Shown: positions 1-64,000 of the stretch, in pieces
How the letters are laid out: each line of letters begins with the position of its first letter
Numbering within the stretch: position 1 is the first letter of the stretch
Assembly: GCA_051531975.1 (NCBI GenBank)
Contig: JAOPTT010000006.1
Span: forward strand, 622,977 to 686,976
Origin: Spirochaetaceae bacterium
Lineage (GTDB): Bacteria; Spirochaetota; Spirochaetia; DSM-2461
Reading direction: 5' to 3'
Length of the DNA: 64,000 nt
The notes under the pieces: model-generated
The model's input: only the letters and a program-made list of their open reading frames with translations
The model's database searches: none
Told to the model about the DNA's origin: nothing
Position numbers and translations under genes: made by a program

Positions 1-1331
1 ATTTTAATATTTATTTTTTGATATTGCTCATTAATTCTATTATTAAGTATTACACTATCTTTATTAGCTAATTTTTTTATTTGATTCAATTTTTTATCTA
101 TTAGTACTGTAATTCTTTCTTTATATAATCCAACTTTTTCTGACAATAAATTATAATCTAATAAATTATATTCTAGTTCATTGAGAAATATACCATTTTT
201 ACATGACCATTCTTTATCTTTAGACCAATTATTGAAGAAATAATCTAAATCTGAGCTTATTTTTAATACTTCATTATTTATCTTAAATAGTCTTTTTCTT
301 TCTCTTCTTTTGTTTTCATCAATTTGGAATAGCTCATTTTCAATTTGATAAATACCATTACTATTTATATCTATTATATTTTGATATAATTCTAACCTTA
401 ATATATCTTTCTGGTTTGCATTTAAATCATCTGAAGTAAATAGACGTAGTATTTTCCCTTCTTTATCTCCAAATCTAAATAAATATTTTGAATAATCTTC
501 CTTGAACCATTTATCTAACATAGGATAACTTGAAGTATGGAAAATTGATAAATAATCATCACCTCTCCTATCAATATGAATATTATTAATTCTTGAGTAG
601 TCATTTTTTATATCAACAAAAGAATATTCTTCGAGTATTGGTCTATTGTAGTGTGTTTTAGCTAACACACCTAGAAAGTTACTTGTAATAAACGATTCTA
701 TTTCAGCATAAAGTTTGTAATTTAATCTCTCTATTTTATCTCTTTTAATATTTTCACCTGGAATTGTACGAAGTTTCCGTTTGAATAAACTTATATTTTT
801 ATTTTTGGGTGTTATTATTTCAACTTCATTATTTATTAAAGGAGCAGAATATTGAAATATTAGATATTTAAAATAATCAGAAGGGATAAAAGTAAAATAT
901 AAAAATATTTTTGAGTTGTCTAGAACTTCTAACTTTAAAGATACTGAATCTAAGTAGTCTGTAGTTTCTTTTAAAAGCAATTCAAATCCATATAGTGTAA
1001 AAAATGTTCTTCCTGAGTTATTTTGAATTTTATATATAATATTTTCTATTTCATCATCATAATCACGATATAAGTCTGTACCAATATTATTTGTTATTAA
1101 TTCTGATAATACTTCTAACATCTCCTTAAATTTATTTATATCTATTAGATTATATACTTCTAGAGTTGTAAAACATTTTGGTGATATAGATTGGTTTATT
1201 TTTTTATTATTTAAACTCGTCTCAGAAATTACATTATTTCTAATTCTATTTATCCATTTTAAATAATGAATATGACTATTTAAAAAATTATTTTTAGAGA
1301 GTGTAAGCATTACTTTTTCAGGTATTGTCAT
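1..1331 (-). CDS. Hypothetical protein, runs off the window's left edge
   Basis: ATG at 1331 preceded by GGAGA; frame open to position 1 (MTIPEKVMLTLSKNNF...). Absent from the ORF track because it has no stop. Confidence 0.7.
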   Translation of the reverse strand, partial: MTIPEKVMLTLSKNNFLNSHIHYLKWINRIRNNVISETSLNNKKINQSISPKCFTTLEVYNLIDINKFKEMLEVLSELITNNIGTDLYRDYDDEIENIIYKIQNNSGRTFFTLYGFELLLKETTDYLDSVSLKLEVLDNSKIFLYFTFIPSDYFKYLIFQYSAPLINNEVEIITPKNKNISLFKRKLRTIPGENIKRDKIERLNYKLYAEIESFITSNFLGVLAKTHYNRPILEEYSFVDIKNDYSRINNIHIDRRGDDYLSIFHTSSYPMLDKWFKEDYSKYLFRFGDKEGKILRLFTSDDLNANQKDILRLELYQNIIDINSNGIYQIENELFQIDENKRRERKRLFKINNEVLKISSDLDYFFNNWSKDKEWSCKNGIFLNELEYNLLDYNLLSEKVGLYKERITVLIDKKLNQIKKLANKDSVILNNRINEQYQKINIK

Positions 1332-1648
1332 TAAATAACTTTCTCCTAAATAATAAAGTTTAAAATATAATAATTTAATTTTGAACTATAGTATATATTT
1401 ACTGATATTCTATTAATCACTTTCATGTTATATATATAACATAAGATTTCATAACCCTTCTGATAAGTATAGATTCATTATCCTTAATTTTCGACTAATC
1501 AGCTCCATTATATCCAAGGCATCTAATTCTATTAACTCACGACAAATACCGATTGTACATATACCAAAAGTTATATTTTTGGCTATTTATTGGCTAAAAA
1601 CAGTCTTAATTCAAAAAAAGAAGAGTAATTACTCCCTTCTTTAATATT

Positions 1649-1843
1649 TTAATCCTCCTCTGGTAACATAACCGTTATCACAGGTACAGCAGCAGTATCT
1701 TCTGGACCAATAATAGATTTTATCTTAACTGTCTTTGATCCAACTTTACCTGTAAAAACACATTGAGATACAGTGTCACTTTTAAGTATCTTACTTGTAT
1801 AATGAAGTTGTATTAAGATATCCCAAATCCTCCTGAAACTACT
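1649..1843 (-). pseudogene. Truncated duplicate of the C-terminal half of the DUF6573-like gene
   Basis: Translates SSFRRIWDILIQLH...GSKTVKIKSIIGPEDTAAVPVITVMLPEED*, matching the C-terminus of 3509..3898. No start codon. Confidence 0.85.
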
Positions 1844-1912
1844 TTTAATTTTTTAACCAACCTTATAATCAGGGAGTAAATATATCCAGATGAAATCTAC
1901 TATTTTCAATAT

Positions 1913-3328
1913 TTACTTCGTGTTTAGTTTATGCAAAACCTCTTTCTCCATATCTAGAATTGGTAATTCAAGGTAGGATATTTTATTTGTATTGTAGTTA
2001 TAGTAAGCTTGATAAAAACTAAATTCTTTTCTATTATCTGCCAAACATTTCTTTTTTATTACTTCAATCATCTTCAATTTATCTTCTTTTAATGTTTTAA
2101 TTCCAAATATTATACCGTCTAATTGATTAAAGTCATATCTATGTAATCGGTCACTATTAACATTACTATTCCAATAGTCATTTATAACTAATCTATATTC
2201 GTCTTCATTGCTCCAATCAGGATCTTTTCTTGTTGATATTTCTTTTAGTAATTGCTTAAATCTTTCACTCCAAAGATCTTTGTCATTTTGATATTCTTCT
2301 AAGTATTCATGTTTCTTTCCTTTATCATTTGTGTACCAGATCTCCGATGATAATTCTGGAGTAAGTAGTTTAAACGAAAATTTAAAGAAATCAATTTCCT
2401 TTAGTCCAATTTCATAATTAATTTTGTGGAGTTCCATATCCATAAAGTCAGATATTTTTACATTTCTTTCTTGATGGTGATTCACCGATAAAAAAAGTCT
2501 ATCGTCTATTTTTTTAGGTTTAAATTTTAGACAAACACCTTTGTGTGATTCACCATAATATCCCCATAAAGATGGACTATCACACTTATTCATAAAACAG
2601 GAAATATTAAAATCAGGAGTAGAATATTTTTCTAATGCGTCAATATATTGTGAAGGGAAATCCAATTTCAAAAAAACTAATTCTTTATTATATTTATGGT
2701 TATTTATAGAATGAAAATTATTTTGATATTCGTAAATTTGATTTATCATTGAATACATATATTTTCTATTATGATGGTTCAAAAGATTATTTTTTTCATA
2801 TTCTAAAGATTTTGTTATTTCTTCCAAATTAAACCTTTCTACAAGACGATCAAAACCCAAAGACTCTTTAAGTATAGATTCTTCAGGGAATTCTACATCA
2901 ATTATTGCCTTACACACTATTGGGTGAAATAATCTAAAGTAAGATATTAATTCATCTCTTCTAATTCTGTTATTTTGAGTAGATAAAAATTCTAAAAGTT
3001 TACAGGTTATAGGATTTTTAAAAAAATTATTCTCAATTATTTTTAATAGATTTAAAGGTCTATGCTTATGTCTGTTTTGTGATGTTGGAATACAAATTTC
3101 GAACAATTCTGTACGATTCAAATCAAGTAGATAAGAAGTTAGTTTTTCTTCAAGAATTGTAATATAGTTTTTTAGTAAATTTTCCCATAAGAATATATCT
3201 CCATTCCAAATAAAATCAATATATCCTTCCATTGGATCATTTTGATCAATAGTAGATGCAAAATATATTTCAGACTTTTCCAATTCTCCTCTATCTAGTA
3301 AGTTTTTAATACTTCTAAATCTATACAC
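1913..3328 (-). CDS. DUF2971-domain protein (candidate defence cargo)
   Basis: Motifs NDPMEG, LWGYYGESHKGVCL and KDPDWSNEDEYR are typical of DUF2971. Confidence 0.75.
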   Translation of the reverse strand: MYRFRSIKNLLDRGELEKSEIYFASTIDQNDPMEGYIDFIWNGDIFLWENLLKNYITILEEKLTSYLLDLNRTELFEICIPTSQNRHKHRPLNLLKIIENNFFKNPITCKLLEFLSTQNNRIRRDELISYFRLFHPIVCKAIIDVEFPEESILKESLGFDRLVERFNLEEITKSLEYEKNNLLNHHNRKYMYSMINQIYEYQNNFHSINNHKYNKELVFLKLDFPSQYIDALEKYSTPDFNISCFMNKCDSPSLWGYYGESHKGVCLKFKPKKIDDRLFLSVNHHQERNVKISDFMDMELHKINYEIGLKEIDFFKFSFKLLTPELSSEIWYTNDKGKKHEYLEEYQNDKDLWSERFKQLLKEISTRKDPDWSNEDEYRLVINDYWNSNVNSDRLHRYDFNQLDGIIFGIKTLKEDKLKMIEVIKKKCLADNRKEFSFYQAYYNYNTNKISYLELPILDMEKEVLHKLNTK

Positions 3329-3508
3329 TATAAACCTCTATAAACCGAATTATACTGAATGATATAAAAGATAATTCAGTATAATTGTTAGATTATGTAA
3401 AAGATACTTAAAGGTCAAACAGTTTTATATTTATAAGTAGAACACTAAAGTAAGCATTGAAATTTATTTTAATTATATAAAAAAGAGAGCCACACCTCTC
3501 TCTTCCCT

Positions 3509-3898
3509 CTAATCCTCTTCAGGTAACATAACCGTTATCACAGGTTCAGCAGTATCTCCTGGTCCTATTAAAGATTTAATCTTAACTGTCTTTGATCCAT
3601 CTTTAGTAGCAAACACTACATTTACAAATACAGTATTACCATTAGCACCTTTACTAGCTAAATGTAAATGCATCAATACATCCCAGATCCTCCCGGAACT
3701 ACTCTGTCCCATCCTTTTACTATATTCATCTGGTTCTATCCAATTAGCGTATAAAGTATGAGTTACAGCAACAGGAACTTTAAAACCTGCTTCTTTTGCC
3801 ATAACAGATATATCTAATAAAAATCCATCAGCTATAGCCATCTCTCTTGTATATACAGATATAGGTTCTCCAAATATTTCTCTCATTGATTCACTCAT
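3509..3898 (-). CDS. DUF6573-like mobile-element protein
   Basis: YTREMAIADG...AKEAGFKVPVAVT...GRIWDVL...PVITVMLPEED pattern. Confidence 0.65.
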   Translation of the reverse strand: MSESMREIFGEPISVYTREMAIADGFLLDISVMAKEAGFKVPVAVTHTLYANWIEPDEYSKRMGQSSSGRIWDVLMHLHLASKGANGNTVFVNVVFATKDGSKTVKIKSLIGPGDTAEPVITVMLPEED

Positions 3899-3976
3899 TT
3901 TTTTATCCTTATTTAGGTAAAATAGTTAATTACCCCTGAGATTTCTCCCAAGGATATATAATTATTCTTTTGTTAT

Positions 3977-4144
3977 TTAGTCACTATCTTTTACAAGTTC
4001 TAAACGCTTTATCTCAGTCTCTACTTTACTTGCTAAAGTGTATGTTCTAGACTCTAATTTTTCTTGATGACTCCAATATGTCGTATTAGGTATCTGATTT
4101 AGAACTTCTAAACAATCCCGAAGTATTTCAATTGTTTCTTTCAT
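3977..4144 (-). CDS. Small hypothetical protein
   Basis: ATG at 4144 after GAGGGG RBS, in operon; the ORF-track start at 4195 is less likely. Confidence 0.55.
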   Translation of the reverse strand: MKETIEILRDCLEVLNQIPNTTYWSHQEKLESRTYTLASKVETEIKRLELVKDSD

Positions 4145-4154
4145 AAAACACCCC

Positions 4155-4373
4155 TCATTCTGTATGTCTCGAAGAAATTCCATCATCAAGGACATCCATA
4201 GCTTTCTGAATAGAGTCCTTTAGGTTTCTACTCTCTATAGCTATGTCATGAACTACATCTATAATCTTCACTTTCTCCAGCCACTTTACATATTGAGGTA
4301 AGTTCTTTTTAGTTATATCCAGATCAGTCTCAGCCTTAAACAGCATACGAAGTTTATCTTTTCCTATATCCAT
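4155..4373 (-). CDS. Small hypothetical protein
   Basis: Directly follows ardC in the same operon; ATG at 4373 after GGGGGA. Confidence 0.6.
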   Translation of the reverse strand: MDIGKDKLRMLFKAETDLDITKKNLPQYVKWLEKVKIIDVVHDIAIESRNLKDSIQKAMDVLDDGISSRHTE

Positions 4374-4384
4374 AACATCCCCCA

Positions 4385-5272
4385 CTACGAAGCAGTCTTA
4401 GCAACTTCTTCTTTAATAACAGAATGATCAATTACATACTTATAAGCTTTCTCTGCTTTTGATGTAGCCGAAGTAAACAACCTGCTATTCTCTTTTATCT
4501 TTTTCAACCAGTACCCAATGTAAGCTGAGTTATTATCAACAACATCTTTAATGATCCCAGCATCATAAGACAGATAAGCACTTCCAATCTCAGCAATTAA
4601 CTCTTCAACAGATCTAAACTCAATGTTGTCCTCTATAGTTAACCTATCGAGCCTAGAACTATGACCAGTAGAATGGATCAACTCATGAAACCACGTAGAA
4701 TAGAACTCTTCCACAGTCTCAAATTGACCTTTTGGAGGTAGTTTAATTAGGTCAGCCTTGGGATAGTAAAGGGGGTTATAGGAGACACCTGTCGAAACAT
4801 CAGGCATTTCACTATAGTTTCTAAGGATTTCCTCAGCTCTTTCAAGTGGAACAAACTCTCTCTGTTCTAACTCTAAAGAGTTTAATATTATTTGCTCTTT
4901 AGTAGTCAGCTTAATATCTTCACACTGATCCAAATGAAAGACCGTATAGTACCGTAGAATAAAGTAAGGCTTTTTATCCTCATCTTCTTCATTATCAATT
5001 CTCTTGAAGAATACTACTGGGAATCCTTTCTCACCTTTCTTGATATATCCACCTCTAGCATCAGCTTGCTTGTAGGTTAGAAAATATGGAGAAGTATCAT
5101 ATTGCATCGCAAGGCAACTCAAGAGTATCTGGTTAATACCACTGTAAACCCTACCACTAGATAAGCTCATAGGTGGAAGTCCTTGTTGAGACTTCCACAG
5201 TTTCTGCCAAGGAATAACACCTTCTTTAAGTTTATCTGTAATAATTTTATTCACCATGTCATACACACTCAT
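4385..5272 (-). CDS. ardC: ArdC-family antirestriction / ssDNA-binding zincin protein
   Basis: N-terminal GVIPWQK..Y.GIN..LTYKQA..GG.IKKGEKG; C-terminal HELIH zincin motif and EELIAEIGSA. Confidence 0.9.
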   Translation of the reverse strand: MSVYDMVNKIITDKLKEGVIPWQKLWKSQQGLPPMSLSSGRVYSGINQILLSCLAMQYDTSPYFLTYKQADARGGYIKKGEKGFPVVFFKRIDNEEDEDKKPYFILRYYTVFHLDQCEDIKLTTKEQIILNSLELEQREFVPLERAEEILRNYSEMPDVSTGVSYNPLYYPKADLIKLPPKGQFETVEEFYSTWFHELIHSTGHSSRLDRLTIEDNIEFRSVEELIAEIGSAYLSYDAGIIKDVVDNNSAYIGYWLKKIKENSRLFTSATSKAEKAYKYVIDHSVIKEEVAKTAS

Positions 5273-6173
5273 TTTTCAGACCTCCATCCATTAACTTTTG
5301 TGCATACTCTTTTAGGTAAGATCCATCGGGCAGGATTTCACTAACAGCTAAAAGCCTCTCTTTAAATGGGAAGAAATTACTCATCTCAACATCAATATCA
5401 GCACCCCAGTCATCAAGCTTTTTTTGGATAAGTAATGCATCAATCTGGAGATAATTTTTACCATCTTCAGATTTAGAACCACCTTTTCCCCTACCCGGAA
5501 CCTTGAAGTCATCCTTAACTTTATTGACTACTTCAACCTTCTTATCAGACTTCCCGGAACCTTGTTTCTCCTTATCCAGTAAAGACTTATACGCACCATT
5601 AATAGTCAACATTCCTGCTCTAATAGACTCCTTAGTCTTATCAGATCCTCTGTTTATTACAGTGATGTATTTCTGGGCAGTACCAATAGAGACTGATAAT
5701 ATTTCAGCTAACTCGTTCTTTTTTCTACCACTCTTTTTTACACCGTGACCAACGTTGTTCACATAGGTTTCTGAAAACTGGAATCTATCTGCATCTGTTA
5801 GATTTCTTCTCTTGAACTGAAGCCCGTATGCATATCGAAGAGCAGAATCAACATCTTCAAAATTTTCATAGATTACAACGACATCTTTTATACCTGCTTT
5901 CTTAGCAGCTTCACATCGAGTATGTCCATCTATTAACATGTTTGTTTCTGTCCAGATAATTACTGGTTGAGAAACATCAAATCCATTTACTTTCATGTCC
6001 TCTGTAATTGATTTAAGTGTCTCTGGATTAATTGGGAACAGATCTACAAATGGCGTACCCTTTTTGATATCCTTTAATTTTATTGTCTCGTAACCATTAC
6101 TTTTAATTTTGAGTGGCTTCTTAACTTTTGAAGACGGTTTTATCCTGTCTTTTAATTTAGTTATAGCATTCAC
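5259..6173 (-). CDS. ParB/Srx N-terminal domain protein with HTH
   Basis: LIDGHTRCEAA ParB box, RRNLT motif, downstream HTH. Confidence 0.85.
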   Translation of the reverse strand: MNAITKLKDRIKPSSKVKKPLKIKSNGYETIKLKDIKKGTPFVDLFPINPETLKSITEDMKVNGFDVSQPVIIWTETNMLIDGHTRCEAAKKAGIKDVVVIYENFEDVDSALRYAYGLQFKRRNLTDADRFQFSETYVNNVGHGVKKSGRKKNELAEILSVSIGTAQKYITVINRGSDKTKESIRAGMLTINGAYKSLLDKEKQGSGKSDKKVEVVNKVKDDFKVPGRGKGGSKSEDGKNYLQIDALLIQKKLDDWGADIDVEMSNFFPFKERLLAVSEILPDGSYLKEYAQKLMDGGLKNECV

Positions 6174-6245
6174 AATAATGCCCCCTGTTTGAGATATTTA
6201 ATTTTTGTGCTTTGATTTATTGTTGGGTAGAACTACCCGGAACTG

Positions 6246-7166
6246 TTAAACGACTTTAACTTCAATGCTGGCAAGTGTACCTAAGACATGTTCATTCATC
6301 TCAATAACCTTGTTGCCAGTTGTATCATTAACTATCTGATCAATAATCCATTGGAAGTGAGTATTACTAAAAAGATCCTTACTCTTTTTCATTAACTTTT
6401 GAAGTTCATGATGGGCATCACTCTCTATAGGAAATAGAGGTTTTGTAGAATCATGAACAACGTTGTTCACAGGTCTTTGTAACTTTGGTTCCTGGATATC
6501 TTCTACACCCTCAGATAACCAGTCCTTCATAGCTTTACCAAAATCTTCTCCAGGCTTCTCTATAATAGCGTCTTGAAACTTCCCTGTTCTATCTTTAATT
6601 ACTTCACCAATATGATCCGTAGATAATTGCATAAGAAGGTCAAACTCATACTCAATACCTTTACCCTGGGACGGTGCAAGACTGACTCGAACAGGTTTTG
6701 TTTTTCCATTTTGAACCTCTGTTGTCCACTCAGTCTTGCAGCGCATAGTTGAGATGATGTGTCCATCAAAGTTGAGAATTGCATTAACTAAAGCTTTCTG
6801 TTTTGGTGTACCTTCACTCCATGCACTCCAAGTGTTACCTCGATATTTTGCTCTAGCTATACGATCTACTTCCTCTAGTAGTTCTTGCCAACCGTGAGAT
6901 AAGGAATCTATAATTAAGTTGTCATAGTTCCGGGCCTCCCTTATTAGCTTGATATAGTTCTCTATTGATGGTTTAGGTAACTCACATACATCAAAACTGA
7001 ACCTGTCAGCATACTTACTGGCTGATCCCTTCTCACTATCAATAACAGCTATTGAACCACCCATACCCGTAGCTATTCGTAATGCTGTAAATGTCTTACC
7101 ACCACCTGATGGACCAAACAGTGCTAACCTTAATTTGCTTTGTTTCTTAGATGCTCTTTTAAACAT
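6246..7166 (-). CDS. AAA_24 P-loop ATPase (Sak4-like phage recombination ATPase)
   Basis: LRLALFGPSGGGKT Walker A, IDSE, LIIDSLSH Walker B, EYEFD. Confidence 0.8.
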   Translation of the reverse strand: MFKRASKKQSKLRLALFGPSGGGKTFTALRIATGMGGSIAVIDSEKGSASKYADRFSFDVCELPKPSIENYIKLIREARNYDNLIIDSLSHGWQELLEEVDRIARAKYRGNTWSAWSEGTPKQKALVNAILNFDGHIISTMRCKTEWTTEVQNGKTKPVRVSLAPSQGKGIEYEFDLLMQLSTDHIGEVIKDRTGKFQDAIIEKPGEDFGKAMKDWLSEGVEDIQEPKLQRPVNNVVHDSTKPLFPIESDAHHELQKLMKKSKDLFSNTHFQWIIDQIVNDTTGNKVIEMNEHVLGTLASIEVKVV

Positions 7167-7180
7167 ATTTGTCTCCCTTA

Positions 7181-7612
7181 TTATTTAGTTGATTCAATAC
7201 TTCTTTCCGAATTTTCTGTAAAACTGTAATAATTGTTTTTTGAAATTATGATGTGATCTATAACTTTAATTCCTATTAGCTCACCTGCATCAACTAGTCT
7301 TTGAGTTACTGCTTTGTCTTCTGGACTTGGATCTGTATTACCGCTTGGGTGATTGTGAACTAGTATTACGGATGCAGCATTATCTAAAATTGCTTGCTTG
7401 AAAACTTCTCTAGGGTGTATTAACGTTCTATTTAGGATTCCTATTGAAATTAATCTGACTCCTATAACTTGATGTGAACCATCTAAGGTTGCTACTATGA
7501 AATGTTCTTTCTCTAAACATCTATACCTTTTAAGACATGGTAATAAGTCTGTTGGATAGGAAATTTTAACTTCAAACTTCTCTGTTCTCTCACTAATAAT
7601 TTGATATTTCAT
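7181..7612 (-). CDS. radC: RadC-like JAB/JAMM domain protein, intact metal motif
   Basis: KEHF, HPREVF, HNHPSG..PSPED, DHIII. Confidence 0.9.
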   Translation of the reverse strand: MKYQIISERTEKFEVKISYPTDLLPCLKRYRCLEKEHFIVATLDGSHQVIGVRLISIGILNRTLIHPREVFKQAILDNAASVILVHNHPSGNTDPSPEDKAVTQRLVDAGELIGIKVIDHIIISKNNYYSFTENSERSIESTK

Positions 7613-7618
7613 TCAAAC

Positions 7619-7661
7619 ACTCCTCTGTTTATAAATAAAATAAGCAGGCAACGACCTGCTT
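7619..7661 (-). repeat. Hairpin + U-tract + RBS leader, copy upstream of radC paralogue 1
   Basis: AAGCAGG/CCTGCTT stem, then TATTTTATTTATAAAC and GAGGAG on the minus strand; homologous to 8141-8196 and 9100-9145. Confidence 0.7.
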
Positions 7662-7685
7662 TAACTTGTGATTTTTGTTCTTTAT

Positions 7686-8132
7686 TTAAATTGGCTTATA
7701 TGGCCATACTTCATCTTTGGATAGAGTAGCCAACTTGTTATCTGCAAAACTAAAATATCCATCATCTTCTACAATTAAATGATCTAAAACTTCTATCTCT
7801 AATTGACTACCCTTCATTACCATATCTTCAATAATTTGAATGTCTTCAGCTGTTGGTATAGTCATTTCTGGATTACGGCTTTGTGCTGTAACGATAGTTT
7901 TACTACTAGATTTTTGTGCAAGTTTAAATATTTTTTGTGTTAGTTCCGGGTAGAACTTTTTAAAATCAAGAATGTGTATTTTTATTAAATAACAAGAGGC
8001 ATCTAATAGTATGACAAAGATTTTATCTTTATGAAGATTGATACACTCAGTAACTAAATCAAAAACTTCCCGTGAATGACCAATTCTTAAATCTTCTTTA
8101 ATCCGGCGCTCCATTATTATTTGATATTTCAT
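7686..8132 (-). CDS. Degenerate RadC/JAB paralogue lacking HxH
   Basis: Same MKYQII start, FVILLD, PTAED, EVLDHLIV..YFSF; HNH replaced by QSR. Confidence 0.75.
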   Translation of the reverse strand: MKYQIIMERRIKEDLRIGHSREVFDLVTECINLHKDKIFVILLDASCYLIKIHILDFKKFYPELTQKIFKLAQKSSSKTIVTAQSRNPEMTIPTAEDIQIIEDMVMKGSQLEIEVLDHLIVEDDGYFSFADNKLATLSKDEVWPYKPI

Positions 8133-8140
8133 TTAACCTT

Positions 8141-8196
8141 CTCCTTCTGGTTATAAATAAAATAGGCAGACCGGATGGCCTGCCTATTTTATTTAT
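8141..8196 (-). repeat. Hairpin + U-tract + RBS leader, copy upstream of paralogue 2
   Basis: ATAAATAAAATAGGCAG/CTGCCTATTTTATTTAT inverted repeat, followed by AACCAGAAGGAG on the minus strand. Confidence 0.7.
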
Positions 8197-8210
8197 GCTT
8201 TTGTTCTTGT

Positions 8211-8657
8211 TTAAACTTCCCTGTATGACCAATCATCGTATTTAGCCATACCTGCAAGTTTGCTTTCTGCATAGCTAAAATATTTATCTTTTGATATGAA
8301 TAAATGATCTAAAACCTTAATATTTATTAAAACACCAGCTTTAACAAATGATTCAATAACTTCTATATTGCCACTATGAATATTCATACTTTTATACTTA
8401 CGACTATTGGCAGTTATGATATATTTACAGTTATCTAAAATTGCTAATCTGCATATTTTGGGTACTAGTTCCGGGTTATCTTTTTTTACGTCTAAGATGT
8501 GTAGCTTTTGGATAAAACAGTCTTTATCTAGGATCAAAACAAACAGATTCTTTTTCTCAGTATCTATAAAGCTCCTTATTACTTTTAAGACATCCTTAAC
8601 ATGATTGATCTGGATACTGGGATAACTCTCACTATCAATAATTACTGGGTAGTTCAT
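8211..8657 (-). CDS. Degenerate RadC/JAB paralogue lacking HxH and S-x2-D
   Basis: FVLILD, AILDN, AGVLINIKVLDHLFIS..YFSY. Confidence 0.75.
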   Translation of the reverse strand: MNYPVIIDSESYPSIQINHVKDVLKVIRSFIDTEKKNLFVLILDKDCFIQKLHILDVKKDNPELVPKICRLAILDNCKYIITANSRKYKSMNIHSGNIEVIESFVKAGVLINIKVLDHLFISKDKYFSYAESKLAGMAKYDDWSYREV

Positions 8658-8683
8658 TGTTACCCTCCTTACTAGATTTTAAT

Positions 8684-9094
8684 TTATTCTTCTTGTACAC
8701 CTTGATAGACTTCAGTGTACTTTCCATCTTCGTAATGCAAGATATTCCACAGCATCGTAGCTATGTTGCTACTAAGAATCTCTTGGATTGCTTTGTTATA
8801 ACCCAAATCCAGTCTCTGACTTTTGGGTTTAATGTTGTAAGCAACTGATATATAAGCTGCTTCATCAAGAATAGAAATTATTGATAAACGACTTAGTACA
8901 GACTCAAAACTTTTTAGACCTTTTATTGGGAATAAATGTAAGTTGTATAGTTGGAACTGATCATTCATTGTTGCTAAGAACAGCGTGTCTATTTCTCGGA
9001 TTATTAGACTGTTGATAATCTTATCGAAATAGTATGAGCTATATAATTTACTATCTATTTTTGGTTGTAGATGGTTTATGATTCTAAATCCCAT
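8684..9094 (-). CDS. Highly diverged RadC/JAB-like paralogue
   Basis: FLATMNDQFQL and ILDEAAYISVAYN align with FIVATLDGSHQV and ILDNAASVILVHN; same size and same leader element. Confidence 0.55.
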   Translation of the reverse strand: MGFRIINHLQPKIDSKLYSSYYFDKIINSLIIREIDTLFLATMNDQFQLYNLHLFPIKGLKSFESVLSRLSIISILDEAAYISVAYNIKPKSQRLDLGYNKAIQEILSSNIATMLWNILHYEDGKYTEVYQGVQEE

Positions 9095-9099
9095 AGATC

Positions 9100-9145
9100 C
9101 TCCTTCTAGGTTATAAATAGAAAGAGCAGGCGGTTAAGCCTGCTC
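9100..9145 (-). repeat. Hairpin + U-tract + RBS leader, copy upstream of paralogue 4
   Basis: GAGCAGGC/GCCTGCTC stem, then TTTCTATTTATAACCTAGAAGGAG on the minus strand. Confidence 0.7.
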
Positions 9146-9212
9146 AAGATACTCTTCCGGTCTTCTATCCGGTTAGGCCATACGGCCTCAATTTTCCTAC
9201 AGATTGAACTTA

Positions 9213-9302
9213 CTATCTGATAATAATTTTAATAATATCGATAATAATATCTGGTACTGAATTCCCTGAGTCATCTGGTTTTGAAATAATCCATCTTCTC
9301 AT
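9213..9302 (-). CDS. 29-aa Ile-rich small peptide (possible leader peptide)
   Basis: Strong AAGGAGG RBS; MRRWIISKPDDSGNSVPDIIIDIIKIIIR*. Confidence 0.4.
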   Translation of the reverse strand: MRRWIISKPDDSGNSVPDIIIDIIKIIIR

Positions 9303-9456
9303 TTAAGGTTCCTCCTTATTATGGGATCACCTAAATAATATATAAGATGAAGTGGGACTGATGCGATTTTAGAGTAGAGGTTTGTAACATAGATAATTAG
9401 CTGGATGTTATATCCCTACTATCTGTGAAGCCTATTGAGATATTTTTGGTGAAATA

Positions 9457-9822
9457 CTATTCTAAATAGCTATCCTGTCTTTTCATTAATACATACTGCT
9501 TTTGTATTGCGATCTTTTCATTTACAGTTAAGCGAGACCATTTCTCCTTGTATGTCTTAGGATTATTTATAATCTTATTTACGGCACTTCTTCCATACAT
9601 AGGAGATCTACCATTGAAAAAAGCAGGTATTCCAAAGTCAGGAAGTTGCCATTTTATCAACGAGCCTTGAGAGGCATAACCCCATTTAGAAGCTATCTTA
9701 CTTTTATTTAAAAACTCAGGTGCTATTGTGTATCTACGATGTTCTTCTAACTCATTTCTTATCTCTAGTTTTAGTTCGCTAAGAAACTTTTTTAAATAGT
9801 CTGGGATCTTGTCATTTTCCAT
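9457..9822 (-). CDS. Hypothetical protein, possible Xis/MerR-like HTH
   Basis: EFLNKSKIASKWG...LPDFG...PMYGRSAV resembles a winged HTH; GAGAGG RBS. Confidence 0.45.
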   Translation of the reverse strand: MENDKIPDYLKKFLSELKLEIRNELEEHRRYTIAPEFLNKSKIASKWGYASQGSLIKWQLPDFGIPAFFNGRSPMYGRSAVNKIINNPKTYKEKWSRLTVNEKIAIQKQYVLMKRQDSYLE

Positions 9823-9929
9823 ATGTACCTCTCGGATTCATTTATTATGATTGCTATTATATCGTATCAATAACCTCTTTCACTTATATATTATTTACCT
9901 GAATACATTGCGTATTAAGGAGAACAAAA

Positions 9930-10292
9930 ATGAATAGTTTAAACTCGATTTTATTAGAAGGTACTCTAATAGAAGATCCTGATGAATCAAGCACAGATAA
10001 TGATGCTATGGTATGCTCATTTTCAATTATGGCCAATAGATCCTATAAGAAGGAAAAAGATCTAATTCAAGAAGAATCATACTTCCCAATAGAAGTATAT
10101 TCTAATATCGCTGAAGCGTGTCTTAAACATTTACACAAAGGTAGAGGTGTCAGAGTTGTTGGAAGACTGAAACAGGACAGATGGTTGGATGAAAATGAAA
10201 ACCAACTCTCCCAAATAAAGATTATCGCTGAACATGTGGAATTTAAGCCTATTGTGGTTCCGGGAGATCAGGTTTTGGATAAGGCTGTTTAA
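9930..10292 (+). CDS. ssb: Single-stranded DNA-binding protein (short form)
   Basis: LNSILLEG.L, FSIMANR, KGRGVRVVGRLKQDRW, IIAEHVEF. Confidence 0.9.
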   Translation: MNSLNSILLEGTLIEDPDESSTDNDAMVCSFSIMANRSYKKEKDLIQEESYFPIEVYSNIAEACLKHLHKGRGVRVVGRLKQDRWLDENENQLSQIKIIAEHVEFKPIVVPGDQVLDKAV

Positions 10293-10314
10293 TCAGTTTG
10301 ATTCATTGCGTATT

Positions 10315-10348
10315 ATGGTTCACTGCGAAGAGGTGGATCATTTTTTTT
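10315..10348 (+). terminator. Probable intrinsic terminator after ssb
   Basis: Imperfect stem followed by a long T-tract. Confidence 0.5.
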
Positions 10349-10571
10349 AGTTTTGGATTGTTTCTACTAGTAAGAGATTAAAAACGTATTTCCTATAATG
10401 AGAATCATATCGACTTTTAATTTTTGCTTTCTCCAAAAAAGCAAACTCTTTTCCATTTAGAAACTTCATATATATAAATATTCCTAAACGCTACTAACAT
10501 GTCCATATTACTTTTTTTTAAGAAACTCAAATATCTATGAACTTATCAAAGTTTTATTTGAACTTAAAATC

Positions 10572-10600
10572 TTGACAACTGAAATCATATATCTTATATT
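10572..10600 (+). promoter_or_regulatory. Sigma70-like promoter
   Basis: TTGACA-17 bp-TATATT. Confidence 0.6.
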
Positions 10601-10726
10601 TTAATTATTGGATGAGAAGCTTGCTATTTAATAATAGCGTCCCTATTTCGTGCGATACGAAAGACCCCACGTCCAAATATAAATCTAAAGGGGGTCAGGA
10701 TTCCATGAGAAAACTCAGGAAACCTT

Positions 10727-12466
10727 TTGACTATGATATTAATTAATCCAGAAAATTCTTACAGTAACAACATTGCAGGAAAAGTAGGTCCTGTAATTAA
10801 TAAAAGTTATCTTTCAACTGATGTATGTAATTGGTTAACAAATCTTTTATCATCATTTTATGAAGACAATCTCGATGAAGCTATGATTATTGCTAATTTT
10901 AACAACATTCTTGGTGGAGATAATACTATACCAGAAAATTATAAATTATTCCTATTGTTTTGTGCAGTTAAGGGACTGATAAAATCTCCCAATCATCCTT
11001 TTTCTGAAAATGAACATTTGGCTAACAACATCTTCCAATATTTGAATGAATCATACAATACTGATTTCAACTCATTTGCATACACCCTCATTATTGAGGA
11101 AAGAAAAAGAAAAAATGAAAATCGTCTACCTATTTTTATCAATTCCTTGAACATTGCAATCTATCTTTATAGTCAAAAACTAATTGATTATAGAAATTTT
11201 ATCAAATTAGAGAACATCTCAAATACATTCTATAAATTATGTAGTCACAGGAACTACTGGACTTTTGAGGATTTTACAATTGATACAGATATATATGACC
11301 AGTTACTAGATTGGGGATTTTGGTTACGTGTACTTAGAGAAGTTTTACCAGAAGATGAATTTAATAGAGTCTATGATGTAGTTGATTTGACTTTCCTAAA
11401 TAATTACCTGATAAATGAACAGGGGAACACTCTTTTCCATTATACTGAAGCTTACATATCAAATGTTTTGAATGTTGCTGACTACCAGGTAGATAGACAT
11501 TTAATTGATCCTGAATATATATGGTTATTCAAGAAGCAAATTAAGTATTTTAATATTTTACATGACCAGTTTAATAGAATTAAATTTAATAATGATAACC
11601 TAAGGGTTTTACTAAAAGTTTCTCATATTGCATATAGAAGCAACCCACAACAACTTCCAGAAGAAATTAAAAAAGAACTACTATTTCAAAGTAAAAAAAA
11701 TATTGGTAATTATCGGTCTATGTTAAAAGATGCGAATACAACAGCAGTAAGTTATAAAACGAACATGGATACAGTTAATGAAGCTATAAATTTCATCGCA
11801 TATTTTGAATCTCCTTCAAAGGCAGTTATCCAACTAATTCAACTTCTACGCAATTTTGAAGGTATTTCTATAAATGATGACTTAACTTTTGAATATATCA
11901 AACAGTTTGACATGCCTTTCGCCATGCCCTTTAATTCCCAACAATTTTATGATCAAGAACCACCACAAAATAACAATTGGATTATTAGTAAAATAGAATG
12001 GATAATTACTACCTTTTTTGAGTTCAATGATTCCGATATAGATCAAGCAAGAAAAGAGTTAACAAAATTTTTCGGTAGCAGGCTAAAAACAAATAAAAAA
12101 ACAAAATCTCCAAGGGACAAAGACTTTATTGAGCCTGATTCAATATGGAGAGTAGTATATGTTTGCTGTATAAGAGCACTTCACTGTAATCCTGGAGGAA
12201 AATTCCATCAGATTCTATACTTTTCCTGTAATCATGATTCTAGTGAAGATGTAAGAACTGAGGCAAGTAAGGCTTATAAAGAAATTAGACATAATAATCC
12301 TCTACCATCAGATATGGAACGAGTATTAACACTTAGAAGAGTTTTCTGGTATCTAAGACAAGCATATAATGTTTCTTTATTAGGAATCGATAAACTTGAT
12401 ACCAGAGGTGCACAACGTACCTACTCAAAGGAGGTAGAACGATGTAAAGCACGGATGAAGAAATAA
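10727..12466 (+). CDS. Hypothetical 579-aa helical protein
   Basis: Long ORF with promoter; no family confidently recognised. Confidence 0.75.
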   Translation: MTMILINPENSYSNNIAGKVGPVINKSYLSTDVCNWLTNLLSSFYEDNLDEAMIIANFNNILGGDNTIPENYKLFLLFCAVKGLIKSPNHPFSENEHLANNIFQYLNESYNTDFNSFAYTLIIEERKRKNENRLPIFINSLNIAIYLYSQKLIDYRNFIKLENISNTFYKLCSHRNYWTFEDFTIDTDIYDQLLDWGFWLRVLREVLPEDEFNRVYDVVDLTFLNNYLINEQGNTLFHYTEAYISNVLNVADYQVDRHLIDPEYIWLFKKQIKYFNILHDQFNRIKFNNDNLRVLLKVSHIAYRSNPQQLPEEIKKELLFQSKKNIGNYRSMLKDANTTAVSYKTNMDTVNEAINFIAYFESPSKAVIQLIQLLRNFEGISINDDLTFEYIKQFDMPFAMPFNSQQFYDQEPPQNNNWIISKIEWIITTFFEFNDSDIDQARKELTKFFGSRLKTNKKTKSPRDKDFIEPDSIWRVVYVCCIRALHCNPGGKFHQILYFSCNHDSSEDVRTEASKAYKEIRHNNPLPSDMERVLTLRRVFWYLRQAYNVSLLGIDKLDTRGAQRTYSKEVERCKARMKK

Positions 12467-12564
12467 GCATTAACAATGGCTTGAGAATCCAATATTCTCC
12501 AACCTCTTTCTGAGGGCCATAGAAACAAACCTATAGAAAACCAATGAAATTAGGAGCGTTTGTT

Positions 12565-12840
12565 ATGTTTGGAAATAACACAACTCACAAAATACATATC
12601 ACTTATACAAATCACGCAAAAGAAAGAATAGTTCAGAGAGGAATTTCATCTCAAGCTATTGAATTAACAAGAAAGTACGGTACAGAAACAATGACAGATA
12701 TATCAAAAATAGTCACTGTTGATTATGGAGCCTGCTCTATTGCAGAAGAAGATGGAATTGATTTATACCCATATTTTTCAACGACAATTGTAGTCTCAAT
12801 GGATAATGTTCTTAAGACTGCATATTACCATAATATATAA
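12565..12840 (+). CDS. DUF4258-like small protein
   Basis: YTNHAKERIVQRGIS motif; ATG at 12565 after GGAG. Confidence 0.6.
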   Translation: MFGNNTTHKIHITYTNHAKERIVQRGISSQAIELTRKYGTETMTDISKIVTVDYGACSIAEEDGIDLYPYFSTTIVVSMDNVLKTAYYHNI

Positions 12841-12982
12841 GATCTTTATTTGGTGGAGAGTGCTTCACTCCCACCATTTTTTATCATGCTTTATTAGAAC
12901 TTCTCACCCCACACCACAAATTATAAATTAAAATTGAATTTATATTAATCCTTTCTCTATAAAAGATGTAAGGAGAACAAAA

Positions 12983-13225
12983 ATGACAGAGAAAGAATTA
13001 TTATTTGAATTACAGTGTTATAAGATGGCTTTTAATCCCGGTTGTGATATCCATAATCAATCCATTAAAGAACTTGCGGAGTTTATTACGCTACAGGCTG
13101 AGATAAGAACATCAGATAGTACAATAGAATTTAAGACGGCACCTGTTTTGGAATTCTTTGATGACATAATTATAGATGATATGAGAGAAAATATTCTAAG
13201 GATGAATGAAATTATTACTACATGA
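12983..13225 (+). CDS. Small hypothetical protein, paralogue of 18160..18411
   Basis: MTEKEL..EL..YK...NP.CDI.N...KE.AEF shared; AAGGAG RBS. Confidence 0.75.
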   Translation: MTEKELLFELQCYKMAFNPGCDIHNQSIKELAEFITLQAEIRTSDSTIEFKTAPVLEFFDDIIIDDMRENILRMNEIITT

Positions 13226-13483
13226 GGTATTCTGAGAGGATCTTGGATATTTTAATGTATCTATATTATGCCAGTAAGACTGTTTATATCAATGTGGCCT
13301 TTGCTCGTAAAGATAATCAAAGACAGCTAAGATGAAAGCTATTCTTAGCCTAGGAAATACGGCTGATCCTGTGTTTGTCTTTTTTCTTAATGTACCTCCA
13401 TTTTTCATGGAGTATAAATCAGATTTGGAATTCTACAAGGTGGAGTTAATTACCGCTTACCTAGTAATAAATATATTTATAAA

Positions 13484-16174
13484 TTATTCAAAATAATTTT
13501 CGTTAAGAATATCATTTATTTCATCTATAAAAGGAAAGTCAGACGAAGAGAACTCATTTATAAATGATTTTAATTGTTGTGTTAGTATTTCAATTATTTT
13601 ATTTTCACTTTTGATTAATAACAAAGATCTAGCGAATGCCAACGTAAACAAAAAACGTGAAAAAGTTTTCCTACATTCATAATGATGATAAAATATGTCC
13701 TCTATTGAGTTATAGTATTCATTTGAAAATTCAATACAATTCATATAAGATTTAGTGACATATAACCAACTTATTGCTGTTAGATATTTCTTACTTCTTT
13801 TATCAGAAGAGTAATAGACTTCCTTATTATTAAAAATAGTAAAAGCTTTTTTCATCTCCTTCTGATCATTATCAGATAAAGATTTAAATAAAGAATATTC
13901 ACCTTTTAGTTGATAATATTCAGTATCAATCATTGACTCACCTATTAAATACTCCCTTGAATTATATATTTCTTCAATATTGTTAAGTATTGACTTAGCG
14001 TCACGAAAATTATTTTTCCATATTTGGATTCGACATAGTGATTGTAAAGGCATTAAATAATAGCGATCATTATTTCGTTTTAATTCATTATAAATTATTA
14101 ATGATTTTTTTATATGCTTTTCTGCTAACTCCAATTTACCAATTTCTACATAATGATAACCTAGATTATTATGGTATCTTGCAATAGAAAATAAATCATT
14201 GCTAATTATTGCACTATTTAGAGCTTTCGTCTTATAGAGTTCTGCCTCAGAATATTTAGCTAATGATCCAAGACTACCCCCAATATTATCTGAAATATTC
14301 ATTGAAACCCTATAATATTGGTCATTCCGTTTATTCTTATTTACTTTATTAAGAATTCTATAAGCATCTTTTTTTAATTTTAAAGCAGCTTCATGTCCTT
14401 TTAATAAACCAATAGTATAGGCGTATCTGGAAATATACGACGCTTTTAAAGGATCAGAGTCTTTCATATGTTTTAGTACTAGTTTATACCCAATTTTTTT
14501 ATATTTTAAAGATACTTCATAGTTCTTTGCTGCTCCATAAACAGCTCCTAATTCATACAAAAATAAAATCTGATAAGTTATATAATCGTATTTCTCAGTA
14601 AGTCCAACAGCAAATTCAAACTTCATTATTATTGGTTCTATATTAGAAAAAGAGTCATAAGCAGCAGTTGAGTTTTCTATAATATAAATAATTTTATCCA
14701 CTAAATCAGGGTTTGAAATTAATTCTTTATTTATTATATCTTTATAATATTCTATAAAATACATAATATAGTTGTGATTTAATAAATAAATCTCGCTCTT
14801 AATCCACTGAGTTAATGATTCATAATTGATATCGTTAGAAATTCGTAGGTAGTCTAAAAATATTCTTTTTTTATCATTAAAAAATGTATTATCAAAAGCA
14901 GATAAAAAAATATTGTGACAGTTATACTCAGCATTGTCTCCTAATGTGTTTTGCTTAAGTATACCAATACGGATTAGGGAGTGTATAACTTCATCAATAT
15001 TGACTAGTAAATTAGTATGTTTTTTAATACATTTTAAGATCTCATATTTGATATTACCACCTGTAGTGAATAATATAATAACTAGTATAATATATCCATT
15101 ATTCAAAATATCAATATTTGATGAAATCTGTGTTATATGCATGACTAAGTCATGAATTGTTGTATATCCATCATTTTCTAGTGAAAATGATGGTGGTAAA
15201 CTTGGTAATGTAGCAAAACTATCATCAATGATAGTTTTTAATAAATCATTACCAGTTGTAATATAATATTCTTCTATTGTTTTTGAATAATAACTAATTA
15301 ACTTAGGATGAGAACCTAATTTATTTATCAATAAATCTAAATAATATTCATTGTTTAGTACTTTATGATATTCTAATGCATTTGAATAAAATAATTGTCT
15401 AGCCTCTAACTTTGAAATACTTTCAATACTATAATAATAAACATTATTATTAGGAACATTACCAAACCATTGTCTAGATGTTAAAATGACTTTCCATACA
15501 TCTCTATTTAGTCCCATGATTATGTCAGGGGGGAATTTAGAATTAGAACTAATATTATCTATAATAAGAAGATTTGGTCCAGGTGTTCTTGAGTTTAGAA
15601 AATCTAATATATCAGTTGTTGTTTCTAATCTATATGAAGAAAACCTACTAAGATACTGAGAAAGAGTAGTTAAAATATCTGTACCTTGTATATCAACATA
15701 TATACGATGTACAAAATACTCTTTTTTCCCATAATAAATTAGACCTGCTAATGTTGTTTTACCCCAACCCCCAATTCCTTGTAGGAATAGGATATGATAC
15801 TTATTAAATTTTTTAAAAAGCAGACTCACAATTTCTTTTCGTTGAAGCTCTGATAGGTTATTCCCAGAAATCGGACGCTCTCCTAATTCATTTATATTAT
15901 ATCCATATTTTTCTACACCAACTTTGAATCGCATTACGTTATCTCTAAGTTTTCCAACAGGAATAATTTTACTATCAAACCATGTCCTAATATAATTCCA
16001 GTCTTTAACATCAAAAATATCTATTAAAATTCTTCTCATGTTTCTTGGTGGATAAAAATCATCAGACTGAGATGGTTTATGTGTATCCGAATTACTATCA
16101 ATTTGGTTATAGTACCACAGGATAAAATCATGTATTATTTGAGAACTTCTATTTCTATTTTTAATTAACTTCAT
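13484..16174 (-). CDS. NB-ARC/STAND ATPase with C-terminal TPRs (NLR-like)
   Basis: GIGGWGKTTLA Walker A, LLIIDN Walker B, ILTSR sensor, LGSHPK (GxP), TPRs such as ARYHNNLGYHY..G...AE. Confidence 0.85.
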   Translation of the reverse strand: MKLIKNRNRSSQIIHDFILWYYNQIDSNSDTHKPSQSDDFYPPRNMRRILIDIFDVKDWNYIRTWFDSKIIPVGKLRDNVMRFKVGVEKYGYNINELGERPISGNNLSELQRKEIVSLLFKKFNKYHILFLQGIGGWGKTTLAGLIYYGKKEYFVHRIYVDIQGTDILTTLSQYLSRFSSYRLETTTDILDFLNSRTPGPNLLIIDNISSNSKFPPDIIMGLNRDVWKVILTSRQWFGNVPNNNVYYYSIESISKLEARQLFYSNALEYHKVLNNEYYLDLLINKLGSHPKLISYYSKTIEEYYITTGNDLLKTIIDDSFATLPSLPPSFSLENDGYTTIHDLVMHITQISSNIDILNNGYIILVIILFTTGGNIKYEILKCIKKHTNLLVNIDEVIHSLIRIGILKQNTLGDNAEYNCHNIFLSAFDNTFFNDKKRIFLDYLRISNDINYESLTQWIKSEIYLLNHNYIMYFIEYYKDIINKELISNPDLVDKIIYIIENSTAAYDSFSNIEPIIMKFEFAVGLTEKYDYITYQILFLYELGAVYGAAKNYEVSLKYKKIGYKLVLKHMKDSDPLKASYISRYAYTIGLLKGHEAALKLKKDAYRILNKVNKNKRNDQYYRVSMNISDNIGGSLGSLAKYSEAELYKTKALNSAIISNDLFSIARYHNNLGYHYVEIGKLELAEKHIKKSLIIYNELKRNNDRYYLMPLQSLCRIQIWKNNFRDAKSILNNIEEIYNSREYLIGESMIDTEYYQLKGEYSLFKSLSDNDQKEMKKAFTIFNNKEVYYSSDKRSKKYLTAISWLYVTKSYMNCIEFSNEYYNSIEDIFYHHYECRKTFSRFLFTLAFARSLLLIKSENKIIEILTQQLKSFINEFSSSDFPFIDEINDILNENYFE

Positions 16175-16294
16175 AATAGTATTATATACATTTATTTAAT
16201 ATTTACCAAAATCCCCAAAAAATCCCTAAAGTTGATACTTTACACCTATTAATATCGTTCATACAATAATTATATATTGTAGAAAATATTATAA

Positions 16295-16786
16295 ATGGAG
16301 ATTTTAATGAAAAAGATTAGTGTATTTTTTATGTTAGCAATTTTGCTCATATCGTGCAAAAATTCTACTGATGATGAAATGAATGGATTCCGTGAACTTG
16401 CAGATAACGAACAATTAATTACAGCAACTGCTGTAATATCTAAGTCAGATGTACCTCAAAACCTAGATATTTTAATCATAGCAACAGGAACAACATTCTC
16501 TTCAGTAGATAGCGGTTATACCTTAATGACCTATGAGGATATTCTAGAATTCCCAGGTACTGAATTGCAGCTGTATTATAGTTCTGTCTTCACTTATAGA
16601 GATTATTCTCGGGTGCTAGAGGCAGAAAGTGGAAATCTAATAGCTTCTCTCGGTCTGGTTAGGGTTATTGATGAGTTACCAACTCCAATATTTGGGTCTG
16701 ATCCTGGTGTAAAATATTCTGTGCAAATAAATGGAATAACTTTTAGTTGTATTGATGACGTGATTTGGACTGATGAAGGTCTATAA
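16295..16786 (+). CDS. Putative lipoprotein
   Basis: MKKISVFFMLAILLISC lipobox (likely start 16307). Confidence 0.7.
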   Translation: MEILMKKISVFFMLAILLISCKNSTDDEMNGFRELADNEQLITATAVISKSDVPQNLDILIIATGTTFSSVDSGYTLMTYEDILEFPGTELQLYYSSVFTYRDYSRVLEAESGNLIASLGLVRVIDELPTPIFGSDPGVKYSVQINGITFSCIDDVIWTDEGL

Positions 16787-16912
16787 AGTTAGCCTGATAG
16801 ATGACATCACGGCATCTGTCTTTAATTTTATTCGTATCATTGCAATGTATTATCTACTTTTTACAACTAGACTAGGATTTATCGACAATTAATTACAGTA
16901 AAGGAAAGAATT

Positions 16913-17425
16913 ATGAAAAAAATAAAATCATGGAGTTTTTTAATGGCACTTATATTCGTATGTTCAACTTTATCTTATTCCCATCAGAATGATGGTTATC
17001 TGATGGAATATGAAAGAACAGTTGAAACTTATTTGGGTGATACTATTTCTGAAAGCCTTGTTTTCAAAACTAATAATAGGCTCTTATATATAGCATCTGA
17101 GGGATACATATATCAGGGTACATTTCGAATTTTAGATTTAAAGTTGATAGATGGTTCTTATGCTCATCAACTACGTATGCATTTTACACTGGGATATCAA
17201 AATAAGAAAGAAGCAGAGAATCTTACTCTTAGAGGTGAAGAAATGAAGCTTGATGTTAATATGCATATAGATTTAAAACCAGATAATAGTATTTTTTATT
17301 TAAACATGAAGGGTATTGGTTATTATAATGATCCATATTTTGCATGCTTTAATGATATGAGATTCTCTGATGTGAAATTCAATTTGAAGCATAAATATGA
17401 TCAGGGATTAAATTTGTATAATTAA
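16913..17425 (+). CDS. Putative secreted protein
   Basis: N-terminal signal peptide MKKIKSWSFLMALIFVCSTLSYS. Confidence 0.7.
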   Translation: MKKIKSWSFLMALIFVCSTLSYSHQNDGYLMEYERTVETYLGDTISESLVFKTNNRLLYIASEGYIYQGTFRILDLKLIDGSYAHQLRMHFTLGYQNKKEAENLTLRGEEMKLDVNMHIDLKPDNSIFYLNMKGIGYYNDPYFACFNDMRFSDVKFNLKHKYDQGLNLYN

Positions 17426-17602
17426 ATAGAAAAAAGATAATATACATCTTTAATTTTCATTCTGAAATTGTAAAAAGAATGTATCTTTGGGCACTTGTAA
17501 AACATAAGGAGTTTGATAATTAGGGACTACAGGTATTCGCTAGTCATAGGGAGTAAATATAACAAACAGTACATAACTTTTTTATTAAGTACATATATAA
17601 TT

Positions 17603-17923
17603 CTACCACTTAAATTTACAATACCTACAATAATTATTATGTTTCTTCTTCAAATTAAAAAACTTATGAATGATACTAGATCCAGTTTTATATTTTGCTT
17701 TACCACACATAGGACAACCATCCTTAACTTTAATAAAATCAGCAGTTTCAAGAAGAGACCTAGCTAATATTTCATCTTCATCACTAACGAATAATTTAAT
17801 ATCAATATTTCCATTACGACTGCTATTTGAAATAAAGCAATCAAGATTCAAAGAATCAAAATATTCTCTAACTCTAAAAGCAGGAAAATCTGATTCATTA
17901 TCTATAATGCAAACTTTTTGCAA
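17603..17923 (-). CDS. DUF2007-like protein with C-terminal zinc ribbon
   Basis: IKLFVSDED...ARSLL followed by CPMC...CRYC..KW; AGGGGG RBS. Confidence 0.55.
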   Translation of the reverse strand: MQKVCIIDNESDFPAFRVREYFDSLNLDCFISNSSRNGNIDIKLFVSDEDEILARSLLETADFIKVKDGCPMCGKAKYKTGSSIIHKFFNLKKKHNNYCRYCKFKW

Positions 17924-18159
17924 TTACTCACCCCTTTTTGATATGTATATTTAACATTACATAATTAGTAAAAGAAGTTATACATATAGGAAGTTATATA
18001 AAAGTTACATTTTGACAGGTATTGATGAAAATTAAGAATCATTATAGCAAACTGCAGATTCTGAATTTATGCTTGCTATACTTTTGATTCATTATTTTTA
18101 TTATTTTTGAATTCTCCTACAAATAACTGATATCTATATAAATTGTAAGGAGATTTAAT

Positions 18160-18411
18160 ATGACTGAAAAAGAACTAGTTTTAGAGTTACATGCCTACAA
18201 AGAAGTAATTAATCCAGATTGTGATATCTATAATCCAACATTAAAGGAAATTGCAGAGTTTATGAATATCTGGTCTGATATGCAATTATATGATGGAAGT
18301 ATTACTAAAGAAGCTCAACCGATAATAGATTCAATGTGCATACTTACACCAAAAGAGATCAAAGATGAACTTGTATCAATTAGAAGAGGTTTTATTAAAT
18401 TAGATAGATAG
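18160..18411 (+). CDS. Small hypothetical protein, paralogue of 12983..13225
   Basis: MTEKELVLELHAYK; TGTAAGGAG RBS context shared with the paralogue. Confidence 0.75.
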   Translation: MTEKELVLELHAYKEVINPDCDIYNPTLKEIAEFMNIWSDMQLYDGSITKEAQPIIDSMCILTPKEIKDELVSIRRGFIKLDR

Positions 18412-18482
18412 AAAGAACTCTATTACTGGTTTACGAATTAATAGTATATTTTTTTGATAATTAAATTGCTAAATTGAGCTTA

Positions 18483-18863
18483 TTAAACTTTTGCATTCTT
18501 CTTGATAATCCTGAAATATATAGCATATGTTGCAAAACAGAAAACTATACTTAACAGTAGATTTACAATAATAGTTCTCATTGGGATCGCAGTATTTTTG
18601 ATTATTAATTTCATTATTATTCCAGCCATTCCTTGAACTGCTCCATAAGAAGACCCAAAGAACATAATTTTCAATGCAAATAAAAGTGATCTAACACTTC
18701 TGTCTCTAGATTTCATACCTATAGAACTTAGTTTTATATTAAAAACAGTATAGATATCATGGTTCTTTATAATCCATCTTTTAAAAAGCTTTTTAGTAAT
18801 TAAGTAGGCAATGATAAATTGACTTACCATAATTAAGGGATAAAATATTGGGCTTTCAAACAT
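18483..18863 (-). CDS. Membrane protein
   Basis: Three hydrophobic segments; AGGAG RBS. Confidence 0.65.
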   Translation of the reverse strand: MFESPIFYPLIMVSQFIIAYLITKKLFKRWIIKNHDIYTVFNIKLSSIGMKSRDRSVRSLLFALKIMFFGSSYGAVQGMAGIIMKLIIKNTAIPMRTIIVNLLLSIVFCFATYAIYFRIIKKNAKV

Positions 18864-18908
18864 TGATGCAATCTCCTGGTTAAAAATATTTACTTAAAAG
18901 AGGCTGAT

Positions 18909-19826
18909 TCACCCACCACAAGTTTTACAAGCAGTACCTGTTTCTTCATTTGTTAAGTATCCTTTCTTAGTTTTCTCATAATACCTGCAACTGGAATTGT
19001 GTCTTGTGTCAGATGATGAGTTTATCCAATACGTTGTTTCAGATATAACTTCTTTAACTTCCTGGGCTTTATCAACTTTATTTGATGCTCTGTACCCTTT
19101 AAATGACCATAAACTGACATCTAAACTACTTTCTAAAGTATTCTCTATACTATCATCAAGAAGAGGATAAAAGTCTATTCCAGTAAGCCCTTCTACGTCA
19201 TCAATAGTTACAGCATACTCTATTAAAGATCTTGAACTCTTCTCATTTGGTAATATAAAACCTATAGCTTTAACTTGATCCCCAGTATAGTCGAGTATAA
19301 CTTTGTAGTAATACTCTGGTACAGCAACTTCATTAGTACCAATTCTAGGATAATTATTCTTTGTTAATACGGGTCCAGTTACAATATAGATGGCTTCATT
19401 TTCTACTGCCCATGTTCTTACATAACTTTCAAGTTTTGACCATATACCCCTATTGAACCCTGGATCTTGAGGACTCATATTTGACATATAGAATGAATCA
19501 GACATAGATGAGGAAGACATCTTCATATCAGCTGCAGGTGCTAAATGTCCCCTATCATACCCAGATCCTTTATAATCTAAAAGACTAGCTGAACCAGTTG
19601 ATATACTAGAATCAGCTTTGAATGAATCTTTTCTAGCTGTAGAGCCTAAAACTTCTTCTCTTGTTAGTTCATAAGCGACCCAATTAGCTTGTTCAAACTT
19701 CTCGTTGTAACTTAATGTGTAATTGTCTCTTTCTATGACCCTACCATCGTTTGCAGGGATCTCAATATTTTGTGAATATAGTGCTCCTTGCAGAATAATT
19801 AATATAAATAATAGTTTCATTTTCAT
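18909..19826 (-). CDS. Secreted DNA/RNA non-specific endonuclease (NucA/EndoG family) with C-terminal Cys/His zinc motif
   Basis: Signal peptide, GYDRGHLAPAAD, SNMSPQ..FN...W..LE, C-terminal H..SC...C..C. Confidence 0.9.
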   Translation of the reverse strand: MKMKLLFILIILQGALYSQNIEIPANDGRVIERDNYTLSYNEKFEQANWVAYELTREEVLGSTARKDSFKADSSISTGSASLLDYKGSGYDRGHLAPAADMKMSSSSMSDSFYMSNMSPQDPGFNRGIWSKLESYVRTWAVENEAIYIVTGPVLTKNNYPRIGTNEVAVPEYYYKVILDYTGDQVKAIGFILPNEKSSRSLIEYAVTIDDVEGLTGIDFYPLLDDSIENTLESSLDVSLWSFKGYRASNKVDKAQEVKEVISETTYWINSSSDTRHNSSCRYYEKTKKGYLTNEETGTACKTCGG

Positions 19827-19977
19827 GGGTTAAGTTTACTCAATTATATTGATTTGGTCTAATTGAAGTTTAAATCATTATCTTATGTAATAAGAACCCG
19901 GAAATCACAGTATTAAACTATGCAATATTTGGGTGGGTTAAGAATGTTATTATATTTTACCGTAAGTCATTTCTTTT

Positions 19978-20184
19978 CTATGAAAGTAGTTCCTCAACAG
20001 TTATATATAAGGCAGAGGCAATTGCACTTAGATCGCTATCGGTAGGAGTTTCTTCATTAAAATCTTCAACTGAATATCTAAAAGTATAATCAAAAAGATT
20101 CAATCTTTCTCCAAAATCGTTATCTGAAAGCCCTGCTACTGATTGATATTTGGCAATGTTTTTTTCTAACTTTTTTAAATTCAT
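19978..20184 (-). CDS. Small XRE-like HTH protein
   Basis: PTDSDLSAIASALYITVEEL resembles an XRE C-terminus. Confidence 0.5.
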   Translation of the reverse strand: MNLKKLEKNIAKYQSVAGLSDNDFGERLNLFDYTFRYSVEDFNEETPTDSDLSAIASALYITVEELLS

Positions 20185-20951
20185 AATTTGTTCCTTAGTT
20201 AATTATATATAATATGAAGCCACTAATCAAACTTATTAAAGTCTGTTACCTTCTCAAAGTACTCCAACATTTCATAGATCCTCTTAGTCTCTTCCATTGC
20301 AGATTGTTTATTCCTATTTTTTGCAACGACGTACCATTTTTTTAGAGTCTCTTTAGCAGATATGACATCTTTACGTTTAGGTTTCTTACTCATAAATAGA
20401 GGTTTAAGGTATTTTGTTTAAATAGTAAACAGATAAATAATAGTAGTTTTAAACAATTACTGGATTAATTGAATATCTACGTCCTAAATTACTAATCGAT
20501 GATAGAGGCTAAAAACTAGAATATCTATCAAGATTACAGCATAATCTAAACAAGTCTATTTAAAGCATTTATTAGTACTAATGATCACCATTACAAAGTA
20601 AGGTCATTCTACTTATTTTTTATGCAGTATCTTTTTTATTAATTCAATTATTATTACTGGAATCATAAATATCATACAACAAATAGATGCAGGTAATAGA
20701 AACATATTCAGTTCTTTGGTTATAGATTGTATTAGTTCCATGATCTGATCCTCCAAGATCTTGCTAGTGACTAGATTTTAACTTGATAAGAACTAATCTG
20801 TACACATAACTAAAGTTATGTATTAACCTATAAAGTCATTTATTTTAGTATTTGCTTGGGATTTATGAGTTATACGATAATTCTAAAAAGGGGTATTTTA
20901 CAACAGAATATGATGGGAAAGAACATAAGACTTTGTGAGGGTTATTTAATT

Positions 20952-21257
20952 CTATATCCTTGATTTTAACTCGTTGATATCTATCTTGATTCTCTTTAAA
21001 AGCTCTTCTGAAAACTTAGAAATAGTATCATTATCGTGCTTATCTGGATCTATTAATAACTGATAAGTCTCTATCTCTAAAGCTGTTGATAATTTTAGCA
21101 GCGTCTGTAAACTAGGCTGTCGACGTCCTAACTCAATTTCTGCGACATAAGATGTTGAGATATCACTACGCTCTGCTAACTCTTGCTGGGTATAGTTCTT
21201 GTTTGTTCTATAATATTTAACATTTACTTTTAGATAATCAATTATAGGTTCCATCAT
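20952..21257 (-). CDS. XRE-family HTH transcriptional regulator
   Basis: YTQQELAERSDISTSYVAEIELGRRQPSL. Confidence 0.9.
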   Translation of the reverse strand: MMEPIIDYLKVNVKYYRTNKNYTQQELAERSDISTSYVAEIELGRRQPSLQTLLKLSTALEIETYQLLIDPDKHDNDTISKFSEELLKRIKIDINELKSRI

Positions 21258-21510
21258 ATTTTAAATTCTATGTGTAAAAACCATGCTTGACAATTCACGT
21301 AAAGTACGCAAAACTTACACTAATAGTGACAATTAAGAGGTTTTATAGCGGTATTTATCAATAATTGCTGTTTTTATGATGAATATGCTATCTGGTATAA
21401 ATCAATACTTGTATCGGAAAAATCACCTCTTTTATATCATTACGGAGATATATTTAATTACTGAATAGAAACCCTCCAAGTTTTATGTTAATTAAAAAGA
21501 GGTATTTAAA

Positions 21511-23145
21511 GTGAAGGTTAGAGCATGTCTAGAACAGAATACAATCAATAGTAAAAGACTAATGATGATACTTCTTATTTTTGCAATTTTATCATGTAAA
21601 ACCACTGAAGATAGTAATACAGTTACAACTCTAGATGAAATAATCTTAAAATCAGCTAAAGAGTTAGCATCAATCACACCTGAAAAGACCCTAGGTATTA
21701 GCGACATATATTTACTAGGAACTAAGCAGTCATCTAACTTCTCAATTTTCCTAGCTAACAAATTATCTACTAAGCTTTTCAAACTAGGTTTCTCTATTGC
21801 GGATAGGGATCATCTTAAGCAATTAGAATCAGAATGGAAGTTTCAAAGTAGTTTTTCAAATGAAGAAACAACTGTAGAGATTGCAAAGTTAAATGGAATA
21901 TCAGCAATAATTGTAGGTAACTATTCTATAGCTAATAATCTAGTAGATGTACAACTAAAACTAATAGATACTCAGACAGGATTGTTACTTGGTATATCTG
22001 AGTTTAGTCTACCAATTCATTTAGTATCACAATACCTTAACGATACACCTTCTGAACTGCATGAAGTGACTACTCCTGATACACAAAATTCTAAACAAAA
22101 AAATCCTAGTATGGTTAAGATTAGACAAAAAACAGAGAATACTCCTAGCCAGGAACCACAAGTTAAAAACTCTTTCTTACCTGGTCATCAGAGCATATTT
22201 AGAATAGATGAACAGCTAAGTTTTAACTTAATTTATGTCCCTGCTTTAAGTTCAATACCTGAGTTTTATCCTTACAGAAATACCAAAAATTATAATGCGG
22301 AATCTACTCCCATTAGAAAAATCGAGAACCCAAAACCTGTTTGGATAGGTGAGACAGAAGTGACTATAGAATTATGGAATCTAGTTACTGGATGGGCAGT
22401 TGATAATGGTTATAGTTTTTCAGTAAATAAGCATAGAGATACTTGGTTAAGTAGAAATCCACAATTCCCTGTAAGTATTATAACTTGGAGGGATGCAATG
22501 TTATTTTGTAATGCACTAACTGAGTATACAAATTCTACATCAATTTCAGATTCTCCACTTATTCCAGTTTACTATACAGACCCTAATTTTAGTAATCCAA
22601 TTAGAAGAGTTGATGCCAGTAAAACAATAGCTTTCTACCCAACAAATAGCCCTTCAGGAACTCAAGATGATCCTTATGTAGATAAAGATGCGAATGGTTT
22701 TAGATTACCTACAATTGTGGAATGGACTATTGCATCTAGATATAAAGGTGATTTTGACAAAGATGGAGCAATTACTAGTCCAGGAGAATTCTATCTTGAT
22801 AATGTTGTATCAGGTTCATCAACTTCTGATCCTGATGATAAAAAACAATATGCTATCGCATACGAAAGAATAAAAATTTTTCCTGTAGCCTCAAAACAAC
22901 CAAATGGATTGGGTTTCTATGATATATCAGGGAATATATCAGAATGGTGCTACAACTGGACTGGAAATCGTAATAAGGGACAATACGATGCTGTAGGTAA
23001 ATGGAAGTACCTAATGGGATTATCTAATGATAGCTATGGCGGAATCTACAAATTGAATATGTTGTCTCAAGTATTTCCAGATAAACCTGTTCCGTATTAT
23101 TACTCATCAACTTCAGGATTTCGTATAGCACGGAATGTTGAATAA
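21511..23145 (+). CDS. Lipoprotein with CsgG/FlgO-like N-domain and FGE-sulfatase (C-lectin fold) domain
   Basis: ILSC lipobox, IGETEVT, FPV.IITW, GFRLPT..EW, NGLGFYDISGNISEW, GFRIAR. Confidence 0.8.
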   Translation: MKVRACLEQNTINSKRLMMILLIFAILSCKTTEDSNTVTTLDEIILKSAKELASITPEKTLGISDIYLLGTKQSSNFSIFLANKLSTKLFKLGFSIADRDHLKQLESEWKFQSSFSNEETTVEIAKLNGISAIIVGNYSIANNLVDVQLKLIDTQTGLLLGISEFSLPIHLVSQYLNDTPSELHEVTTPDTQNSKQKNPSMVKIRQKTENTPSQEPQVKNSFLPGHQSIFRIDEQLSFNLIYVPALSSIPEFYPYRNTKNYNAESTPIRKIENPKPVWIGETEVTIELWNLVTGWAVDNGYSFSVNKHRDTWLSRNPQFPVSIITWRDAMLFCNALTEYTNSTSISDSPLIPVYYTDPNFSNPIRRVDASKTIAFYPTNSPSGTQDDPYVDKDANGFRLPTIVEWTIASRYKGDFDKDGAITSPGEFYLDNVVSGSSTSDPDDKKQYAIAYERIKIFPVASKQPNGLGFYDISGNISEWCYNWTGNRNKGQYDAVGKWKYLMGLSNDSYGGIYKLNMLSQVFPDKPVPYYYSSTSGFRIARNVE

Positions 23146-23176
23146 ATAAAATATTTTTAAATATATAGGAGAAGAA

Positions 23177-23509
23177 ATGGAAATTAGTAGAGAAACAGTT
23201 GTTAGTCCGGGTATTAAGCTTGGATATGTTGGGGCATTACTAGGTATGATTCAAACATTCCTAGAAGTCTTCCAAGGATATATTGGCATAGGTACATTTT
23301 TAGGAATATTCATTGTTACAATAATTCTAGCACCGTTATTAGGTATTGTAGGTCAATTTATAAGAACAATTATAGACCCTCTTGTACCTGATTTAATCTT
23401 TGATACATTTTGGAAAATTGTTTTCCTTAAATTCTTGTTAGGTTACGGATTCCCAATAATTGGTGGAATAGTAGGATCAGGAATAGCATTGATGTTATTT
23501 ACAGCATAA
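23177..23509 (+). CDS. Small membrane protein
   Basis: Gly-rich hydrophobic helices; AGGAG RBS. Confidence 0.7.
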   Translation: MEISRETVVSPGIKLGYVGALLGMIQTFLEVFQGYIGIGTFLGIFIVTIILAPLLGIVGQFIRTIIDPLVPDLIFDTFWKIVFLKFLLGYGFPIIGGIVGSGIALMLFTA

Positions 23510-23558
23510 ATGATCAAACAAAAAGTATTAGTGAGTAATGTTTTAAAAGGAGTAAAAA

Positions 23559-24533
23559 ATGATTAAAAAAATATTAGTGGTAATGATATTTGCACTGTTT
23601 GTTAGTTGTTCAAGCAAAGTTATAGTAATTGAAGATGGATATTTAGATTTTATTGTAAGAGATACATTAGGCAAACAAAATGGTGACTTAACTAAAGAAG
23701 ATCTATTAAAAATAGAGAGCTTAGAACTTAAAGAAATAAATGTTAAAAACCTAACAGCTATTGAATATATGAAGAACTTAACTGAATTAAAAATAAGTAA
23801 TACTGATGTAACTGATCTTAAATCTTTATCTAATTTAAAGAACTTAAAAAAGTTAGAAATATATCATGATAATATTACTGATTTAGAACCATTATCTAAT
23901 TTAAGGAATTTAGAAGAATTATATGTATGTGATCTTAATATTGAGATCAGTAATATAGAACCTATTTCTAAATTATCTAAATTAAGGGTATTAGTTATGG
24001 ATGATAATTCATTTGATGATATAGATTTAATTTCGAGTCTATCTGGTTTACCTAATTTAAGGATTTTAAGTTTGCGTAATAATGACATTAGTGATCTAGA
24101 ACCATTATCAAGTATTACTCAACTAGAAGATTTATATATTGATGATAATGATATAGAAGATATTGAAACGTTATCAAAATTATCGAATTTGGTATATTTG
24201 AATATCAGTGAAAATTTTATTGAAAACATAGGATCATTATCTAGCTTAACTAATTTAGAATATTTGCACTTGAATGATAATGATATAGAAGATATTGAAT
24301 CACTTTCTGTATTGGTTAATCTAAAAAAATTATCACTGGGAGATAACTATATCAGTGATATAGAGCCATTATCAATTTTATCAAATTTAATATTTTTAAA
24401 CTTAACATTTAATGATATAGAAAATGTTGAGGCTCTTTCTAATTTAATGACTCTGGAAGAATTGTATATTAGTGATAATATTATTAGTGATTTTAGTCCA
24501 TTACAAAATTTAACAAATACAAAAATTCAATAA
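23559..24533 (+). CDS. Internalin-like leucine-rich-repeat lipoprotein
   Basis: FVSC lipobox and ~22-aa LxxLxNLxxLxLxxNxIxDI repeats. Confidence 0.9.
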   Translation: MIKKILVVMIFALFVSCSSKVIVIEDGYLDFIVRDTLGKQNGDLTKEDLLKIESLELKEINVKNLTAIEYMKNLTELKISNTDVTDLKSLSNLKNLKKLEIYHDNITDLEPLSNLRNLEELYVCDLNIEISNIEPISKLSKLRVLVMDDNSFDDIDLISSLSGLPNLRILSLRNNDISDLEPLSSITQLEDLYIDDNDIEDIETLSKLSNLVYLNISENFIENIGSLSSLTNLEYLHLNDNDIEDIESLSVLVNLKKLSLGDNYISDIEPLSILSNLIFLNLTFNDIENVEALSNLMTLEELYISDNIISDFSPLQNLTNTKIQ

Positions 24534-24676
24534 TAAAAGCGAATTATTTAAGAACTGAAATATAATTTTTCCGTTCTTTTAAACAGGCATAAATGCACAG
24601 GAATTAATCAGTTATAGCTTATATAGATAAGTTCATAATGAACTAAAAATTTAATGTTAAAAAAGGTGATGTATAG

Positions 24677-25564
24677 ATGAAAGAAATAAAATTATTAACT
24701 ATTCTACTTTGTGTTTTTATTGGAACGACAGGGTTGTTTTCAGAAGATTTAAGTGATAAAATCCTAATAAATAAAGTTAGAGAAGAACCTATTTACTCAG
24801 GAGCAGACCGAACATATGGTTCTGATCTTGAAGGCGAAAAAGGATTCTCTAGATACGAATGGGTAGTAAAACAAGATGAAGACGGACGTAAAATAGTTAG
24901 GTTTATAGGGGAATATAATCCTGAAATATTCTTTGGACTGCTGAATGTGTATGATGAATACAATCAAAAACCTAAAGGTTACGAATACTACACTTTAGGT
25001 AGTCGAATATCAGATTCTTCTGACAAAGTTCAAGTATCAGGTCCAGACAAAGAATTCTTTAGTCGTTTAAGCGAATCTTACAAGTATGAAACCCACTATT
25101 CAACTGAATGTAGTGCTGATTTGAAAGAAAATCCATTATGGACTCCTGAGAGAAATGGTTTTAATATTGAAGAAGACTTGACTACAGAATTGTATATTAC
25201 ATATTTTTGGAGATTTAACAAATACAAAAAATTCGATGTTAATTTATTTTCTATCGAAGAGTGGTATCTAAAAGCAAAAAAAAGTAATTCTCCAACATTG
25301 CCATACTATGAACTTCTCTATAATGAAGACTTTAAAGGTTTTATAGAAGAATTCAAAAAAGGAATTAATGATATATATTATATCCCAAATCCTAAATCGT
25401 CAGAAGCACTATATGTTCAAGACTTTCAGTATACATTAAATCAAAAAGGGTTTAAAGATTTAATAAAATATCAGATTATATATCCAAAATTTAACCAGTT
25501 TCCTGAAAAGAGTATAAAAGTAGGAGTACGTGGAGTCGATAGATATCAATATTTTTATCGCTAA
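24677..25564 (+). CDS. Putative secreted protein
   Basis: Signal peptide; no family recognised. Confidence 0.7.
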   Translation: MKEIKLLTILLCVFIGTTGLFSEDLSDKILINKVREEPIYSGADRTYGSDLEGEKGFSRYEWVVKQDEDGRKIVRFIGEYNPEIFFGLLNVYDEYNQKPKGYEYYTLGSRISDSSDKVQVSGPDKEFFSRLSESYKYETHYSTECSADLKENPLWTPERNGFNIEEDLTTELYITYFWRFNKYKKFDVNLFSIEEWYLKAKKSNSPTLPYYELLYNEDFKGFIEEFKKGINDIYYIPNPKSSEALYVQDFQYTLNQKGFKDLIKYQIIYPKFNQFPEKSIKVGVRGVDRYQYFYR

Positions 25565-25634
25565 TTATTTGTCTTTGAAATAGTGGAAGTCTTTATGCTG
25601 ACCATAAATAAGTTATGAATTAAAATATAGTTAT

Positions 25635-25660
25635 ATTAGAGCGGGACAACCCGCTCTAAT
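25635..25660. terminator. Hairpin between convergent genes
   Basis: ATTAGAGCGGG-ACAA-CCCGCTCTAAT perfect stem. Confidence 0.65.
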
Positions 25661-25757
25661 CCCAGAGTTATTTAGTACGTTCACTATGAGTATAAGTATA
25701 AGTACATGTCCACTCCTCTCTCCTAATTATTTTACCATAATTAAGAACGAAGAGAGC

Positions 25758-26660
25758 TTATACTTCAGATATTAATTCTTCATATAGATCAAAATCACTA
25801 ATACACTTTTGTTCCATTGAGGTGATCAATATCTTTGCACAGTTCTCCATGTGCTCTAGTAGCACAGAAGCAACTGCTTCTTCATCAGGATATGTATTGT
25901 TATCATAAACAAGAAGTTTATCAATTGAAGGTTTTAGTGATCCGTCTTTAAAAGTATTATCATAAAATTTTAATATTTTATTTAATAAATCTATAACTTG
26001 TTTATTACTATATAGATCATAATCAGTTGAATTGATCTCGTTAGTTAGTACTATATTTCCTTGATGATCAATATTATAGAAATCATAAATATTAAAATTA
26101 TCGTCGGCCATATCTGGAAATGTAGCAATTGAATATATGAACTCTGTAATAGCAACCCCTAAATACTCATAATTTACTATTTTGTTATTTATGAAAAGAG
26201 AGGTATGTAAGCTACAAATAGTTTCAGGGTACAAAAACATCGTTAAATGAGGATGATATTTCACAAAGCTTAAACCTAAAAAATCATGCTCACCAGTTCG
26301 AAGTATAGGCCCTTGAGTATCTAATTCAAGAATCATGTTTCCATGATGTTCATTATGATAAATATTATTCATTTCTTCTTTCAACTTATAAATCAACTCT
26401 ATCTCTTTTTTAGATTGAGTTTCGTGCGTATAAAATTGAACTCTATATACAGATGGATAGTTATATTTATAATAAAACTCATAAATATGTCCCTCAAAAT
26501 TGAAGGTAAATTTATTCATATGATTTGATGAATAAACTACTTCACAGTTACTATCTTTGTTGAACCTAGAAATACTTTTTTTAACTAAATAACTCAAACC
26601 ACAATATTCAATATCATAATCCATTCCAATAACGATACAAAAACCTTTTTCCATTCTCAA
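25758..26660 (-). CDS. Hypothetical protein
   Basis: 300-aa ORF with AAGGAG RBS. Confidence 0.7.
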   Translation of the reverse strand: MRMEKGFCIVIGMDYDIEYCGLSYLVKKSISRFNKDSNCEVVYSSNHMNKFTFNFEGHIYEFYYKYNYPSVYRVQFYTHETQSKKEIELIYKLKEEMNNIYHNEHHGNMILELDTQGPILRTGEHDFLGLSFVKYHPHLTMFLYPETICSLHTSLFINNKIVNYEYLGVAITEFIYSIATFPDMADDNFNIYDFYNIDHQGNIVLTNEINSTDYDLYSNKQVIDLLNKILKFYDNTFKDGSLKPSIDKLLVYDNNTYPDEEAVASVLLEHMENCAKILITSMEQKCISDFDLYEELISEV

Positions 26661-26828
26661 TCTCCTTACAAGTAACTATTTATTTCTTGTTTTAATAAAC
26701 TTTAATTCAATATAAATCAACAAATGTTATTAGTCAATGACAATTGCTTCTTTCTTAAAACATTTACCAATAGAAATTCTTAACTGTTAATGATTGACTA
26801 TTTTAGGAACACAATATAATATGCAAAT

Positions 26829-27614
26829 ATGAATGATGATGATTTATTTGACTTTCAAGACATTAGTTATTTGTGCTTAAGCAATAAAAATGTTTCTCAA
26901 ATCTTAGGAGTATCCGAAACAACATTTAGCCGATGGAAAAGAGGAAAATCTAGGATTGAAGATCCTAAATATATCTTTGGTCTTAAAATGATTAGTCAGA
27001 TCAGCTCAAAGCTAAATATTGTAGGCTCAAAAAACGATAAATTTTATGAATATTATTTTGCGAATATATTAAGATATAGATTTAATATGGATCATCTTTT
27101 TAAACATCCTGTATTCCCACCAGTAAGTAGTGTGTTTTTTGCTCTAGAGTTTTTACAAATACTAGATAGATATAATATCAAACTTGGTAATCTTTCATTT
27201 GGAAAAAATACCGATTACATTAGTTATTTAACGAATAAAGAAGGTAACCAATATGTAAGAAACAACAAGATTTACTACTTTGAAAATAGTATAAGCTATT
27301 CAGAAAGAAAAGAAATTGTATCAGGACTTGAATCGAACACAGAATCAATTATATATCATATAAATAAAAATAACGAAGTAATTTATTCTTGCCCTTCTGA
27401 AACCTTTGTTAAAAATGTGGATCAGAGCCATATTATAAATGACATAATATTTGCTCATATTGCTAACTTTTTAATTAATATGGAAGATTCTGAGTTTATT
27501 CTAGAACTATTAAATTCCATTACCGAAATTGATAATTTCGGTCTATTATATTTATACAACCACTATGCTTCCTTGGAAAAATATTGGAATTCTAAAGAAG
27601 ATAAGGAAAATTAA
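26829..27614 (+). CDS. HTH-domain regulator
   Basis: LSNKNVSQILGVSETTFSRWKRG XRE-like HTH at the N-terminus. Confidence 0.65.
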   Translation: MNDDDLFDFQDISYLCLSNKNVSQILGVSETTFSRWKRGKSRIEDPKYIFGLKMISQISSKLNIVGSKNDKFYEYYFANILRYRFNMDHLFKHPVFPPVSSVFFALEFLQILDRYNIKLGNLSFGKNTDYISYLTNKEGNQYVRNNKIYYFENSISYSERKEIVSGLESNTESIIYHINKNNEVIYSCPSETFVKNVDQSHIINDIIFAHIANFLINMEDSEFILELLNSITEIDNFGLLYLYNHYASLEKYWNSKEDKEN

Positions 27615-27826
27615 AGTTAATAATATTATGTTTTCAAATAAAATGTTTTTTCATGGAGAAAACTTAATATATTAAAAATAAAAGGAGGTAAATAATAATT
27701 TTTATGTAATACATGGATTTAATATTTTTATTAGTCCATTGCTTCTATCTTGAATATTTTTATTCAGGATTTTAAATATGATTAAGATGAAAATCTAATC
27801 TATTTATTAATTATACAATCAAACTC

Positions 27827-28013
27827 GTAACTTTTGAGTTACAAATGATAACCATAGCTTGAATGCTATGTATATGACACATGTAACTTTGAGTTACAAA
27901 TGATAACCATAGCTTGAATGCTATGTATACGACACATGTAACTTTTGAGTTACAAATTACAACCATAGCTTGAATGCTATGCATACGACACACTGTAACC
28001 TTTGAGTTACAAA
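27827..28013. repeat. Tandem 55-57 bp repeats (3 full + partial) with internal palindromes; candidate origin/iterons
   Basis: Units start at 27827, 27883, 27938 and 27995; full units carry GTAACT-TT(T)G-AGTTAC and CATAGC-TTGAAT-GCTATG. Confidence 0.85.
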
Positions 28014-28272
28014 ATAGATGGATATCTGTATTAAATTATTCTATTTATGCAGACATGTATGTGCAAAACATACTTATATTTTAATTTATTATGTGGAATG
28101 TGATAAAACATTAAAGTTTTATCAAAACTGGTAGTTTACTAGTTTTTAAAATTAAATGGTTGTTATGGTGTGCGTGTTAATGGTTTTTGTGTTGTATAAT
28201 CGTTCTTTTCAAAAGAAATAATCTTATACAGTAAATAAAATCTCTCGTCATATCCGTAAAAAGGATAGATTT

Positions 28273-28467
28273 ATGAACTTAATTAATGTAACTGAAGCGG
28301 CTGAGATGCTAAGGCTAAGCAAATATACAATTTATAAGTATTCCTCCCAAGGTATACTACCAAAAGTAAAAATTGGTAATAGAGTATCTTTTAGATCAAC
28401 AGATCTGGAAGAGTTTATTGAAAAGCATCGAGTAACTTGTACACAGTATAGCAAGGGAGGGAAGTAA
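28273..28467 (+). CDS. Excisionase-family (HTH_17) DNA-binding protein
   Basis: LINVTEAAEMLRLSKYTIYKY...LP.VKIGNRVSF...DLEEFI. Confidence 0.85.
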   Translation: MNLINVTEAAEMLRLSKYTIYKYSSQGILPKVKIGNRVSFRSTDLEEFIEKHRVTCTQYSKGGK

Positions 28468-28631
28468 TGAATTTCATTAAGTTGGTAGCGTATCTTTATA
28501 CACTTATCAAAACTAGTATCCACTTCCTATTGGTAGAATATGCTGATGGGGAAAAAACACCTCAACTATCTTCTGACAATAGTTATATTGCAAATACAAT
28601 ATTCATAATGAATAAGGTGGTTCTAGTATGA
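28467..28631 (+). CDS. 54-aa hypothetical protein coupled to both neighbours
   Basis: TAATG overlap upstream, ATGA overlap downstream, GGAGG RBS. Confidence 0.5.
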   Translation: MNFIKLVAYLYTLIKTSIHFLLVEYADGEKTPQLSSDNSYIANTIFIMNKVVLV

Positions 28632-30280
28632 GTGATATGATTGAAAGAAACGTCAAATCTAGAGAAGACTTTATTCCTAAAGCTGAACCAGTAGAAAAAA
28701 TTAATATGAAGCTATTTAGAAATACTTTATTTGATAAGTTGAATGGGAAAGTTCCATATATTATTGTTGATGATAAAATACATGGTAGAGTTCCACACTA
28801 CATCGATAGTCATCAAGCTATCGAAGATAAAGAAATGGATAAGCTAAACAAGTTAGTGAGTGATGTTGTTGATGAGGCAATGAGTACTTATCAAGACTTA
28901 AATCTTGAAAAGAGTGTCATTAAAAAGATAGAAAACAGCTTATCATTTGAAGAAGATCTAAAAAAAAGTTTAGCGAGAAAATTAATAAGTGCTATGCCAG
29001 TCTATAAAGAAGAGGACTGTTATTCTAAGACTAAAATCCTTGCACAAAATGGACCGATAGATATAACTACTGGTGAGTTTGTTGATGTCTCAGAGAACGA
29101 GATCTTTTTAAGTATTATGGATGCATCTTACATTCCTGCTCATAATACGATTCCTGATATTATATGGAAGTATTTAAAAAGAGTTTTAGGAGAAACTACT
29201 TGGAATGGGGAGATTCTTTATGCATCAGATAAACGAGTTAATAGCTTTATAAATATACTTGCTTATATGATGACCGCAAGTACCTCTCTTAAGAAAATGG
29301 TGTTCATTCTGGGCCCAACAGGAACCGGAAAGTCTACTTTTATGAATTTCTTTTCTGATATGTTAAGCTCATATGCAGGTACATTATCTGCAGCTGCGTT
29401 AACACATAAACCTGGTCGAGATCCAGAATCCCAACCAGGATTTATTATGGTAAGAAATACACATACAGCAATAGGGGCTGAACCCGGTAAAAAGTACGTT
29501 TTTGCAGATGACATACTAAAGGTTGTTACGGGAAGAGATAAACTTAGTTTAAGAAAGGTAGGAGGTAATAATATTACATTTACACCTTTATTTACTATTT
29601 GCTTTACAGCTAACTTTTTTCCTAAGTTACCTGATATCCAAGATGAAGGAATGTGGTCGAGATTTTTAATTTGTGATTTTAAAAATCAATTTAAAGATGA
29701 TGAGGTAGATACATTATTCTCCGAAAAACTGAATGAACCAGATGTTAAAAATAAGTTCTTCTCAAGCTTAGTGAAAAGAGCTTCACAGTTTTATCAAAAT
29801 GGTGAAAAACTAGAAATTGATGAAAGTTTCTATAAAAACTTAGATTTCTATAAATTTCATCAAAGAGGTTCTTTTGAAAACTTTTTTGATGGTTGTTGCT
29901 ATGTTACTGGGCATAATTATGAGGTTACTAAAGCTAATGATATTTATGAGAGATACATTAGTTTTTGTAACACTCATGACATAGAACATATGAGGAAAGC
30001 TAATTTCTTCAAAGAACTAAAACATGTTGCTGATATTACTCAAGGTATTGAGAAAGTAAAAAGTAATCAGGTTCCATCATCATATCGTGGTATTCAAGTT
30101 GATCAGGTCTGCTGTTATCAGTATCAACAATTTGTTGCTATGCACAAAAATGATTCTGATTTAGAACCTTTATGGTATGGTGGTTCTACCCAAAATGTAA
30201 ATTTAAACAACCAATCAATAGGACACACACGTTCAGATCAGCAATTCAAAGAAGTGTTTAACAGAAAAAGATACGATTGA
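28628..30280 (+). CDS. D5/P4-family SF3 helicase without a recognisable N-terminal primase domain
   Basis: AQNG.IDITTG (D5_N), GPTGTGKST, LK.VTGRD, FTANFFP, GMWSRF, C-terminal winged helix. Confidence 0.8.
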   Translation: MSDMIERNVKSREDFIPKAEPVEKINMKLFRNTLFDKLNGKVPYIIVDDKIHGRVPHYIDSHQAIEDKEMDKLNKLVSDVVDEAMSTYQDLNLEKSVIKKIENSLSFEEDLKKSLARKLISAMPVYKEEDCYSKTKILAQNGPIDITTGEFVDVSENEIFLSIMDASYIPAHNTIPDIIWKYLKRVLGETTWNGEILYASDKRVNSFINILAYMMTASTSLKKMVFILGPTGTGKSTFMNFFSDMLSSYAGTLSAAALTHKPGRDPESQPGFIMVRNTHTAIGAEPGKKYVFADDILKVVTGRDKLSLRKVGGNNITFTPLFTICFTANFFPKLPDIQDEGMWSRFLICDFKNQFKDDEVDTLFSEKLNEPDVKNKFFSSLVKRASQFYQNGEKLEIDESFYKNLDFYKFHQRGSFENFFDGCCYVTGHNYEVTKANDIYERYISFCNTHDIEHMRKANFFKELKHVADITQGIEKVKSNQVPSSYRGIQVDQVCCYQYQQFVAMHKNDSDLEPLWYGGSTQNVNLNNQSIGHTRSDQQFKEVFNRKRYD

Positions 30281-30348
30281 TAGCTTCTCTCTAGCCCTCA
30301 GGGCTAGAGGATGAGCATTCTATAGAAAAAAATTGTCTGGTAGAGATT

Positions 30349-31110
30349 TTGATAAAATATGAATACCAAACAGTTATTAAGATAACACCTGATTATGCCA
30401 GATCTAAAACGATAGGAGAAAATAAAATGACAGATGCTGAAATAATGCAAGATATAAATAAACATATGAAAGATAAAGGAATCACACGATCTGAGCTAAA
30501 AAATGAGGACTATGGCGAATTCGAGAAAAGATATGCTCTGAGTAAAGCTAGGAAATCATATCTCAAGAAAATCCTAATTGAAGGAACAAATGCCGATATT
30601 GATGATCTATTTACTGGTAAAAGAAGTATACATAGCGTCATGAAGCACCTTGAGAAGCCTAAGAAGTTAAATGCTTTTACTAAAATAAAAGAGCATTTTG
30701 GTAGAAAACGTAGTTGTAATGCGATTATTACAACTAAGGATTTAGCTCTAGTCAAGTTCCATGAACCAAGAATTACTACAACTAAAGGTCTGGTTCTAGT
30801 AAAAGAGCATACTAACAGTGAAGCAATCAAACTATTACTAAAAAGGTTTCAGAATAGTACTAACCAGAACTCCAAGGAAATACTGATATATGCGGAGATA
30901 TTCTATGATCTTCAAATTAATAGACTAATAACTCTTTTGGAATACAAAGAGTACATAGCTATTCTGAAAGAGAAGATTAATTCTATCCAGTTTAACTATC
31001 CAAAAGACAAAACTTCATTTCATAACAAATTTGAGAAGTTTAAACTTGTTGTACGTTTAGATTCTCAAGAAGATCGCTACAGTATATTCCAGATGATGAA
31101 ACTGAAGTGA
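30349..31110 (+). CDS. Hypothetical protein with a ParB-C-like HTH segment
   Basis: Weak similarity to the HTH region of 5259..6173 and to 34516..35076. Confidence 0.55.
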   Translation: MIKYEYQTVIKITPDYARSKTIGENKMTDAEIMQDINKHMKDKGITRSELKNEDYGEFEKRYALSKARKSYLKKILIEGTNADIDDLFTGKRSIHSVMKHLEKPKKLNAFTKIKEHFGRKRSCNAIITTKDLALVKFHEPRITTTKGLVLVKEHTNSEAIKLLLKRFQNSTNQNSKEILIYAEIFYDLQINRLITLLEYKEYIAILKEKINSIQFNYPKDKTSFHNKFEKFKLVVRLDSQEDRYSIFQMMKLK

Positions 31111-31329
31111 CAAATACAACAGTACATGTAAATGCTCTATAAGTGCATTAGATGTGATTTGTAAACGATTTGCAGTAATTTGTTTTCGTTTGCAAATCAA
31201 TTTGAGATGCTTCTAGCCCTTCTAATTGCTATGGAAATGTTAGATATAAGAGTCAGCTAAGTATTAGCACAACACTAGACTTTAAGTGCTCTTATTCACC
31301 CCTTTTACACCCCAAAAAAGGAGATTTGA

Positions 31330-31608
31330 ATGAAATTCAATCTAAATAACAAACCAAAAATCAGGAAAAAGAAACACGAAGATATTTCACTGAAAACTTT
31401 TAGAGAATGTGTGACAAAATTAATTCATAAAAAGAGATTTGTTAAATCTAGCTTAGATAATCCAAGGATTAAAATGGAGATAGATAAAATGAAGAGGCTA
31501 CGTGAAGCCTTAATAAAGGAAGCTATCGCTGATAGAGACTATACAACTACATTTCCTCTATCAGAAGAGGAAGAAATGGAATTAATCAAAGAAGCTTTTA
31601 GTATGTAA
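31330..31608 (+). CDS. Small basic hypothetical protein
   Basis: AAGGAG RBS; followed by hairpin AAGACCTG/CAGGTCTT. Confidence 0.65.
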   Translation: MKFNLNNKPKIRKKKHEDISLKTFRECVTKLIHKKRFVKSSLDNPRIKMEIDKMKRLREALIKEAIADRDYTTTFPLSEEEEMELIKEAFSM

Positions 31609-31887
31609 AGTTTTCTGTGTAACTGTCAATACAACGATTAGTAACCTAATAATCGATGGAAAGACCTGTTAATAGCAGGTCTTTCTATTTTATAAGACAT
31701 ATATTAGTGAACTATAAAAAATCTATCTATACCACCAATAGTAGGTTTTTATACATACCTCTGGATATATTCAAGATTTTAACCTTATTAAGCAGTCTTA
31801 TATCCAGAGGTTACTTAGTATATTGTTTCGTCTACTAGGGATACTAGTTCCCTAAGAAAAACCTTATATAACAACCTAGTGGAACTC

Positions 31888-32703
31888 TTAATTATTAGGT
31901 TTATCTATAGAAAGATTCCAATTACAGCTTTTCTCAATCTTAGCAATGTTTTCAATCATTTTAAATAGGAAATCAGAAGTTACAGTTTCACTGCAACAAT
32001 CATCAAAATATCTACCACTTCTAATATTACCTACATTGATTTTGAATAAATAGGTGTAAAGTTCGGATATCAATCCAATTGTTTCATAAGGGACACAATA
32101 GTATAGCTTATCAATAACCTTAAGTTTATAATTATCGATACCATCAGAGTCTATATAGAAACACTCAAATAGATCAGTAGGACTCCTAACATCTAATCCT
32201 TTATATTGGATATAGTGTATTAAAAAGTCACTACATATACTAATAGCTAAATTGATCATATAGTTTCTTTTATTGTGCGTAAGGAGAGTATCGTAGTATT
32301 TAATACATCTTTGATTAAGTAGCTTTATCCCTGTAGGTATTAAGTCGATCAACTTCTTTTTAGTTAGAACAAAACTTTCATTGTTATATAAAGGTACTTC
32401 TTTAACCTTTTTACTAATATCCATCATTTTTAAACAGATTGATCTAGATAGTTTATGATCAGGACCAGTTGCGAAGTATAGAGTAACTTTATCGTTACTT
32501 TTAAAGCTGATACTTATTAGAGCTTCCCTATTATGAATCTTTAACTTGTAGTTAGCTTGAGAACCATTGTTTAGTTCTGTTTTGACATAGCTAGCACTCC
32601 TATCAAAACCTTTAAGTGCTCTATTCAAGATACTATCTATATCCTTCTTGTTAATATCGACATCTGTATATGATGTCTTCTTCTTGTTCCTACTATTGCT
32701 CAT
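31888..32703 (-). CDS. RnlA/LsoA-like toxin homologue, apparently lacking the HEPN RxxxxH
   Basis: N-terminus Y.DVDIN...I, ISISF.SNDKVTL...G....LS resembles the RnlA N-terminal domain; helical C-terminus without RxxxxH. Confidence 0.45.
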   Translation of the reverse strand: MSNSRNKKKTSYTDVDINKKDIDSILNRALKGFDRSASYVKTELNNGSQANYKLKIHNREALISISFKSNDKVTLYFATGPDHKLSRSICLKMMDISKKVKEVPLYNNESFVLTKKKLIDLIPTGIKLLNQRCIKYYDTLLTHNKRNYMINLAISICSDFLIHYIQYKGLDVRSPTDLFECFYIDSDGIDNYKLKVIDKLYYCVPYETIGLISELYTYLFKINVGNIRSGRYFDDCCSETVTSDFLFKMIENIAKIEKSCNWNLSIDKPNN

Positions 32704-32836
32704 AGTCCACTCTCCTATTTACAACATGTATATAGGATTTATAACTATAATTTGTGAACAAATACACTTACCCACTAATACAATACATCTAATATCTATA
32801 ACTCTATACTACTAATCTATACAAAGGTATTATTAG

Positions 32837-33117
32837 CTTGAATGTGTATTCATTCTTATTTTTAGAATTATCATTACTTTTATATTTACTACACATTCAA
32901 GCACATACTTGGTATAAGACTTATAATCATAATAGTTTCTATATAGTTGTTATAATACGTACACTAACGAGTTACTGCATCATTAAGGAGTAACTACTAT
33001 ACGATAAGGTATAGTTACTCCTTAATGATGCAGAATAGAGGAAATAGAACTATATCTTTATTTTTATATTTCTTGTTTTATTTATTCTTTTTATTAAAGT
33101 TCTATTACCTCTATTCT
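32837..33117. repeat. Cluster of three long inverted repeats (candidate dso/sso/oriT)
   Basis: GCTTGAATGTGTA/TACACATTCAAGC (32837-32902); CTGCATCATTAAGGAGTAA/TTACTCCTTAATGATGCAG (32975-33033); GAATAGAGGAAATAGAACT/AGTTCTATTACCTCTATTC (33033-33117). Confidence 0.8.
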
Positions 33118-33234
33118 TGTACGTATTAATTAATAGAGTCCATTTTTTTATTGATTATGTAAACCTTCCTAAAGATGATACAGTTTCTATGTACCACAAA
33201 CTGATTCAACCATTATTTTATATAAATATGGATA

Positions 33235-34065
33235 CTACACTCTCGATGCACCACACCCGGATTCAACCATTATCTTGTATAGATATGGGTGCAAAGCCTT
33301 GAACGAGCCAGAATCTATTATATGAAAATATTTACTTTTCAAATATTTCCTACTGTACTTAACAAGCATAGGTTTAATTTTCTTCTTAAACTCTGTTAAA
33401 TTATAGTTAAGGTCTCCCAGGGACATTTCTTTGAATTCCCTTTTTCGTAACAAATATTCAAATCTATATAAATGTTCATCACACTTAAAACCAAAATAAC
33501 GAAGCTTTTTAGTTCTATCATATATTTTAGCAAAGGATTTGTATTTCTCATGATTTTCAGGATTTCTATCATAAATATAAGTACTTTTTTCAGAATCATC
33601 TTTCAGCTTTCTATCCTTACTGTATATTGTCATTCCCAATTTATGAAAAAGAACATATCTAAATGGCCCATGAAATGGTACTGTATGAAAAAGGTACATG
33701 TTAGCTGGAAAATCGAATGCATATTCAAACTCAAAAACTGTTACATCTTTAACAAATTCTTCCCAATCCAAATCGCTTTTGAATAAAGGCTCATCTTGTT
33801 TCATATTTTCATCAATTGTATTCTTTATACAATCCAGTAGTCTGTACTCATAATCAAAGATATCATCGTGAAACACTACGTGAAAGTACTTCTCACAATA
33901 TTTTAAACAAGTAATATAGCTTTTGGTATCCCTATATTTTCGTGAAGCTTCCACAATTAAGTTAATATACTTTATAGGAATTCTTAAAGTAATCTTATCT
34001 ACAGATTCATACTTATTAATTTTACAATTATTATCAACATACTTAGGTAAACTATCTTTTCCCAT
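33235..34065 (-). CDS. Rep_trans-like (rolling-circle initiator / MOBT-type) protein
   Basis: VDKITL, FEFEYAFDF, TIYS, KIYDRTKK and RFEYLL occur in the expected motif order; AAGGAG RBS. Confidence 0.5.
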   Translation of the reverse strand: MGKDSLPKYVDNNCKINKYESVDKITLRIPIKYINLIVEASRKYRDTKSYITCLKYCEKYFHVVFHDDIFDYEYRLLDCIKNTIDENMKQDEPLFKSDLDWEEFVKDVTVFEFEYAFDFPANMYLFHTVPFHGPFRYVLFHKLGMTIYSKDRKLKDDSEKSTYIYDRNPENHEKYKSFAKIYDRTKKLRYFGFKCDEHLYRFEYLLRKREFKEMSLGDLNYNLTEFKKKIKPMLVKYSRKYLKSKYFHIIDSGSFKALHPYLYKIMVESGCGASRV

Positions 34066-34247
34066 AGTTAACTCCTTCTTTTTATATGTTTCTGCTTTAT
34101 ATATAAGAATAATAAGTGAGTGCAGAATTTTGCATTAGGGACATAGATTAAAAGAAGCTATTATTTCTATTAAGATTAATTTTATTTACCGTGAACGATA
34201 ATTATAGTATCATTTTATTATTAAAAATAGATTTAAAGGTAGTTAAA

Positions 34248-34434
34248 ATGCAACTAGGTTTTACAGGATTAAAAGAGAAACATAGAGCAAGTAGAGATAA
34301 CTGGACTTCAACTAATGCTCAAACAACTGGATTGAAAGTACACTGTGCCTTAGTTGGTTAAAATCAGCAGAAGAGTGACTACTAACACTGAAATAGGTCA
34401 TATCTATCAATGGATACCTTTTAACTCTTTATAT
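34248..34434 (+). pseudogene. N-terminal relic of a HEPN-domain gene
   Basis: MQLGFTGLKEKHRASRD...LKVHCAL, then frameshifted SWLKSAE and later WIPFNSLY; broken by frameshifts and stops. Confidence 0.5.
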
Positions 34435-34515
34435 TGTCAATAAAGTATACCTAATAGATGTGACTATTCTATTCGACTGAATAAGATACTATTTCGTCTG
34501 AACTCAATTGAAAGA

Positions 34516-35076
34516 CTATATAGCTATCATTTTGTAATTATCACTGAACTTATGCACAATTACATAATCCTGCAAATCACACAACGCAATTTCATTAAAA
34601 TCAATATAATTAAAATCGTTAAGAAAACCTTTCTTATTGGTAGTTTCAACAAATAGCGATATAAAACTTTTACTAGTTAAGTTATCTTTATTTAATTTTA
34701 AACATATTTTTAGGAATAGGTTTATATCATGGAATTTAGTATCTTTTATCGAATTTATTTTTAAACCTTTTAACAGCAATGTATAATACTCCATCAGTGA
34801 GTTATCTACCTGCTCTAGCTGCTTTTTCCCTAGTCCACGGTATCTACCATACACATCATTTAGAGAATCTTCTTTATTGATAATACTAATTATTTCATTC
34901 TCTTTTGTACTATTCAAAACTGTAACAATATTATTGATCCTAGTTGGACCAATCTTTATTTCTAGTACCGAACAAGTATTTATCACATCAGTACCATCAA
35001 TGTTCTTATTAAGTGATTTTAAGTGTTCTACTACAAGTGAATCATTAGTTAGAGTCTGTTCTCTAGTTTTACCCAT
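34516..35076 (-). CDS. Hypothetical protein, distant relative of 30349..31110
   Basis: 186-aa ORF; HTH-like IGPTRINNIVTVL segment. Confidence 0.55.
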   Translation of the reverse strand: MGKTREQTLTNDSLVVEHLKSLNKNIDGTDVINTCSVLEIKIGPTRINNIVTVLNSTKENEIISIINKEDSLNDVYGRYRGLGKKQLEQVDNSLMEYYTLLLKGLKINSIKDTKFHDINLFLKICLKLNKDNLTSKSFISLFVETTNKKGFLNDFNYIDFNEIALCDLQDYVIVHKFSDNYKMIAI

Positions 35077-35210
35077 AATAGAAAGCTATATAAAAAAAGG
35101 TTTTGTGTAAATAATGACTACCCTCTTTTGACAGTAATAAGATATTTACATATTAAGTTCTCAATTTATGTATTCTCAATAATATAATGTACATTGAAAC
35201 AATATGGAAT

Positions 35211-35505
35211 TAAGATGTAGGATCTAACGCTATAGCTATCTATGTGATCTTTAGATATCAATATACAGAAATAATTAACCATTTAACCTATAGATATACT
35301 CTTGTACTTTAGAGTTATGCAGTAGCACTGTTTATTGATGCTAAAAGGTAGAATTATCCTTCAATATTAACGATCTGATATTACAGTATATAACCAAATA
35401 TTGATTCCCGGGAAACAGTTATATATTATCAGTCAGTCCTTTAGTTGGAATGATATTTATACATCTTAACTTGATGTGATTCCAGCTATACATAATTTCA
35501 ATACA
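35211..35505. repeat. ~290-bp degenerate direct repeat, copy 1
   Basis: Shares TAAGATGTAGG, TTTATTGATGCT, ATTCCCGG.AAACAG, CAGTCAGT, TGATATTTATA and CTATACATA in the same order with 37897-38165. Confidence 0.75.
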
Positions 35506-35843
35506 ATGTGTTCATCAGATAGATCTAGAGGAACTATTTTGACTTTGTAATTAATATCTACGACTACAGGAGTTAGTGTTAACCAGGGAGTCTTATATCT
35601 ACACCTCTAAATCAAAAATAGCACTCTGAGGGGCTAACACTAAACGTGGAGATGTAGTATTAAAATCAAAAAAATCGACAATTTGATTGGTGCCGTATCA
35701 CGGTTTTAATGTGGAGATATTTCTATTCTTAAATTGTCGTCGACTTGTCGTTATGGTATGGTGTAAGTCACTTTGTATGGTTTAAGTAGCGAAAGATTTC
35801 CATAATAAGAATAAGCAGGGCTCATTCCCCTGTTTCTCATTAT

Positions 35844-36677
35844 TTATATAGTAACCTCTACCAGTTCCAATTCATATTTTCCATGTATTTTTTTAGTTTC
35901 TAAAAAGGTTATATCATCATTTCTATCTGATAATTTGCCTATAATATGTTTTTTTAAATCATATGGAACTTTTAAACCAAAAATTATTTGGCCTATACTT
36001 CCTTCAATTAAGTATACTTTTTTTGTTGGAATATTATGAAGTGGTAATATAATCCTATATTCCTCTTCATAGCTCCATAAAGAAGACTTAGAATAAAGAA
36101 TGTCTTTAACCTTACCTGAGTTATCTTTAAAGGGATTTAAAATATGTGGAACTAGATCATTTTTGGGATAATAAATAGCTTTTGCAATTAGACTTCCATT
36201 ATCTAACTCATGATTCTTTTTATTATGGACGGATGTGTTTGTTTTTACATTAATAGCTATGAGATCTTTTCTTACTTCTGACTTAATCCCTACGCAGATT
36301 CCAGTATGATTATATGCATAATGTGACCACATTAGAATATTCTTAGGGTCTTTCGATAAACATAAAACTCTAAAACCATCTGTTACCGCGGTTATGTTTT
36401 TTATAAATTTATCATAATTAAACGCCCCAATTCCAACTAGTTTAACACCATACTTTTCTTCATAGGGACTATTTTCAAAATACTCTATAGCTTCACTGGG
36501 TTTATAATGGGATTCAAAAACAAATTGAGAGTCGAAAGGATCATTAAAATCATTTGGATTAGAAAAATATAATTCTCCTTTAGTTATCAATGCATCAGTG
36601 AACTCATTAACTTTATAGTTGTTATCTTTATCTGTGGTAAATAATGGTCGATATTTATATAGATATTGGTCACTCAA
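35844..36677 (-). CDS. DUF2971-domain protein
   Basis: LYKYR, FNDPFD, LMWSHYA..H.GIC, KS..W.YEEEYR, IIFG. Confidence 0.85.
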   Translation of the reverse strand: MSDQYLYKYRPLFTTDKDNNYKVNEFTDALITKGELYFSNPNDFNDPFDSQFVFESHYKPSEAIEYFENSPYEEKYGVKLVGIGAFNYDKFIKNITAVTDGFRVLCLSKDPKNILMWSHYAYNHTGICVGIKSEVRKDLIAINVKTNTSVHNKKNHELDNGSLIAKAIYYPKNDLVPHILNPFKDNSGKVKDILYSKSSLWSYEEEYRIILPLHNIPTKKVYLIEGSIGQIIFGLKVPYDLKKHIIGKLSDRNDDITFLETKKIHGKYELELVEVTI

Positions 36678-36711
36678 AAAAACTCCTTTATTAAATTGCT
36701 AGTTTCAATAT

Positions 36712-37773
36712 TTACAACATCTTTAAGTATTTCTTATATACCCAACCGGAAACCGTGATTTCGTTTATATAATCAAAGAATGTTACATATATCCACTTTC
36801 CTTTTCTTTTTTCTAATAACACTTTTTGATTTGGGTGTAAAACTGTGATGATTTCATTTTTAGTCGAAGGTTTAGACCGTATGTTTACAGTTCTTGTCAC
36901 AATGTAAAAAGTTGCATCTTGATTTACTACACTATAGTAATCAACCATAAAATCAACTATCTTTGATTGAGATTTTTCAATCAAGGATAATTTTTCGAAA
37001 TTGACTTCTTGATTAGTATCGATCTTCTCTTCAAGTATCACTTGATTACTATCAATTTTATCTTCAAGTTCGGTACTTTCATATTGGCTGTATATAAAAA
37101 ATAAAATACTTAAAATTAAGCTAGTAATAGCAATAAATCCTTCTAAACTTACAATAGTGGGTTTGTTATTGGTTATATGCTTAATTATATTTTGTTGAAA
37201 TTGTTCAAGCCGAACTTCAATATCATCAGTAGAAGTACTTGATGGATCTAATATTTCAGCATTAGAAAAAGTTTCTTCCAAATTACTTTCTTCATATAAA
37301 TCAGAATTTGCTACAAACTGAGTAACAAAGTCAAATGTGTTAAACATGTTTCTATGAGTCTTAAGTTCATCTGAAATATGAGAAGTATCAAACATTGCCT
37401 TCTGGGCTTCAAAAGCAGCAGTTATATAAGAAGTATCAAACATAGCCTTCTGGGCTTCAAAAGCAGCAGTTATATAAGAAGTATCAAACATTGCCTTCTG
37501 GGCTTCAAAAGCAGCAGTTATATGAGATGTATCAAAAATATTCATCTGAGTCTTAAGTGCTTTAGTGATAAAAGAAGTATCAAAAATATTCATCTGAACC
37601 TTAAGTGCTTTAGTGATATAAGAAGTATCAAACATAGCCTTCTGGGCTTCAAAAGCAGCAGTTATATGAGATGTATCAAACATAGTTTTTTGTGCGTCAA
37701 TGACATTAAAAATATTACTATATTGATTAACATTTATTTTACTTGCTAATTTTGAAATTTGATCAATATTCAT
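36712..37773 (-). CDS. Membrane-anchored SH3b protein with N-terminal 16-aa repeats
   Basis: FDTSHITAAFEAQKAM repeats, TM helix, C-terminal VNIRSKPS...GKWIYV...SGWVYKKYL. Confidence 0.8.
   Translation of the reverse strand: MNIDQISKLASKINVNQYSNIFNVIDAQKTMFDTSHITAAFEAQKAMFDTSYITKALKVQMNIFDTSFITKALKTQMNIFDTSHITAAFEAQKAMFDTSYITAAFEAQKAMFDTSYITAAFEAQKAMFDTSHISDELKTHRNMFNTFDFVTQFVANSDLYEESNLEETFSNAEILDPSSTSTDDIEVRLEQFQQNIIKHITNNKPTIVSLEGFIAITSLILSILFFIYSQYESTELEDKIDSNQVILEEKIDTNQEVNFEKLSLIEKSQSKIVDFMVDYYSVVNQDATFYIVTRTVNIRSKPSTKNEIITVLHPNQKVLLEKRKGKWIYVTFFDYINEITVSGWVYKKYLKML
37378..37685. repeat. In-frame 48-bp tandem repeats (~6.5 units, two variants)
   Basis: GAAGTATCAAACAT.GCCTTCTGGGCTTCAAAAGCAGCAGTTATAT repeated, with two units of a variant type. 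Confidence 0.9.
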
Positions 37774-37896
37774 TATTTACCTCAATTAGATTTTAACACC
37801 TAAACTAATTGATTATCAATAACATATATATTAAATCTATTTACAATCAATTTACGTATCCATTAGATATTTAGGTTAATTAAGCTAATACAATGT

Positions 37897-38165
37897 TAAG
37901 ATGTAGGTTCTAATTATATAGCGATCTGTAGATATTGATCATTTGATCTGGACATAAATCTATAAACTGCAAAGTTAAGCAGTTACATAATTTATTGATG
38001 CTTAGATATAGGTAAAAACCGCAATGTGAATGATCTAATATTATAATACATACCTAAATATTAATTCCCGGTAAACAGCAATATCTTAACAGTCAGTTCA
38101 GCTATATTTGGTTGATATTTATAATCTTATCCTGATGTGGTTCTACTATACATATTATCAACACG
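37897..38165. repeat. ~270-bp degenerate direct repeat, copy 2
   Basis: Homologous to 35211-35505. Confidence 0.75.
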
Positions 38166-38303
38166 GAGTGATGTACAAATACTTCTATAATTACTATTAT
38201 TTCATTACAAAGATAATAAAAATGTAAGATATTAGAAGTAAATACTCTATTCTTTTTGTAGAGTAATTTATATATATTGCAGAAAACTTTTTTTTTCGTA
38301 AAA

Positions 38304-39014
38304 CTAATCAAATAATAGTGCTATTTTTTCTTCGTTCTCTTGTCTGAAAATATCATCAAGAATCTCTTGTCCATCAATTATATCATCAGGATCATTTTCT
38401 TCAAAAGTTATGACATCACTCTTTTGTTCATTATATACAATATTGATTATTTTTTTAGAAGTAAGTACTTTAAAATTTCTATCAAGTGGTTCCTTAATCA
38501 TTTTCTCGAGAATATCGATTAAATTTTTACAATTATCAGCTTTTATACCACTTAGCATTTTATCGATACCAGTTTTAAATTTGTTAATTTCAGTGCTAAT
38601 ATTATGGCAAGCTATTGAATATATTTGTGAATCACCAGCTGTAGACAATATAGCATTATTCATTTCAAATATACTTTTTTCCATTTGAGTTCTAATAATG
38701 GAAACTGTTTGTTCAATAAGGCTTTCACTGAATTCTCCAGTAAGATCACTTTCTATTCCAGTTTGTAATGGTTTAAGATCTTCAATTATCATGAGCCTTA
38801 ATAATGTTGTAGTTTTGATTATTGTTTGTGACACATTTTCAAGATCGTTTAATTCACTAAAAGCTTTACAAGAAACAATCCATCTATAAATAGGATTTAT
38901 CCTTTGAAGATAATAAACATAGGCACATCTACTTTCTATAGATATTTGATTCAGCTGTTTCTTATTAAGTTCAGGATTCTTAAATATAATCTGTAGTTTA
39001 TTTTTTTCTGACAA
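38304..39014 (-). CDS. Hypothetical protein
   Basis: 236-aa ORF, TTG start. Confidence 0.6.
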   Translation of the reverse strand: MSEKNKLQIIFKNPELNKKQLNQISIESRCAYVYYLQRINPIYRWIVSCKAFSELNDLENVSQTIIKTTTLLRLMIIEDLKPLQTGIESDLTGEFSESLIEQTVSIIRTQMEKSIFEMNNAILSTAGDSQIYSIACHNISTEINKFKTGIDKMLSGIKADNCKNLIDILEKMIKEPLDRNFKVLTSKKIINIVYNEQKSDVITFEENDPDDIIDGQEILDDIFRQENEEKIALLFD

Positions 39015-39475
39015 CGAGAGACCCCTATAAAAGCAATGATTAGGTTAATATTAACATTATGATAAAACTTTTATAAGAAAAATGAATACTTATTTATATT
39101 TTTCTTTAAAGAACTTCAAAATAAAATTAACGATAACTTTGAATCAAAAGAAATATAAATTGTTTTAATTTTCGTAAGAGATTTTATTTTCTTAGCAATA
39201 TGAACTTTCTGTATCCGATATATATATTTATAATCATCCATATAAGTCACTATTATCATATCTGTTAAATTACACTGATAAAATTTAATTATGTCTTCGG
39301 AAGTAATTATAAAAATACTAATTACAAATATTTTTGAATGAAAATGAATGCCGTCACACTTTTTAATTTTATCCATATCAAACTCAGTACGATAATTATT
39401 TACTTTGATATGTAGTACATTAAAAATATATTACTGGTTTTTATAACATTTAATATTATATAATATAATCACTTA

Positions 39476-41236
39476 TTGGAGCTTATAATGAAATATATTA
39501 AAAATGACAAATTAATAAATGATAAACTTAGTAAGGGTTTTGTTTATTTTATACAACGTATGGATGAACTCTTATTTAATTACTCACTCGCCACTTATAA
39601 ACCTATGGCACTTAATACTCCATCATTATGCGTAGAAGCTTTAAGAACAATTAAGGAAATAAAAAATAATAATATAAATGAAAAGAATATTGTACATATT
39701 CTTGATGAATTAAATGAAGTTTTAAAAGGTGATACTGCAGCAAAAAAACTTATATTGGCAGATGCCAATTTCTATACAAACTTTAACGAAAGCATAATTT
39801 TAGAAGATCTATCAGATAGGTTATCACTATTAGAACGAAGTCTAGATAGAGATAGATATACTAATAAAATAATAGAATTACTTTTAATAGCAATATCTAA
39901 TAGTAATATAAGTGATATTGATCATCTATCAAAAAACTTGATTACAGTTTATGAAAACCGAGGTGTAAGTAAAAGGTTTCTTTATCAAGAATTCTATTCA
40001 TTTTTCTTTACTGGAGACGAAATTGATAATGATTCATTTGCTAATGAGTTTTTTGAAAGATTAAAACCTATTGGGCATTTATTTTCAGTCTATTTTAAAG
40101 TTAGCAATGAGATTTTGAAATTTAAGGATTCATTTAAATACTTCAAAATTAATGTTGTGGATGAATCAGATGAAAAGCTAGATCCTTTATTAAAAGAAAA
40201 ATTATCAAATGTAATATTCAATCCTAAAAACGGATATTGTCTAATAAAAATTGATAAAATAAGAAGTTTTGATCCATTTACAGCTCGAGAGCAAGCAGAG
40301 AGAGAGTTAGAAACATTAAAGAATACATCACAATTGTATTATCACAATACGAGCTTCTATTGGACAAGAAAATCGATTGCTGTTCAAGATTGCTGTTCTT
40401 CAAAAATAATTATTGTTAATAGGAATATTAATCCTATGATCAGTGACACTATTTTCTCTCCTTCAGATGTTGTTAAGAAAACAAATTGGGTATTTAAAAA
40501 TATTTCTTTACAAGGAGAAAGTTTTTACAAATTTAATAGAGCTATAGAATTACATAGTAATTCTGTTCACAATTTACAGACTGAAAATCAACTAGTAAAC
40601 CTCTGGACAATCTTTGAAACTATAGTACCCACTCGAGACAACACAGCAAAGGTTAACAATATCATAAATGAAGTTATACCTATAATACTTTTCAAATATT
40701 ATTCTAAAATACTCGATAATCTATATAAAGATTTGAAAAGATGGAATAAAAGTACACTGCACTCTATCATAAGTACGATCACTGAAAATGGTTCAAACTT
40801 GGAAAAAATGGTAATCTTTTTATGTGATACAAAATATGATACTAAGTTGCAACAATTATATAGTGATCTAGATGATTTTCATCTTTTAAGGAGTAGAATA
40901 TTTAAAATAAGAGAATTTCTATTAGATAAAAATAAACTATTGAAAAATTTAAATAGGCATGAAAAAAATGTAGTATGGCAGATCCACAGAATATATCGTA
41001 CTAGAAACCTTATTGTACATTCGGGTGTTAAGGCAACTTATATTAATACTTTGATTTCAAATACTCATGACTATATTGATCAGATAATATTTGAAATTAT
41101 TAACTTGTCTACTTCAAGCTACCATGTCTATACTTTAAAACAAAGCTTTGGAATATCTAAATTAAAATACAAAGATTTGATAAAAACGATTGAAGGATCA
41201 AAATCATATAAGAGCTATTTTAAAAAATTAATATAG
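39476..41236 (+). CDS. Large HEPN-domain protein (ApeA-like candidate anti-phage RNase)
   Basis: C-terminal LVNLWTIFETI and RIYRTRNLIVHSG (RxxxxH). Confidence 0.7.
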   Translation: MELIMKYIKNDKLINDKLSKGFVYFIQRMDELLFNYSLATYKPMALNTPSLCVEALRTIKEIKNNNINEKNIVHILDELNEVLKGDTAAKKLILADANFYTNFNESIILEDLSDRLSLLERSLDRDRYTNKIIELLLIAISNSNISDIDHLSKNLITVYENRGVSKRFLYQEFYSFFFTGDEIDNDSFANEFFERLKPIGHLFSVYFKVSNEILKFKDSFKYFKINVVDESDEKLDPLLKEKLSNVIFNPKNGYCLIKIDKIRSFDPFTAREQAERELETLKNTSQLYYHNTSFYWTRKSIAVQDCCSSKIIIVNRNINPMISDTIFSPSDVVKKTNWVFKNISLQGESFYKFNRAIELHSNSVHNLQTENQLVNLWTIFETIVPTRDNTAKVNNIINEVIPIILFKYYSKILDNLYKDLKRWNKSTLHSIISTITENGSNLEKMVIFLCDTKYDTKLQQLYSDLDDFHLLRSRIFKIREFLLDKNKLLKNLNRHEKNVVWQIHRIYRTRNLIVHSGVKATYINTLISNTHDYIDQIIFEIINLSTSSYHVYTLKQSFGISKLKYKDLIKTIEGSKSYKSYFKKLI

Positions 41237-41879
41237 AGAATTACCAAATGCATCATTTTCAATAAAGAAACCTCAATTACTGGAATTTCCATCATTTGCA
41301 GTATAAGAGACAAATTTAATCTCAAATACTAGCTATCTAAAAGTAATGAAATGAAAAATTCTGGTTAGTGATAGTAATGATGTCCAAACTTAGCCATAGC
41401 TATCAGATTATTTAACATAAAAATGTAACGACCATAAACACCTAATTATATAGATAACCTAAAATATTCATCTGGTGTGACCAAAACCCAAAACTGTAAT
41501 CAAAAAAAATAGATAAGTGTAAAAAGGTTCTTGGAAAGTTCGTTTCGCTAAACACGGATATATTGACCTATGATCTGATGCTGTTGGAAATCACAGGATT
41601 ATGCAGTTGGAACCTACAATTGATATTATTAAAATATCCCGGTGTTATTTAGTATACAGCCAAACTCATATTTGATAATTACTTTATTACCATCAACTGG
41701 ACTAACAACAGTGCCAATGAGATAAATCTAAATATCAGATAAGCATTATTCAAGGTTGGTCAAAGATTATTTTTTGATGTGGATAAACTATTAAACATAA
41801 TTATAGATCTCTGTAGCTATTATCTAAGTAGGTACAGTATAAGAAATAAGAATCACTCGAGGTGGAGGGTTATTTTAAT

Positions 41880-42216
41880 TGTGAACAAAATTGTGAACAA
41901 AAAAAATACAAAACTGTACAAAAGCAGACAAACCCATATAAATCAAAATGTTTTAAATCCTTTTAATATATAAAGTTATACAAAACAGTACAAAGCTATA
42001 CAAATAATGATATCAGGTTCGATTCCCTCCACCTCCAAAAACAAGACTCTTGTAATTCTATATACAGAAAAGAATTACAAGAGTTTTTCTTTTGATACAT
42101 ATTCAAATGTAGCCAATACTGTAGCCAATACCTAAATAAAGATGGACTGAAACTGTATTTTAAGCAGTCTAGAGGCTAAAAAAAGTATAGGATTCTCAGT
42201 TCAACCCTCCACCTCT
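41880..42216 (+). repeat. att-like unit A (arm pair, phased motifs, tmRNA-3' core, terminator, second arm pair, secondary core)
   Basis: TGTGAACAA x2 (41880, 41892); GGTTCGATTCCCTCCACCTCCA (42016-42037); 14-bp IR (42046-42084); TGTAGCCAA x2 (42108, 42120); AACCCTCCACCTCT (42203-42216). Confidence 0.85.
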
Positions 42217-42288
42217 GAATTAATATAATTTATATTCTGCTATTTTGTGATCTGCAAATTCAAAAAGTTATAATTTAGTAGAAATAAG

Positions 42289-43191
42289 TTATTTACACCT
42301 AAACCCACATTCTTTATTTATGTTGTTATTATTTAATCCCATAAAATTGATTGGAGTATTGGGAAACTCTATTAATAGATTATTAAACTTATTAATAAAT
42401 TCATCATACTCATCTAATGGTTTTATAAGTTCACCTATTATATCCAATATTATGATTATTTTTTTTCTTTGCTTAGTGCTATATATTCTTTGCATATTTT
42501 TAGTAATTGAAGGTTTTATTGTGAGTGATGAATTCCAAAGCCTACCGTGATGGGCACAAATATTTCTTATTGTAGTAATCGATTGAACCCAGGACTCTAA
42601 TAAAAATGGTTTAACTCTGAAATAATTTGCTATATTTTTTTTTACATCCTTATTTTCTAATGATTTATATATTTTTGACCAGCTCCCAAAAGATATTACC
42701 TCAATTAACATCCATGATGCAGGTATTTTGGGTTCAGTATATTTATCTATGTAATTTTTTATAAAAATCTCATTGCTTCTTTTAATTTCTCTCCCAATAT
42801 CTAAAATAAATTTTTCATGATCAAACTGTGCATTTACATGTTTTTTTGATAATGGCCAATGAGAATCTTTACTGTTTAATGACATATGTAAATTTAGTTG
42901 AGTCCGAAATGCTACTTCTATATGGGTAATTGCATCAAATAATATAGTTCTTAACTTATCATCAAAATTATACAGATCAACTACATTTTTAAAATCTGTA
43001 TTTTTTTTATATTTATGGGTTCTCTTCCTATCTTCAAAAATTTCATAGTGTAAAGCATATCCAACAAATCTATAATAGCTTACTTTATTTAGAAACTTCG
43101 TTGCAAAATCTCTATTGGAGATTACCATACCTCTAGACTCTAATATATTAAGTTGTTCTTCAATGTTTGTTGGAGGTGAATTATATTTGAT
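42289..43191 (-). CDS. AbiD/AbiF (Abi_2) family HEPN protein; probable ATC start
   Basis: PPTNIEEQL..L.SRG, VSYYRF, LY.FD..LR, IEV.FR, W.LIEV.SFG, RNICAHHGRLWN. Frame extends 21 codons upstream of the ORF-track ATG to an ATC 6 nt after AGGGGG. Confidence 0.85.
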   Translation of the reverse strand: MKYNSPPTNIEEQLNILESRGMVISNRDFATKFLNKVSYYRFVGYALHYEIFEDRKRTHKYKKNTDFKNVVDLYNFDDKLRTILFDAITHIEVAFRTQLNLHMSLNSKDSHWPLSKKHVNAQFDHEKFILDIGREIKRSNEIFIKNYIDKYTEPKIPASWMLIEVISFGSWSKIYKSLENKDVKKNIANYFRVKPFLLESWVQSITTIRNICAHHGRLWNSSLTIKPSITKNMQRIYSTKQRKKIIIILDIIGELIKPLDEYDEFINKFNNLLIEFPNTPINFMGLNNNNINKECGFRCK

Positions 43192-43217
43192 AGATATCCC
43201 CCTGTTTCATTGGTTAT

Positions 43218-43272
43218 AAAAAAGAAGACCCGTTCTGGTCCGCATCGTAGAGAGGCGTAACGGGTACTGTTA
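43218..43272 (-). ncRNA. Putative abiF-associated structured RNA (RNA antitoxin or leader)
   Basis: Minus strand ACCCGTT-ACGCCTCTCTACGATGCGGACCAG-AACGGGT then CTTCTTTTTT: a GC-rich stem-loop directly upstream of the Abi_2 gene. Confidence 0.65.
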
Positions 43273-43403
43273 ATTTAATCTTAATATGGAGTGTTAAAAA
43301 TAACAACTGCTTTATATAGATATTTACTCACTATTCATGAAATTTTAATGTCAGAATTAATACAACCTTCACTAATTGCACAATCTCTCTTAAATACTAC
43401 TCA

Positions 43404-43562
43404 TGTAGCCAATATTGTAGCCAAAACCCATACAAACTGGTGCAAAACAGTACTAAACCATACAAAGTCTATGACGTTTAAGTTGCGACTCTATATAAAG
43501 TTATACAAAAGAAAGCAAAACGATACAAAACATATTGGAGGTTTCGATTCCCTCCACCTTCA
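43404..43562 (+). repeat. att-like unit B
   Basis: TGTAGCCAA x2 (43404, 43416), phased TACAAA motifs, GGAGGTTTCGATTCCCTCCACCTTCA (43537-43562). Confidence 0.9.
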
Positions 43563-43569
43563 TTTCATG

Positions 43570-44251
43570 CTTATGTAAATCATTATATCGGATATGAATA
43601 ATCCATTTGTATATGTCCCTGCATAAACTTTAGTATCACTAACAAACAGGCAGTCCACATCATTTGTACCAAGTTGTGCAGTTTCGAAGGAATTTGTGGA
43701 TATATTGTAAATACTTAAACCCTGAAGTGTACCGATAAAAATATAATTGCCAGAGCCAGTAATATTATTAATCTGGTTATTTGTTAGACCGTCATCCGTA
43801 GTAAGGTTGTCCAATTTGTGCCACCATCGTTTGAATAAAGCAGACCATTGGAGGAAGTTCCAACGTATATATTCTGCCCAGATGCATAAACACATGTGGT
43901 AGTCACATTGGAAATAGATGTTCCTGTATATGATGTTATATCAAAAGTTTTGGAAAACGAAACATTAGGTAGGTCGGAAGTGAAAGTAATATAGATATCA
44001 TCAGAAACAGTATTTTTACTGTCTGTAACTTCTATTAATAAATCTTTTTCCCATAACCAACTAGGATTTCCATTAGGTACATATCCATCAATGTAGGACA
44101 GAACATGCTTTCCATTCCCATCTACTCCATATGACTTAGGAACCCAATCTAAACCCTTTTTATTAACATGCAGAAGCAGATTGTGGATTGTATCTGAAGC
44201 TTCAGTTACATCTTTATAAATTAAATTATCCTTTTTAAGAGGTTTATTCAT
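43570..44251 (-). pseudogene. Chimeric fragments: phosphotransferase (APH-like) N-terminus fused to a frameshifted beta-propeller fragment
   Basis: HNLLLHV..KG.DWVPK..G.D..G..VLSYIDG, then YVGTSSNGLLYS.DGG.NW and, in another frame, LTTDDGL.NN.I..I...IFIGT..GL. Confidence 0.6.
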
Positions 44252-44314
44252 ATTTCCACCCTCTAATACTTCGTATTCACTTTAATCCATTTTATCTCCT
44301 ATTGTAATTAGTAT

Positions 44315-44935
44315 TTAACCAAAGTGATGTATTGAGTAAGTATTTTCATTTGCAAACAGTTTACCAGTATTACTATCTTTAGCTGAAAAAACATCAGACT
44401 GAAATATATTTATATCATGATCTAAAACTTGATATGTGTTAGTGTCCTTCCAGCCAAAATATAATAACGTTATTTCTGATACCAATACTGAGTTTGGAAC
44501 GTCGTTATATCTACCATCTTTTAACAAAAAATCTTTTTCATCATATTCTTTTAATAGCCTGCCAATCCATGGATGATTTTTTATTGCACCAATTATTCCA
44601 GTACCTAGTAGTTTATTACCTTCATATCCAGCAAAAGCTTTAAAGTTCAATAAATCATCAAATGATTTAAGTACTTCAACATCGGTATCAAAATAAATTC
44701 CTCCCAATTTATTCAAAACATATAGCCTAACATAGTCAGTTACATAAGCATATTTTTTAGCATCATATGCCTCCGAAACAAATTTATTTGATCTGATATC
44801 AAAGTTTTCTTCATTCCATAAAACAAGTTCATATTCAGGTAAGTATTTCTTCCAGGATTTTATGCTTTCTTTTGCTTCACTCGATAATTCTCCATTACCA
44901 AACCAACAATAATGTATTTTTTTAGATATTGACAT
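44315..44935 (-). CDS. Glycosyltransferase, DXD sugar-binding (GT32-like), possibly C-terminally clipped
   Basis: KKIHYCWFG, DYVRLYVL...GGIYFDTDVE; ends at HHFG. Confidence 0.85.
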   Translation of the reverse strand: MSISKKIHYCWFGNGELSSEAKESIKSWKKYLPEYELVLWNEENFDIRSNKFVSEAYDAKKYAYVTDYVRLYVLNKLGGIYFDTDVEVLKSFDDLLNFKAFAGYEGNKLLGTGIIGAIKNHPWIGRLLKEYDEKDFLLKDGRYNDVPNSVLVSEITLLYFGWKDTNTYQVLDHDINIFQSDVFSAKDSNTGKLFANENTYSIHHFG

Positions 44936-45043
44936 ATTTTAACTCCTTCCATATCAATTTTAGTTTGTAATATTGTTTAACCATTAAATAGTTCAGTTGC
45001 ACATCATCTTTTACGTAATTTTCACTGAGAATTTTATTTTCCT

Positions 45044-45939
45044 TTATATAATCTTCTTAATATTATTTTTTAACCGGAAGTGTGTATAGCCAGTAAAAAG
45101 TATGAAGAGAACTACCCATACTATCGTACCAGAAAAACCTGTTTCTATACCAAACTCAGTTCCTGTTATATTGCTAGAAATAGTTGACTCAGTAATAGCC
45201 CCATATAGAGTTGGTCCAATAGTTTTCCCTGAAATATTAAAAAAGCCTTCAACAACAAAATCATATGCAAAATGCAAAGATATAGGCAAAATTAAGGACT
45301 GTGTTTTGTAATATAAAAAACTAAACAACATACCTGCTACTAAAATATTTAAAAATAGCACCAATGGATTACCCTGATTCGAATTTGATACAAAAAAATG
45401 TACTAAAGAAAATATTGATGCAGAGATCAAGCATGCATTAAATGGCTTTTTAAGTATTTGTTCTAAGCGTTTTTGAAAGAACCCTCTAAAAAGGACCTCT
45501 TCTCCAACTACTGCAGCCAAACTTGTTACAAAAGCTAGAGCAACAGGGTGTATTAGATGCTGTGGCGAAAAACGATCAAGCATCCAACCAGAAACTAACA
45601 GACATTTATTCATGGTAAAAACAAGATATGCACTTGTCAGCACAAGAAATGTCCCTAAAAGTCCAACTAAAGAATCCTGAATTATAAACTTATGATCACC
45701 AAGAGCGTGAACTTTAAAGTTTTCATTTCTTGCATATCGGAAATATATAGATACAAATACAATTATGACTCCAATAGAAAAAATCCTAGGTAAAAATCCA
45801 GAGAATTCCTCAAATAGTCCAAGTCGAACTAGTGCAAATCTAGTAATAAAAGAGACAATAACTATAGAAAGTTGAGTCCCTATAAAATTACTATAAGCCA
45901 GATTATATGAAGAAGAATGTTTTTAAGTTTATTAAGCAT
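45044..45939 (-). pseudogene. CPBP/CAAX intramembrane protease, frameshifted near the 5' end
   Basis: GEEVLFRGF, FSLVH, PISLHFAYD. The frame stays open to ~45922 without an ATG, while the RBS-linked ATG at 45939 is out of frame. Confidence 0.65.
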
Positions 45940-46012
45940 TTTATTCCTTTTGAAAAATTTAAATCTTACTGTATATAACACGCAAATACTGTGTAAATGT
46001 TACTTAAAATTA

Positions 46013-46552
46013 TTACCAGTATTCAGGTTTATTTATAGCATCAACACAGAATGAATTATCAGTAATAGATTGGATTTTATCACTTACCAAAGACTGTGCT
46101 AACCAACCTTCTGGATACTCAAGTTTTAAAGGAGCTTTCACAATTTTTTCAGATATTTTATTGTACCCAACTTTTGAGTAAAAATTAATATCACCATAAG
46201 TAAAAACCTGTTCTACATAATTTCCTTTTAAATCCTTGTGACCAAAATTAATCAATTTTTGACCTATTCCTTTTTTTTGATAATCTGAATGGATAGCCAC
46301 TGGAGCTAATAAAAATGTATTAATTTTACACTCTTCAAACTTCAACCTGGAAAAGAGAATACAGCCTATAATTTTTTTATCATCAATAGCGATATAAACA
46401 TGTAGATCATTTTTATCTGTTTTAGTCATTAATTCAAAAGCTAAGTTTCCTATTAACATTCCTTCTTCAACACCTTCAGAATCTGAAAATGTCTTGATAA
46501 ATAACTCTTGTATTTTCTCTATGTTTTCTGATTTATAATTTGAAAATTCCAT
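46013..46552 (-). CDS. GNAT N-acetyltransferase (YhbS-like)
   Basis: LLAPVAIHSDYQKKGIGQKLI, YGD.NFYSKVGY. Confidence 0.85.
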   Translation of the reverse strand: MEFSNYKSENIEKIQELFIKTFSDSEGVEEGMLIGNLAFELMTKTDKNDLHVYIAIDDKKIIGCILFSRLKFEECKINTFLLAPVAIHSDYQKKGIGQKLINFGHKDLKGNYVEQVFTYGDINFYSKVGYNKISEKIVKAPLKLEYPEGWLAQSLVSDKIQSITDNSFCVDAINKPEYW

Positions 46553-46615
46553 TCGATATCCTTCTTATATTATTTAATTATTGAAAATGATAACTTATAC
46601 TCATTCCATGAAGAT

Positions 46616-47396
46616 CTACTTTTGTGAAAAGATCCAGTCTGCTACCTTTTTATTAACAATGTCTGGATTTTCCCATAAAGGGAATCCCCCTGCATTAGGA
46701 ATAATAATACTTTCAACCATTTCATTTTTATCTAATAAGTTCCTCATTCCATGAAATTCAGTCATATCGTAATTACCATTATATGCTAATATCGGTAATT
46801 TTAATTTTTTTAATTGATTAATGATATCCATAGTATCTTTAGTTTTTTTTTCAGATAACCAAGGTTTCCCACTAAATGATTGAAGAATTTTAAGATGATC
46901 TTCTGATCTTGTTTCTTTTGGGTTACGTCGCATATATTTTTGGGTTACGTCGCATATATTCAAACCATTCCGAATGTGTAAACCAATTATTAATAGCCTC
47001 ATCAATTCCTTTCTCAAAAATTATAGACCTGGCTCTATTTATATTTTTATTAAATCCAGGAATTACGACACCCTCGAATATAAACAGTCTTATACTGAAT
47101 ACTTTTTTTAAATATAAATTAAGACCAATTGCTGTACTTGTATGAGTCCCCCAATATATGAAATCATCAATTATTAGATATTTTAATAATTCTATAATAT
47201 CTTCAGTGTATTCTTCTATTCCAAATGGACCATCATGTTCTGAATTACCATGCCCTCTTAGATCTAATGTTAAGCAGTTGAAACTATCCCTAAAAAACTC
47301 AATTTGTTTGTTAAATATGGCCAGATTCTGTGTAAAACCGTGTACAAACACAATTGTCTGTTTTTGGTTATTATTTTCAAAATTATAATTTATCAA
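46616..47396 (-). pseudogene. Alpha/beta hydrolase split by a 22-bp tandem duplication
   Basis: VFVHGF, DLRGHG.S in the first half; duplicated TTTTGGGTTACGTCGCATATAT at ~46916-46960 shifts the frame. Confidence 0.75.
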
Positions 47397-47570
47397 TGAG
47401 TCCTCATAAATGTAAAGTTTACATTTTACTTCTTTAATATTAGATATTTTATTACTATTTTTTAATAAGGAAAACCATTTTTTATTGGTTTAAATAGTAT
47501 ATGCATAATAAGATCTTATATATCTTCTTAAAACAGTATCATTTTTGGATTGATTCACATTTGATATTTG

Positions 47571-47633
47571 GTTGTCCATGCAACAATTGACATATCCTGT
47601 AATAAGGGCTAATTTAGTTATACAGACAACTAA
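47571..47633 (+). promoter_or_regulatory. Promoter with two palindromic MarR-type operators
   Basis: TTGACA(47587)-17-TAATTT; GTTGTCCATGCAAC and TTAGTTATACAGACAACTAA. Confidence 0.5.
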
Positions 47634-47645
47634 AAAGGTTTATAA

Positions 47646-48086
47646 ATGATAAAAGTAAATGATTCAATATATTTTAATATTTCACGGGTGGCTCTTTTAC
47701 TAAGGAGAGATTTTCTGCAAAATCTTAAAGAATTTAATATTACTCCTGAGCAGTGGTCAATAATGGCTTTTCTTAATGAAAAACAAAAGCCAATATCACA
47801 AAAGTCGATAGTAGAACATTTACTAAAAGATAAACATGCTGTTTCAAAAATGATTAATAAAATGGTAAAAAAAGAGTGGATAATAAAAGAAGCTGATATT
47901 AATGATAGCCGAGTAACACTGATATCTTTGACTAAAAAGGGAACTGAAGATATGCATACAATTGGAAATGTTCTATCCAAGTCTCAGCATAATAGAGAAT
48001 ATAATATGTTTCCTAATGAAGAGAAGAAGATGATTCTTAACTTTTTAAAACAAATTAGGATATTTTTTAATGATATAAAGGAGTAA
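47646..48086 (+). CDS. MarR-family regulator
   Basis: ITPEQWSIM, D.R...I.LT..G. Confidence 0.9.
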   Translation: MIKVNDSIYFNISRVALLLRRDFLQNLKEFNITPEQWSIMAFLNEKQKPISQKSIVEHLLKDKHAVSKMINKMVKKEWIIKEADINDSRVTLISLTKKGTEDMHTIGNVLSKSQHNREYNMFPNEEKKMILNFLKQIRIFFNDIKE

Positions 48087-48088
48087 TT

Positions 48089-48382
48089 ATGAATCCACTA
48101 AAAACAGTACAGGATCTAGATCCGGAATTAACTAAGATAATGGAAGATTCCAGATTATTGGCATTTACGGAAGGATCATTAGATTTAAAAACTAAATATC
48201 TAATTGGTTTGTCCATAGATGCAACGAAAGGTACTCCTGAGGGAGTTAGAAGTTTAGCAATACAGGCATTAAAAAACGGAGCAACAAAAGATGAAATCAA
48301 AGAAGTAATAAGAATTGTATATCTAATTAATGGTGTTAGCAGCATGTATCCAGTATCAATTGGTCTCAAAGATTTAATATAG
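48089..48382 (+). CDS. Carboxymuconolactone decarboxylase (CMD/AhpD-like) protein
   Basis: G.LD.KTK.LI.L..D, A...GAT..EI.E. Confidence 0.8.
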   Translation: MNPLKTVQDLDPELTKIMEDSRLLAFTEGSLDLKTKYLIGLSIDATKGTPEGVRSLAIQALKNGATKDEIKEVIRIVYLINGVSSMYPVSIGLKDLI

Positions 48383-48490
48383 GAATATTTTAAATAATTA
48401 TTAACTAATTAAATTTCTAAAAAAAATGTTTCCAAGGGTAACATAATCCCTGGGAACACATCTATATCAATTTGAGAACTGGTAGAATAA

Positions 48491-49846
48491 TTACAGAATT
48501 CGATTATGTTTAATAACATTTTTATAATACTCTGCACTCAATTTAGGAGTTCTTTTTTGATTTTCAAAATTAACATAAACCAGACCAAAACGTTTGGTAT
48601 ACCCTTCAGCCCATTCAAAATTATCTAAAAAGCTCCAAACAAAATATCCTTTTAATGGATACCCTTCTTCTATTGCCCTTGATGCACCTATAAAATGATT
48701 ACGAAGATAAAAAATACGGTCTGTATCTAAAACCTCTCCATCTTTATTTAGTTTATCATTACAGGCACTACCACTTTCTGTAACATATATACTTTTAACA
48801 TCCCATAGCTCATTAACATAGCGTGTACTCCAGTAGATAGTTTCAGGACCAACCTTAATCCATGGAAGATCCATTGAAGGATGCGATGGTGCAAAGTCAA
48901 CAACATTATACCCTTTAGCAGAATTCTTATCTGCTCTTATATAGGTTGGATAATACATATTGATGCCTAAGTAATCTATAGGAGCATTTATTAACTTCAT
49001 CTCATCCAGTGTATAATCAGGAGCATTATCCCCTTCTTCTTCAAGATACTTTTTAGAATATGAACCCTCTAGAAGAGGAGAAAGGAATGATCCATTTATA
49101 TCATGAAAAGCTTGTTTGGCAGCAGCAATATGCTCTTCTGTTTCAAAAATTGGAACACAATTATATGGATTATCAGAAAGTCCAACCTTAATATCACCTT
49201 TTGCATTTTCCCGTAGTGCTTTAAGAGCATAGCCATGCCCCAAAAGTCCATTATGAAAAACCTGGTTTACTTTAGCTCTTGAGAGTGTTTTACCAGGAGC
49301 AAAGACTCCATCTCGATAACCTAACTCTGCAATGCATATATAATCATTTAGTGTATAATAATTTTTTAGTCTATCTGATAACCGTTCAGATATGATACCA
49401 GCATAGTCACCAAAATATTTTGATGTCTCTTTTGATTCCCATCCACCATATTGATCTTCTAATACCTGTGGCAGATCCCAATGAAATAGTGTTGCACAGG
49501 GTTCTATGTTAGCTTCCAGAAGAGAATCTACAAGGCGGCTATAATAATCTATTCCCTTTTCATTAAATTCTCCTTTCCCATTGGGAAAGACTCGGGGCCA
49601 AGATATAGAGAATCTATAAGATTTTAATCCCATATTCTTCATTAAAACAATATCATCTTTGTAGAGATTATATTGATCACAGCTTATATCACCATTATGA
49701 TCACTTTTAATTTTCCCTGGTATATGAGAGAAAGTATCCCAGATAGATTTACCCCTACCATCAATATTAACAGCACCCTCAACTTGATATGCTGACGTAG
49801 AACATCCCCATAAAAAATCTTTTGGCATTTTATATGACTTACTCAT
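48491..49846 (-). CDS. GH1 beta-glucosidase
   Basis: SAYQVEGA, YRFSISWPR, TLFHWD, VTESG, WSFLDNFEWAEGY.KRFG; acid/base site reads TLND. Confidence 0.9.
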   Translation of the reverse strand: MSKSYKMPKDFLWGCSTSAYQVEGAVNIDGRGKSIWDTFSHIPGKIKSDHNGDISCDQYNLYKDDIVLMKNMGLKSYRFSISWPRVFPNGKGEFNEKGIDYYSRLVDSLLEANIEPCATLFHWDLPQVLEDQYGGWESKETSKYFGDYAGIISERLSDRLKNYYTLNDYICIAELGYRDGVFAPGKTLSRAKVNQVFHNGLLGHGYALKALRENAKGDIKVGLSDNPYNCVPIFETEEHIAAAKQAFHDINGSFLSPLLEGSYSKKYLEEEGDNAPDYTLDEMKLINAPIDYLGINMYYPTYIRADKNSAKGYNVVDFAPSHPSMDLPWIKVGPETIYWSTRYVNELWDVKSIYVTESGSACNDKLNKDGEVLDTDRIFYLRNHFIGASRAIEEGYPLKGYFVWSFLDNFEWAEGYTKRFGLVYVNFENQKRTPKLSAEYYKNVIKHNRIL

Positions 49847-50355
49847 ATAGACTCCTATTTAGTATTGTAATCATAGATTTTTATTATTTAGATGTAAATA
49901 TTAAATGGATCATAATTTATTTACTGCCATCGATATTCATTATCAATGAGTTATACTGTCCAATTTAAGAAATATATATAAGTGATTAATATGAAACTTT
50001 ATACTTTTGTTTATCGAGCCATTGATGTCCATATACAATAAAACCTTCTCTACCATTGAATCTATCAACCCCAAAAATTGAGCCTTGATTTTTATCTAAA
50101 AATCGGAGCTTTAATATAAGCTGTTCATCTTTCCTTTTAAGATTTATTAATTTAATATGATTTTGAAGTACTTCATGAAAAACTATTGGATTAGTCTTTT
50201 CTGATTTTTAGTGTTTAAGATATCTTAATAATTACCTAAAACGGATTTAATATTGTTGTTCATAATATAGTCCAGGGTTTCAATTGAAAACTCAGCTCTT
50301 GTTATCATAAACAATAAGTCTAGACATCAACATTTCCTAAAAAATTTATTTGAAA

Positions 50356-50817
50356 TTAATTAATTGGAATAAAGATATCAATTTCAGATTTACTACTATT
50401 CCAATTAAAACGATTATCATATCTTTCATAATGTACCATAGGTCTATCTAAGTTTAGCTTAAAACTATTTTTTGGCAATATGTCTTTATATATATCAAAA
50501 TATGTAAATTTTAACTTATTCATGTCTCCACAATGAACAAACTTAACGTATTTATTTTTAGGTATAACATATTGCTTTAAATTTACAGAATCTATAATTG
50601 GTACTGAAGGCATATAAAAATAACTATTATTCTTTTTGAATGTTAATCCGTATTTTTCCCAATTATGATCAATACGCCTTTTTATAGTATTAAACATACT
50701 ATTAACTTTTTCCCAATGGTTAGATATGATTCTTTGATTTTCTGTTTGAGACTTAGTAAGTAAAACAGGTAAACCTTCTACTTCTTTTTTATCTATTTCT
50801 AATATTTCCCAATTCAT
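50356..50817 (-). CDS. GyrI-like small-molecule-binding domain protein
   Basis: IPKNKYVKFVH.G, ERYD.RF, SEIDIFIPI. Confidence 0.75.
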   Translation of the reverse strand: MNWEILEIDKKEVEGLPVLLTKSQTENQRIISNHWEKVNSMFNTIKRRIDHNWEKYGLTFKKNNSYFYMPSVPIIDSVNLKQYVIPKNKYVKFVHCGDMNKLKFTYFDIYKDILPKNSFKLNLDRPMVHYERYDNRFNWNSSKSEIDIFIPIN

Positions 50818-50860
50818 TTACTAAAGTTCCTACCAACTGATAATAAAACAATCGTTTATT

Positions 50861-51346
50861 TTAATCAAATTCACCAATTATCAGCCCACTGTTATGTGCA
50901 ATATAGACAGTTTCTCCATCACAAAACACTCCATTTGCTGAAATATTTGGGAACGACGTATACCTGTCTACTTCAACATCTTGCCAATTTAATCCATCAT
51001 CGGCCGAAATCTACAGTTTCCCACCATATTTAACACATACCAAGTATGTTCCATCATTGGCAAACCCCATTATTGAACCACCACCAAGAGTATAATAGTC
51101 ATCAACAAAAGTCTCTCCTGAATCTGTAGATCTAGAATAGTAGGTGTCGATAGCTGCAACAACAGTACTTCCTGAAACATATAATAATTTCATATCTGGA
51201 GTATAATCCGAATAAGCAACTACTAAAGTGTCAGCATTTGAATAATCCAGGTTTAAAGTGGTTAAAATATGATCACCAGCAACATACAAGGTTGATGTAT
51301 AAATAATTAATCGTATAAGAACTTTGGTATAGATTTTTACAATCAC
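50861..51346 (-). pseudogene. Beta-propeller (BNR/WD-like) gene fragment, frameshifted
   Basis: SRSTDSGETF BNR-like motif; continuation SADDGLNW...GVFCDGETVYIAHNSG in another frame. Confidence 0.5.
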
Positions 51347-51495
51347 CTTTAATTATCTAAGGGATTTCATCCCTTTATTAGTTTGAAATTCACCACAATA
51401 TATCTATCTTGTTTATCTCTGACTATTAATATATAGAAATCTTTAATCTAATTGACCAGCCACTATAAAGACTATAAAGACTATAAAATTAGAGT

Positions 51496-51654
51496 ATGAT
51501 TAAGAAATCTTTTGAAGAGAAAGTTGAATTTATTAAAAAGAGTAGACTTAAAAATTACAAAGAGAGTTTAAGGCTTGAAGGTCTAAATCCCTCTGTTCAC
51601 CTCCATGGAAAAACTCGAGCAGAGATAATATCATATTATACACACAAGAAATGA
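51496..51654 (+). CDS. yhfG: YhfG-like Fic antitoxin
   Basis: RLKNYKESLRLEG carries the (S/T)xxxE(G/N) inhibitory motif; ATGA overlap with fic. Below the ORF-track cutoff. Confidence 0.75.
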   Translation: MIKKSFEEKVEFIKKSRLKNYKESLRLEGLNPSVHLHGKTRAEIISYYTHKK

Positions 51655-52243
51655 AATCTATAAAGTATGGTACTGATGAAGATCCATATAGCTATAAAGA
51701 TACTGACATATTAATTAATAAACTGGATATAAGATCTAATATCACATTAGAAAATATTGAAGAAGAGATTTCTACCTTAGCTGTAGGTGAAATTGATTTT
51801 GCAACTCCTCCCTATAATTCTAAATATTGGCAGAACATTCATGAAATACTATTTAAGGACTTATATAATTGGGCTGGAGAGTTTCGAACAGTTCATATTA
51901 CTAAAGGTTCAACAGTCTTTTCAATCCTCTATATATAGATCAGGAGTTAAATAGGATTTTTACTGACTTAAGTAGAAATAAATATTTTGTAGATTTACCA
52001 GTTGCACTATTAGTTACGAACATAGCATAATTATATATTGAGTTGAATATAATTCATCCTTTTAGAGAAGGGAATGGACGTTCTCAGCGCATATTATTTG
52101 ATCATATGTTAGCAAACTGTGGATATAAAATTGATTGGGGTAAAATATCAAAAGATCACTGGTTAGAAGCTAATATTTGCAGAGTAGACCTTAACTACAA
52201 GCCAATAGAAAATATTATGTCGGATTGTTTAGTAGAGTTTTAA
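51651..52243 (+). pseudogene. fic: Fic-family toxin pseudogene
   Basis: DPY.Y....L.NKL, IH..LF.D.Y.WAG.FR and HPFREGNGRSQR; frameshift near 51925 plus an in-frame TAA near 52028. Confidence 0.85.
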
Positions 52244-52502
52244 TTATTTGGTGTATAAAATTACATTTCTAATTTCCTAGGGAGTTAATTATCCTAGCTC
52301 TATCCACAAACCCCTAACATATACTTCTAATGAAACCAAAACAAATGCATTTAATGTTCTAGTTGCTATCACATTCAATTTGTAAACTCCTAATAATATT
52401 ATGCAATATGAATATCAACAATAATATATCAATTTGCGATATTATTTCTAATTATTTTATTAAATCTTTCTATTTCTTAGTGTCCTTATGTTATCTCTTT
52501 TG

Positions 52503-52840
52503 TGTGACCAAAACTGTGACCAATTGAAATACAAAGCCGTACTAAACCATACAAAGCGATACAAAGAGTCGACGACCTAAGTTACTAAAGGGTATAAAGT
52601 TATACAAAGAGAGACAAAACCGTACAAATAAAAGACGAGGATTCGATTCCCTCCACCTCCAAAAACTAGACTCTTGTAATTCTATATATACAAAAGAATT
52701 ACAAGAGTTTTTCTTTTTATAAATATTTCAATGTAGCCAGTATGTAGCCAATACGAATAGAAAATGGTCGTTGAAACAGCATTTAAAGCACTCTAGAAGC
52801 TTAAAAAAGTACAATATTCCCAGTGTAACCCTCCACCTCT
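52503..52840 (+). repeat. att-like unit C (composite, like unit A)
   Basis: TGTGACCAA x2 (52503, 52515); GACGAGGATTCGATTCCCTCCACCTCCA (52634-52661); IR 52670-52708; TGTAGCCA x2 (52732, 52743); AACCCTCCACCTCT (52827-52840). Confidence 0.9.
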
Positions 52841-52916
52841 TGCTATGTAAAAGCAGTTAGTATATTAACTGCCTACAGAATCTATCTATGATGGACCATA
52901 TTGTCTAGACTAAATG

Positions 52917-53270
52917 TCAGCCACAAATCTTAATTTGTTTTTCTTTATTATATAAATTATAAAAATATGCTTCATCTGGTGTTCTTTTCCTAAGGGAATT
53001 ATGTGGTCTTCTTAAGTTGTATTTATCAATATATCTATTAATTCCTTGAATCGCTTCTATTGGATTTTCATAATCTTTTAAATAAACTTCTCCATATTTT
53101 AATGTTTTCCAGAATCTTTCGATTGTGATACTTTCTGATTCAGAAGTATCTGGGAAAAATAATCCTAAACAGCGGAATATAATTTTTACAATACTGATAG
53201 GCATATCTCTAAATACAACATCAAACATTAGGATAGCCATTGGAGTTCCTTGATTAGATATAAACATCAT
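52917..53270 (-). pseudogene. IS3-family transposase C-terminal fragment
   Basis: IERFWKTLKY.EVYL..Y, YN..RPH.SL...TP.E.Y. Confidence 0.8.
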
Positions 53271-53351
53271 ATATAACTAGCTAATAAAAACTTCCTATAA
53301 CATATAAAATTTAGAATTGTAATAAAGCATTATCCACTATATTATAAGTAT

Positions 53352-53669
53352 ATGAATCAGGATAAAAAATTAGAAAAAATCAAGGACATAATAGTCGAAA
53401 CTGTACATCCAGATAAAATTATACTTTTTGGATCACGAGCCAATGGTACAAATAAAGACGACAGTGACTATGATATCTTTATACTAAAAAATGGTATTAC
53501 TAATGAAAGAACCATAATTGGTGATGTCAATGTTGCCCTATTTAGGAATCATATTATTGATGATATTGATATTGTCGCAGCTAATCCTGAAAAATTTGAA
53601 AAACACAAAAACAATGACTATTTAGTTTATAAAGATATTTATAACCAGGGAATAACTATTTATGGATAA
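53352..53669 (+). CDS. Minimal nucleotidyltransferase (MNT) antitoxin
   Basis: ILFGSRA.G...DSDYD. Confidence 0.9.
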   Translation: MNQDKKLEKIKDIIVETVHPDKIILFGSRANGTNKDDSDYDIFILKNGITNERTIIGDVNVALFRNHIIDDIDIVAANPEKFEKHKNNDYLVYKDIYNQGITIYG

Positions 53670-54042
53670 GAGCATTGATCCAAAAGAATGGTTGAACAGA
53701 GCTTATGGTTGTTTGCTAAGGGCGAGAAAACCTATTGAAGAAGGTATGTACTATGAAGACTTCTGCTATGACTGCCAGCAAGCAGCTGAAAAAGCTCTTA
53801 AAGCCCTAATCGTTAGATTAGGTCTAGATCTACATAGAACCCACTCTTTTAGAAAACTTCTTAACGAATTAACAAAAAGAATAATTATTCCTGAATCAAT
53901 ATTTGATGTTCTTAAAATTGAAGTATATGCAGTAACAACAAGGTACCCAGATGATTTTATTGAAGTATCTGAAAATGAATATAGAGAAGCATTAGAAATT
54001 GCTCAAAGAGTATATGACTGGACTTCAGAAAATATAAAATAA
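53662..54042 (+). CDS. HEPN-domain protein paired with MNT
   Basis: CQQAAEKALKA, RTH, YAVTTRYP; overlaps the MNT stop. Confidence 0.9.
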   Translation: MDKSIDPKEWLNRAYGCLLRARKPIEEGMYYEDFCYDCQQAAEKALKALIVRLGLDLHRTHSFRKLLNELTKRIIIPESIFDVLKIEVYAVTTRYPDDFIEVSENEYREALEIAQRVYDWTSENIK

Positions 54043-54273
54043 ACTTCTATAAAATCTTACCTTTAGATGAATATAACCATTATTATTGTTTAAACCTTGT
54101 ATTAGATAAATACTAAAAAGTTACGAATTCCGTAAATTTACTAAATTCGAATCACTTCAGGTGTAGAGTTACGTTTCATTGTAACCAAAATTGGATAGCC
54201 ACAACCACTCTATTGTTCATTATGATGCAGTATTGTTTCCTAGAAAGCGAAAGTACTATGTAATCTTGTCAAA

Positions 54274-54432
54274 TGTAGCCAATATTGTAGCCAAAACCCA
54301 GACAAACTGATACAAAACAGTACTAAACTATACAAAGTCTAAGACATCTAAGTTACTAATCTGTATAAAGTTATACAAAATAAAGCAAAGCGATACGAAA
54401 GCTATTGGAGGTTTCGATTCCCTCCACCTCCA
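54274..54432 (+). repeat. att-like unit D
   Basis: TGTAGCCAA x2 (54274, 54286), phased motifs, GGAGGTTTCGATTCCCTCCACCTCCA (54407-54432). Confidence 0.9.
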
Positions 54433-54434
54433 TT

Positions 54435-54770
54435 TTAAGACTTATATAAATCTTTTATTGAAGTGATTAGCGTTGGAATTGTTCTTGAAACAGTTGTCCA
54501 AATTATTTCATAATCAACAACATCATAACCATGAATTAATCGATCCCTCATACCAGCCATAGCTTTCCATGGAATACTTTTATTTGATTCTCTAAAATCA
54601 TCAGGGATTCGCTTACTAGCTTCACCAATAATCTCCAAACATCTTATTACTGCAAATTGAGTTTTTTCATCGTATTTGAACTCATCTTTTGATAGTCCCT
54701 TTATAAACTCTTGGGTTAATTCCATAGATTTTAAAATATCGTTAAGATAGACCTTAAAATCTTTTTTCAC
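54435..54770 (-). CDS. hepT: HepT-like (DUF86) HEPN RNase toxin
   Basis: LEIIGEA, IPW..MAGMRDRLIHGY (RxxxxHxY). Confidence 0.9.
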   Translation of the reverse strand: MKKDFKVYLNDILKSMELTQEFIKGLSKDEFKYDEKTQFAVIRCLEIIGEASKRIPDDFRESNKSIPWKAMAGMRDRLIHGYDVVDYEIIWTTVSRTIPTLITSIKDLYKS

Positions 54771-55063
54771 AGATATTGAACCTCAGATAATATAGATTCA
54801 TTAATTATAGGTTTGAGTGAAGATTTTAGGACGAGATCAACTGTAGTATTTAGATCTTCAGTAAGTTCCTGCTCTAATGTAATAAGATCAAAAAGATCCA
54901 TTTTCGAGGGCCTAGACAAATCAATGAGTATATCAACATCACTGTTAGCATTTTCTTCACCTCTTACATAAGATCCAAAGATACCTATTTCACTAATACC
55001 TGATTCTAGTAATCTCTTTTTCTTTTTAAGAAGTGTATCTTTGATGATGTTTAAGTCTGTCAT
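54767..55063 (-). CDS. mntA: MntA-like nucleotidyltransferase antitoxin
   Basis: IFGSYVRGE....SDVDIL, VDLV...L. Confidence 0.9.
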   Translation of the reverse strand: MTDLNIIKDTLLKKKKRLLESGISEIGIFGSYVRGEENANSDVDILIDLSRPSKMDLFDLITLEQELTEDLNTTVDLVLKSSLKPIINESILSEVQYL

Positions 55064-55191
55064 ATATCCCTCTTACTAATATTATACTACTGCTAATTTT
55101 ATTTAAATAGAAGTAATTAAAATTTTACTTGTCTATTCAAACCTAATATTGAATTATCTACTGCAGATGTCATTAGTGCACATACTGTAAA

Positions 55192-55349
55192 TGTAGCCAA
55201 TATTGTAGCCAAAACCAATTCAAAATGGTACAAAACAGTACTAAACTATACAAAGTCTATGGCTTCTAAATTACGACTCTATATAAAGTTATACAAAATA
55301 AAGCAAAGACATACGAAAGATATTGGAGGTTTCGATTCCCTCCACCTCT
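55192..55349 (+). repeat. att-like unit E
   Basis: TGTAGCCAA x2 (55192, 55204), phased motifs, GGAGGTTTCGATTCCCTCCACCTCT (55325-55349). Confidence 0.9.
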
Positions 55350-55381
55350 AAAGATGTACTTTTTTTATTTAAACAATCTAA

Positions 55382-55480
55382 GTAGCCAAAACAAATTCAA
55401 AGGCATACAAAACCGTACTAAGCGATACAAAAATAAAGGCACCTACCCCTACACAGTATATAAAGTCATACAAAACCATA
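55382..55480 (+). repeat. Partial att-like unit F (arm and phased motifs, no core)
   Basis: GTAGCCAAAAC...CATACAAAACCGTACTAAGCGATACAAA...TATATAAAGTCATACAAAAC. Confidence 0.7.
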
Positions 55481-55536
55481 TTAAGGTAGCTAATATATCT
55501 AAAGCTGAATACCCATGCTATATGTTGATATAGTTT

Positions 55537-56925
55537 TTATACGTCTTTATATGCTTTTACAAGTTGTTCCATAGCACTTCTACCATCACCAAAAAACATT
55601 AAAGTATTATCTGCAATGAATAGTGGATTAGGAATGCCGGCAAAACCAGGTCTTAAACTTCTTTTTATAACTATAACTGTTTTAGCACTATCAACATTTA
55701 AAATAGGCATACCTGATATCGGATTATTCTCTTCACGGGATATTGGATTTACAACATCATTCGCTCCAAGAACAATTACTACATCCATATCTTTAAATCT
55801 TGGATTAATAATATCAAGCTCCAGTAATTTGTCGTAAGAAATATTCTCTTCTGCAAGTAGAACATTCATATGACCAGGCATCCGTCCTGCTACGGGGTGA
55901 ATGCCAAATACAACATTAACACCTCTTTTCTCAAGATCTTCTGAAAGGATACGAACCATACCCTGAGCGTGGGCTACTGCCATACCATACCCAGGAACAA
56001 ATGCAACATTTCTTGCTGATTCTAAAAGCATAGCAATCTCTTCGGCTGATGTCGATTTTGTTTTACCACTATATATGTCCCCTTCATCCACCTGTTTGAT
56101 AATTGCACCAATTCCTCCAAAAAGAACATTAGAAAGAGATCTATTCATAGCTTTACACATTATTCTCGTCAAAATAATACCCGATGCTCCTACTAGTGCT
56201 CCAGCGATTATAAGAACATGATTTGAAAGTACAAAACCAGTAGCTGTAGCAGCTAAACCTGAGTAAGAATTTAGAAGTGCTATAACTATTGGCATATCTG
56301 CACCACCAATTGCAATTACAAGAAAAATACCTAATAGCCCTGCTATTGCTACTAAAACCCAATAATATATTGTTTGATCAGGTTTCTTAATTATAAGAAC
56401 TCCAACAATTATAGACATTAGAAACAGTAGTATTTTTACAGACTGTTCAAGTTTGTATCTAACTGGTTTATCACTTACTATTCCTTGAAGTTTTCCAAAA
56501 GCGATAAAACTTCCTGTAAAAGTAACAGAACCTATTAATCCAGATATTACAACAGAAATTAATAATAAATTGGATGGATTCATACCTGGAAGAGAATACT
56601 CAATTAAAACAGCACCAGCAACTAGAAGTGAAGCTCCTCCACCTAATCCATTAAATAGACCAACCATTTGTGGCATAGCTGTCATTTTAATTTTTACAGC
56701 TGAAATAACTCCAATAACCGAGCCAATTAGTATCCCTAATATAATCAGGTCGTAGCTAATAATCTGTCTGTTCAACAAAGTAATTATTATAGCCAATAAC
56801 ATTCCAACTGCACCCAAAAAGTTTCCACGTACAGCACTTTTGGGATGAGATAATCCCTTTAATCCCAAAATAAACAGTGTTGCTGATAGTAGATAAATAA
56901 AGTTCACAAACGCGGGTGATATCAT
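55537..56925 (-). CDS. pntB: NAD(P) transhydrogenase beta subunit
   Basis: IGGADMP...LNSYSG, VPGYGMAVA.AQ, IHPVAGRMPGHMNVLLAE, GANDVVNP. Confidence 0.97.
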   Translation of the reverse strand: MISPAFVNFIYLLSATLFILGLKGLSHPKSAVRGNFLGAVGMLLAIIITLLNRQIISYDLIILGILIGSVIGVISAVKIKMTAMPQMVGLFNGLGGGASLLVAGAVLIEYSLPGMNPSNLLLISVVISGLIGSVTFTGSFIAFGKLQGIVSDKPVRYKLEQSVKILLFLMSIIVGVLIIKKPDQTIYYWVLVAIAGLLGIFLVIAIGGADMPIVIALLNSYSGLAATATGFVLSNHVLIIAGALVGASGIILTRIMCKAMNRSLSNVLFGGIGAIIKQVDEGDIYSGKTKSTSAEEIAMLLESARNVAFVPGYGMAVAHAQGMVRILSEDLEKRGVNVVFGIHPVAGRMPGHMNVLLAEENISYDKLLELDIINPRFKDMDVVIVLGANDVVNPISREENNPISGMPILNVDSAKTVIVIKRSLRPGFAGIPNPLFIADNTLMFFGDGRSAMEQLVKAYKDV

Positions 56926-57206
56926 TTTTTACCCCTTCCAAATTTCTTTAACATTCTATGGGTAACTACAAAACCTCCAACTACATTTATAGTTGCAAAT
57001 ATTACTGCTATAAGTCCTAGTACTGTTGTTAAAGTAGTTATCTGACTACCGGTTGATAAAATTGCACCAATTAATGATATACCTGATATTGCATTTGAAC
57101 CGGACATAAGGGGTGTATGCAGGATTGGGGATATTTTTGTGATAACCTCAAAACCTACAAAAATTGCCAAAACAAATATTATTAAAAGAACAACAAAATT
57201 TTCCAT
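56922..57206 (-). CDS. pntA: NAD(P) transhydrogenase alpha subunit, membrane part
   Basis: LHTPLMSGSNAISG, INVVGGF.VT.RML; start MENF after GGAGG. Confidence 0.95.
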   Translation of the reverse strand: MENFVVLLIIFVLAIFVGFEVITKISPILHTPLMSGSNAISGISLIGAILSTGSQITTLTTVLGLIAVIFATINVVGGFVVTHRMLKKFGRGKK

Positions 57207-57207
57207 G

Positions 57208-58329
57208 TTACCTCCACTCACCCTCTCTGCATATTAATGTTTTCTCTATAATTTCATCTTCCATATTCATGTTTAATTCACCATCTTTAATTAGAAGATG
57301 TATAAAATTTGATATGTTTTTTGAATATAACTGACTGGAGTGGTTTGCAACTTCTGAAGGTAGATTAGTGCTTCCGATAATTTTTACGCCATCTATGTCT
57401 TTTATTTTATTTGGTTCTGTTAATTCACAATTACCTCCCCCCTCTGCTGCTAGATCTATAATTAGACTCCCTTGAGACATACTGTGTACCATATCGGCTG
57501 TTATTAGAATCGGAGCTTTTTTACCTGGAATAAGTGCTGTTGTAATAACGACATCAGATGCTTTTATAGATGCTGCTAAGAGCTCCCTTTGTTTATCATA
57601 AAACTCTTTATCCATCTCTTTTGCATAACCACCTTTATCCTCTGATCCCCCGGTCTCTAGATCAAGTTCAAGGAATTTAGCCCCAAGACTTTCAACCTGC
57701 TCTTTTGCAGCCGGTCTTATGTCATAACCTGTAATTAGTGCTCCAAGTCTATGGGTTGTAGCTATGGCCTGCAGTCCTGCAACTCCAGCACCTATAACCA
57801 ATATTTTAGACGGAGTAATAGTACCTGCCGCTGTCATCATCATCGGGAATATTTTATGAAGACTATCTGCTGCGATTATAGCTGCTTTATATCCTGAAAT
57901 TGAGGCCATTGAGGATAGAACATCCATGCTCTGGGCTCTTGATATCCTTGGAATCAGTTCAAGCGCAAAGACATTGAGTTTTTTCTCTTTTAGTAAATTT
58001 TTAAACTCTTTCATATTATATGGATTCATAAGACCAATTACTGTGGCCTTATTTCTTATGATATTTATATCTTTTTTTCCCTCTATAGGATTTGAAGCAC
58101 CAGCACGAACCATTATTAGTATATCGGATTTATTAAATATCTCTTCGCGGCTCTCTGTAATAGTGGCCCCTTTCAAACTGTATAGTTCATCTTTAAACCC
58201 TGCGTTTAAACCGGCACCACTTTCGATTAGAACGGAAGAGCCTGCTTTAATGAGTCCTGCAACATGTGCTGGAACCAGTGCAACTCTATTTTCATTTGGG
58301 AAACTTTCTTTTGGAATACCAATAATCAT
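57208..58329 (-). CDS. pntA: NAD(P) transhydrogenase alpha subunit, soluble dI part
   Basis: IGIPKE..ENRVA, PRISRAQSMDVLSS, GAGVAGL, DLAAE.GGNCE; start MIIG after GGAGG. Confidence 0.95.
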   Translation of the reverse strand: MIIGIPKESFPNENRVALVPAHVAGLIKAGSSVLIESGAGLNAGFKDELYSLKGATITESREEIFNKSDILIMVRAGASNPIEGKKDINIIRNKATVIGLMNPYNMKEFKNLLKEKKLNVFALELIPRISRAQSMDVLSSMASISGYKAAIIAADSLHKIFPMMMTAAGTITPSKILVIGAGVAGLQAIATTHRLGALITGYDIRPAAKEQVESLGAKFLELDLETGGSEDKGGYAKEMDKEFYDKQRELLAASIKASDVVITTALIPGKKAPILITADMVHSMSQGSLIIDLAAEGGGNCELTEPNKIKDIDGVKIIGSTNLPSEVANHSSQLYSKNISNFIHLLIKDGELNMNMEDEIIEKTLICREGEWR

Positions 58330-58597
58330 AATCTGATCCTCCCAGTTAAATTGTAATCTGGTGAATCTAAAATGCAATGTTTTTTATTCTGATACTCGTT
58401 TGACGCACCATTATACTCATAAGTAACTTCAATTTAGTTTGACACTCAAGATACTTAAATTCAAAATAATTACTAATTATATTTTGAGAATCAAGATAAA
58501 TAAGAAGTTCACGTGGTAGTAAAAAATTTATATAAGTCTAAATATTAATTAAAAATTTTATATATTAGGTGTGAATATTATTTTGAATATTAAATTA

Positions 58598-58724
58598 AGT
58601 CATCAATTAAGATAATTAACTTTGGTATTGATCGGGTAACAGTCGTCTATATTATCTCATAATCAATAACATCATAACCGTAAGTTAGTCTATATCTCAT
58701 CCCAGCCATTTATATCCAAGGTAT
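58598..58724 (-). pseudogene. Relic of a second HepT/DUF86 gene
   Basis: Minus strand reads IPWI*MAGMRYRLTYGYDVIDYEII*TTVTRSIPK, colinear with the C-terminus of 54435..54770. Confidence 0.8.
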
Positions 58725-58811
58725 AAAACTGTTCAATAAATTAAAGCCTATGTTAATTCTTTTCTCGAGCTAACATGGGCTTTAATCTTTATGACAGCTT
58801 ATTACTTTCTT

Positions 58812-61205
58812 TTATACCCTTGTAGGAATAACATGGGTTTGCGGAAAATTCAGCTGACTTCCTGCTAAAATCTGAGATACAAATGTTATATCCAAATCAA
58901 GAGTTATTTTTAGAACATCTTCAATTGTTTCAACAAGTGAAAATTTTAACTGTTCACGAATTTCTTCTGGAATATCGTTTATATCCTCTTTATTGTCTTT
59001 AGGAAGAAGAACATGTTTTATTCCAGCTCTATGGGCTGCAAGAACCTTTTCTTTTAATCCACCTATTGGTAGAACATCTCCGCTTAGGGTTAATTCACCT
59101 GTCATAGCAATATCAGAGGAAACATTTTGACCTGTCAACAATGAAACAAGTGATGTGAACAGTGTAATACCTGCTGAAGGTCCATCTTTTGGTGTTGCAC
59201 CGGATGGGACATGAATATGAATATCATTCTCGTCAAAATTAAAAGTTCCGGTAAGATGGAATAGTCTTGAACGAATTAAACTTGAAGAAATTATGGCAGA
59301 TTCTTTCATTACATCACCAAGCTGTCCTGTTAGGATCAGATTACCCTTTCCTTTCATCACAGCTGTTTCAATAAATAGAATTTCACCACCAACCGGTGTC
59401 CATGCAAGACCAGTAACAATTCCAGGTAGATTTTTATCCTTAATCCTATCATGCCTGATCTTTTCTTTTCCAAGAATATCGGTAATATTTTCAGTATTTA
59501 CATCATATGGTTTCCCTGTATCATTAGAAACTAACTCTACGCTTGAATATCTTACTATTTGAGTAATTTTCTTCTTTAAACCTCTGACCCCTGCTTCTCT
59601 TGTGTATTTGTCAATTATGATATTAATTACATCATCTGATATTGTAATTTTATTGTCTACAATACCGTGTTCTTCATAAACTGCTGGAACTAGGTGGTTC
59701 TTTGCTATGTGAAACTTCTCATTATTTGTATAACTTGATATTTCAATAACTTCCATTCTATCAAGAAGTGGAGCAGGTATTGTATTTAGAGAATTTGCAG
59801 TAGCAATAAATAGTACATCTGATAAGTCATATGGTACTTCAAGATAGTGATCAGAAAAAGAATTATTCTGTTCTGGATCTAGAACCTCAAGTAGTGCTGA
59901 AAATGGACCACCACCATTGGATGTTGAAAGCTTATCAATTTCATCTAGAACAAATACTGGATTCTTTGATTTTGCTTTTTTAATTCCTGAAATGATTCTT
60001 CCTGGAAGAGCTCCGATATATGTTCTCCTATGTCCACGAATTTCTGCTTCATCTCTAACACCACCAAGACTTGCTCTTACATATTCACGATTAAGAGCCT
60101 TAGCAATACTTTTACCCAGACTGGTTTTACCTGTTCCAGGAGGACCTACTAATAAGATAATAGATCCTTGTTTCTCTTTTTTAAGTTTTAAAACAGCAAG
60201 ATGCTGTATAATTCGTTCCTTAACTTTATCAAGACCAAAGTGTTCTTCGTTTAAAGTCTTCTTTGCATCTTCAAGATTTATATCAGTCAAATCTTTTGTC
60301 TTCCATGGTAACTCTATTAATAAATCTAGATAGTTTTGAATAATAGAAGATTCAGATCCATTTAATCCAACATTTTCAAGTTTTTTTACTTCAGATAAAG
60401 CAACCTTTATCACATCAGAAGGCATTCCAGAAACTTCAATTTTATTTCGATACTCTTCAAACTTATCTGCGTTTCCTTCTCCTTCATCAAGTTCTTTTTG
60501 TATTGTCTTCATCTGCTCTCTTAATAAATTTGTACGATATTGTTTTGTAGTTTTTTCATTCATTTTTTGAGATAGTTCAATTTGAAGATTAATTCTTTCA
60601 TCATTTTTATCTAGTATATCTATAAAATTCAAATATTTACTTTTAAGTGTAGCTGATGTTAGTAGTAGTTGTTTATCTTTTAAACTAACATCCATAAATG
60701 GTAATAAAGATTCTATTATACGATCTAGATCATGAAGCTTTTCTAAATATAGAATAAACTCTTCGGCACCTTTGAATTTTTTACCTGTATCACGTATATG
60801 TTTTTTTATTTTATTCAATAAAACAATTTCTTCGTTTTTAGATAAATCAACTTGGCAATTAAAATCAGAATACGTTGAAAAACACAAATCGCCTTCTAAT
60901 TCCATATCAATGATATTAACAAGGGATTGTCCCTGAACATCAACAATATATCCATCCTCTAACTTTTTTATTTCATTAATGACTAAAGTAGTCCCTACTT
61001 CGTAGAAATCATCCTTCTTTATTCCTTCTAAATTTTTACTTTCCGTAGTTTTTGCTGAAAGTGCTATTGTAGTAATCTCAGAACTACCTTTATACCCATT
61101 AAGTATCTGAGCCATTCGACTGTTTACTTTTACTTTAGCTTTTGATCCCGTATAAATTACAGTGTCAAAAACTGGAATTATCATCGCTTTATTTTTGTTA
61201 TTCAT
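58812..61205 (-). CDS. lon: Lon ATP-dependent protease
   Basis: GPPGTGKTS, RRTYIGALPG, DEIDK, PKDGPSAG, IGGLKEK; start MNNK after GGAGG. Confidence 0.97.
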   Translation of the reverse strand: MNNKNKAMIIPVFDTVIYTGSKAKVKVNSRMAQILNGYKGSSEITTIALSAKTTESKNLEGIKKDDFYEVGTTLVINEIKKLEDGYIVDVQGQSLVNIIDMELEGDLCFSTYSDFNCQVDLSKNEEIVLLNKIKKHIRDTGKKFKGAEEFILYLEKLHDLDRIIESLLPFMDVSLKDKQLLLTSATLKSKYLNFIDILDKNDERINLQIELSQKMNEKTTKQYRTNLLREQMKTIQKELDEGEGNADKFEEYRNKIEVSGMPSDVIKVALSEVKKLENVGLNGSESSIIQNYLDLLIELPWKTKDLTDINLEDAKKTLNEEHFGLDKVKERIIQHLAVLKLKKEKQGSIILLVGPPGTGKTSLGKSIAKALNREYVRASLGGVRDEAEIRGHRRTYIGALPGRIISGIKKAKSKNPVFVLDEIDKLSTSNGGGPFSALLEVLDPEQNNSFSDHYLEVPYDLSDVLFIATANSLNTIPAPLLDRMEVIEISSYTNNEKFHIAKNHLVPAVYEEHGIVDNKITISDDVINIIIDKYTREAGVRGLKKKITQIVRYSSVELVSNDTGKPYDVNTENITDILGKEKIRHDRIKDKNLPGIVTGLAWTPVGGEILFIETAVMKGKGNLILTGQLGDVMKESAIISSSLIRSRLFHLTGTFNFDENDIHIHVPSGATPKDGPSAGITLFTSLVSLLTGQNVSSDIAMTGELTLSGDVLPIGGLKEKVLAAHRAGIKHVLLPKDNKEDINDIPEEIREQLKFSLVETIEDVLKITLDLDITFVSQILAGSQLNFPQTHVIPTRV

Positions 61206-61265
61206 AATGTCCTCCAAATCTAATAAAGTTAGTTAATACTAACCTAACTATATTATTAAAAAAAA

Positions 61266-61685
61266 TTATTTAACTTTACTAAATAATTTTATAAGTGTTT
61301 CAATTTCTTCCTTAGTAAGATTATTTAGAATTCTATCGATTACTCTCTCTATAGTTATTCTTTCATACCTTGCTATCATCTTTCCCTGATCCGTTAAAAA
61401 TATATTTGATATTCTTCCATCATCAGGAGATTTCTCTCTATATACCATATTTAGGTTGATAAACTTATTTATCATCTCAGATATGGTTGGTTTTGAATTA
61501 TTTGTTAACTCAGCAAGCCGACTGAATGTCATATCATCGTACTTATCTATTATTTTAAGATATTCAATTTGTCTTACTGTAAGTTCACTAGCAGCACATG
61601 TTTTTTTTACATTACAAGCACACTCTGATCTTATATTAGATATACTTTCATAAGCTTCTAGTAATAATTCTCTAGTTTCATTCAA
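61266..61685 (-). CDS. MarR-family regulator upstream of lon
   Basis: LT.RQ..YL, SKPTISEMIN, D.R...I.LT..G. Confidence 0.9.
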   Translation of the reverse strand: MNETRELLLEAYESISNIRSECACNVKKTCAASELTVRQIEYLKIIDKYDDMTFSRLAELTNNSKPTISEMINKFINLNMVYREKSPDDGRISNIFLTDQGKMIARYERITIERVIDRILNNLTKEEIETLIKLFSKVK

Positions 61686-61945
61686 TTTACAATCCTTATG
61701 GTTAGGCCTAACCTAATTATATATAAATATCTGAATATTTAAAAGGTATGTATTTTTTTATTCAACGTCAACAAAAATTGTAAAAAAAATTAAAAAGCAG
61801 CAATACTTCTAATATTAGTATTGAATACTGGGGTAATTCAGGGAATACAGGATTTGAAATGGACTGATTAGAGCCTATAATAAAATTAAGATATATTTGC
61901 ACTCCTATTAATATTCTTTTATAATTAATAATAGGAAGTAACCCT

Positions 61946-64000
61946 ATGAAAACTGATACCTACACAGTACTACCACGAGGTGGATATATAATTGATACGG
62001 AACTTGGCTATATTCAATTTGGAGCTCCACCTGAAACAATTAAAGATACTATGATGATGCCAAAAGGTGTTCCAAATATCTTTGTCATTTTGGATAAGAT
62101 GTTTGACCCAGACAAAGGAATTAGTCTAGCAGAAATAGAGTTCCCTATATATTTTAATTATTTCATTTTACAAAGAAAGACAATTATTATTTGCAAGAAA
62201 GATCAAGTCTCACGATTAAAGGAAGTACTTCAAGAGGCTCTTTTTGGTCCTAAAATAATTAATTTAAATATCGATTATGATTTAGAATATAAAGATATGT
62301 CAGTACCAGATATAGAAAAAGAGATGAGTCACTTTCGAAATAATCTTAAATTCTCTGATGTCGTTACTGTTGGATTAATTAAAAATGATTCCTGTACTAT
62401 AGGCAATGTAACTATAAAAAATATGAAAAAAGGATTCCTTGAGGTAAGTGAAAAAGGAAAACTTCTTGCAAAGATTCCTGATGAAATTCAGTATAAACCA
62501 TCTATTTCTATTGGAGAGAGACTACCAGAGCCCTATGAACCTGATTTATTTAGTATAACCTGTCTAGGTCCGAGTCATGGATTTGATCCTAAAGAGAATA
62601 CATCAGGTTATATTATTTGGTTAAATCATCATGGGATAATGGTTGATCCACCTGTAAATTCGACAGAATGGTTAAGGGATTCCAATGTTAATCCTCAATT
62701 AATTGACAGTATTATTTTGACCCACTGTCACGCTGATCATGATGCAGGAACATTTCAAAAAATTATCGAAGAGAAAAGAATAACAATTTATTCTACTGAA
62801 ACAGTGATAATGAGTTTTGTACGAAAGTATGCAGCTCTTTCAGGAATGGATGTTTCATATCTAAAAAAACTTTTTACTTTCCATCCAATAAAGATAGGGA
62901 AACCAGTATTTATTCACGGTGGGAATTTCGAGATGTTTTATACATTACATTCCATACCCACTCTTGGTTTTAAAATGAAATTCCAAGATCAAACATTTGT
63001 ATATTCATCTGATCATAATAACGATCCTGAGGTTCATAAAGATCTTTTTGAAAGGGGAATTATCTCTAAAGAGCGTTATGATGAATTTTCCAGTTTCCCC
63101 TGGGATTATAAAGTTATCTACCATGAATCAGGAGTCCCTCCTCTTCATACCCCAATAAATTATCTTGACTCCCTACCAGAGGAAGTAAAAAAAAGGATTG
63201 TAGTTTATCATATCGCTAAAAAAGATTTTCCTGACGATAGCTCGCTATCTCTTGCAAATTTTGGGATAGAAAATACTCTAGTATTCCCAACAAGTACTCC
63301 TTATTATGAAAAGACTTATAAAGTTTTAAATGTTTTGAACCATATAGATTTTTTCCAGGATATGGAAATAAGTAAAGCCCAGGATTTCATATCCATAGTA
63401 AATGAAGAAAATTTCAAAAAAGGTGACTTAATTATTGAAAAAGGAACCCCTGGTGATAAGTTCTATATAATATATTCCGGAAATGTTTCTATAGTAGGTA
63501 CAGAGTTTAAACAGAAGAAGATATATGGGACTTATGAATATTTTGGAGAAGTTGCCTTAATAACAAAAAAAGTACGTACAGCTAATGTTATGGCAGAGAC
63601 AGATGTAGTTGCATATTCAATAGGAAGAGATGAATTCCTAGATTTTATCGATGGAACAGATTTTAAACAGACTCTTTTAAGGTTAACAAAAATAAGAAGT
63701 GCAGATACATGGAATTTACTCTCAAGCAGTCCATTTTTTAAATATTGCTCATCCTATCAAAAGACATGGCTCGAATCAATTTTTATTCCTATAGAAAAAA
63801 CAGGAATAGGAACGCTTCAAAAAGAGAGTGAAAAAATAAAATATATCTATATAATTAAAAGTGGTGAAGTTCTAGTATCAAAAAATGAAAAAAGTATAAC
63901 AACTATTAAACGTGGCGACTTTATTGGAATGATGTCACAAGTTTATAAAAACGAAGCTTCAGATTATACATTCTCATATAACTCTAAAGTTGAGTTATAT
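61946..64000 (+). CDS. MBL-fold hydrolase with C-terminal cNMP-binding domains (cyclic-nucleotide phosphodiesterase-like), runs off the window's right edge
   Basis: ATG 61946 MKTDTYTVLPRGGY..., THCHADHDAG, HSIP, YSSDH, then GDKFYII..G...FGE.AL....RTANV. Confidence 0.85.
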   Translation, partial: MKTDTYTVLPRGGYIIDTELGYIQFGAPPETIKDTMMMPKGVPNIFVILDKMFDPDKGISLAEIEFPIYFNYFILQRKTIIICKKDQVSRLKEVLQEALFGPKIINLNIDYDLEYKDMSVPDIEKEMSHFRNNLKFSDVVTVGLIKNDSCTIGNVTIKNMKKGFLEVSEKGKLLAKIPDEIQYKPSISIGERLPEPYEPDLFSITCLGPSHGFDPKENTSGYIIWLNHHGIMVDPPVNSTEWLRDSNVNPQLIDSIILTHCHADHDAGTFQKIIEEKRITIYSTETVIMSFVRKYAALSGMDVSYLKKLFTFHPIKIGKPVFIHGGNFEMFYTLHSIPTLGFKMKFQDQTFVYSSDHNNDPEVHKDLFERGIISKERYDEFSSFPWDYKVIYHESGVPPLHTPINYLDSLPEEVKKRIVVYHIAKKDFPDDSSLSLANFGIENTLVFPTSTPYYEKTYKVLNVLNHIDFFQDMEISKAQDFISIVNEENFKKGDLIIEKGTPGDKFYIIYSGNVSIVGTEFKQKKIYGTYEYFGEVALITKKVRTANVMAETDVVAYSIGRDEFLDFIDGTDFKQTLLRLTKIRSADTWNLLSSSPFFKYCSSYQKTWLESIFIPIEKTGIGTLQKESEKIKYIYIIKSGEVLVSKNEKSITTIKRGDFIGMMSQVYKNEASDYTFSYNSKVELY

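Follow-up and report, generated by a model that had tools for sequence, protein, structure and literature searches.

A mobile-element block in the 5.46-Mb genome of a marine spirochaete (Spirochaetaceae bacterium) carries four RadC-type JAB paralogues, g1 to g4, in a row on the minus strand (7181-9094), and only g1 keeps a complete JAMM metal site. Positions refer to the window, the whole stretch of 64,000 nucleotides that we analyzed. As shown below, the other three genes fall into two RadC-paralogue lineages, g2/g3 and g4, which are old and rare and have retained their fold and their own conserved motifs. Our best explanation, in which we place slightly less than even confidence, is an establishment operon in which the active g1 would be accompanied by non-catalytic partners and RNA hairpins would punctuate the operon (Table 1).

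Table 1. Features of the RadC-type array and its surroundings (positions in the window)
Feature	Position	Strand	Details
DUF6573 protein	3509..3898	-	Pfam 2.9e-23; final gene of the block common to G021
ArdC anti-restriction protein (ArdC-N + zincin peptidase)	4385..5272	-	Pfam 1.9e-25 and 2.7e-25; phrog_7245 5.3e-56
ParB-like protein	5259..6173	-	phrog_4715 2e-17
AAA_24 / Sak4-like ATPase	6246..7166	-	Pfam AAA_24 2.1e-24; phrog_1366 2.4e-76; phrog_124; 14 nt downstream of g1
g1, short JAB-only RadC, intact JAMM site (E36, H86-N-H88, S96, D99)	7181..7612	-	143 aa; Pfam RadC E 7.2e-43, 145.8 bits
Leader element 1	7629..7661	-	hairpin 7661-7642, U-rich tract, invariant TATTTATAA 8-14 nt ahead of g1 RBS
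g2, inactive RadC paralogue, QSR at HxH, Glu->Asp, C-terminal LSKDEVWPYKPI tail	7686..8132	-	148 aa; Pfam RadC E 8.5e-14, 52.0 bits
Leader element 2	8151..8196	-	inverted repeat, 20-nt arms (8153-8172 / 8177-8196) and TATTTATAA ahead of g2 RBS
g3, inactive RadC paralogue, NSR, Glu->Lys, Asp->Asn	8211..8657	-	148 aa; Pfam RadC E 1.7e-9, 38.1 bits
g4, highly divergent inactive RadC-like protein, YNI	8684..9094	-	136 aa; no Pfam or PHROG match; hhalign; AF2 model
Leader element 3	9111..9145	-	hairpin 9145-9124 and TATTTATAA ahead of g4 RBS
Two small conserved hairpins, 9188-9175 and 9172-9157	9157..9188	-	between small ORF and leader element 3
Small ORF, 29 aa	9213..9302	-	strong RBS; first in transcription unit; 27-aa counterpart in G021
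Motif CTTATATATTATT	9334..9346	-	second copy at the divergent SSB gene, 9883-9895, + strand
SSB	9930..10292	+	Pfam SSB 1.4e-20; divergent transcription

Pfam, BLASTP and hhalign together show that the four genes are RadC/JAB paralogues of graded divergence, as the first-pass annotation of this DNA had read them, with coordinates and motif readings that proved correct. Among the RadC-type JABs of mobile elements (PF04002; 2QLC; short forms next to ArdC or fused with it), g1 is a typical member, and g2 and g3 also pass the gathering cut-off of the RadC model (22.1 bits); the array differs from that class in that three of its four copies lack the metal site and in that g4, on its own, is recognized by neither PF04002 nor any other model in Pfam or PHROG. 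Pairwise identities by BLASTP are 29% for g1-g2 (1e-17), 37% for g2-g3 (2e-35) and 26% for g3-g4 (1e-6), and the g4-g1 comparison is not significant. By hhalign, the g4 pair aligns with the g1-g3 set over 125 columns (96.5%, E 8e-10) and the g4 family with the g2 family (93.1%, E 3.3e-7); against the active short RadCs alone, the g4 family reaches a probability of only 18%.

We compared the active sites in a 65-row alignment containing 49 rows of canonical RadC, in which E36, H86, H88 and D99 are each present in 49/49 rows and S96 in 48/49. The JAMM site, E...HxH(x7)S(x2)D, is complete in g1 alone, with all five residues kept. At the same E/H/H/S/D positions g2 has D/Q/R/T/D, g3 has K/N/R/H/N and g4 has D/Y/I/D/Y, which bears out the earlier division into one catalytic copy and three pseudo-enzymes. 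To judge by its complete metal site, g1 is a short RadC-type JAB metallo-hydrolase; in g2, g3 and g4 the zinc ligands and the catalytic Glu are lost, and metallo-hydrolase activity is therefore impossible. The first-pass annotation had also pointed to the JAB isopeptidases of CBASS (Cap3) and of ubiquitin-like systems, a link for which neither the neighboring genes nor the clade speak: a scan of ORFs in the window and its flanks turned up no CD-NTase, E1/E2 or Ubl genes, and the Prok-JAB model (PF14464) matches g1 alone, at E 0.02 and 15.2 bits, under its cut-off of 25.

The g2/g3 family comprises seven members, every one of them 148 aa long, and is separated from canonical RadC by a gap in E value from 1e-44 to 1e-15. 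It has 23 invariant columns, including K139, W143 and Y145 in a conserved C-terminal WPYKPV tail; these three tail residues are absent from the two active short RadCs aligned with the family (g1 and its orthologue in G021, a genome of the same genus). Looking for longer, fused versions of g2-family proteins gave only a canonical 263-aa RadC. For the g4 family, a profile search of 1.84 billion representatives gave six real matches, with D36, F39, N44, N51, S83, A85 and N87 invariant; two further proteins from this search proved to be false positives, being repeat proteins, and were set aside. In the tree, the g4 family forms a separate clade with support of 100/100 and g3 sits on a long, unresolved branch. 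If the amplification proposed by the first-pass annotation was meant as a recent one, it does not hold, as the copies are three old lineages.

Structural comparison leads to the same fold for both families. The g2-family profile matches PDB entry 2qlc (E 7.4e-16). An AF2 model of g4 (pLDDT 86.6, pTM 0.81), made from an input alignment dominated by RadC sequences, has chains of the same RadC structure as its five best PDB matches (probability 1.00, E 1.3e-6 to 2e-5, TM 0.61-0.69), followed by weak matches to Rpn11/Rpn8, CSN and BRISC chains (E 0.017-0.17); a 2-row alignment yielded no usable model (pLDDT 41.8). RadC-like clusters also appear for g4 at ranks 2-3 in the ESM Atlas, with a score of 0.80, under the 0.9 lead level. 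The modeled g4 is thus compatible with a RadC/JAB (deaminase-like) fold, which supports the first-pass annotation on this point.

In the direction of transcription, the coordinates give the order small ORF, three hairpins, g4, g3, hairpin, g2, hairpin, g1, Sak4-like AAA_24 gene, ParB-like gene, ArdC gene and DUF6573 gene, with the SSB gene divergent. The GC content of the block is 32-36%, against 24-30% in the flanks, and the motif CTTATATATTATT, found in two copies, is a probable promoter or operator. An association of RadC with ArdC, SSB and a ParB-like gene in conjugative elements is described in excerpts of PMC3239186 and PMC5512222. The ORF scan of window and flanks revealed no relaxase, T4SS or oriT. 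The locus is the promoter-proximal section of an establishment or anti-restriction operon, on an element acquired horizontally.

G021 has an equivalent block with g1', g2' and g4' in identical order and no orthologue of g3; g1 is 74% identical in amino acids to its orthologue there. Active and metal-less paralogues (g1, g2 and g4) are co-encoded and conserved together in these two genomes, which are related and the only ones that supply genomic context, and the co-occurrence of the three lineages therefore counts as n=2, non-independent. Between the window and G021, g2 has a dN of 0.32 and a dS of 1.68, and g4 a dN of 0.43 and a dS of 2.22, giving a ratio of 0.19 for each; because dS is saturated, these ratios are rough. 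The pN/pS values for the degenerate copies are 0.39 and 0.46. For g1 the dN is 0.18, and for g1 and its neighbors it ranges from 0.12 to 0.18, below g2 and g4. By these sequence comparisons the inactive copies are under purifying selection and not decaying pseudogenes, in keeping with the earlier description of them as full-length and conserved.

A search for similar arrays recovered the same block in G021, without g3. Two queries each found no related loci in genome contigs or in viral contigs. In metagenome contigs one query found none, and the second found three loci at 22-39% identity, which by identity and coverage we take as generic RadC. With tblastn, g4 had no match in plasmids or phages; g2 matched 34 plasmid records, all below 60% identity (at most 31% among the 10 matches listed) and annotated as JAB/RadC, and one phage sequence at 26.5%. 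The one plasmid region examined, from Enterococcus, has a single JAB gene and no array. The g4-family profile, run over 401 genomes of the phylum, found only the host genome and one marginal match (E 1.9e-4). In the open-access literature searched, we found no paper on tandem arrays of active and inactive RadC. The only inactive RadC domains that the excerpted text of PMC3239186 mentions are fusobacterial ones, in its treatment of RadC fusions with DinG/RAD3-like helicases, whereas those described here form stand-alone families arrayed beside an active copy.

What might the inactive copies do? Because they are kept by selection, they probably bind rather than cut, as far as their sequences tell. 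In eukaryotes, catalytic JAMM subunits pair with metal-less ones, as in Rpn11-Rpn8, CSN5-CSN6 and BRCC36-Abraxas (MPN+/MPN- pairs). The likeliest role of the inactive copies would be that of partner or adaptor subunits without catalysis of their own: like MPN- beside MPN+ subunits, they would work with the active g1 or regulate it, and here too a catalytic JAB and its metal-less paralogues are encoded, and presumably made, together. The resemblance concerns a possible working mode and not membership; the spirochaete proteins belong to the RadC clade, which, according to the relevant part of PMC5512222, is predicted not to bind ubiquitin tails. The same source, in that part, holds that RadC-type JABs probably have no ubiquitin-tail groove and predicts a role in nucleic-acid processing. 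The substrate would be a nucleic acid or protein met when the DNA of the element enters or recombines. A complex prediction for g1 and g2 scored 0.01, which counts neither for nor against binding.

The alternative that fares best, and the one put forward by the first-pass annotation, is that the inactive copies act independently, inhibiting or decoying host defense or repair proteins or binding nucleic acid by themselves, without contact to g1 and linked to ArdC and SSB only by joint expression from an anti-defense island. We regard this as rather unlikely, although several observations speak for it. The operon includes the ArdC anti-restriction gene and SSB, the conserved WPYKPV tail of the g2 family resembles a docking peptide, and gene content varies, with g3 in only one of the two genomes. 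Proteins in arms races often evolve fast, and the inactive copies do evolve faster (dN 0.32 and 0.43) than g1 and its neighbors. On the other hand, both genomes keep the g1/g2/g4 trio side by side in unchanged order, and the neighbors scanned include no CBASS, ubiquitin-like or other system linked to JAB proteins.

The hairpin leader that the first-pass annotation had noticed before three of the genes is a distinct element. Written as the pattern GCAGR-N4-12-YCTGC-N3-T-N2-TATTTATAA, it matches three times in the 5.46-Mb genome, each time on the minus strand, at 7629-7659 ahead of g1, 8151-8183 ahead of g2 and 9111-9143 ahead of g4, and a reversed-pattern control gave no match; g3 has no hairpin and is preceded by a 26-nt spacer with an AAGGAGG RBS. 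Only 2 of 401 genomes of the class match, the host three times and G021 three times, before the three orthologues (one match for the reversed control over the same 401 genomes). No other DNA of the syntenic block is as well conserved as the region ahead of g4, at 82.7% against 68-79% in the genes, and the two small hairpins there (9188-9175 and 9172-9157) have a copy in G021 with identical stems and variable loops. Viral contigs contained 19 single matches to the pattern, which we take as chance or generic terminators because no RadC-like ORF lies within 3 kb of them (hmmsearch, three profiles). Rfam gave only two sub-threshold sRNA matches (E 0.29 and 0.99).

Across the six copies of the two genomes, stems of 8-10 bp lie within 20-24 nt, 98.1% of alignment cells are paired (four of them as G-U), and compensatory changes occur at 2/9 pairs. 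Folding energies of the sense-strand RNA range from -9.7 to -16.0 kcal/mol; with RNA parameters, the sense strand is the stabler by 1.4-4.7 kcal/mol in 4/6 copies, and the two strands are about equal in 2/6. The short distance to the next RBS is fixed in 5/6 copies; the hairpin of G021 g4' is ~115 nt instead of ~30 nt from the start codon. Because of the better fold on the sense strand and the compensatory changes, we take the leader to be, most likely, an element that works at the RNA level, either an attenuator resembling a terminator or a stabilizer. A GC-rich stem-loop followed by a U-rich tract on the sense strand, the hallmark of intrinsic terminators, is present, and a terminator scan flagged two of the three elements (9145-9124 and 7661-7642); together with the sense-strand folding, this makes the hairpins look like the attenuators that were initially proposed. 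They share their stem, U-rich tract and position between co-oriented genes with ordinary intercistronic terminators, attenuators and mRNA-stabilizing hairpins, but differ in forming one sequence family that is confined to the array and conserved across species, with an invariant 9-nt TATTTATAA. The conservation of TATTTATAA goes beyond what a plain U-tract needs.

In the explanation that we favor, the hairpin, U-rich tract and TATTTATAA would act in the mRNA as leaky intrinsic terminators, 3'-end stabilizers or 5' leaders, and would punctuate the operon so as to yield more of the binding subunits encoded near the promoter than of the enzyme and the distal gene products. It is improbable, in our view, that each gene is instead its own cassette, with the hairpin as a full terminator of the upstream gene and TATTTATAA as a -10 box restarting transcription. 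TATAAC or TATAAA does look like a -10 hexamer, but transcription starting ~7 nt past it would begin within the Shine-Dalgarno sequence, 10-14 nt ahead of the ATG. There is also no conserved -35 box at 16-18 nt, where the loop and 3' arm lie and vary between copies, and no minus-strand match of the promoter scan ends at the hexamers, the nearest (8215-8186 and 8213-8186) ending on TAAAAT upstream of the hairpin. A reading as integron cassettes was rejected as well: GTTATAA does not fit the GTTRRRY core of attC, and no integron integrase was found, the sole related item being an rve_3 fragment at 52917-53270.

A very improbable reading is that the hairpins are single-stranded-DNA signals, promoters or priming sites of the Frpo/ssi kind used right after conjugative entry, rather than RNA elements. 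Frpo/ssi sequences are roughly 100-300 nt long, whereas the hairpins of the array span 20-24 nt, and their stems leave no room for -35 and -10 boxes; a long hairpin rebuilding these boxes on the template (transferred) strand is absent, and no sigma-70 spacing fits the element sequences. The strand preference does not fit either, as in 4/6 copies the sense strand folds better than the template owing to G-U/G-T wobbles, with about equal folding in the remaining two. What such signals do share with the array is the kind of gene downstream, SSB and anti-restriction genes, and the set of SSB, ArdC, ParB-like and RadC genes is typical of leading or establishment regions in the parts of PMC11541004 and PMC5512222 that bear on this; no relaxase, T4SS or oriT accompanies it among the ORFs scanned. 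Finally, that the degenerate copies are functionless, decaying pseudogenes is scarcely credible, for although all metal ligands are lost and both families are very rare, frames are intact, lengths constant and RBSs strong in all copies, family-specific invariant motifs persist at 30-60% identity, and the pN/pS (0.39 and 0.46) and dN/dS (~0.19) values are low.

A more far-reaching version of the partner-subunit explanation, which we consider doubtful, would see in the array the MPN+/MPN- principle realized on a bacterial mobile element: an active RadC assembled with two or three dedicated, metal-less paralogues that direct or gate its action on incoming DNA or a host factor, in ratios set by a hairpin leader private to the array. 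If true, this would be the first defined multi-subunit machine for the long-unexplained RadC family. Rarity limits the finding: genomic context comes from two genomes, and each family has about seven members. The 148-aa WPYKPV-tail family and the g4 family, the latter invisible to Pfam, are two small, previously unrecognized paralogue families that can be named, and the hairpin, specific to the array and more conserved than its genes, offers a compact example of how an operon may be punctuated. Of the unexplained genes carried by plasmids, ICEs and prophages, those for RadC-type JAB proteins are some of the commonest; they occur beside anti-restriction genes, and the activity of the proteins is only predicted. 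An active copy kept together with conserved inactive paralogues provides natural handles for RadC, in the form of candidate partners.

Of the four ORFs arrayed at 7181-9145, all in the same (minus) orientation, one keeps an intact JAMM site and the other three lack its metal ligands. In a 65-row alignment that includes 49 canonical RadC rows, E36, H86, H88 and D99 are found in 49/49 of those rows and S96 in 48/49. All five positions are intact in g1, and they read D/Q/R/T/D in g2, K/N/R/H/N in g3 and D/Y/I/D/Y in g4; the HxH replacements listed in the first-pass annotation (QSR, NSR and YNI, respectively) are confirmed in this alignment, and the strong RBSs it had noted before the genes are also borne out by the sequence. 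Pfam RadC (PF04002) matches g1 (E 7.2e-43), g2 (E 8.5e-14) and g3 (E 1.7e-9) above the gathering score and over almost all of its 121 positions; g4 has no match in Pfam or PHROGs. The graded divergence proposed for the four genes is borne out by BLASTP: g1-g2, 29% identity (E 1e-17); g2-g3, 37% (E 2e-35); g3-g4, 26% (E 1e-6); g4-g1, not significant.

Coordinates of the array genes and associated features (window positions, except for L026, the locus of the same-genus relative G021, which carries its own)
Feature	Position	Strand	Length	Remark
g1	7181-7612	-	143 aa	
g2	7686-8132	-	148 aa	
C-terminal tail in g2	7686-7730			LSKD(E/D)VWPYKP(V/I)
g3	8211-8657	-	148 aa	
g4	8684-9094	-	136 aa	
Small ORF	9213-9302	-	29 aa	strong AAGGAGG RBS; opens transcription unit
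CTTATATATTATT	9334-9346	-	13 nt	exact motif; heads RadC array unit
ORF between SSB and array promoter	9457-9822	-	121 aa	no Pfam/PHROG match; not in G021
CTTATATATTATT	9883-9895	+	13 nt	exact motif; heads divergent SSB gene
Nucleotide synteny with G021	3509-10275			
Partial DUF6573-gene copies	1650-1843; 13230-13375			71-77% identity to G021 gene
Defence island	13484-16174; 42289-43128; 53352-55063			
Extra ORF (L026)	8243-8548	-	101 aa	between g1' and AAA_24; no known family; absent from window
MBL + beta-CASP pair (L026)	10559-12535	-		between array leader and SSB; absent from window

Several lines of evidence agree with the BLASTP series on g4, which is best regarded as a RadC-like JAB of very high divergence, tied to the family via g2 and g3. 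With hhalign, g4 plus its orthologue matched the g1-g3 set at 96.5% probability (E 8e-10, 125 columns) and the g4 family matched the g2 family at 93.1% (E 3.3e-7), and the g4-family profile recovers g3 in its own genome (E 3e-5); for the g4 family against the active short RadCs alone the probability was only 18%, in the correct register. A sequence search with the g4 family matched no PDB chain. The AlphaFold2 model of g4 reached pLDDT 86.6 and pTM 0.81 from the 65-row alignment, which included RadC sequences (from 2 rows, pLDDT was just 41.8). In the PDB, the five chains that match this model best all belong to RadC 2QLC of Chlorobium (E 1.3e-6 to 2e-5, TM 0.61-0.69); Rpn11, Rpn8, CSN subunits and deaminases come after them and match weakly. 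The three degenerate copies keep a RadC-like fold or homology.

With a profile built from g2, g3 and the G021 orthologue, seven proteins and no more scored E 1e-44 or better, and canonical RadC came next at E 1e-15. Each of the seven is 148 aa long; their HxH position reads QSR, NSR, HNR, HSR or YSS (x3), and D, N or K replaces the catalytic Glu. Some of their 23 invariant columns lie within the C-terminal tail; neither of the two active short RadCs aligned with them (g1 and the g1 orthologue of G021) has this tail, which resembles a docking peptide. For g4 and its orthologue, an exhaustive HMMER search of 1.84 billion representatives gave eight matches. Six are real and share the motifs DTLF..T.NDQ, NLHLFP.KG, AAY.SIA.N..P.S and W..LHY.DG.Y.E.YQ; the other two, repeat proteins, were discarded. 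The set had been described as amplified, but since the maximum-likelihood tree makes the g4 family a separate clade (support 100/100) and g3 a long branch of unresolved placement, the copies are old lineages and recent amplification is not borne out.

The hairpin-RBS leader reported before three of the four genes is indeed one shared element upstream of g1, g2 and g4. Its stem has GCAGG/CCTGC as an invariant core and closes a loop of 3-6 nt; after a U-rich tract come the invariant TATTTATAA and a Shine-Dalgarno sequence. A degenerate pattern for it matches three times in the entire 5.46-Mb genome, precisely at these positions. Of the 401 class genomes, G021 is the only other one with matches: three copies, which precede g1', g2' and g4'. 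The reversed pattern matched once in all 401. Across the six copies 98.1% of cells are paired (4 cells are G-U), with compensatory A-U to G-C changes in 2/9 pairs, a modest support because the copies are related. The sense strand folds better in 4/6, by 1.4-4.7 kcal/mol (RNA parameters), because of G-U pairs, and about equally in 2/6. This preference points to an RNA-level element and counts against promoters formed by single-stranded template DNA, which are less likely, as are cassette promoters. A generic scan called two of the three window hairpins terminator-like; the third is an inverted repeat with 20-nt arms. No hairpin separates g4 from g3, which starts 26 nt after it. The element is array-specific, lies on the sense strand and travels with the genes.

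Before g4, two further small hairpins and the 29-aa ORF precede the leader element. This ORF, with a basic N-terminus and an Ile-rich C-terminus, could encode an attenuation leader peptide or a small membrane peptide. G021 keeps the hairpins (identical stems, variable loops) and, at the same location, a 27-aa counterpart with similar ends. No other DNA in the block is as well conserved as this region (82.7% identity vs 68-79% for genes); the g4 coding sequence has diverged beyond blastn alignment. The CTTATATATTATT pair belongs to a 24-nt inverted repeat and is probably a promoter or operator common to the array unit and the SSB gene; in the G021 locus the motif occurs once, ahead of the small ORF.

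Downstream of g1, after a 14-nt gap, come a Sak4-like AAA_24 ATPase, then ParB-like, ArdC and DUF6573 genes, with SSB transcribed divergently. The arrangement is kept in the same order in G021 (DUF6573, ArdC, ParB-like, AAA_24, an extra ORF, g1', g2', g4'), which has no g3 orthologue in the block. When the 38 genomes from the taxonomic family were searched with g2, only these two had adjacent multiple matches; 14 others each gave one weak match, in most cases within an open frame of 219-286 aa. The NCBI name of the g2 copy in G021 comes from Thiospirochaeta perfilievii. The MBL + beta-CASP pair of G021 is possibly one split gene. The partial DUF6573 copies lie on either side of the conserved module, the one in direct and the other in inverted orientation, and may be recombination scars at its borders. 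The block (GC 32-36% vs 24-30% in the flanks) sits in a large variable island with Abi_2, HEPN/MNT pairs and STAND NTPases. Around it, in the window and the flanking DNA (L058), this dense defence island includes an NB-ARC/TPR STAND protein, Abi_2, two DUF2971 proteins and two pairs of the MNT/HEPN type. Beyond the left edge of the window it continues with a type I restriction-modification system, a KAP NTPase, an Mrr-like nuclease and an nSTAND4-metallophosphatase. Judged by its gene content, the block would be the establishment module of a mobile element; the scanned ORFs included no relaxase, T4SS or integrase.

Passages of PMC3239186 and PMC5512222 place RadC-type JABs in conjugative elements, including forms fused to ArdC, predict a role in nucleic-acid processing and consider the ubiquitin-tail groove probably missing; the only metal-less RadC domains they mention are fusobacterial and come up where fusions with DinG/RAD3-like helicases are discussed. 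A passage of PMC12826799 still terms RadC a putative nuclease. The parts of the array (RadC JAB, pseudo-enzyme paralogues, intercistronic hairpin) are already known in kind. Our searches of the open-access literature and of sequences turned up no described case in which an active RadC is arrayed in tandem with inactive, stand-alone RadC families; Pfam has no model of its own for either the g2 or the g4 family. Rarity limits the reach of the finding.

By Nei-Gojobori comparison with the G021 orthologues, dN/dS was 0.19 for both g2 (dN 0.32, dS 1.68) and g4 (dN 0.43, dS 2.22), 0.08 for AAA_24 (dN 0.12, dS 1.53) and 0.14 for ParB-like (dN 0.13, dS 0.92); g1 (dN 0.18, dS saturated) gave no ratio. 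Although these ratios are rough because synonymous sites are near saturation, the degenerate copies are clearly constrained, under purifying selection, while evolving 2-3 times faster than g1 and the neighbour genes. Neutral decay is accordingly less likely: the conserved 148-aa family, the shared motifs and this selection show that the copies are not pseudogenes. The main rival to our preferred reading, and less probable than it, is that they are independent binders or decoys, as the first reading had it; their higher dN and the g2-family tail also fit this. Our preferred, still tentative, reading draws on the MPN-plus JAMM enzymes, which MPN-minus subunits partner or gate, and which the array resembles in pairing an active enzyme with metal-less paralogues as putative partners: the degenerate copies would bind as subunits and act as partners or gates of the active RadC, g1, and the hairpins would serve as leaky terminators or as stabilisers, so that expression is graded from one end of the operon to the other.

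Follow-up and report, generated by a model that had tools for sequence, protein, structure and literature searches.

The 86 kb between the tmRNA gene (ssrA) and position 55.5 kb of the window, that is, of the whole 64,000-nt stretch of DNA analysed, are very probably a pile-up of integrative elements that arose by serial site-specific insertion (tandem accretion); the 3′-terminal ~20 nt of the tmRNA gene most likely served all of these elements as attachment core. Upon each new insertion at ssrA, the 3′ end of the gene and its terminator would be rebuilt from the incoming element, and the older 3′ fragment, with the P arm of the element 5′ of it, would be displaced outward as an attR-type site. 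The five repeat units A–E of the window would be such displaced sites, and the four distal integrase-less segments (AbiD; 9 kb of mixed cargo; MNT-HEPN; HepT-MntA) are probably CIME-like remnants or hitchers, with a decayed sixth unit beyond them. Tandem accretion of non-autonomous mini-islands had been put forward in a preliminary description of this DNA, and it is the natural reading of the locus.

Units and segments of the array

The 18-mer TTCGATTCCCTCCACCTY is present five times in the window, always on the plus strand (42018, 43543, 52642, 54413 and 55331), with a chance expectation of 0.00 (100 shuffles of the window); the cores of A–E agree with it at 17–18 of 18 positions. A related arm of ~165 nt lies 5′ of every core (repeat families D1–D4), and an nhmmer profile built from the five units scores them at E 1e-37 to 3e-49, which confirms the five arm-plus-core repeats described before. 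The features of the array are:

41859..42037, plus strand: unit A, right boundary (attR-type) of the 73-kb island (nhmmer E 1e-37); inverted 11-nt core copy (41859–41869), TGTGAACA twice (41880–41900), phased motifs, core (42018–42037)
42036..42216, plus strand: P′-type left end 3′ of core A; terminator hairpin (42036–42094), TGTAGCCA twice (42108–42128), degenerate core A′ CCCTCCACCTCT (42205–42216)
42289–43128, minus strand: AbiD/Abi_2 gene, cargo of segment A–B (Pfam Abi_2 2e-53; PADLOC AbiD 2e-62)
43228–43264, minus strand: abiF-like RNA motif in the AbiD leader (Rfam RF03085, E 0.035; 30.9 bits, short of the gathering cut-off, 37)
43399..43562, plus strand: unit B (type 1); TGTAGCCA twice (43404–43424), phased motifs, core (43543–43562, CCTTCA variant); E 5.5e-49
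43563..52497, no strand assigned: segment B–C, 9 kb of mixed cargo (Pfam, PADLOC)
52498..52661, plus strand: unit C (type 2); TGTGACCA twice (52503–52523), phased motifs, GACGAGG lead-in, core (52642–52661); E 5.5e-44
52661..52840, plus strand: P′-type left end 3′ of core C; terminator hairpin (52661–52717), TGTAGCCA twice (52732–52750), degenerate core C′ (52829–52840)
52917–53270, minus strand: rve_3 transposase remnant, segment C–D (Pfam)
53352–53669, plus strand: MNT nucleotidyltransferase, segment C–D (Pfam; PADLOC PDC-S09)
53662–54042, plus strand: HEPN, segment C–D (Pfam; PADLOC PDC-S09)
54269..54432, plus strand: unit D (type 1); TGTAGCCA twice (54274–54294), core (54413–54432); E 2.8e-49
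54435–54770, minus strand: hepT, segment D–E (Pfam HepT-like 1e-29; PADLOC PDC-S09 9.5e-24 for the hepT/mntA cargo)
54767–55063, minus strand: mntA, segment D–E (Pfam NTP_transf_2 8e-14)
55187..55350, plus strand: unit E (type 1); TGTAGCCA twice (55192–55212), core (55331–55350, CTCTA variant); E 9.4e-49
55361..55536, plus strand: unit F, decayed type-1 arm without core, abutting the pntB stop (55537); nhmmer 55361–55478, E 5.5e-12

The arm consists of a direct doublet of 8–9-mers at about −139 to −118 relative to the core, and of RTACWAA-like motifs in two blocks of four (−113/−103/−93/−83 and −49/−40/−30/−20) which are helically phased, their spacing being 9–11 nt in 31 of 39 cases; the phased motifs are common to all units, regardless of doublet type. 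By analogy to P2/186, and from co-variation over six elements, the doublets are predicted to serve the integrase N-terminal domain as arm-type sites; the phased motifs are, on the same grounds, putatively bound by an excisionase or a bending protein. The cores are 1525, 9099, 1771 and 918 nt apart. Behind the terminator hairpins of A and C lie the degenerate extra units A′ and C′ (a TGTAGCCA doublet, then CCCTCCACCTCT), which end at 42216 and 52840; segment B–C contains no extra core at ≤5 mismatches in 20. The GACGAGG leading into core C agrees with ssrA (GGACGAGGGTTCGATT), and hepT, read on the opposite strand, has its stop codon at 54435–54437, 2 nt past core D including its CCA, both as originally noted. 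Of the partial arms listed along with the units, the one at 55382 stands as the coreless unit F, whose core position is mutated in the alignment; those at ~41476 and ~54180 do not, as inspection by eye gave just one degenerate doublet-like word at each, and these fall below profile detection at E ≤10.

Neither an integrase domain nor a remnant of one was found between the units (Pfam; tblastn with four integrases, all E >1), and Pfam and PADLOC identify Abi/TA genes there, in keeping with the integrase-less TA/defence cargo first proposed. Segment B–C encodes a glycosyltransferase, a CAAX protease, GNAT, a split alpha/beta hydrolase, MarR plus CMD, GH1, a GyrI/Cass2-like protein, and YhfG with a broken Fic. 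Segments A–B and C–D keep a left end with terminator and TGTAGCCA doublet as well as a right end with a TGTAGCCA arm; in B–C and D–E the left ends are truncated and the P′ doublet is missing. Of the left half of the terminator, B–C has just ~30 nt, and in D–E the 3′ end of hepT overlaps a remnant of it; as the two truncated ends stop at almost the same point, independent deletions are a poor account of them. Type-1 arms pair with the truncated flank, type-2 arms with the full terminator.

ssrA, its integrase and related islands

The gene ssrA (G000:C6:591850-592230, G000 being the genome studied) ends in ...GGTTCGATTCCCTCCACCTCCA and starts with GGGGGTG, which gives G3.U70; the core is thus the tmRNA 3′ end with its alanine determinant, as had been deduced from the units. 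It lies 73 kb upstream of the array on the same strand, with a tyrosine integrase gene directly 3′, the arrangement envisaged in the preliminary description. Genome-wide there are six copies of the core (five units and the ssrA 3′ end), all on one contig and one strand, and the unit profile has no nhmmer match outside the locus in the 5.46-Mb genome. The integrase (367–374 aa) is intact with a complete catalytic set; R215, K247, H314, R317 and Y349 are invariant. Its AF2 model (pLDDT 79), with an N-terminus of three strands and a helix, has full-length lambda Int as top Foldseek matches (1z1b/1z1g, E 1.6e-10), and the IntI structure 2a3v is at rank 23; the N-terminal 99 aa matched no Pfam family, and the sequence has no sequence-level match among PDB chains.

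From ssrA outward, the 73-kb island consists of a terminator hairpin, a TGTGAACA doublet, the three-domain integrase, an excisionase-like gene and the P arm of unit A with TGTGAACA; judged by sequence, this proximal element appears complete. Conjugation or packaging genes were not seen in it. Two of its genes are:

28273..28467, plus strand: excisionase-like HTH_17 gene (Pfam HTH_17 7e-15; PHROG phrog_66, excisionase and regulator, 4.7e-10)
28628–30280: primase-like gene, next after the excisionase-like gene (primase PHROGs, 9e-40)

Integrase orthologues (54–80% identity) are encoded beside ssrA in four further genomes from four genera, including that of G000. Target gene, terminator, doublet and int follow one another in this order at ssrA in all six relatives examined, and also at five listed loci whose integrases are more distant members of the family. 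ARAGORN calls a tRNA gene in front of two of these (tRNA-Met, tRNA-Pro); in L044 and L045 the tRNA-like 3′ end was recognised by eye alone. Among the six ssrA islands with both ends read (G000 and five relatives), P′ and P doublets are matched in G000, G001, G021 and G018, similar in G041 and unmatched in G045. When the P-arm repeats of G000 and of its sister species G001 are aligned, both change from A to C; the P′ repeats, compared by eye, are of the new type too, one of them imperfectly. In G002 the ssrA site is empty; its terminator is native, and it lacks a doublet. Other genomes have single core pairs 6–82 kb apart, that is, single islands.

Mobility of the units and rival explanations

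The resident integrase could probably excise the proximal island by recombination of ssrA with unit A; it may use unit C as well, which would yield a composite circle carrying the intervening cargo. Apart from unit A, its doublet, TGTGAACA, is found nowhere but next to its own gene; that of unit C, TGTGACCA, is the doublet of the G001 island, and that of B, D and E, TGTAGCCA, differs from TGTGAACA at three of eight positions. In relatives, TGTAGCCA precedes a 57%-identical integrase (G018), whose N-terminal hairpin is unlike that of the resident enzyme, and a truncated int start (G045). For units B, D and E, a TGTAGCCA-specific integrase from another element would be required, and the genome has no second integrase of this family; that the neighbouring integrase mobilises the segments in trans, as had been proposed, is therefore doubtful.

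This bears on whether the locus works in an integron-like manner, with the ssrA-adjacent integrase and an Xis-like factor excising cassettes as circles that reinsert into ssrA or any of the cores, which we consider unlikely. In an integron, the integrase gene lies beside a primary site and is followed by recombinase-less cassettes, each ending in a recombination site; the attC sites recombine in single-stranded form, folded into imperfect hairpins, and most cassettes lack a promoter and share one orientation downstream of Pc. The likeness is real in that here, too, an intact integrase adjoins a primary site that is followed by an array of recombinase-less cassettes with terminal sites; the near-identity of the five cores, phased motifs that would suit one common accessory factor and a minimal D–E cassette of 0.9 kb also speak for such a function. 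Moreover, B, D and E are mutually 87–89% identical without gaps, while the positional orthologue of unit B in G001 is 66% identical with a decayed core, so upkeep or homogenisation of the sites seems to have occurred in G000, contrary to what one would expect of mere “dead scars”. However, no attC-type hairpins were found, the units being unstructured lambda/P2-type arm-plus-core sites, as first described; the cargo genes are on both strands, one with its own 5′ RNA motif, and the integrase is nearer to lambda Int than to IntI (Foldseek). The doublet of B, D and E and the lack of P′ doublets in B–C and D–E also argue against it. G001 argues against a “shufflable” store: there, the homologues of AbiD, MNT-HEPN and HepT-MntA (the latter 82% identical) retain order and orientation, and the sites are decayed or absent. 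Finally, more than three core copies are found in G000 alone among 401 genomes of its class, so such a system is not widespread there.

Spread of the units by duplication and homologous recombination inside the locus (unequal crossing-over, gene conversion), instead of separate insertions, is highly improbable. It would account for B, D and E being closer to each other than B is to its positional orthologue, for the 92% identity of the 100 nt 3′ of A and of C (repeat family D5) and for the self-consistent pairing of arm and flank types; but the inter-unit segments have no sequence in common, the ssrA core is the exact end of every unit, the three doublet types are each tied to a different integrase in relatives, and these hold single islands with the same end structure.

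A contig misjoined via the repeated units is hardly credible: the source is a marine metagenome, the k=31 contigs (Logan) of the one run that contains this DNA, probably the source, leave B, C, D and E unbridged among the 8 of 69 pieces listed, and variant contigs of minor depth exist around unit C, but two units share at most 31 consecutive identical nt, so their order is unambiguous for reads or k-mers above that length, depth across the array is even (~32–45), one contig spans unit A and another links E to pntA, and a 3.67-Mb contig of G001 has A, AbiD and the B arm in collinear arrangement (unit A orthologue 86% identical, core and left terminator half 100%).

Probable serial insertion at ssrA and known systems

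Read as serial insertions at ssrA, the array is a pile-up of mobile islets of an already known kind, and the novelty suggested for its layout is not supported. McMurdie et al. 2011 (PMC3146451) describe multiple tandem islands downstream of ssrA in Dehalococcoides, each having ssrA or a directly repeated copy of the ssrA 3′ end at its borders, with all repeats <100 kb from ssrA; some lack an integration module, and the authors propose cis-mobilizable elements joined by accretion. The tandem arrangement of ssrA-3′-end-bounded islands, some integrase-less, is the same here. There, however, the recombinase is the CcrB-like large serine recombinase DsiB, the site a 20-bp repeat with ~15 nt of extra conservation and the cargo rdhA; here they are a lambda-like tyrosine integrase, a 165-nt P arm and Abi/TA genes, in segments down to 0.9 kb (PMC3146451).

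The CIMEs of streptococci (ICESt1/ICESt3-type) have, according to PMC5704250, lost the integration genes but retained both att sites, attL and attR. Like the segments here, they form a tandem with an element that carries an integrase, inserted at the 3′ end of a target gene; they originate by insertion, decay and fresh insertion. Their excision and cis-mobilisation were shown experimentally, whereas the present array is known from its sequence; the streptococcal tandems ride conjugative elements, whose genes were not seen here, and the present array has four segments in a row and at least three arm-site types (PMC5704250).

In P2/186-like attP sites, as described in PMC3448106, the N-terminal domain recognises the arm sites, and arm-site groups track integrase groups. 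The likeness is confined to fold and site layout; the targets here are ssrA and tRNA genes in islands of a marine bacterium, not phage genomes. The doublets TGTGAACA, TGTGACCA and TGTAGCCA closely resemble the P2 consensus tgTGGaCa (PMC3448106).

Core repeats and the tmRNA gene

In the window (C6:622977-686976) the 18-mer TTCGATTCCCTCCACCTY has five copies, all of them in the + orientation (42018, 43543, 52642, 54413 and 55331), and none is expected from 100 shuffles; each copy lies in one of the five sites of arm and core termed units A to E. The genome as a whole (Spirochaetaceae bacterium GCA_051531975.1, here G000) holds six copies, all on the + strand of contig JAOPTT010000006.1 (C6), the first of which is the own end of ssrA, the gene for tmRNA; in the window itself, ARAGORN detected no tRNA or tmRNA gene. 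The preliminary description had read the core as a tmRNA 3′ end and had proposed to test whether ssrA ends in it and lies upstream on the + strand beside an integrase; both tests are positive, as the sixth copy sits at the end of a full-length tmRNA (148 bits, Rfam), ~73 kb before unit A, and an integrase gene follows after 120 nt. The coordinates of the units were likewise reproduced, as were the GACGAGG sequence leading into core C and the position of the hepT stop, 2 nt past core D. The gene begins GGGGGTG and terminates with CACCTCCA, so G3.U70 is present, and smpB lies 4.4 kb upstream. All repeats correspond to the ssrA 3′ end and lie downstream of this target gene in its orientation, the arrangement that characterizes accreted islands. 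The tag peptide called by ARAGORN for this ssrA is odd (AVPRLLCTVRNRDLPFVSLRA); those of the sister species (G001, same genus) and of a further relative, G002, read AKKEDE...LALAA, and the G000 call probably starts from the wrong resume codon.

Features of the locus (window coordinates unless C6 is given)
C6:591850-592230 (window -31126 to -30746), +: ssrA, with the sixth core copy at its 3′ end
C6:592354-593457, +: tyrosine integrase gene, from conserved start to stop
28273-28467: excisionase-like HTH_17 gene adjoining a primase-like gene (PHROGs), in the ssrA-A island
Segment A-B: AbiD (PADLOC, 2e-62), its leader containing an abiF-like RNA motif
43228-43264, -: 37-nt hairpin in the AbiD leader resembling the abiF RNA motif RF03085 (30.9 bits, below the gathering threshold of 37; E 0.035)
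Segment B-C: mixed gene content over 9 kb, among it a broken Fic and its YhfG partner
51496-52243: YhfG-type antitoxin, then Fic in two pieces (PADLOC PDC-S04, 209 positions)
Segment C-D: transposase remnant and MNT-HEPN pair
Segment D-E: HepT-MntA
55361-55478: arm of a sixth, decayed unit (F), without core (profile match, E 5.5e-12)

Related sequence of ~165 nt precedes every core from A to E. When the five units were combined into a profile and the 5.46-Mb genome was searched with it, the units themselves scored E 1e-37 to 3e-49 and there was no match outside the locus; within it, the further matches are unit F, the end of ssrA, two short stretches following A and C, and an inverted arm-like stretch after the integrase gene. 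Among the partial arms proposed previously, the one at 55382 is real and belongs to unit F; the other two (~41476 and ~54180) amount to no more than degenerate words resembling a doublet. No Rfam family is found within the units themselves.

Each arm carries a doublet, that is, two direct 8-9-mers, at about -139 to -118 relative to the core, followed by RTACWAA-like motifs, four at -113/-103/-93/-83 and four at -49/-40/-30/-20, spaced by 9-11 nt in 31 of 39 cases. At ssrA, A and C, what follows the core is a terminator hairpin (GACTyyTGTAAwTC...), with a doublet beyond it; the doublet behind ssrA is TGTGAACA, ~70 nt past the end of the gene, and that behind A and C is TGTAGCCA, succeeded by a degenerate second core (A′, to 42216, and C′, to 52840). 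Behind B and D just the left half of the hairpin (~30 nt) is left and cargo follows directly, and the flank behind E is unrelated. Segments A-B and C-D have terminator and doublet at the left and arm and core at the right; in B-C and D-E the left end is reduced to ~30 nt. Arm-type repeats that are distinct from the core sequence thus flank the core on both sides, as in lambda/P2-type sites. Apl and other excision factors are described as binding direct repeats that are spaced by one turn (PMC7498355); the phased RTACWAA motifs resemble such repeats and, by analogy, might bind an excision factor. The excisionase-like HTH_17 gene and the eight arm motifs at 9-11 nt spacing are both present in G000. 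At unit A, an 11-nt perfect inverted copy of the 3′ part of the core (GAGGTGGAGGG; 41859-41869 versus 42025-42035) adjoins the doublet on its left, at a distance of 155 nt from the core; this copy is kept in G001 (AGGTGGAGGG at 239876) and absent from the other units.

The integrase and its putative arm sites

The sole recombinase of the locus, encoded next to ssrA, is classed as a tyrosine integrase by Pfam (Phage_integrase and SAM-like domains) and PHROGs (integrase, 2.9e-46); residues R215, K247, H314, R317 and Y349 are invariant across six family members. Its N-terminal 99 residues match no Pfam family at E<=10, nor does a 63-aa ORF following the gene, and a phmmer search of PDB sequences with the whole integrase gave 0 matches. 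In an AlphaFold model (6-row alignment, pLDDT 79) residues 6-50 form three strands and one helix (pLDDT 63-84). The closest structural matches are full-length lambda Int chains (1z1b/1z1g, E 1.6e-10); lambda Int and Tn1549 Int rank best, and IntI appears first at rank 23. When four family integrases were compared with the whole G000 genome by tblastn, the gene adjoining ssrA was the sole match. The segments between the units do lack an integrase, as had been described: between 41 and 56 kb neither integrase domains nor pseudogene remnants were found (Pfam; tblastn with the four integrases, all E>1). The G001 integrase is 80% identical, its gene being split into two frames. Directly after the integrase stop, on the - strand and outside the window, C6:593518-593640 holds TGTAGACA..TGGACACA and then phased ATACAAAA/GTACAAAA/GACAAAG motifs, without a core; this stretch may be a regulatory region sharing the arm-binding factor.

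The same order of ssrA, terminator, doublet and integrase gene is seen in the relatives G001, G008, G018, G041, G045 and G021, and the far end of the islands consists of doublet, A-rich phased arm and core (read in all of these but G008). The ssrA of G002 is unoccupied and has its own terminator, without a doublet. A direct doublet also stands upstream of the integrase gene at five more distant family integrases, two of which lie behind tRNA genes called by ARAGORN (tRNA-Met and tRNA-Pro). In the light of these relatives, the layout of target gene, terminator, doublet and integrase gene is the general design of the element family.

Doublet types and their occurrence
TGTGAACA: integrase gene and unit A of G000
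TGTGACCA: integrase gene and attR of G001; unit C of G000
TGTAGCCA: before the G018 integrase gene and the truncated integrase start of G045; units B, D, E, A′ and C′ of G000
TGTAACCA: G008
GACATCA: G021, both ends

The doublets at the two ends of an element are matched in four of six cases, similar in one, and unmatched in one (G045, whose integrase is truncated). Between G000 and G001 both repeats of the P arm, which precedes the core, have changed from A to C together, and the doublet at the P′ end of G001, which follows the core, is also of the TGTGACCA type (read by eye; its first repeat is imperfect). The doublets correspond within elements and have changed jointly between G000 and G001, and we infer that they are putative arm-type sites of the integrase. 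The doublet of unit C is one base apart from the cognate TGTGAACA; those of B, D and E differ from that of the resident integrase at three of eight positions. The G018 integrase, which lies behind a TGTAGCCA doublet, is 57% identical and differs in its N-terminal hairpin.

The pattern TGTAGCCA-N3-4-TGTAGCCA occurs at at least 120 loci in GTDB genome contigs (L089-L208). Among the 120 matches listed, 30 lie 30-85 nt downstream of a tRNA or tmRNA 3′ end in the same orientation, and the matches span numerous phyla and no fewer than 14 tRNA identities; by a rough estimate, well under 1% of matches would be expected at such positions by chance. A tblastn match to the G000 integrase is present at five of these 120 loci, and a Phage_integrase ORF within 2.5 kb at 3 of 17 scanned with Pfam. 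On this distribution, TGTAGCCA seems to be an arm-site word that is very widespread among elements targeting tRNA genes.

Cargo, probable accretion and possible mobility

The island between ssrA and A (73 kb) is rich in defence genes, with a type I restriction-modification system, a KAP NTPase and STAND NTPases, and also encodes ArdC, three RadC paralogues and an SSB. Cargo genes lie on both strands. The Fic fragments of segment B-C match positions 9-99 and 140-203 of the PDC-S04 profile. In the same segment, an alpha/beta-hydrolase frame is split into overlapping ORFs (46616-47017 and 46923-47396) at a perfect 22-nt tandem duplication (46916-46959), likely the frameshifting lesion. A 111-aa ORF ending at core B was rejected as a relative of hepT (also 111 aa), BLASTP giving no alignment. 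Beyond E the decayed unit F is followed by pntB; between pntA and lon, ~150 nt (58587-58733) are similar to the 3′ portion of hepT (76% against the hepT region of G001) and look like a TA remnant past the apparent end of the array.

In G001 ssrA is followed by an 82-kb island, and the common genes are 76-79% identical. Unit A is 86% identical there, its core and left terminator half 100%; the AbiD segment is 77-78% identical, with ~90 nt matching the AbiD leader at 87% (275761-275850); and a B-type arm is present with a decayed core. MNT-HEPN pairs further downstream show 70-71% identity, their orthology being uncertain, and after them comes the HepT-MntA pair (82%) with a remnant TGTAGCCAATATTGTAACC doublet, without core, behind it. 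The order and orientation of AbiD, MNT-HEPN and HepT-MntA are the same in both genomes, which speaks against the shufflable store proposed in the preliminary description and is indicative of a long-standing array inherited vertically, not of frequent shuffling. pntAB is not found near the ssrA loci of G001 or G002, so that these loci do not define the ancestral right flank. Within G000, units B, D and E align gap-free at 87-89% identity and have near-perfect cores; between unit B and its positional orthologue in G001, identity is 66% and the alignment has 49 gap columns. The likeness of B, D and E was counted against a purely dead array, and could reflect maintenance, gene conversion or younger age.

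On the sequence evidence, the locus is most probably a tandem accretion at ssrA with members resembling CIMEs, that is, elements without integration genes that keep attL and attR. As in accreted ssrA islands, an intact target gene and an adjoining site-specific integrase are present (Rfam, Pfam), and as in those with CIME members, internal integrase-less elements have attL/attR-type ends (A-B and C-D). For streptococcal elements it is established that accretion proceeds by an element inserting, decaying to a CIME and being joined by another insertion (PMC5704250). In Dehalococcoides, islands delimited by copies of the ssrA 3′ end lie in tandem downstream of that gene; some lack integration genes and were proposed as cis-mobilizable elements (PMC3146451). 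The recombinase there is a serine recombinase, in contrast to the tyrosine integrase of G000. Serine-recombinase ssrA-GIs and SCC-type composite islands have a large serine recombinase (DsiB/Ccr) and short simple att sites, neither of which is present here, where the sites have 165-nt arms. Compared with these known cases, the array differs in its long-armed lambda/P2-type sites, in islets down to 0.9 kb, and in at least three arm-site types. An identical layout, with arm sites of a tyrosine integrase and integrase-less segments below 2 kb at ssrA, was not found in the open-access literature; the TIGER/Islander resource, the largest island catalogue, leaves out islands <2 kb and demands an integrase gene (PMC12424338), so that islets of this size go uncounted in it and are under-recorded.

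The earlier comparison with integrons finds no support in the defining features tested. Integron attC sites are imperfect inverted repeats which fold as single strands, whereas an inverted-repeat search found terminator hairpins and one 11-nt pair around A only, and nothing comparable in B, D and E. Where integrons have IntI, attI, a common promoter and co-oriented cassettes, here genes lie on both strands, AbiD has its own leader motif, and the integrase is lambda Int-like; the defining integron features that were tested fail at this locus.

As the ends of the proximal ssrA-A island match and the integrase is intact, this island may still excise, and with the doublet of unit C one base off the cognate, composites extending to C are conceivable. 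That the neighbouring integrase mobilises all cassettes in trans, as had been suggested, is doubtful: an intact integrase does sit at ssrA, but the doublets of B, D and E mismatch its own and G000 (98.5% complete) has no second, TGTAGCCA-type integrase like that of G018. A broader, helper-hitcher system, in which recombinase-less defence/TA cassettes of 0.9-1.8 kb are kept as live substrates moved by any ssrA-targeting integrase, is improbable; the doublet would then be an address code, the phased motifs would serve a shared excision factor, and the cassettes would travel as circles or composites. The intact cores and conserved arms are the basis offered for it; if true, it would be a tyrosine-integrase analogue of the integron on double-stranded lambda/P2-type sites. 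Tandem accretion itself makes the locus an anchored example of defence/TA genes accumulating behind a tmRNA gene, with target gene, integrase, both arm types, and apparently live as well as decayed sites on one contig; element-specific doublets, matched at the ends and changing in concert, may permit the pairing of integrases and islets to be predicted from sequence.

Occurrence and read data

In a survey covering this core type alone, the core pattern is present in 35 of 38 genomes of the family, where pairs on the same contig mark single islands of 6-82 kb, and six copies occur in G000 alone; class-wide, 135 of 401 genomes match, with more than three copies in G000 only. A search for relatives of the integrase in genome contigs gave 33 pattern matches, none confirmed, and a metagenome scan for the proximal arm plus core gave 0 matches. 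Five metagenome loci with the 19-mer of the arm/core junction were dismissed as chance: the DNA is unrelated, its GC content is 54-60% at four loci and 34% at the fifth, and no tmRNA is present.

The DNA is present in only one public run, a marine metagenome (X1, probably the source), assembled into k=31 contigs. An assembly artefact is extremely improbable: these contigs do break at units B-E, among the contigs listed, but exact runs common to the units do not exceed 31 bases, contig depth across the region is even (32-45), contigs bridge unit A and, separately, the stretch from E into pntA, and A, AbiD and B are collinear on a 3.67-Mb contig of G001. A minor X1 contig joins 52598 to 54416 (depth 11 versus ~38, side 30, 11 other letters between); it could hint at a variant without segment C-D, and was discounted, since its sequence also departs from arm C at several positions and the joint falls at the caution limit for such contigs. 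Stretches without a bridging contig among those listed (units B-E) count as evidence in neither direction. Further contigs of minor depth at 52553-52708, over unit C and its terminator (6-11 versus ~38-44), show base differences and small indels, which suggests a second related copy or strain.

Follow-up and report, generated by a model that had tools for sequence, protein, structure and literature searches.

The window analysed here, a 64-kb stretch of a 5.46-Mb genome (G000; G001 denotes its sister species), contains a unit of about 1.5 kb bounded by two copies of a short repeat core. Gene abiF was the sole annotated gene between these cores, the other frames being short and unannotated. The following features were recorded for the gene and the sequence preceding it:

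42289..43191, minus strand: abiF gene, 300 codons plus stop from a likely ATC start (43191-43189), with Pfam, PADLOC, 8VZ6 and Foldseek matches
42550..42567, minus strand: HEPN R-x4-H motif RNICAH (R209-H214), by sequence
43129..43191, minus strand: stretch of 21 codons leading up to the first ATG and subject to purifying selection, with a predicted helix (10-19) in the model
43198..43203, minus strand: Shine-Dalgarno-like AGGGGG, 6 nt before the ATC, recognised by sequence, function putative
43218..43227, minus strand: U-rich tail CUUCUUUUUU, predicted terminator tail, by sequence
43228..43265, minus strand: abiF-type RNA motif ACCCGTT...AACGGGT, 38 nt, from Rfam RF03085 (30.9 bits, model positions 1-37) and covariation
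43278..43306, minus strand: predicted promoter TTGTTA-17-TAAGAT, 8/12 consensus matches, kept in G001

The AbiF protein and its RNA motif

The minus-strand frame ending at 42289 was open from 43206 and carried RNICAH at 42567-42550, in agreement with the intact Abi_2 protein announced in an earlier note on this DNA. Its 300-aa product matched Pfam Abi_2 (E 2.8e-53), PADLOC AbiD (E 1.6e-69) and, as one solved structure recognised by sequence, 8VZ6 (PbAbiF) over nearly the whole length (E 1.9e-38). An AlphaFold2 model built from a 13-row alignment (pLDDT 92) retrieved the same entry, 'PbAbiF dimer bound to ncRNA', with Foldseek (TM 0.83, E 8e-16), the sole match below E 0.001. Residues R209, N210, C212, A213 and H214 were invariant in 13/13 alignment rows and the Ile of RNICAH varied. 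The motif aligned with RNSCCH of PbAbiF, for which an R/H mutant was reported inactive (10.1101/2025.04.15.648962).

This was the only Abi_2 gene in the genome. A 56%-identical homologue carries the name of Oceanispirochaeta, pointing to a spirochaete as host, and homologues at E 1e-40 occurred in 35/401 genomes of the class. Locus scans of genome and metagenome contigs with a single-protein query confirmed no relative, and an alignment query was then used. Membership of a CRISPR-Cas13 (type VI) system, i.e. an array beside a two-HEPN effector, was rejected: the 20 largest repeat families (out of 60 or more) between 30000 and 56000 included no repeat-spacer array, AbiF has 300 aa with one HEPN motif, and the fold match to Cas13d reached only E 0.87.

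The 38-nt stem-loop described upstream of the gene was recovered at 43265-43228 with its U-tract directly after, and the link to the abiF RNA family held as well. Rfam model RF03085 matched over all 37 positions (30.9 bits, E 0.0044), a score below the gathering cut-off of 37 bits, and the hairpin is thus filed here as abiF-type rather than as a formal member. Scanned at the gathering threshold, the window gave 0 Rfam matches. In the structure given by this model, an outer stem of 7 bp and an inner stem of 3 bp are separated by a bulged A on one side and by a 6-nt 3' bulge (GACCAG) on the other, with a loop of 11 nt at the top. The hairpin claimed previously was retained, though not its single loop containing CGATGCGGACC, since that sequence comprises the end of the apical loop, the inner stem and the 3' bulge. 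The sole abiF-model match in the 5.46-Mb genome precedes the genome's sole Abi_2 gene on the same strand. Folding energy did not distinguish the hairpin from shuffled sequences (z -0.2 to -1.3), and the free-energy minimum lacked the model's inner stem (-12.4 vs -8.5 kcal/mol).

Conservation of the motif was examined in the leaders of 235 distinct homologue loci (match beginning no later than residue 12, 160 nt or more of upstream sequence, loci duplicated in the first 150 nt removed), using anchors taken from close relatives that were defined by sequence only and required no pairing. These anchors matched 102/235 leaders, as against 2/235 coding controls and 0/235 reverse complements; the other 133/235 leaders had none. 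Over 48 distinct stems, 86.6% of the outer stem positions paired vs 70.3 +/- 1.5% with shuffled partners (maximum of 2000 shuffles, 75.9%). Among 16 hand-chosen rows all cells paired (160/160) and two-sided changes occurred in 5/7 outer pairs; the inner stem was invariant in these rows and thus provided no covariation test. Inner stem and bulge (CGC...GCGnACC) were conserved in sequence over 25-100% protein identity, and at least five T followed within 14 nt of the stem in 99/102 homologous motifs. With the Rfam model, three other copies in leaders of relatives reached 28-35 bits; of the 13 loci supplied, 11 gave no match to abiF at E 1.

The gene in G000 is preceded by one motif, not two. An AbiF locus with two abiF motifs, like RCd22, was encountered at L037 784-930. 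Furthermore, L028 5760-5810 (G001) and L011 1500-1557 (G015) displayed an abiF-type motif and promoter-like sequence with no whole abiF behind; judged by sequence, these could be antitoxins orphaned when the toxin was lost, or copies acting in trans.

Start codon and expression of abiF

The hairpin had been placed about 27 nt upstream of the start, a position at which there is no start codon. From the stop at 43209-43207 onward, the frame has no ATG, GTG or TTG until the ATG at 43128, which lies 99 nt from the hairpin and is the start given by gene callers and by database protein P0002 (279 aa). An ATC at 43191, 36 nt from the hairpin, aligned with the start Met of homologues, and the four closest ones begin with MKYNSPP or MQYNSPP at this very codon. 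In relatives the same codon reads ATT (G001), ATG (G024 and G009) or GTG (G013). A Shine-Dalgarno-like sequence was found 6 nt upstream in both species, being AGGAGG ahead of the ATT of G001, and weak initiation at ATC/ATT is likely. Comparison of G000 with G001 showed 6 synonymous and 3 non-synonymous differences in the 21 codons preceding the ATG (dN/dS 0.098, with 0.107 for codons 22-240), these ratios being based on small counts from one genome pair. With the likely ATC/ATT start, the current annotation would trim 21 conserved residues off AbiF; such a start, if true, would add a layer of toxin control.

Among homologues, ATG, GTG or TTG occurred within -14 to +6 codons in 228/235 loci. 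The seven loci without a standard start included G000 and G001 as well as two others with ATA or ACG behind G-rich sequence; the leaders of L308 and L204 have ACG or ATA at the start position in this context. Non-AUG starts may thus recur in the AbiF family, as far as the sequences suggest. No paper on a non-AUG start in AbiF was found in the literature searched, and the supplements of 10.1101/2025.04.15.648962 may hold start-codon or context data. The host gene infC, considered as a precedent for an ATH start, begins with TTG and therefore provides none. An out-of-frame ATG at 43210, opening a 9-codon frame, was discarded as a regulatory uORF: it is absent in G001, and a variant at 43204 cuts it in sediment data sets X2 and X3.

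The unusual start invites another reading, in which the RNA-protein pair is real and the present copy is a fresh pseudogene, its ATG changed to ATC, with little or no full-length toxin and the unit persisting as a fixed scar. The standard start of the 228 homologue loci speaks in its favour, as do five related family loci that are broken or without gene (the G001 gene is frameshifted, that of G009 split and that of G013 interrupted by an early stop, and G015 and another site in G001 have abiF-type RNA without a whole gene) and the eroded ends of the unit in G001. Lacking a standard start and having relatives that are often broken, the G000 copy could be decaying; recent decay is also conceivable from the small counts, the single genome pair and the G001 frameshift, located in an A-run at codon 245. 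Yet two independent recent mutations at one base would be required, since neither species has ATG at this codon and both display different Ile codons (ATC, ATT) behind strong Shine-Dalgarno-like sequences. The dN/dS of 0.098 for codons 1-21 was maintained across a dS of 0.65, and frame, catalytic motif, RNA and promoter are all intact in G000. As to G001, the tmRNA integrase is split there too, and its assembly may contain indel errors. We consequently regard the pseudogene reading as distinctly improbable and retain a functional gene initiated at the ATC as the favoured one.

TAAGAT of the predicted promoter lies 18 nt before the stem, and TAnnnT was present at that offset in 50/95 homologous motifs. 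A promoter scan gave 6 sites vs 13.6 expected; the predicted abiF promoter was below its threshold and not among them. The RNA predicted from these signals would extend from about 43270 to 43218 (50-54 nt). A 503-nt contig of RNA run X9 over 42678-43191 (depth 4.9, 19 mismatches, 15 gaps) was rejected as transcription evidence.

The protein-toxin/RNA-antitoxin interpretation of the earlier note appears well supported by homology and covariation, and homology to two studied AbiF systems is the reason for proposing the following mechanism. A single promoter would give mostly the 50-54-nt RNA ending at the U-tract, and rare read-through would produce the toxin mRNA, the weak translation of which from ATC would lower toxin output further. 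The RNA would bind the AbiF dimer and block the HEPN site. Should RNA supply drop, upon phage infection or DNA loss, the RNase would arrest growth, resulting in abortive-infection defence and in retention of the DNA in the chromosome. Addiction of this kind would explain the maintenance of toxin-antitoxin pairs in three of the four small units described below. The anti-phage role is suggested by analogy with the family and its lactococcal members, as reported in PMC13064643.

The stem and U-tract being located between promoter and gene, the hairpin might instead act in cis, as an attenuator or autogenous operator limiting abiF expression, and not as a diffusible antitoxin. Control of AbiD1 at translation by a phage protein, as reported in PMC13064643, is compatible with this. 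Such a role is nevertheless very improbable in our opinion, since inner stem and bulge are conserved beyond a terminator's needs over the range of protein identities given above, and direct binding is reported to neutralise two homologues (10.1101/2025.04.15.648962, PMC13064643). A diffusible RNA antitoxin is therefore preferred.

att ends and the tandem array at the tmRNA gene

The ends of the unit displayed the following organization:

42018..42034, plus strand: core A, which reproduces the 3' end of tmRNA, the same 17-mer being present in the tmRNA gene at C6:592211
42046..42127, plus strand: attL-type half, with a terminator-like hairpin (42046-42084) and an arm pair, TGTAGCCA x2 (42108-42127), 90 nt after the core
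42205..42215, plus strand: degenerate second core A2, where likeness to the left end of a sister unit stops
43404..43559, plus strand: attR-type unit B, with an arm pair (TGTAGCCA x2), ATACAAA repeats and a core at 43543, 139 nt after the arm

The cores correspond to the last ~17 nt of the tmRNA gene (C6:591850-592230) and six copies occur in a row. ARAGORN detected 0 genes in the window, the tmRNA gene being situated 30.7 kb ahead of it. Core copies were highest in G000, the sole genome with more than four matches among 38 family genomes. Behind the tmRNA gene, a terminator-like hairpin is followed by an arm pair at 91 nt, a layout matched by the left end of the AbiF unit; a tyrosine integrase (C6:592333-593457) comes next. 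Core A is both the right end of this 72.8-kb integrase island and the left end of the AbiF unit. Unit B was identical to units D and E at 140/156 positions, and just before the arm at 20/60; core B shows a one-base difference directly after the 17-mer. The later cores are each preceded by an arm pair at 138-139 nt.

Both ends of the first island share their arm type in G000, G001 and G018 (TGTGAACA, TGTGACCA and TGTAGCCA, in that order), and the first-island ends of G041, G045 and G021 look related (unscored). In G018, TGTAGCCA arms precede an integrase gene of the same family. The AbiF unit differs from its neighbours in that each end has a TGTAGCCA pair at the standard spacing, and it lacks an integrase; the one integrase of this family in G000 lies 72 kb away.

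These observations modify the earlier picture of an AbiF module packaged as its own cassette and filling the space between att units A and B. Repeats do lie on both sides (cores at 42018 and 43543), but the module does not take up all the space between them: ~270 nt on the left (terminator, arm pair and degenerate core) and 155 nt on the right are att sequence. As att units, the repeats stand as copies of the tmRNA 3' end with integrase arm sites, not as integron-type cassette bounds. Likewise, the unit is an entity of its own in its anatomy, i.e. matching attL- and attR-type ends without integrase, although it belongs to a tandem island array, and the unit of G001 at the same junction has eroded ends. 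The terms attL/attR, arm-type site and attC belong to the background on tyrosine integrases and integrons, where attC sites bound integron gene cassettes. What bounds the present unit is the 3' end of tmRNA, repeated in direct orientation and accompanied by arm pairs; these bounds lack the attC character and led us to reject an integron gene cassette.

Flanked by attL and attR, devoid of recombinase and mobilisation genes and placed in tandem behind an element that has an integrase and adjoins the target gene, the AbiF unit would represent a CIME-like mini-island in a tandem array rather than an integron cassette. Its probable ancestor is a TGTAGCCA-arm tmRNA island that lost the integrase and the bulk of its cargo, and its movement would depend on an integrase from another island. 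In an alternative parse, the 180 nt from core A to A2 would form a microCIME and AbiF a unit with attR only.

Past movement of the AbiF segment as a unit is likely. A more far-reaching possibility is an integron-like array at the tmRNA gene, in which the ends, without an integrase of their own, would serve repeatedly as a chassis that undergoes active excision and re-insertion with varied toxin-antitoxin cargo. The left end of unit C-D matches that of the AbiF unit as far as the degenerate core (86% over 201 nt) and its right end is 140/156 identical to B from the arm pair onward, both with sharp borders, but C-D contains an MNT-HEPN pair instead; unit D-E holds another toxin-antitoxin pair. 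In one sediment sample (X2, X3), the AbiF unit reached a depth of ~100-137 in X2 vs less than 10 for its flanks, and sediment contigs linked a C-type attR to the AbiF unit and B directly to a chassis left end. However, homologous recombination or mixed strains could yield the same contig joints. The joint 43559 to 42018 expected of a circle was absent among the joints listed (15 of 21), in contigs that drop rare forms. The unit of G001 occupies this junction too, with a single degenerate arm on the left and the right core missing, the abundance of core matches is confined to G000 among the family genomes, its only integrase of this family resides in an island with a different arm type, and a core was nearby in 0/6 loci of the closest AbiF homologues from other genera. 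Next to the AbiF loci contained in 42 loci scanned, there were 2 tRNA genes and no tmRNA. Active exchange of this kind is rather unlikely. We are equally doubtful about its extension to a genus-wide cassette system, in which one integrase-less att-end pair would be reloaded at the tmRNA gene with single toxin-antitoxin modules (AbiF-RNA, MNT-HEPN, MNT-HepT) and shuffled by an island integrase acting in trans, and in which the conserved non-AUG start of AbiF would be a third brake besides termination and RNA binding.

Several further observations were made in and around the array. Single half-copies of the tmRNA core (CCCTCCACC) occur in the window at 41859-41869 (minus strand), 42205-42215 (plus) and 52829-52839 (plus), and at L026 9875-9885 (minus). 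They flank the A junction in opposite orientations, an arrangement kept in G001, and the right-hand ones mark the border between shared end sequence and cargo. The region 52642-55488 comprises three more small units: one has an IS3-type fragment and an MNT-HEPN pair (53352-54042), another an MNT-HepT pair (54435-55063), and the third is a partial arm unit without core (55382-55488). Behind cores D (54413-54460) and B (43543-43590) only half of the attL terminator is left, and these halves double as the 3' end and stop of minus-strand frames, HepT at D and a beta-propeller fragment at B; from the sequence, they look as if produced by deletions ending inside the terminator.

A 5.9-kb tmRNA island in G045 (L324 208-6118) with a TGTAGCCA arm pair, the integrase of which is truncated after ~24 codons, is another remnant of this arm type. 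The 72.8-kb first island (C6:592211-664994; L001, L002 and window 1-42018) contains a type I restriction-modification-like set (by eye from translations), DUF2971 (PDC-S31-like) genes, ArdC, RadC paralogues and a D5-like primase. At 37262-37741, at least seven tandem repeats of 48 nt (16 aa) lie within the N-terminal portion of a 353-aa protein whose C-terminal domain is an SH3.

Considering gene, RNA and ends jointly, the locus most probably consists of an AbiF HEPN RNase gene and an abiF-type RNA hairpin, likely a type III toxin-antitoxin pair, in an integrase-less mini-island, the second of the units arranged in tandem at the tmRNA gene. At 1.5 kb, it would be a near-minimal att-bounded defence element and offers an easy test of whether integrase-less tmRNA remnants still move.

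Relation to known systems

The AbiF-RNA pair is likely a further member of a widespread and already described family, its likely non-AUG start being the only detail for which the literature searched held no report. The closest point of comparison is PbAbiF-AbiFr, reported as a type III toxin-antitoxin system with structure 8VZ6 (PMC12737573, PMC13064643, 10.1101/2025.04.15.648962). Both share full-length sequence and fold similarity, an aligned R-x4-H motif and one upstream motif with a 3' bulge; they differ by an identity of 29% and, in the present case, by the likely ATC start and the tmRNA mini-island.

Terminated RNA with read-through, neutralisation in cis and trans and inactive R/H mutants were reported for an AbiF homologue system, and AbiF(Cd)-RCd22 originates from Clostridioides difficile prophage phi027 (10.1101/2025.04.15.648962). 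The order promoter, abiF motif, terminator and gene is the same as here, where promoter and terminator are predicted, and the HEPN R/H motif is common to both. In contrast, AbiF(Cd)-RCd22 is described with two motifs, a separate terminator, an ATG start and a location in a lysis module, whereas G000 has a single motif with the U-tract immediately after. Compared with Rfam abiF RF03085, the hairpin shares 37/37 model positions and the model structure, its score remaining below the cut-off (30.9 vs 37 bits).

As to the ends, CIMEs are defined as elements of 1.2-13 kb that kept att ends, lost recombination genes and lie distal to the target gene (PMC7563491). The AbiF unit resembles the CIMEs and microCIMEs reported in tandem arrays (PMC7563491, PMC10201445) by its att ends, absence of recombinase, size of 1.5 kb and position beyond the intact island as seen from the target gene. 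Those elements are streptococcal and situated behind ICEs or IMEs, whereas several units share one end pair here and carry toxin-antitoxin genes. At ssrA of Dehalococcoides, tandem islands bounded by tmRNA 3'-end repeats were reported within 100 kb, many of them without integration module (PMC3146451). The array described here shares the tandem arrangement, the type of bounds and the integrase-less units, but the Dehalococcoides islands are associated with a serine recombinase and rdhA, in contrast to the tyrosine integrase with arm-type repeats found at the present locus.
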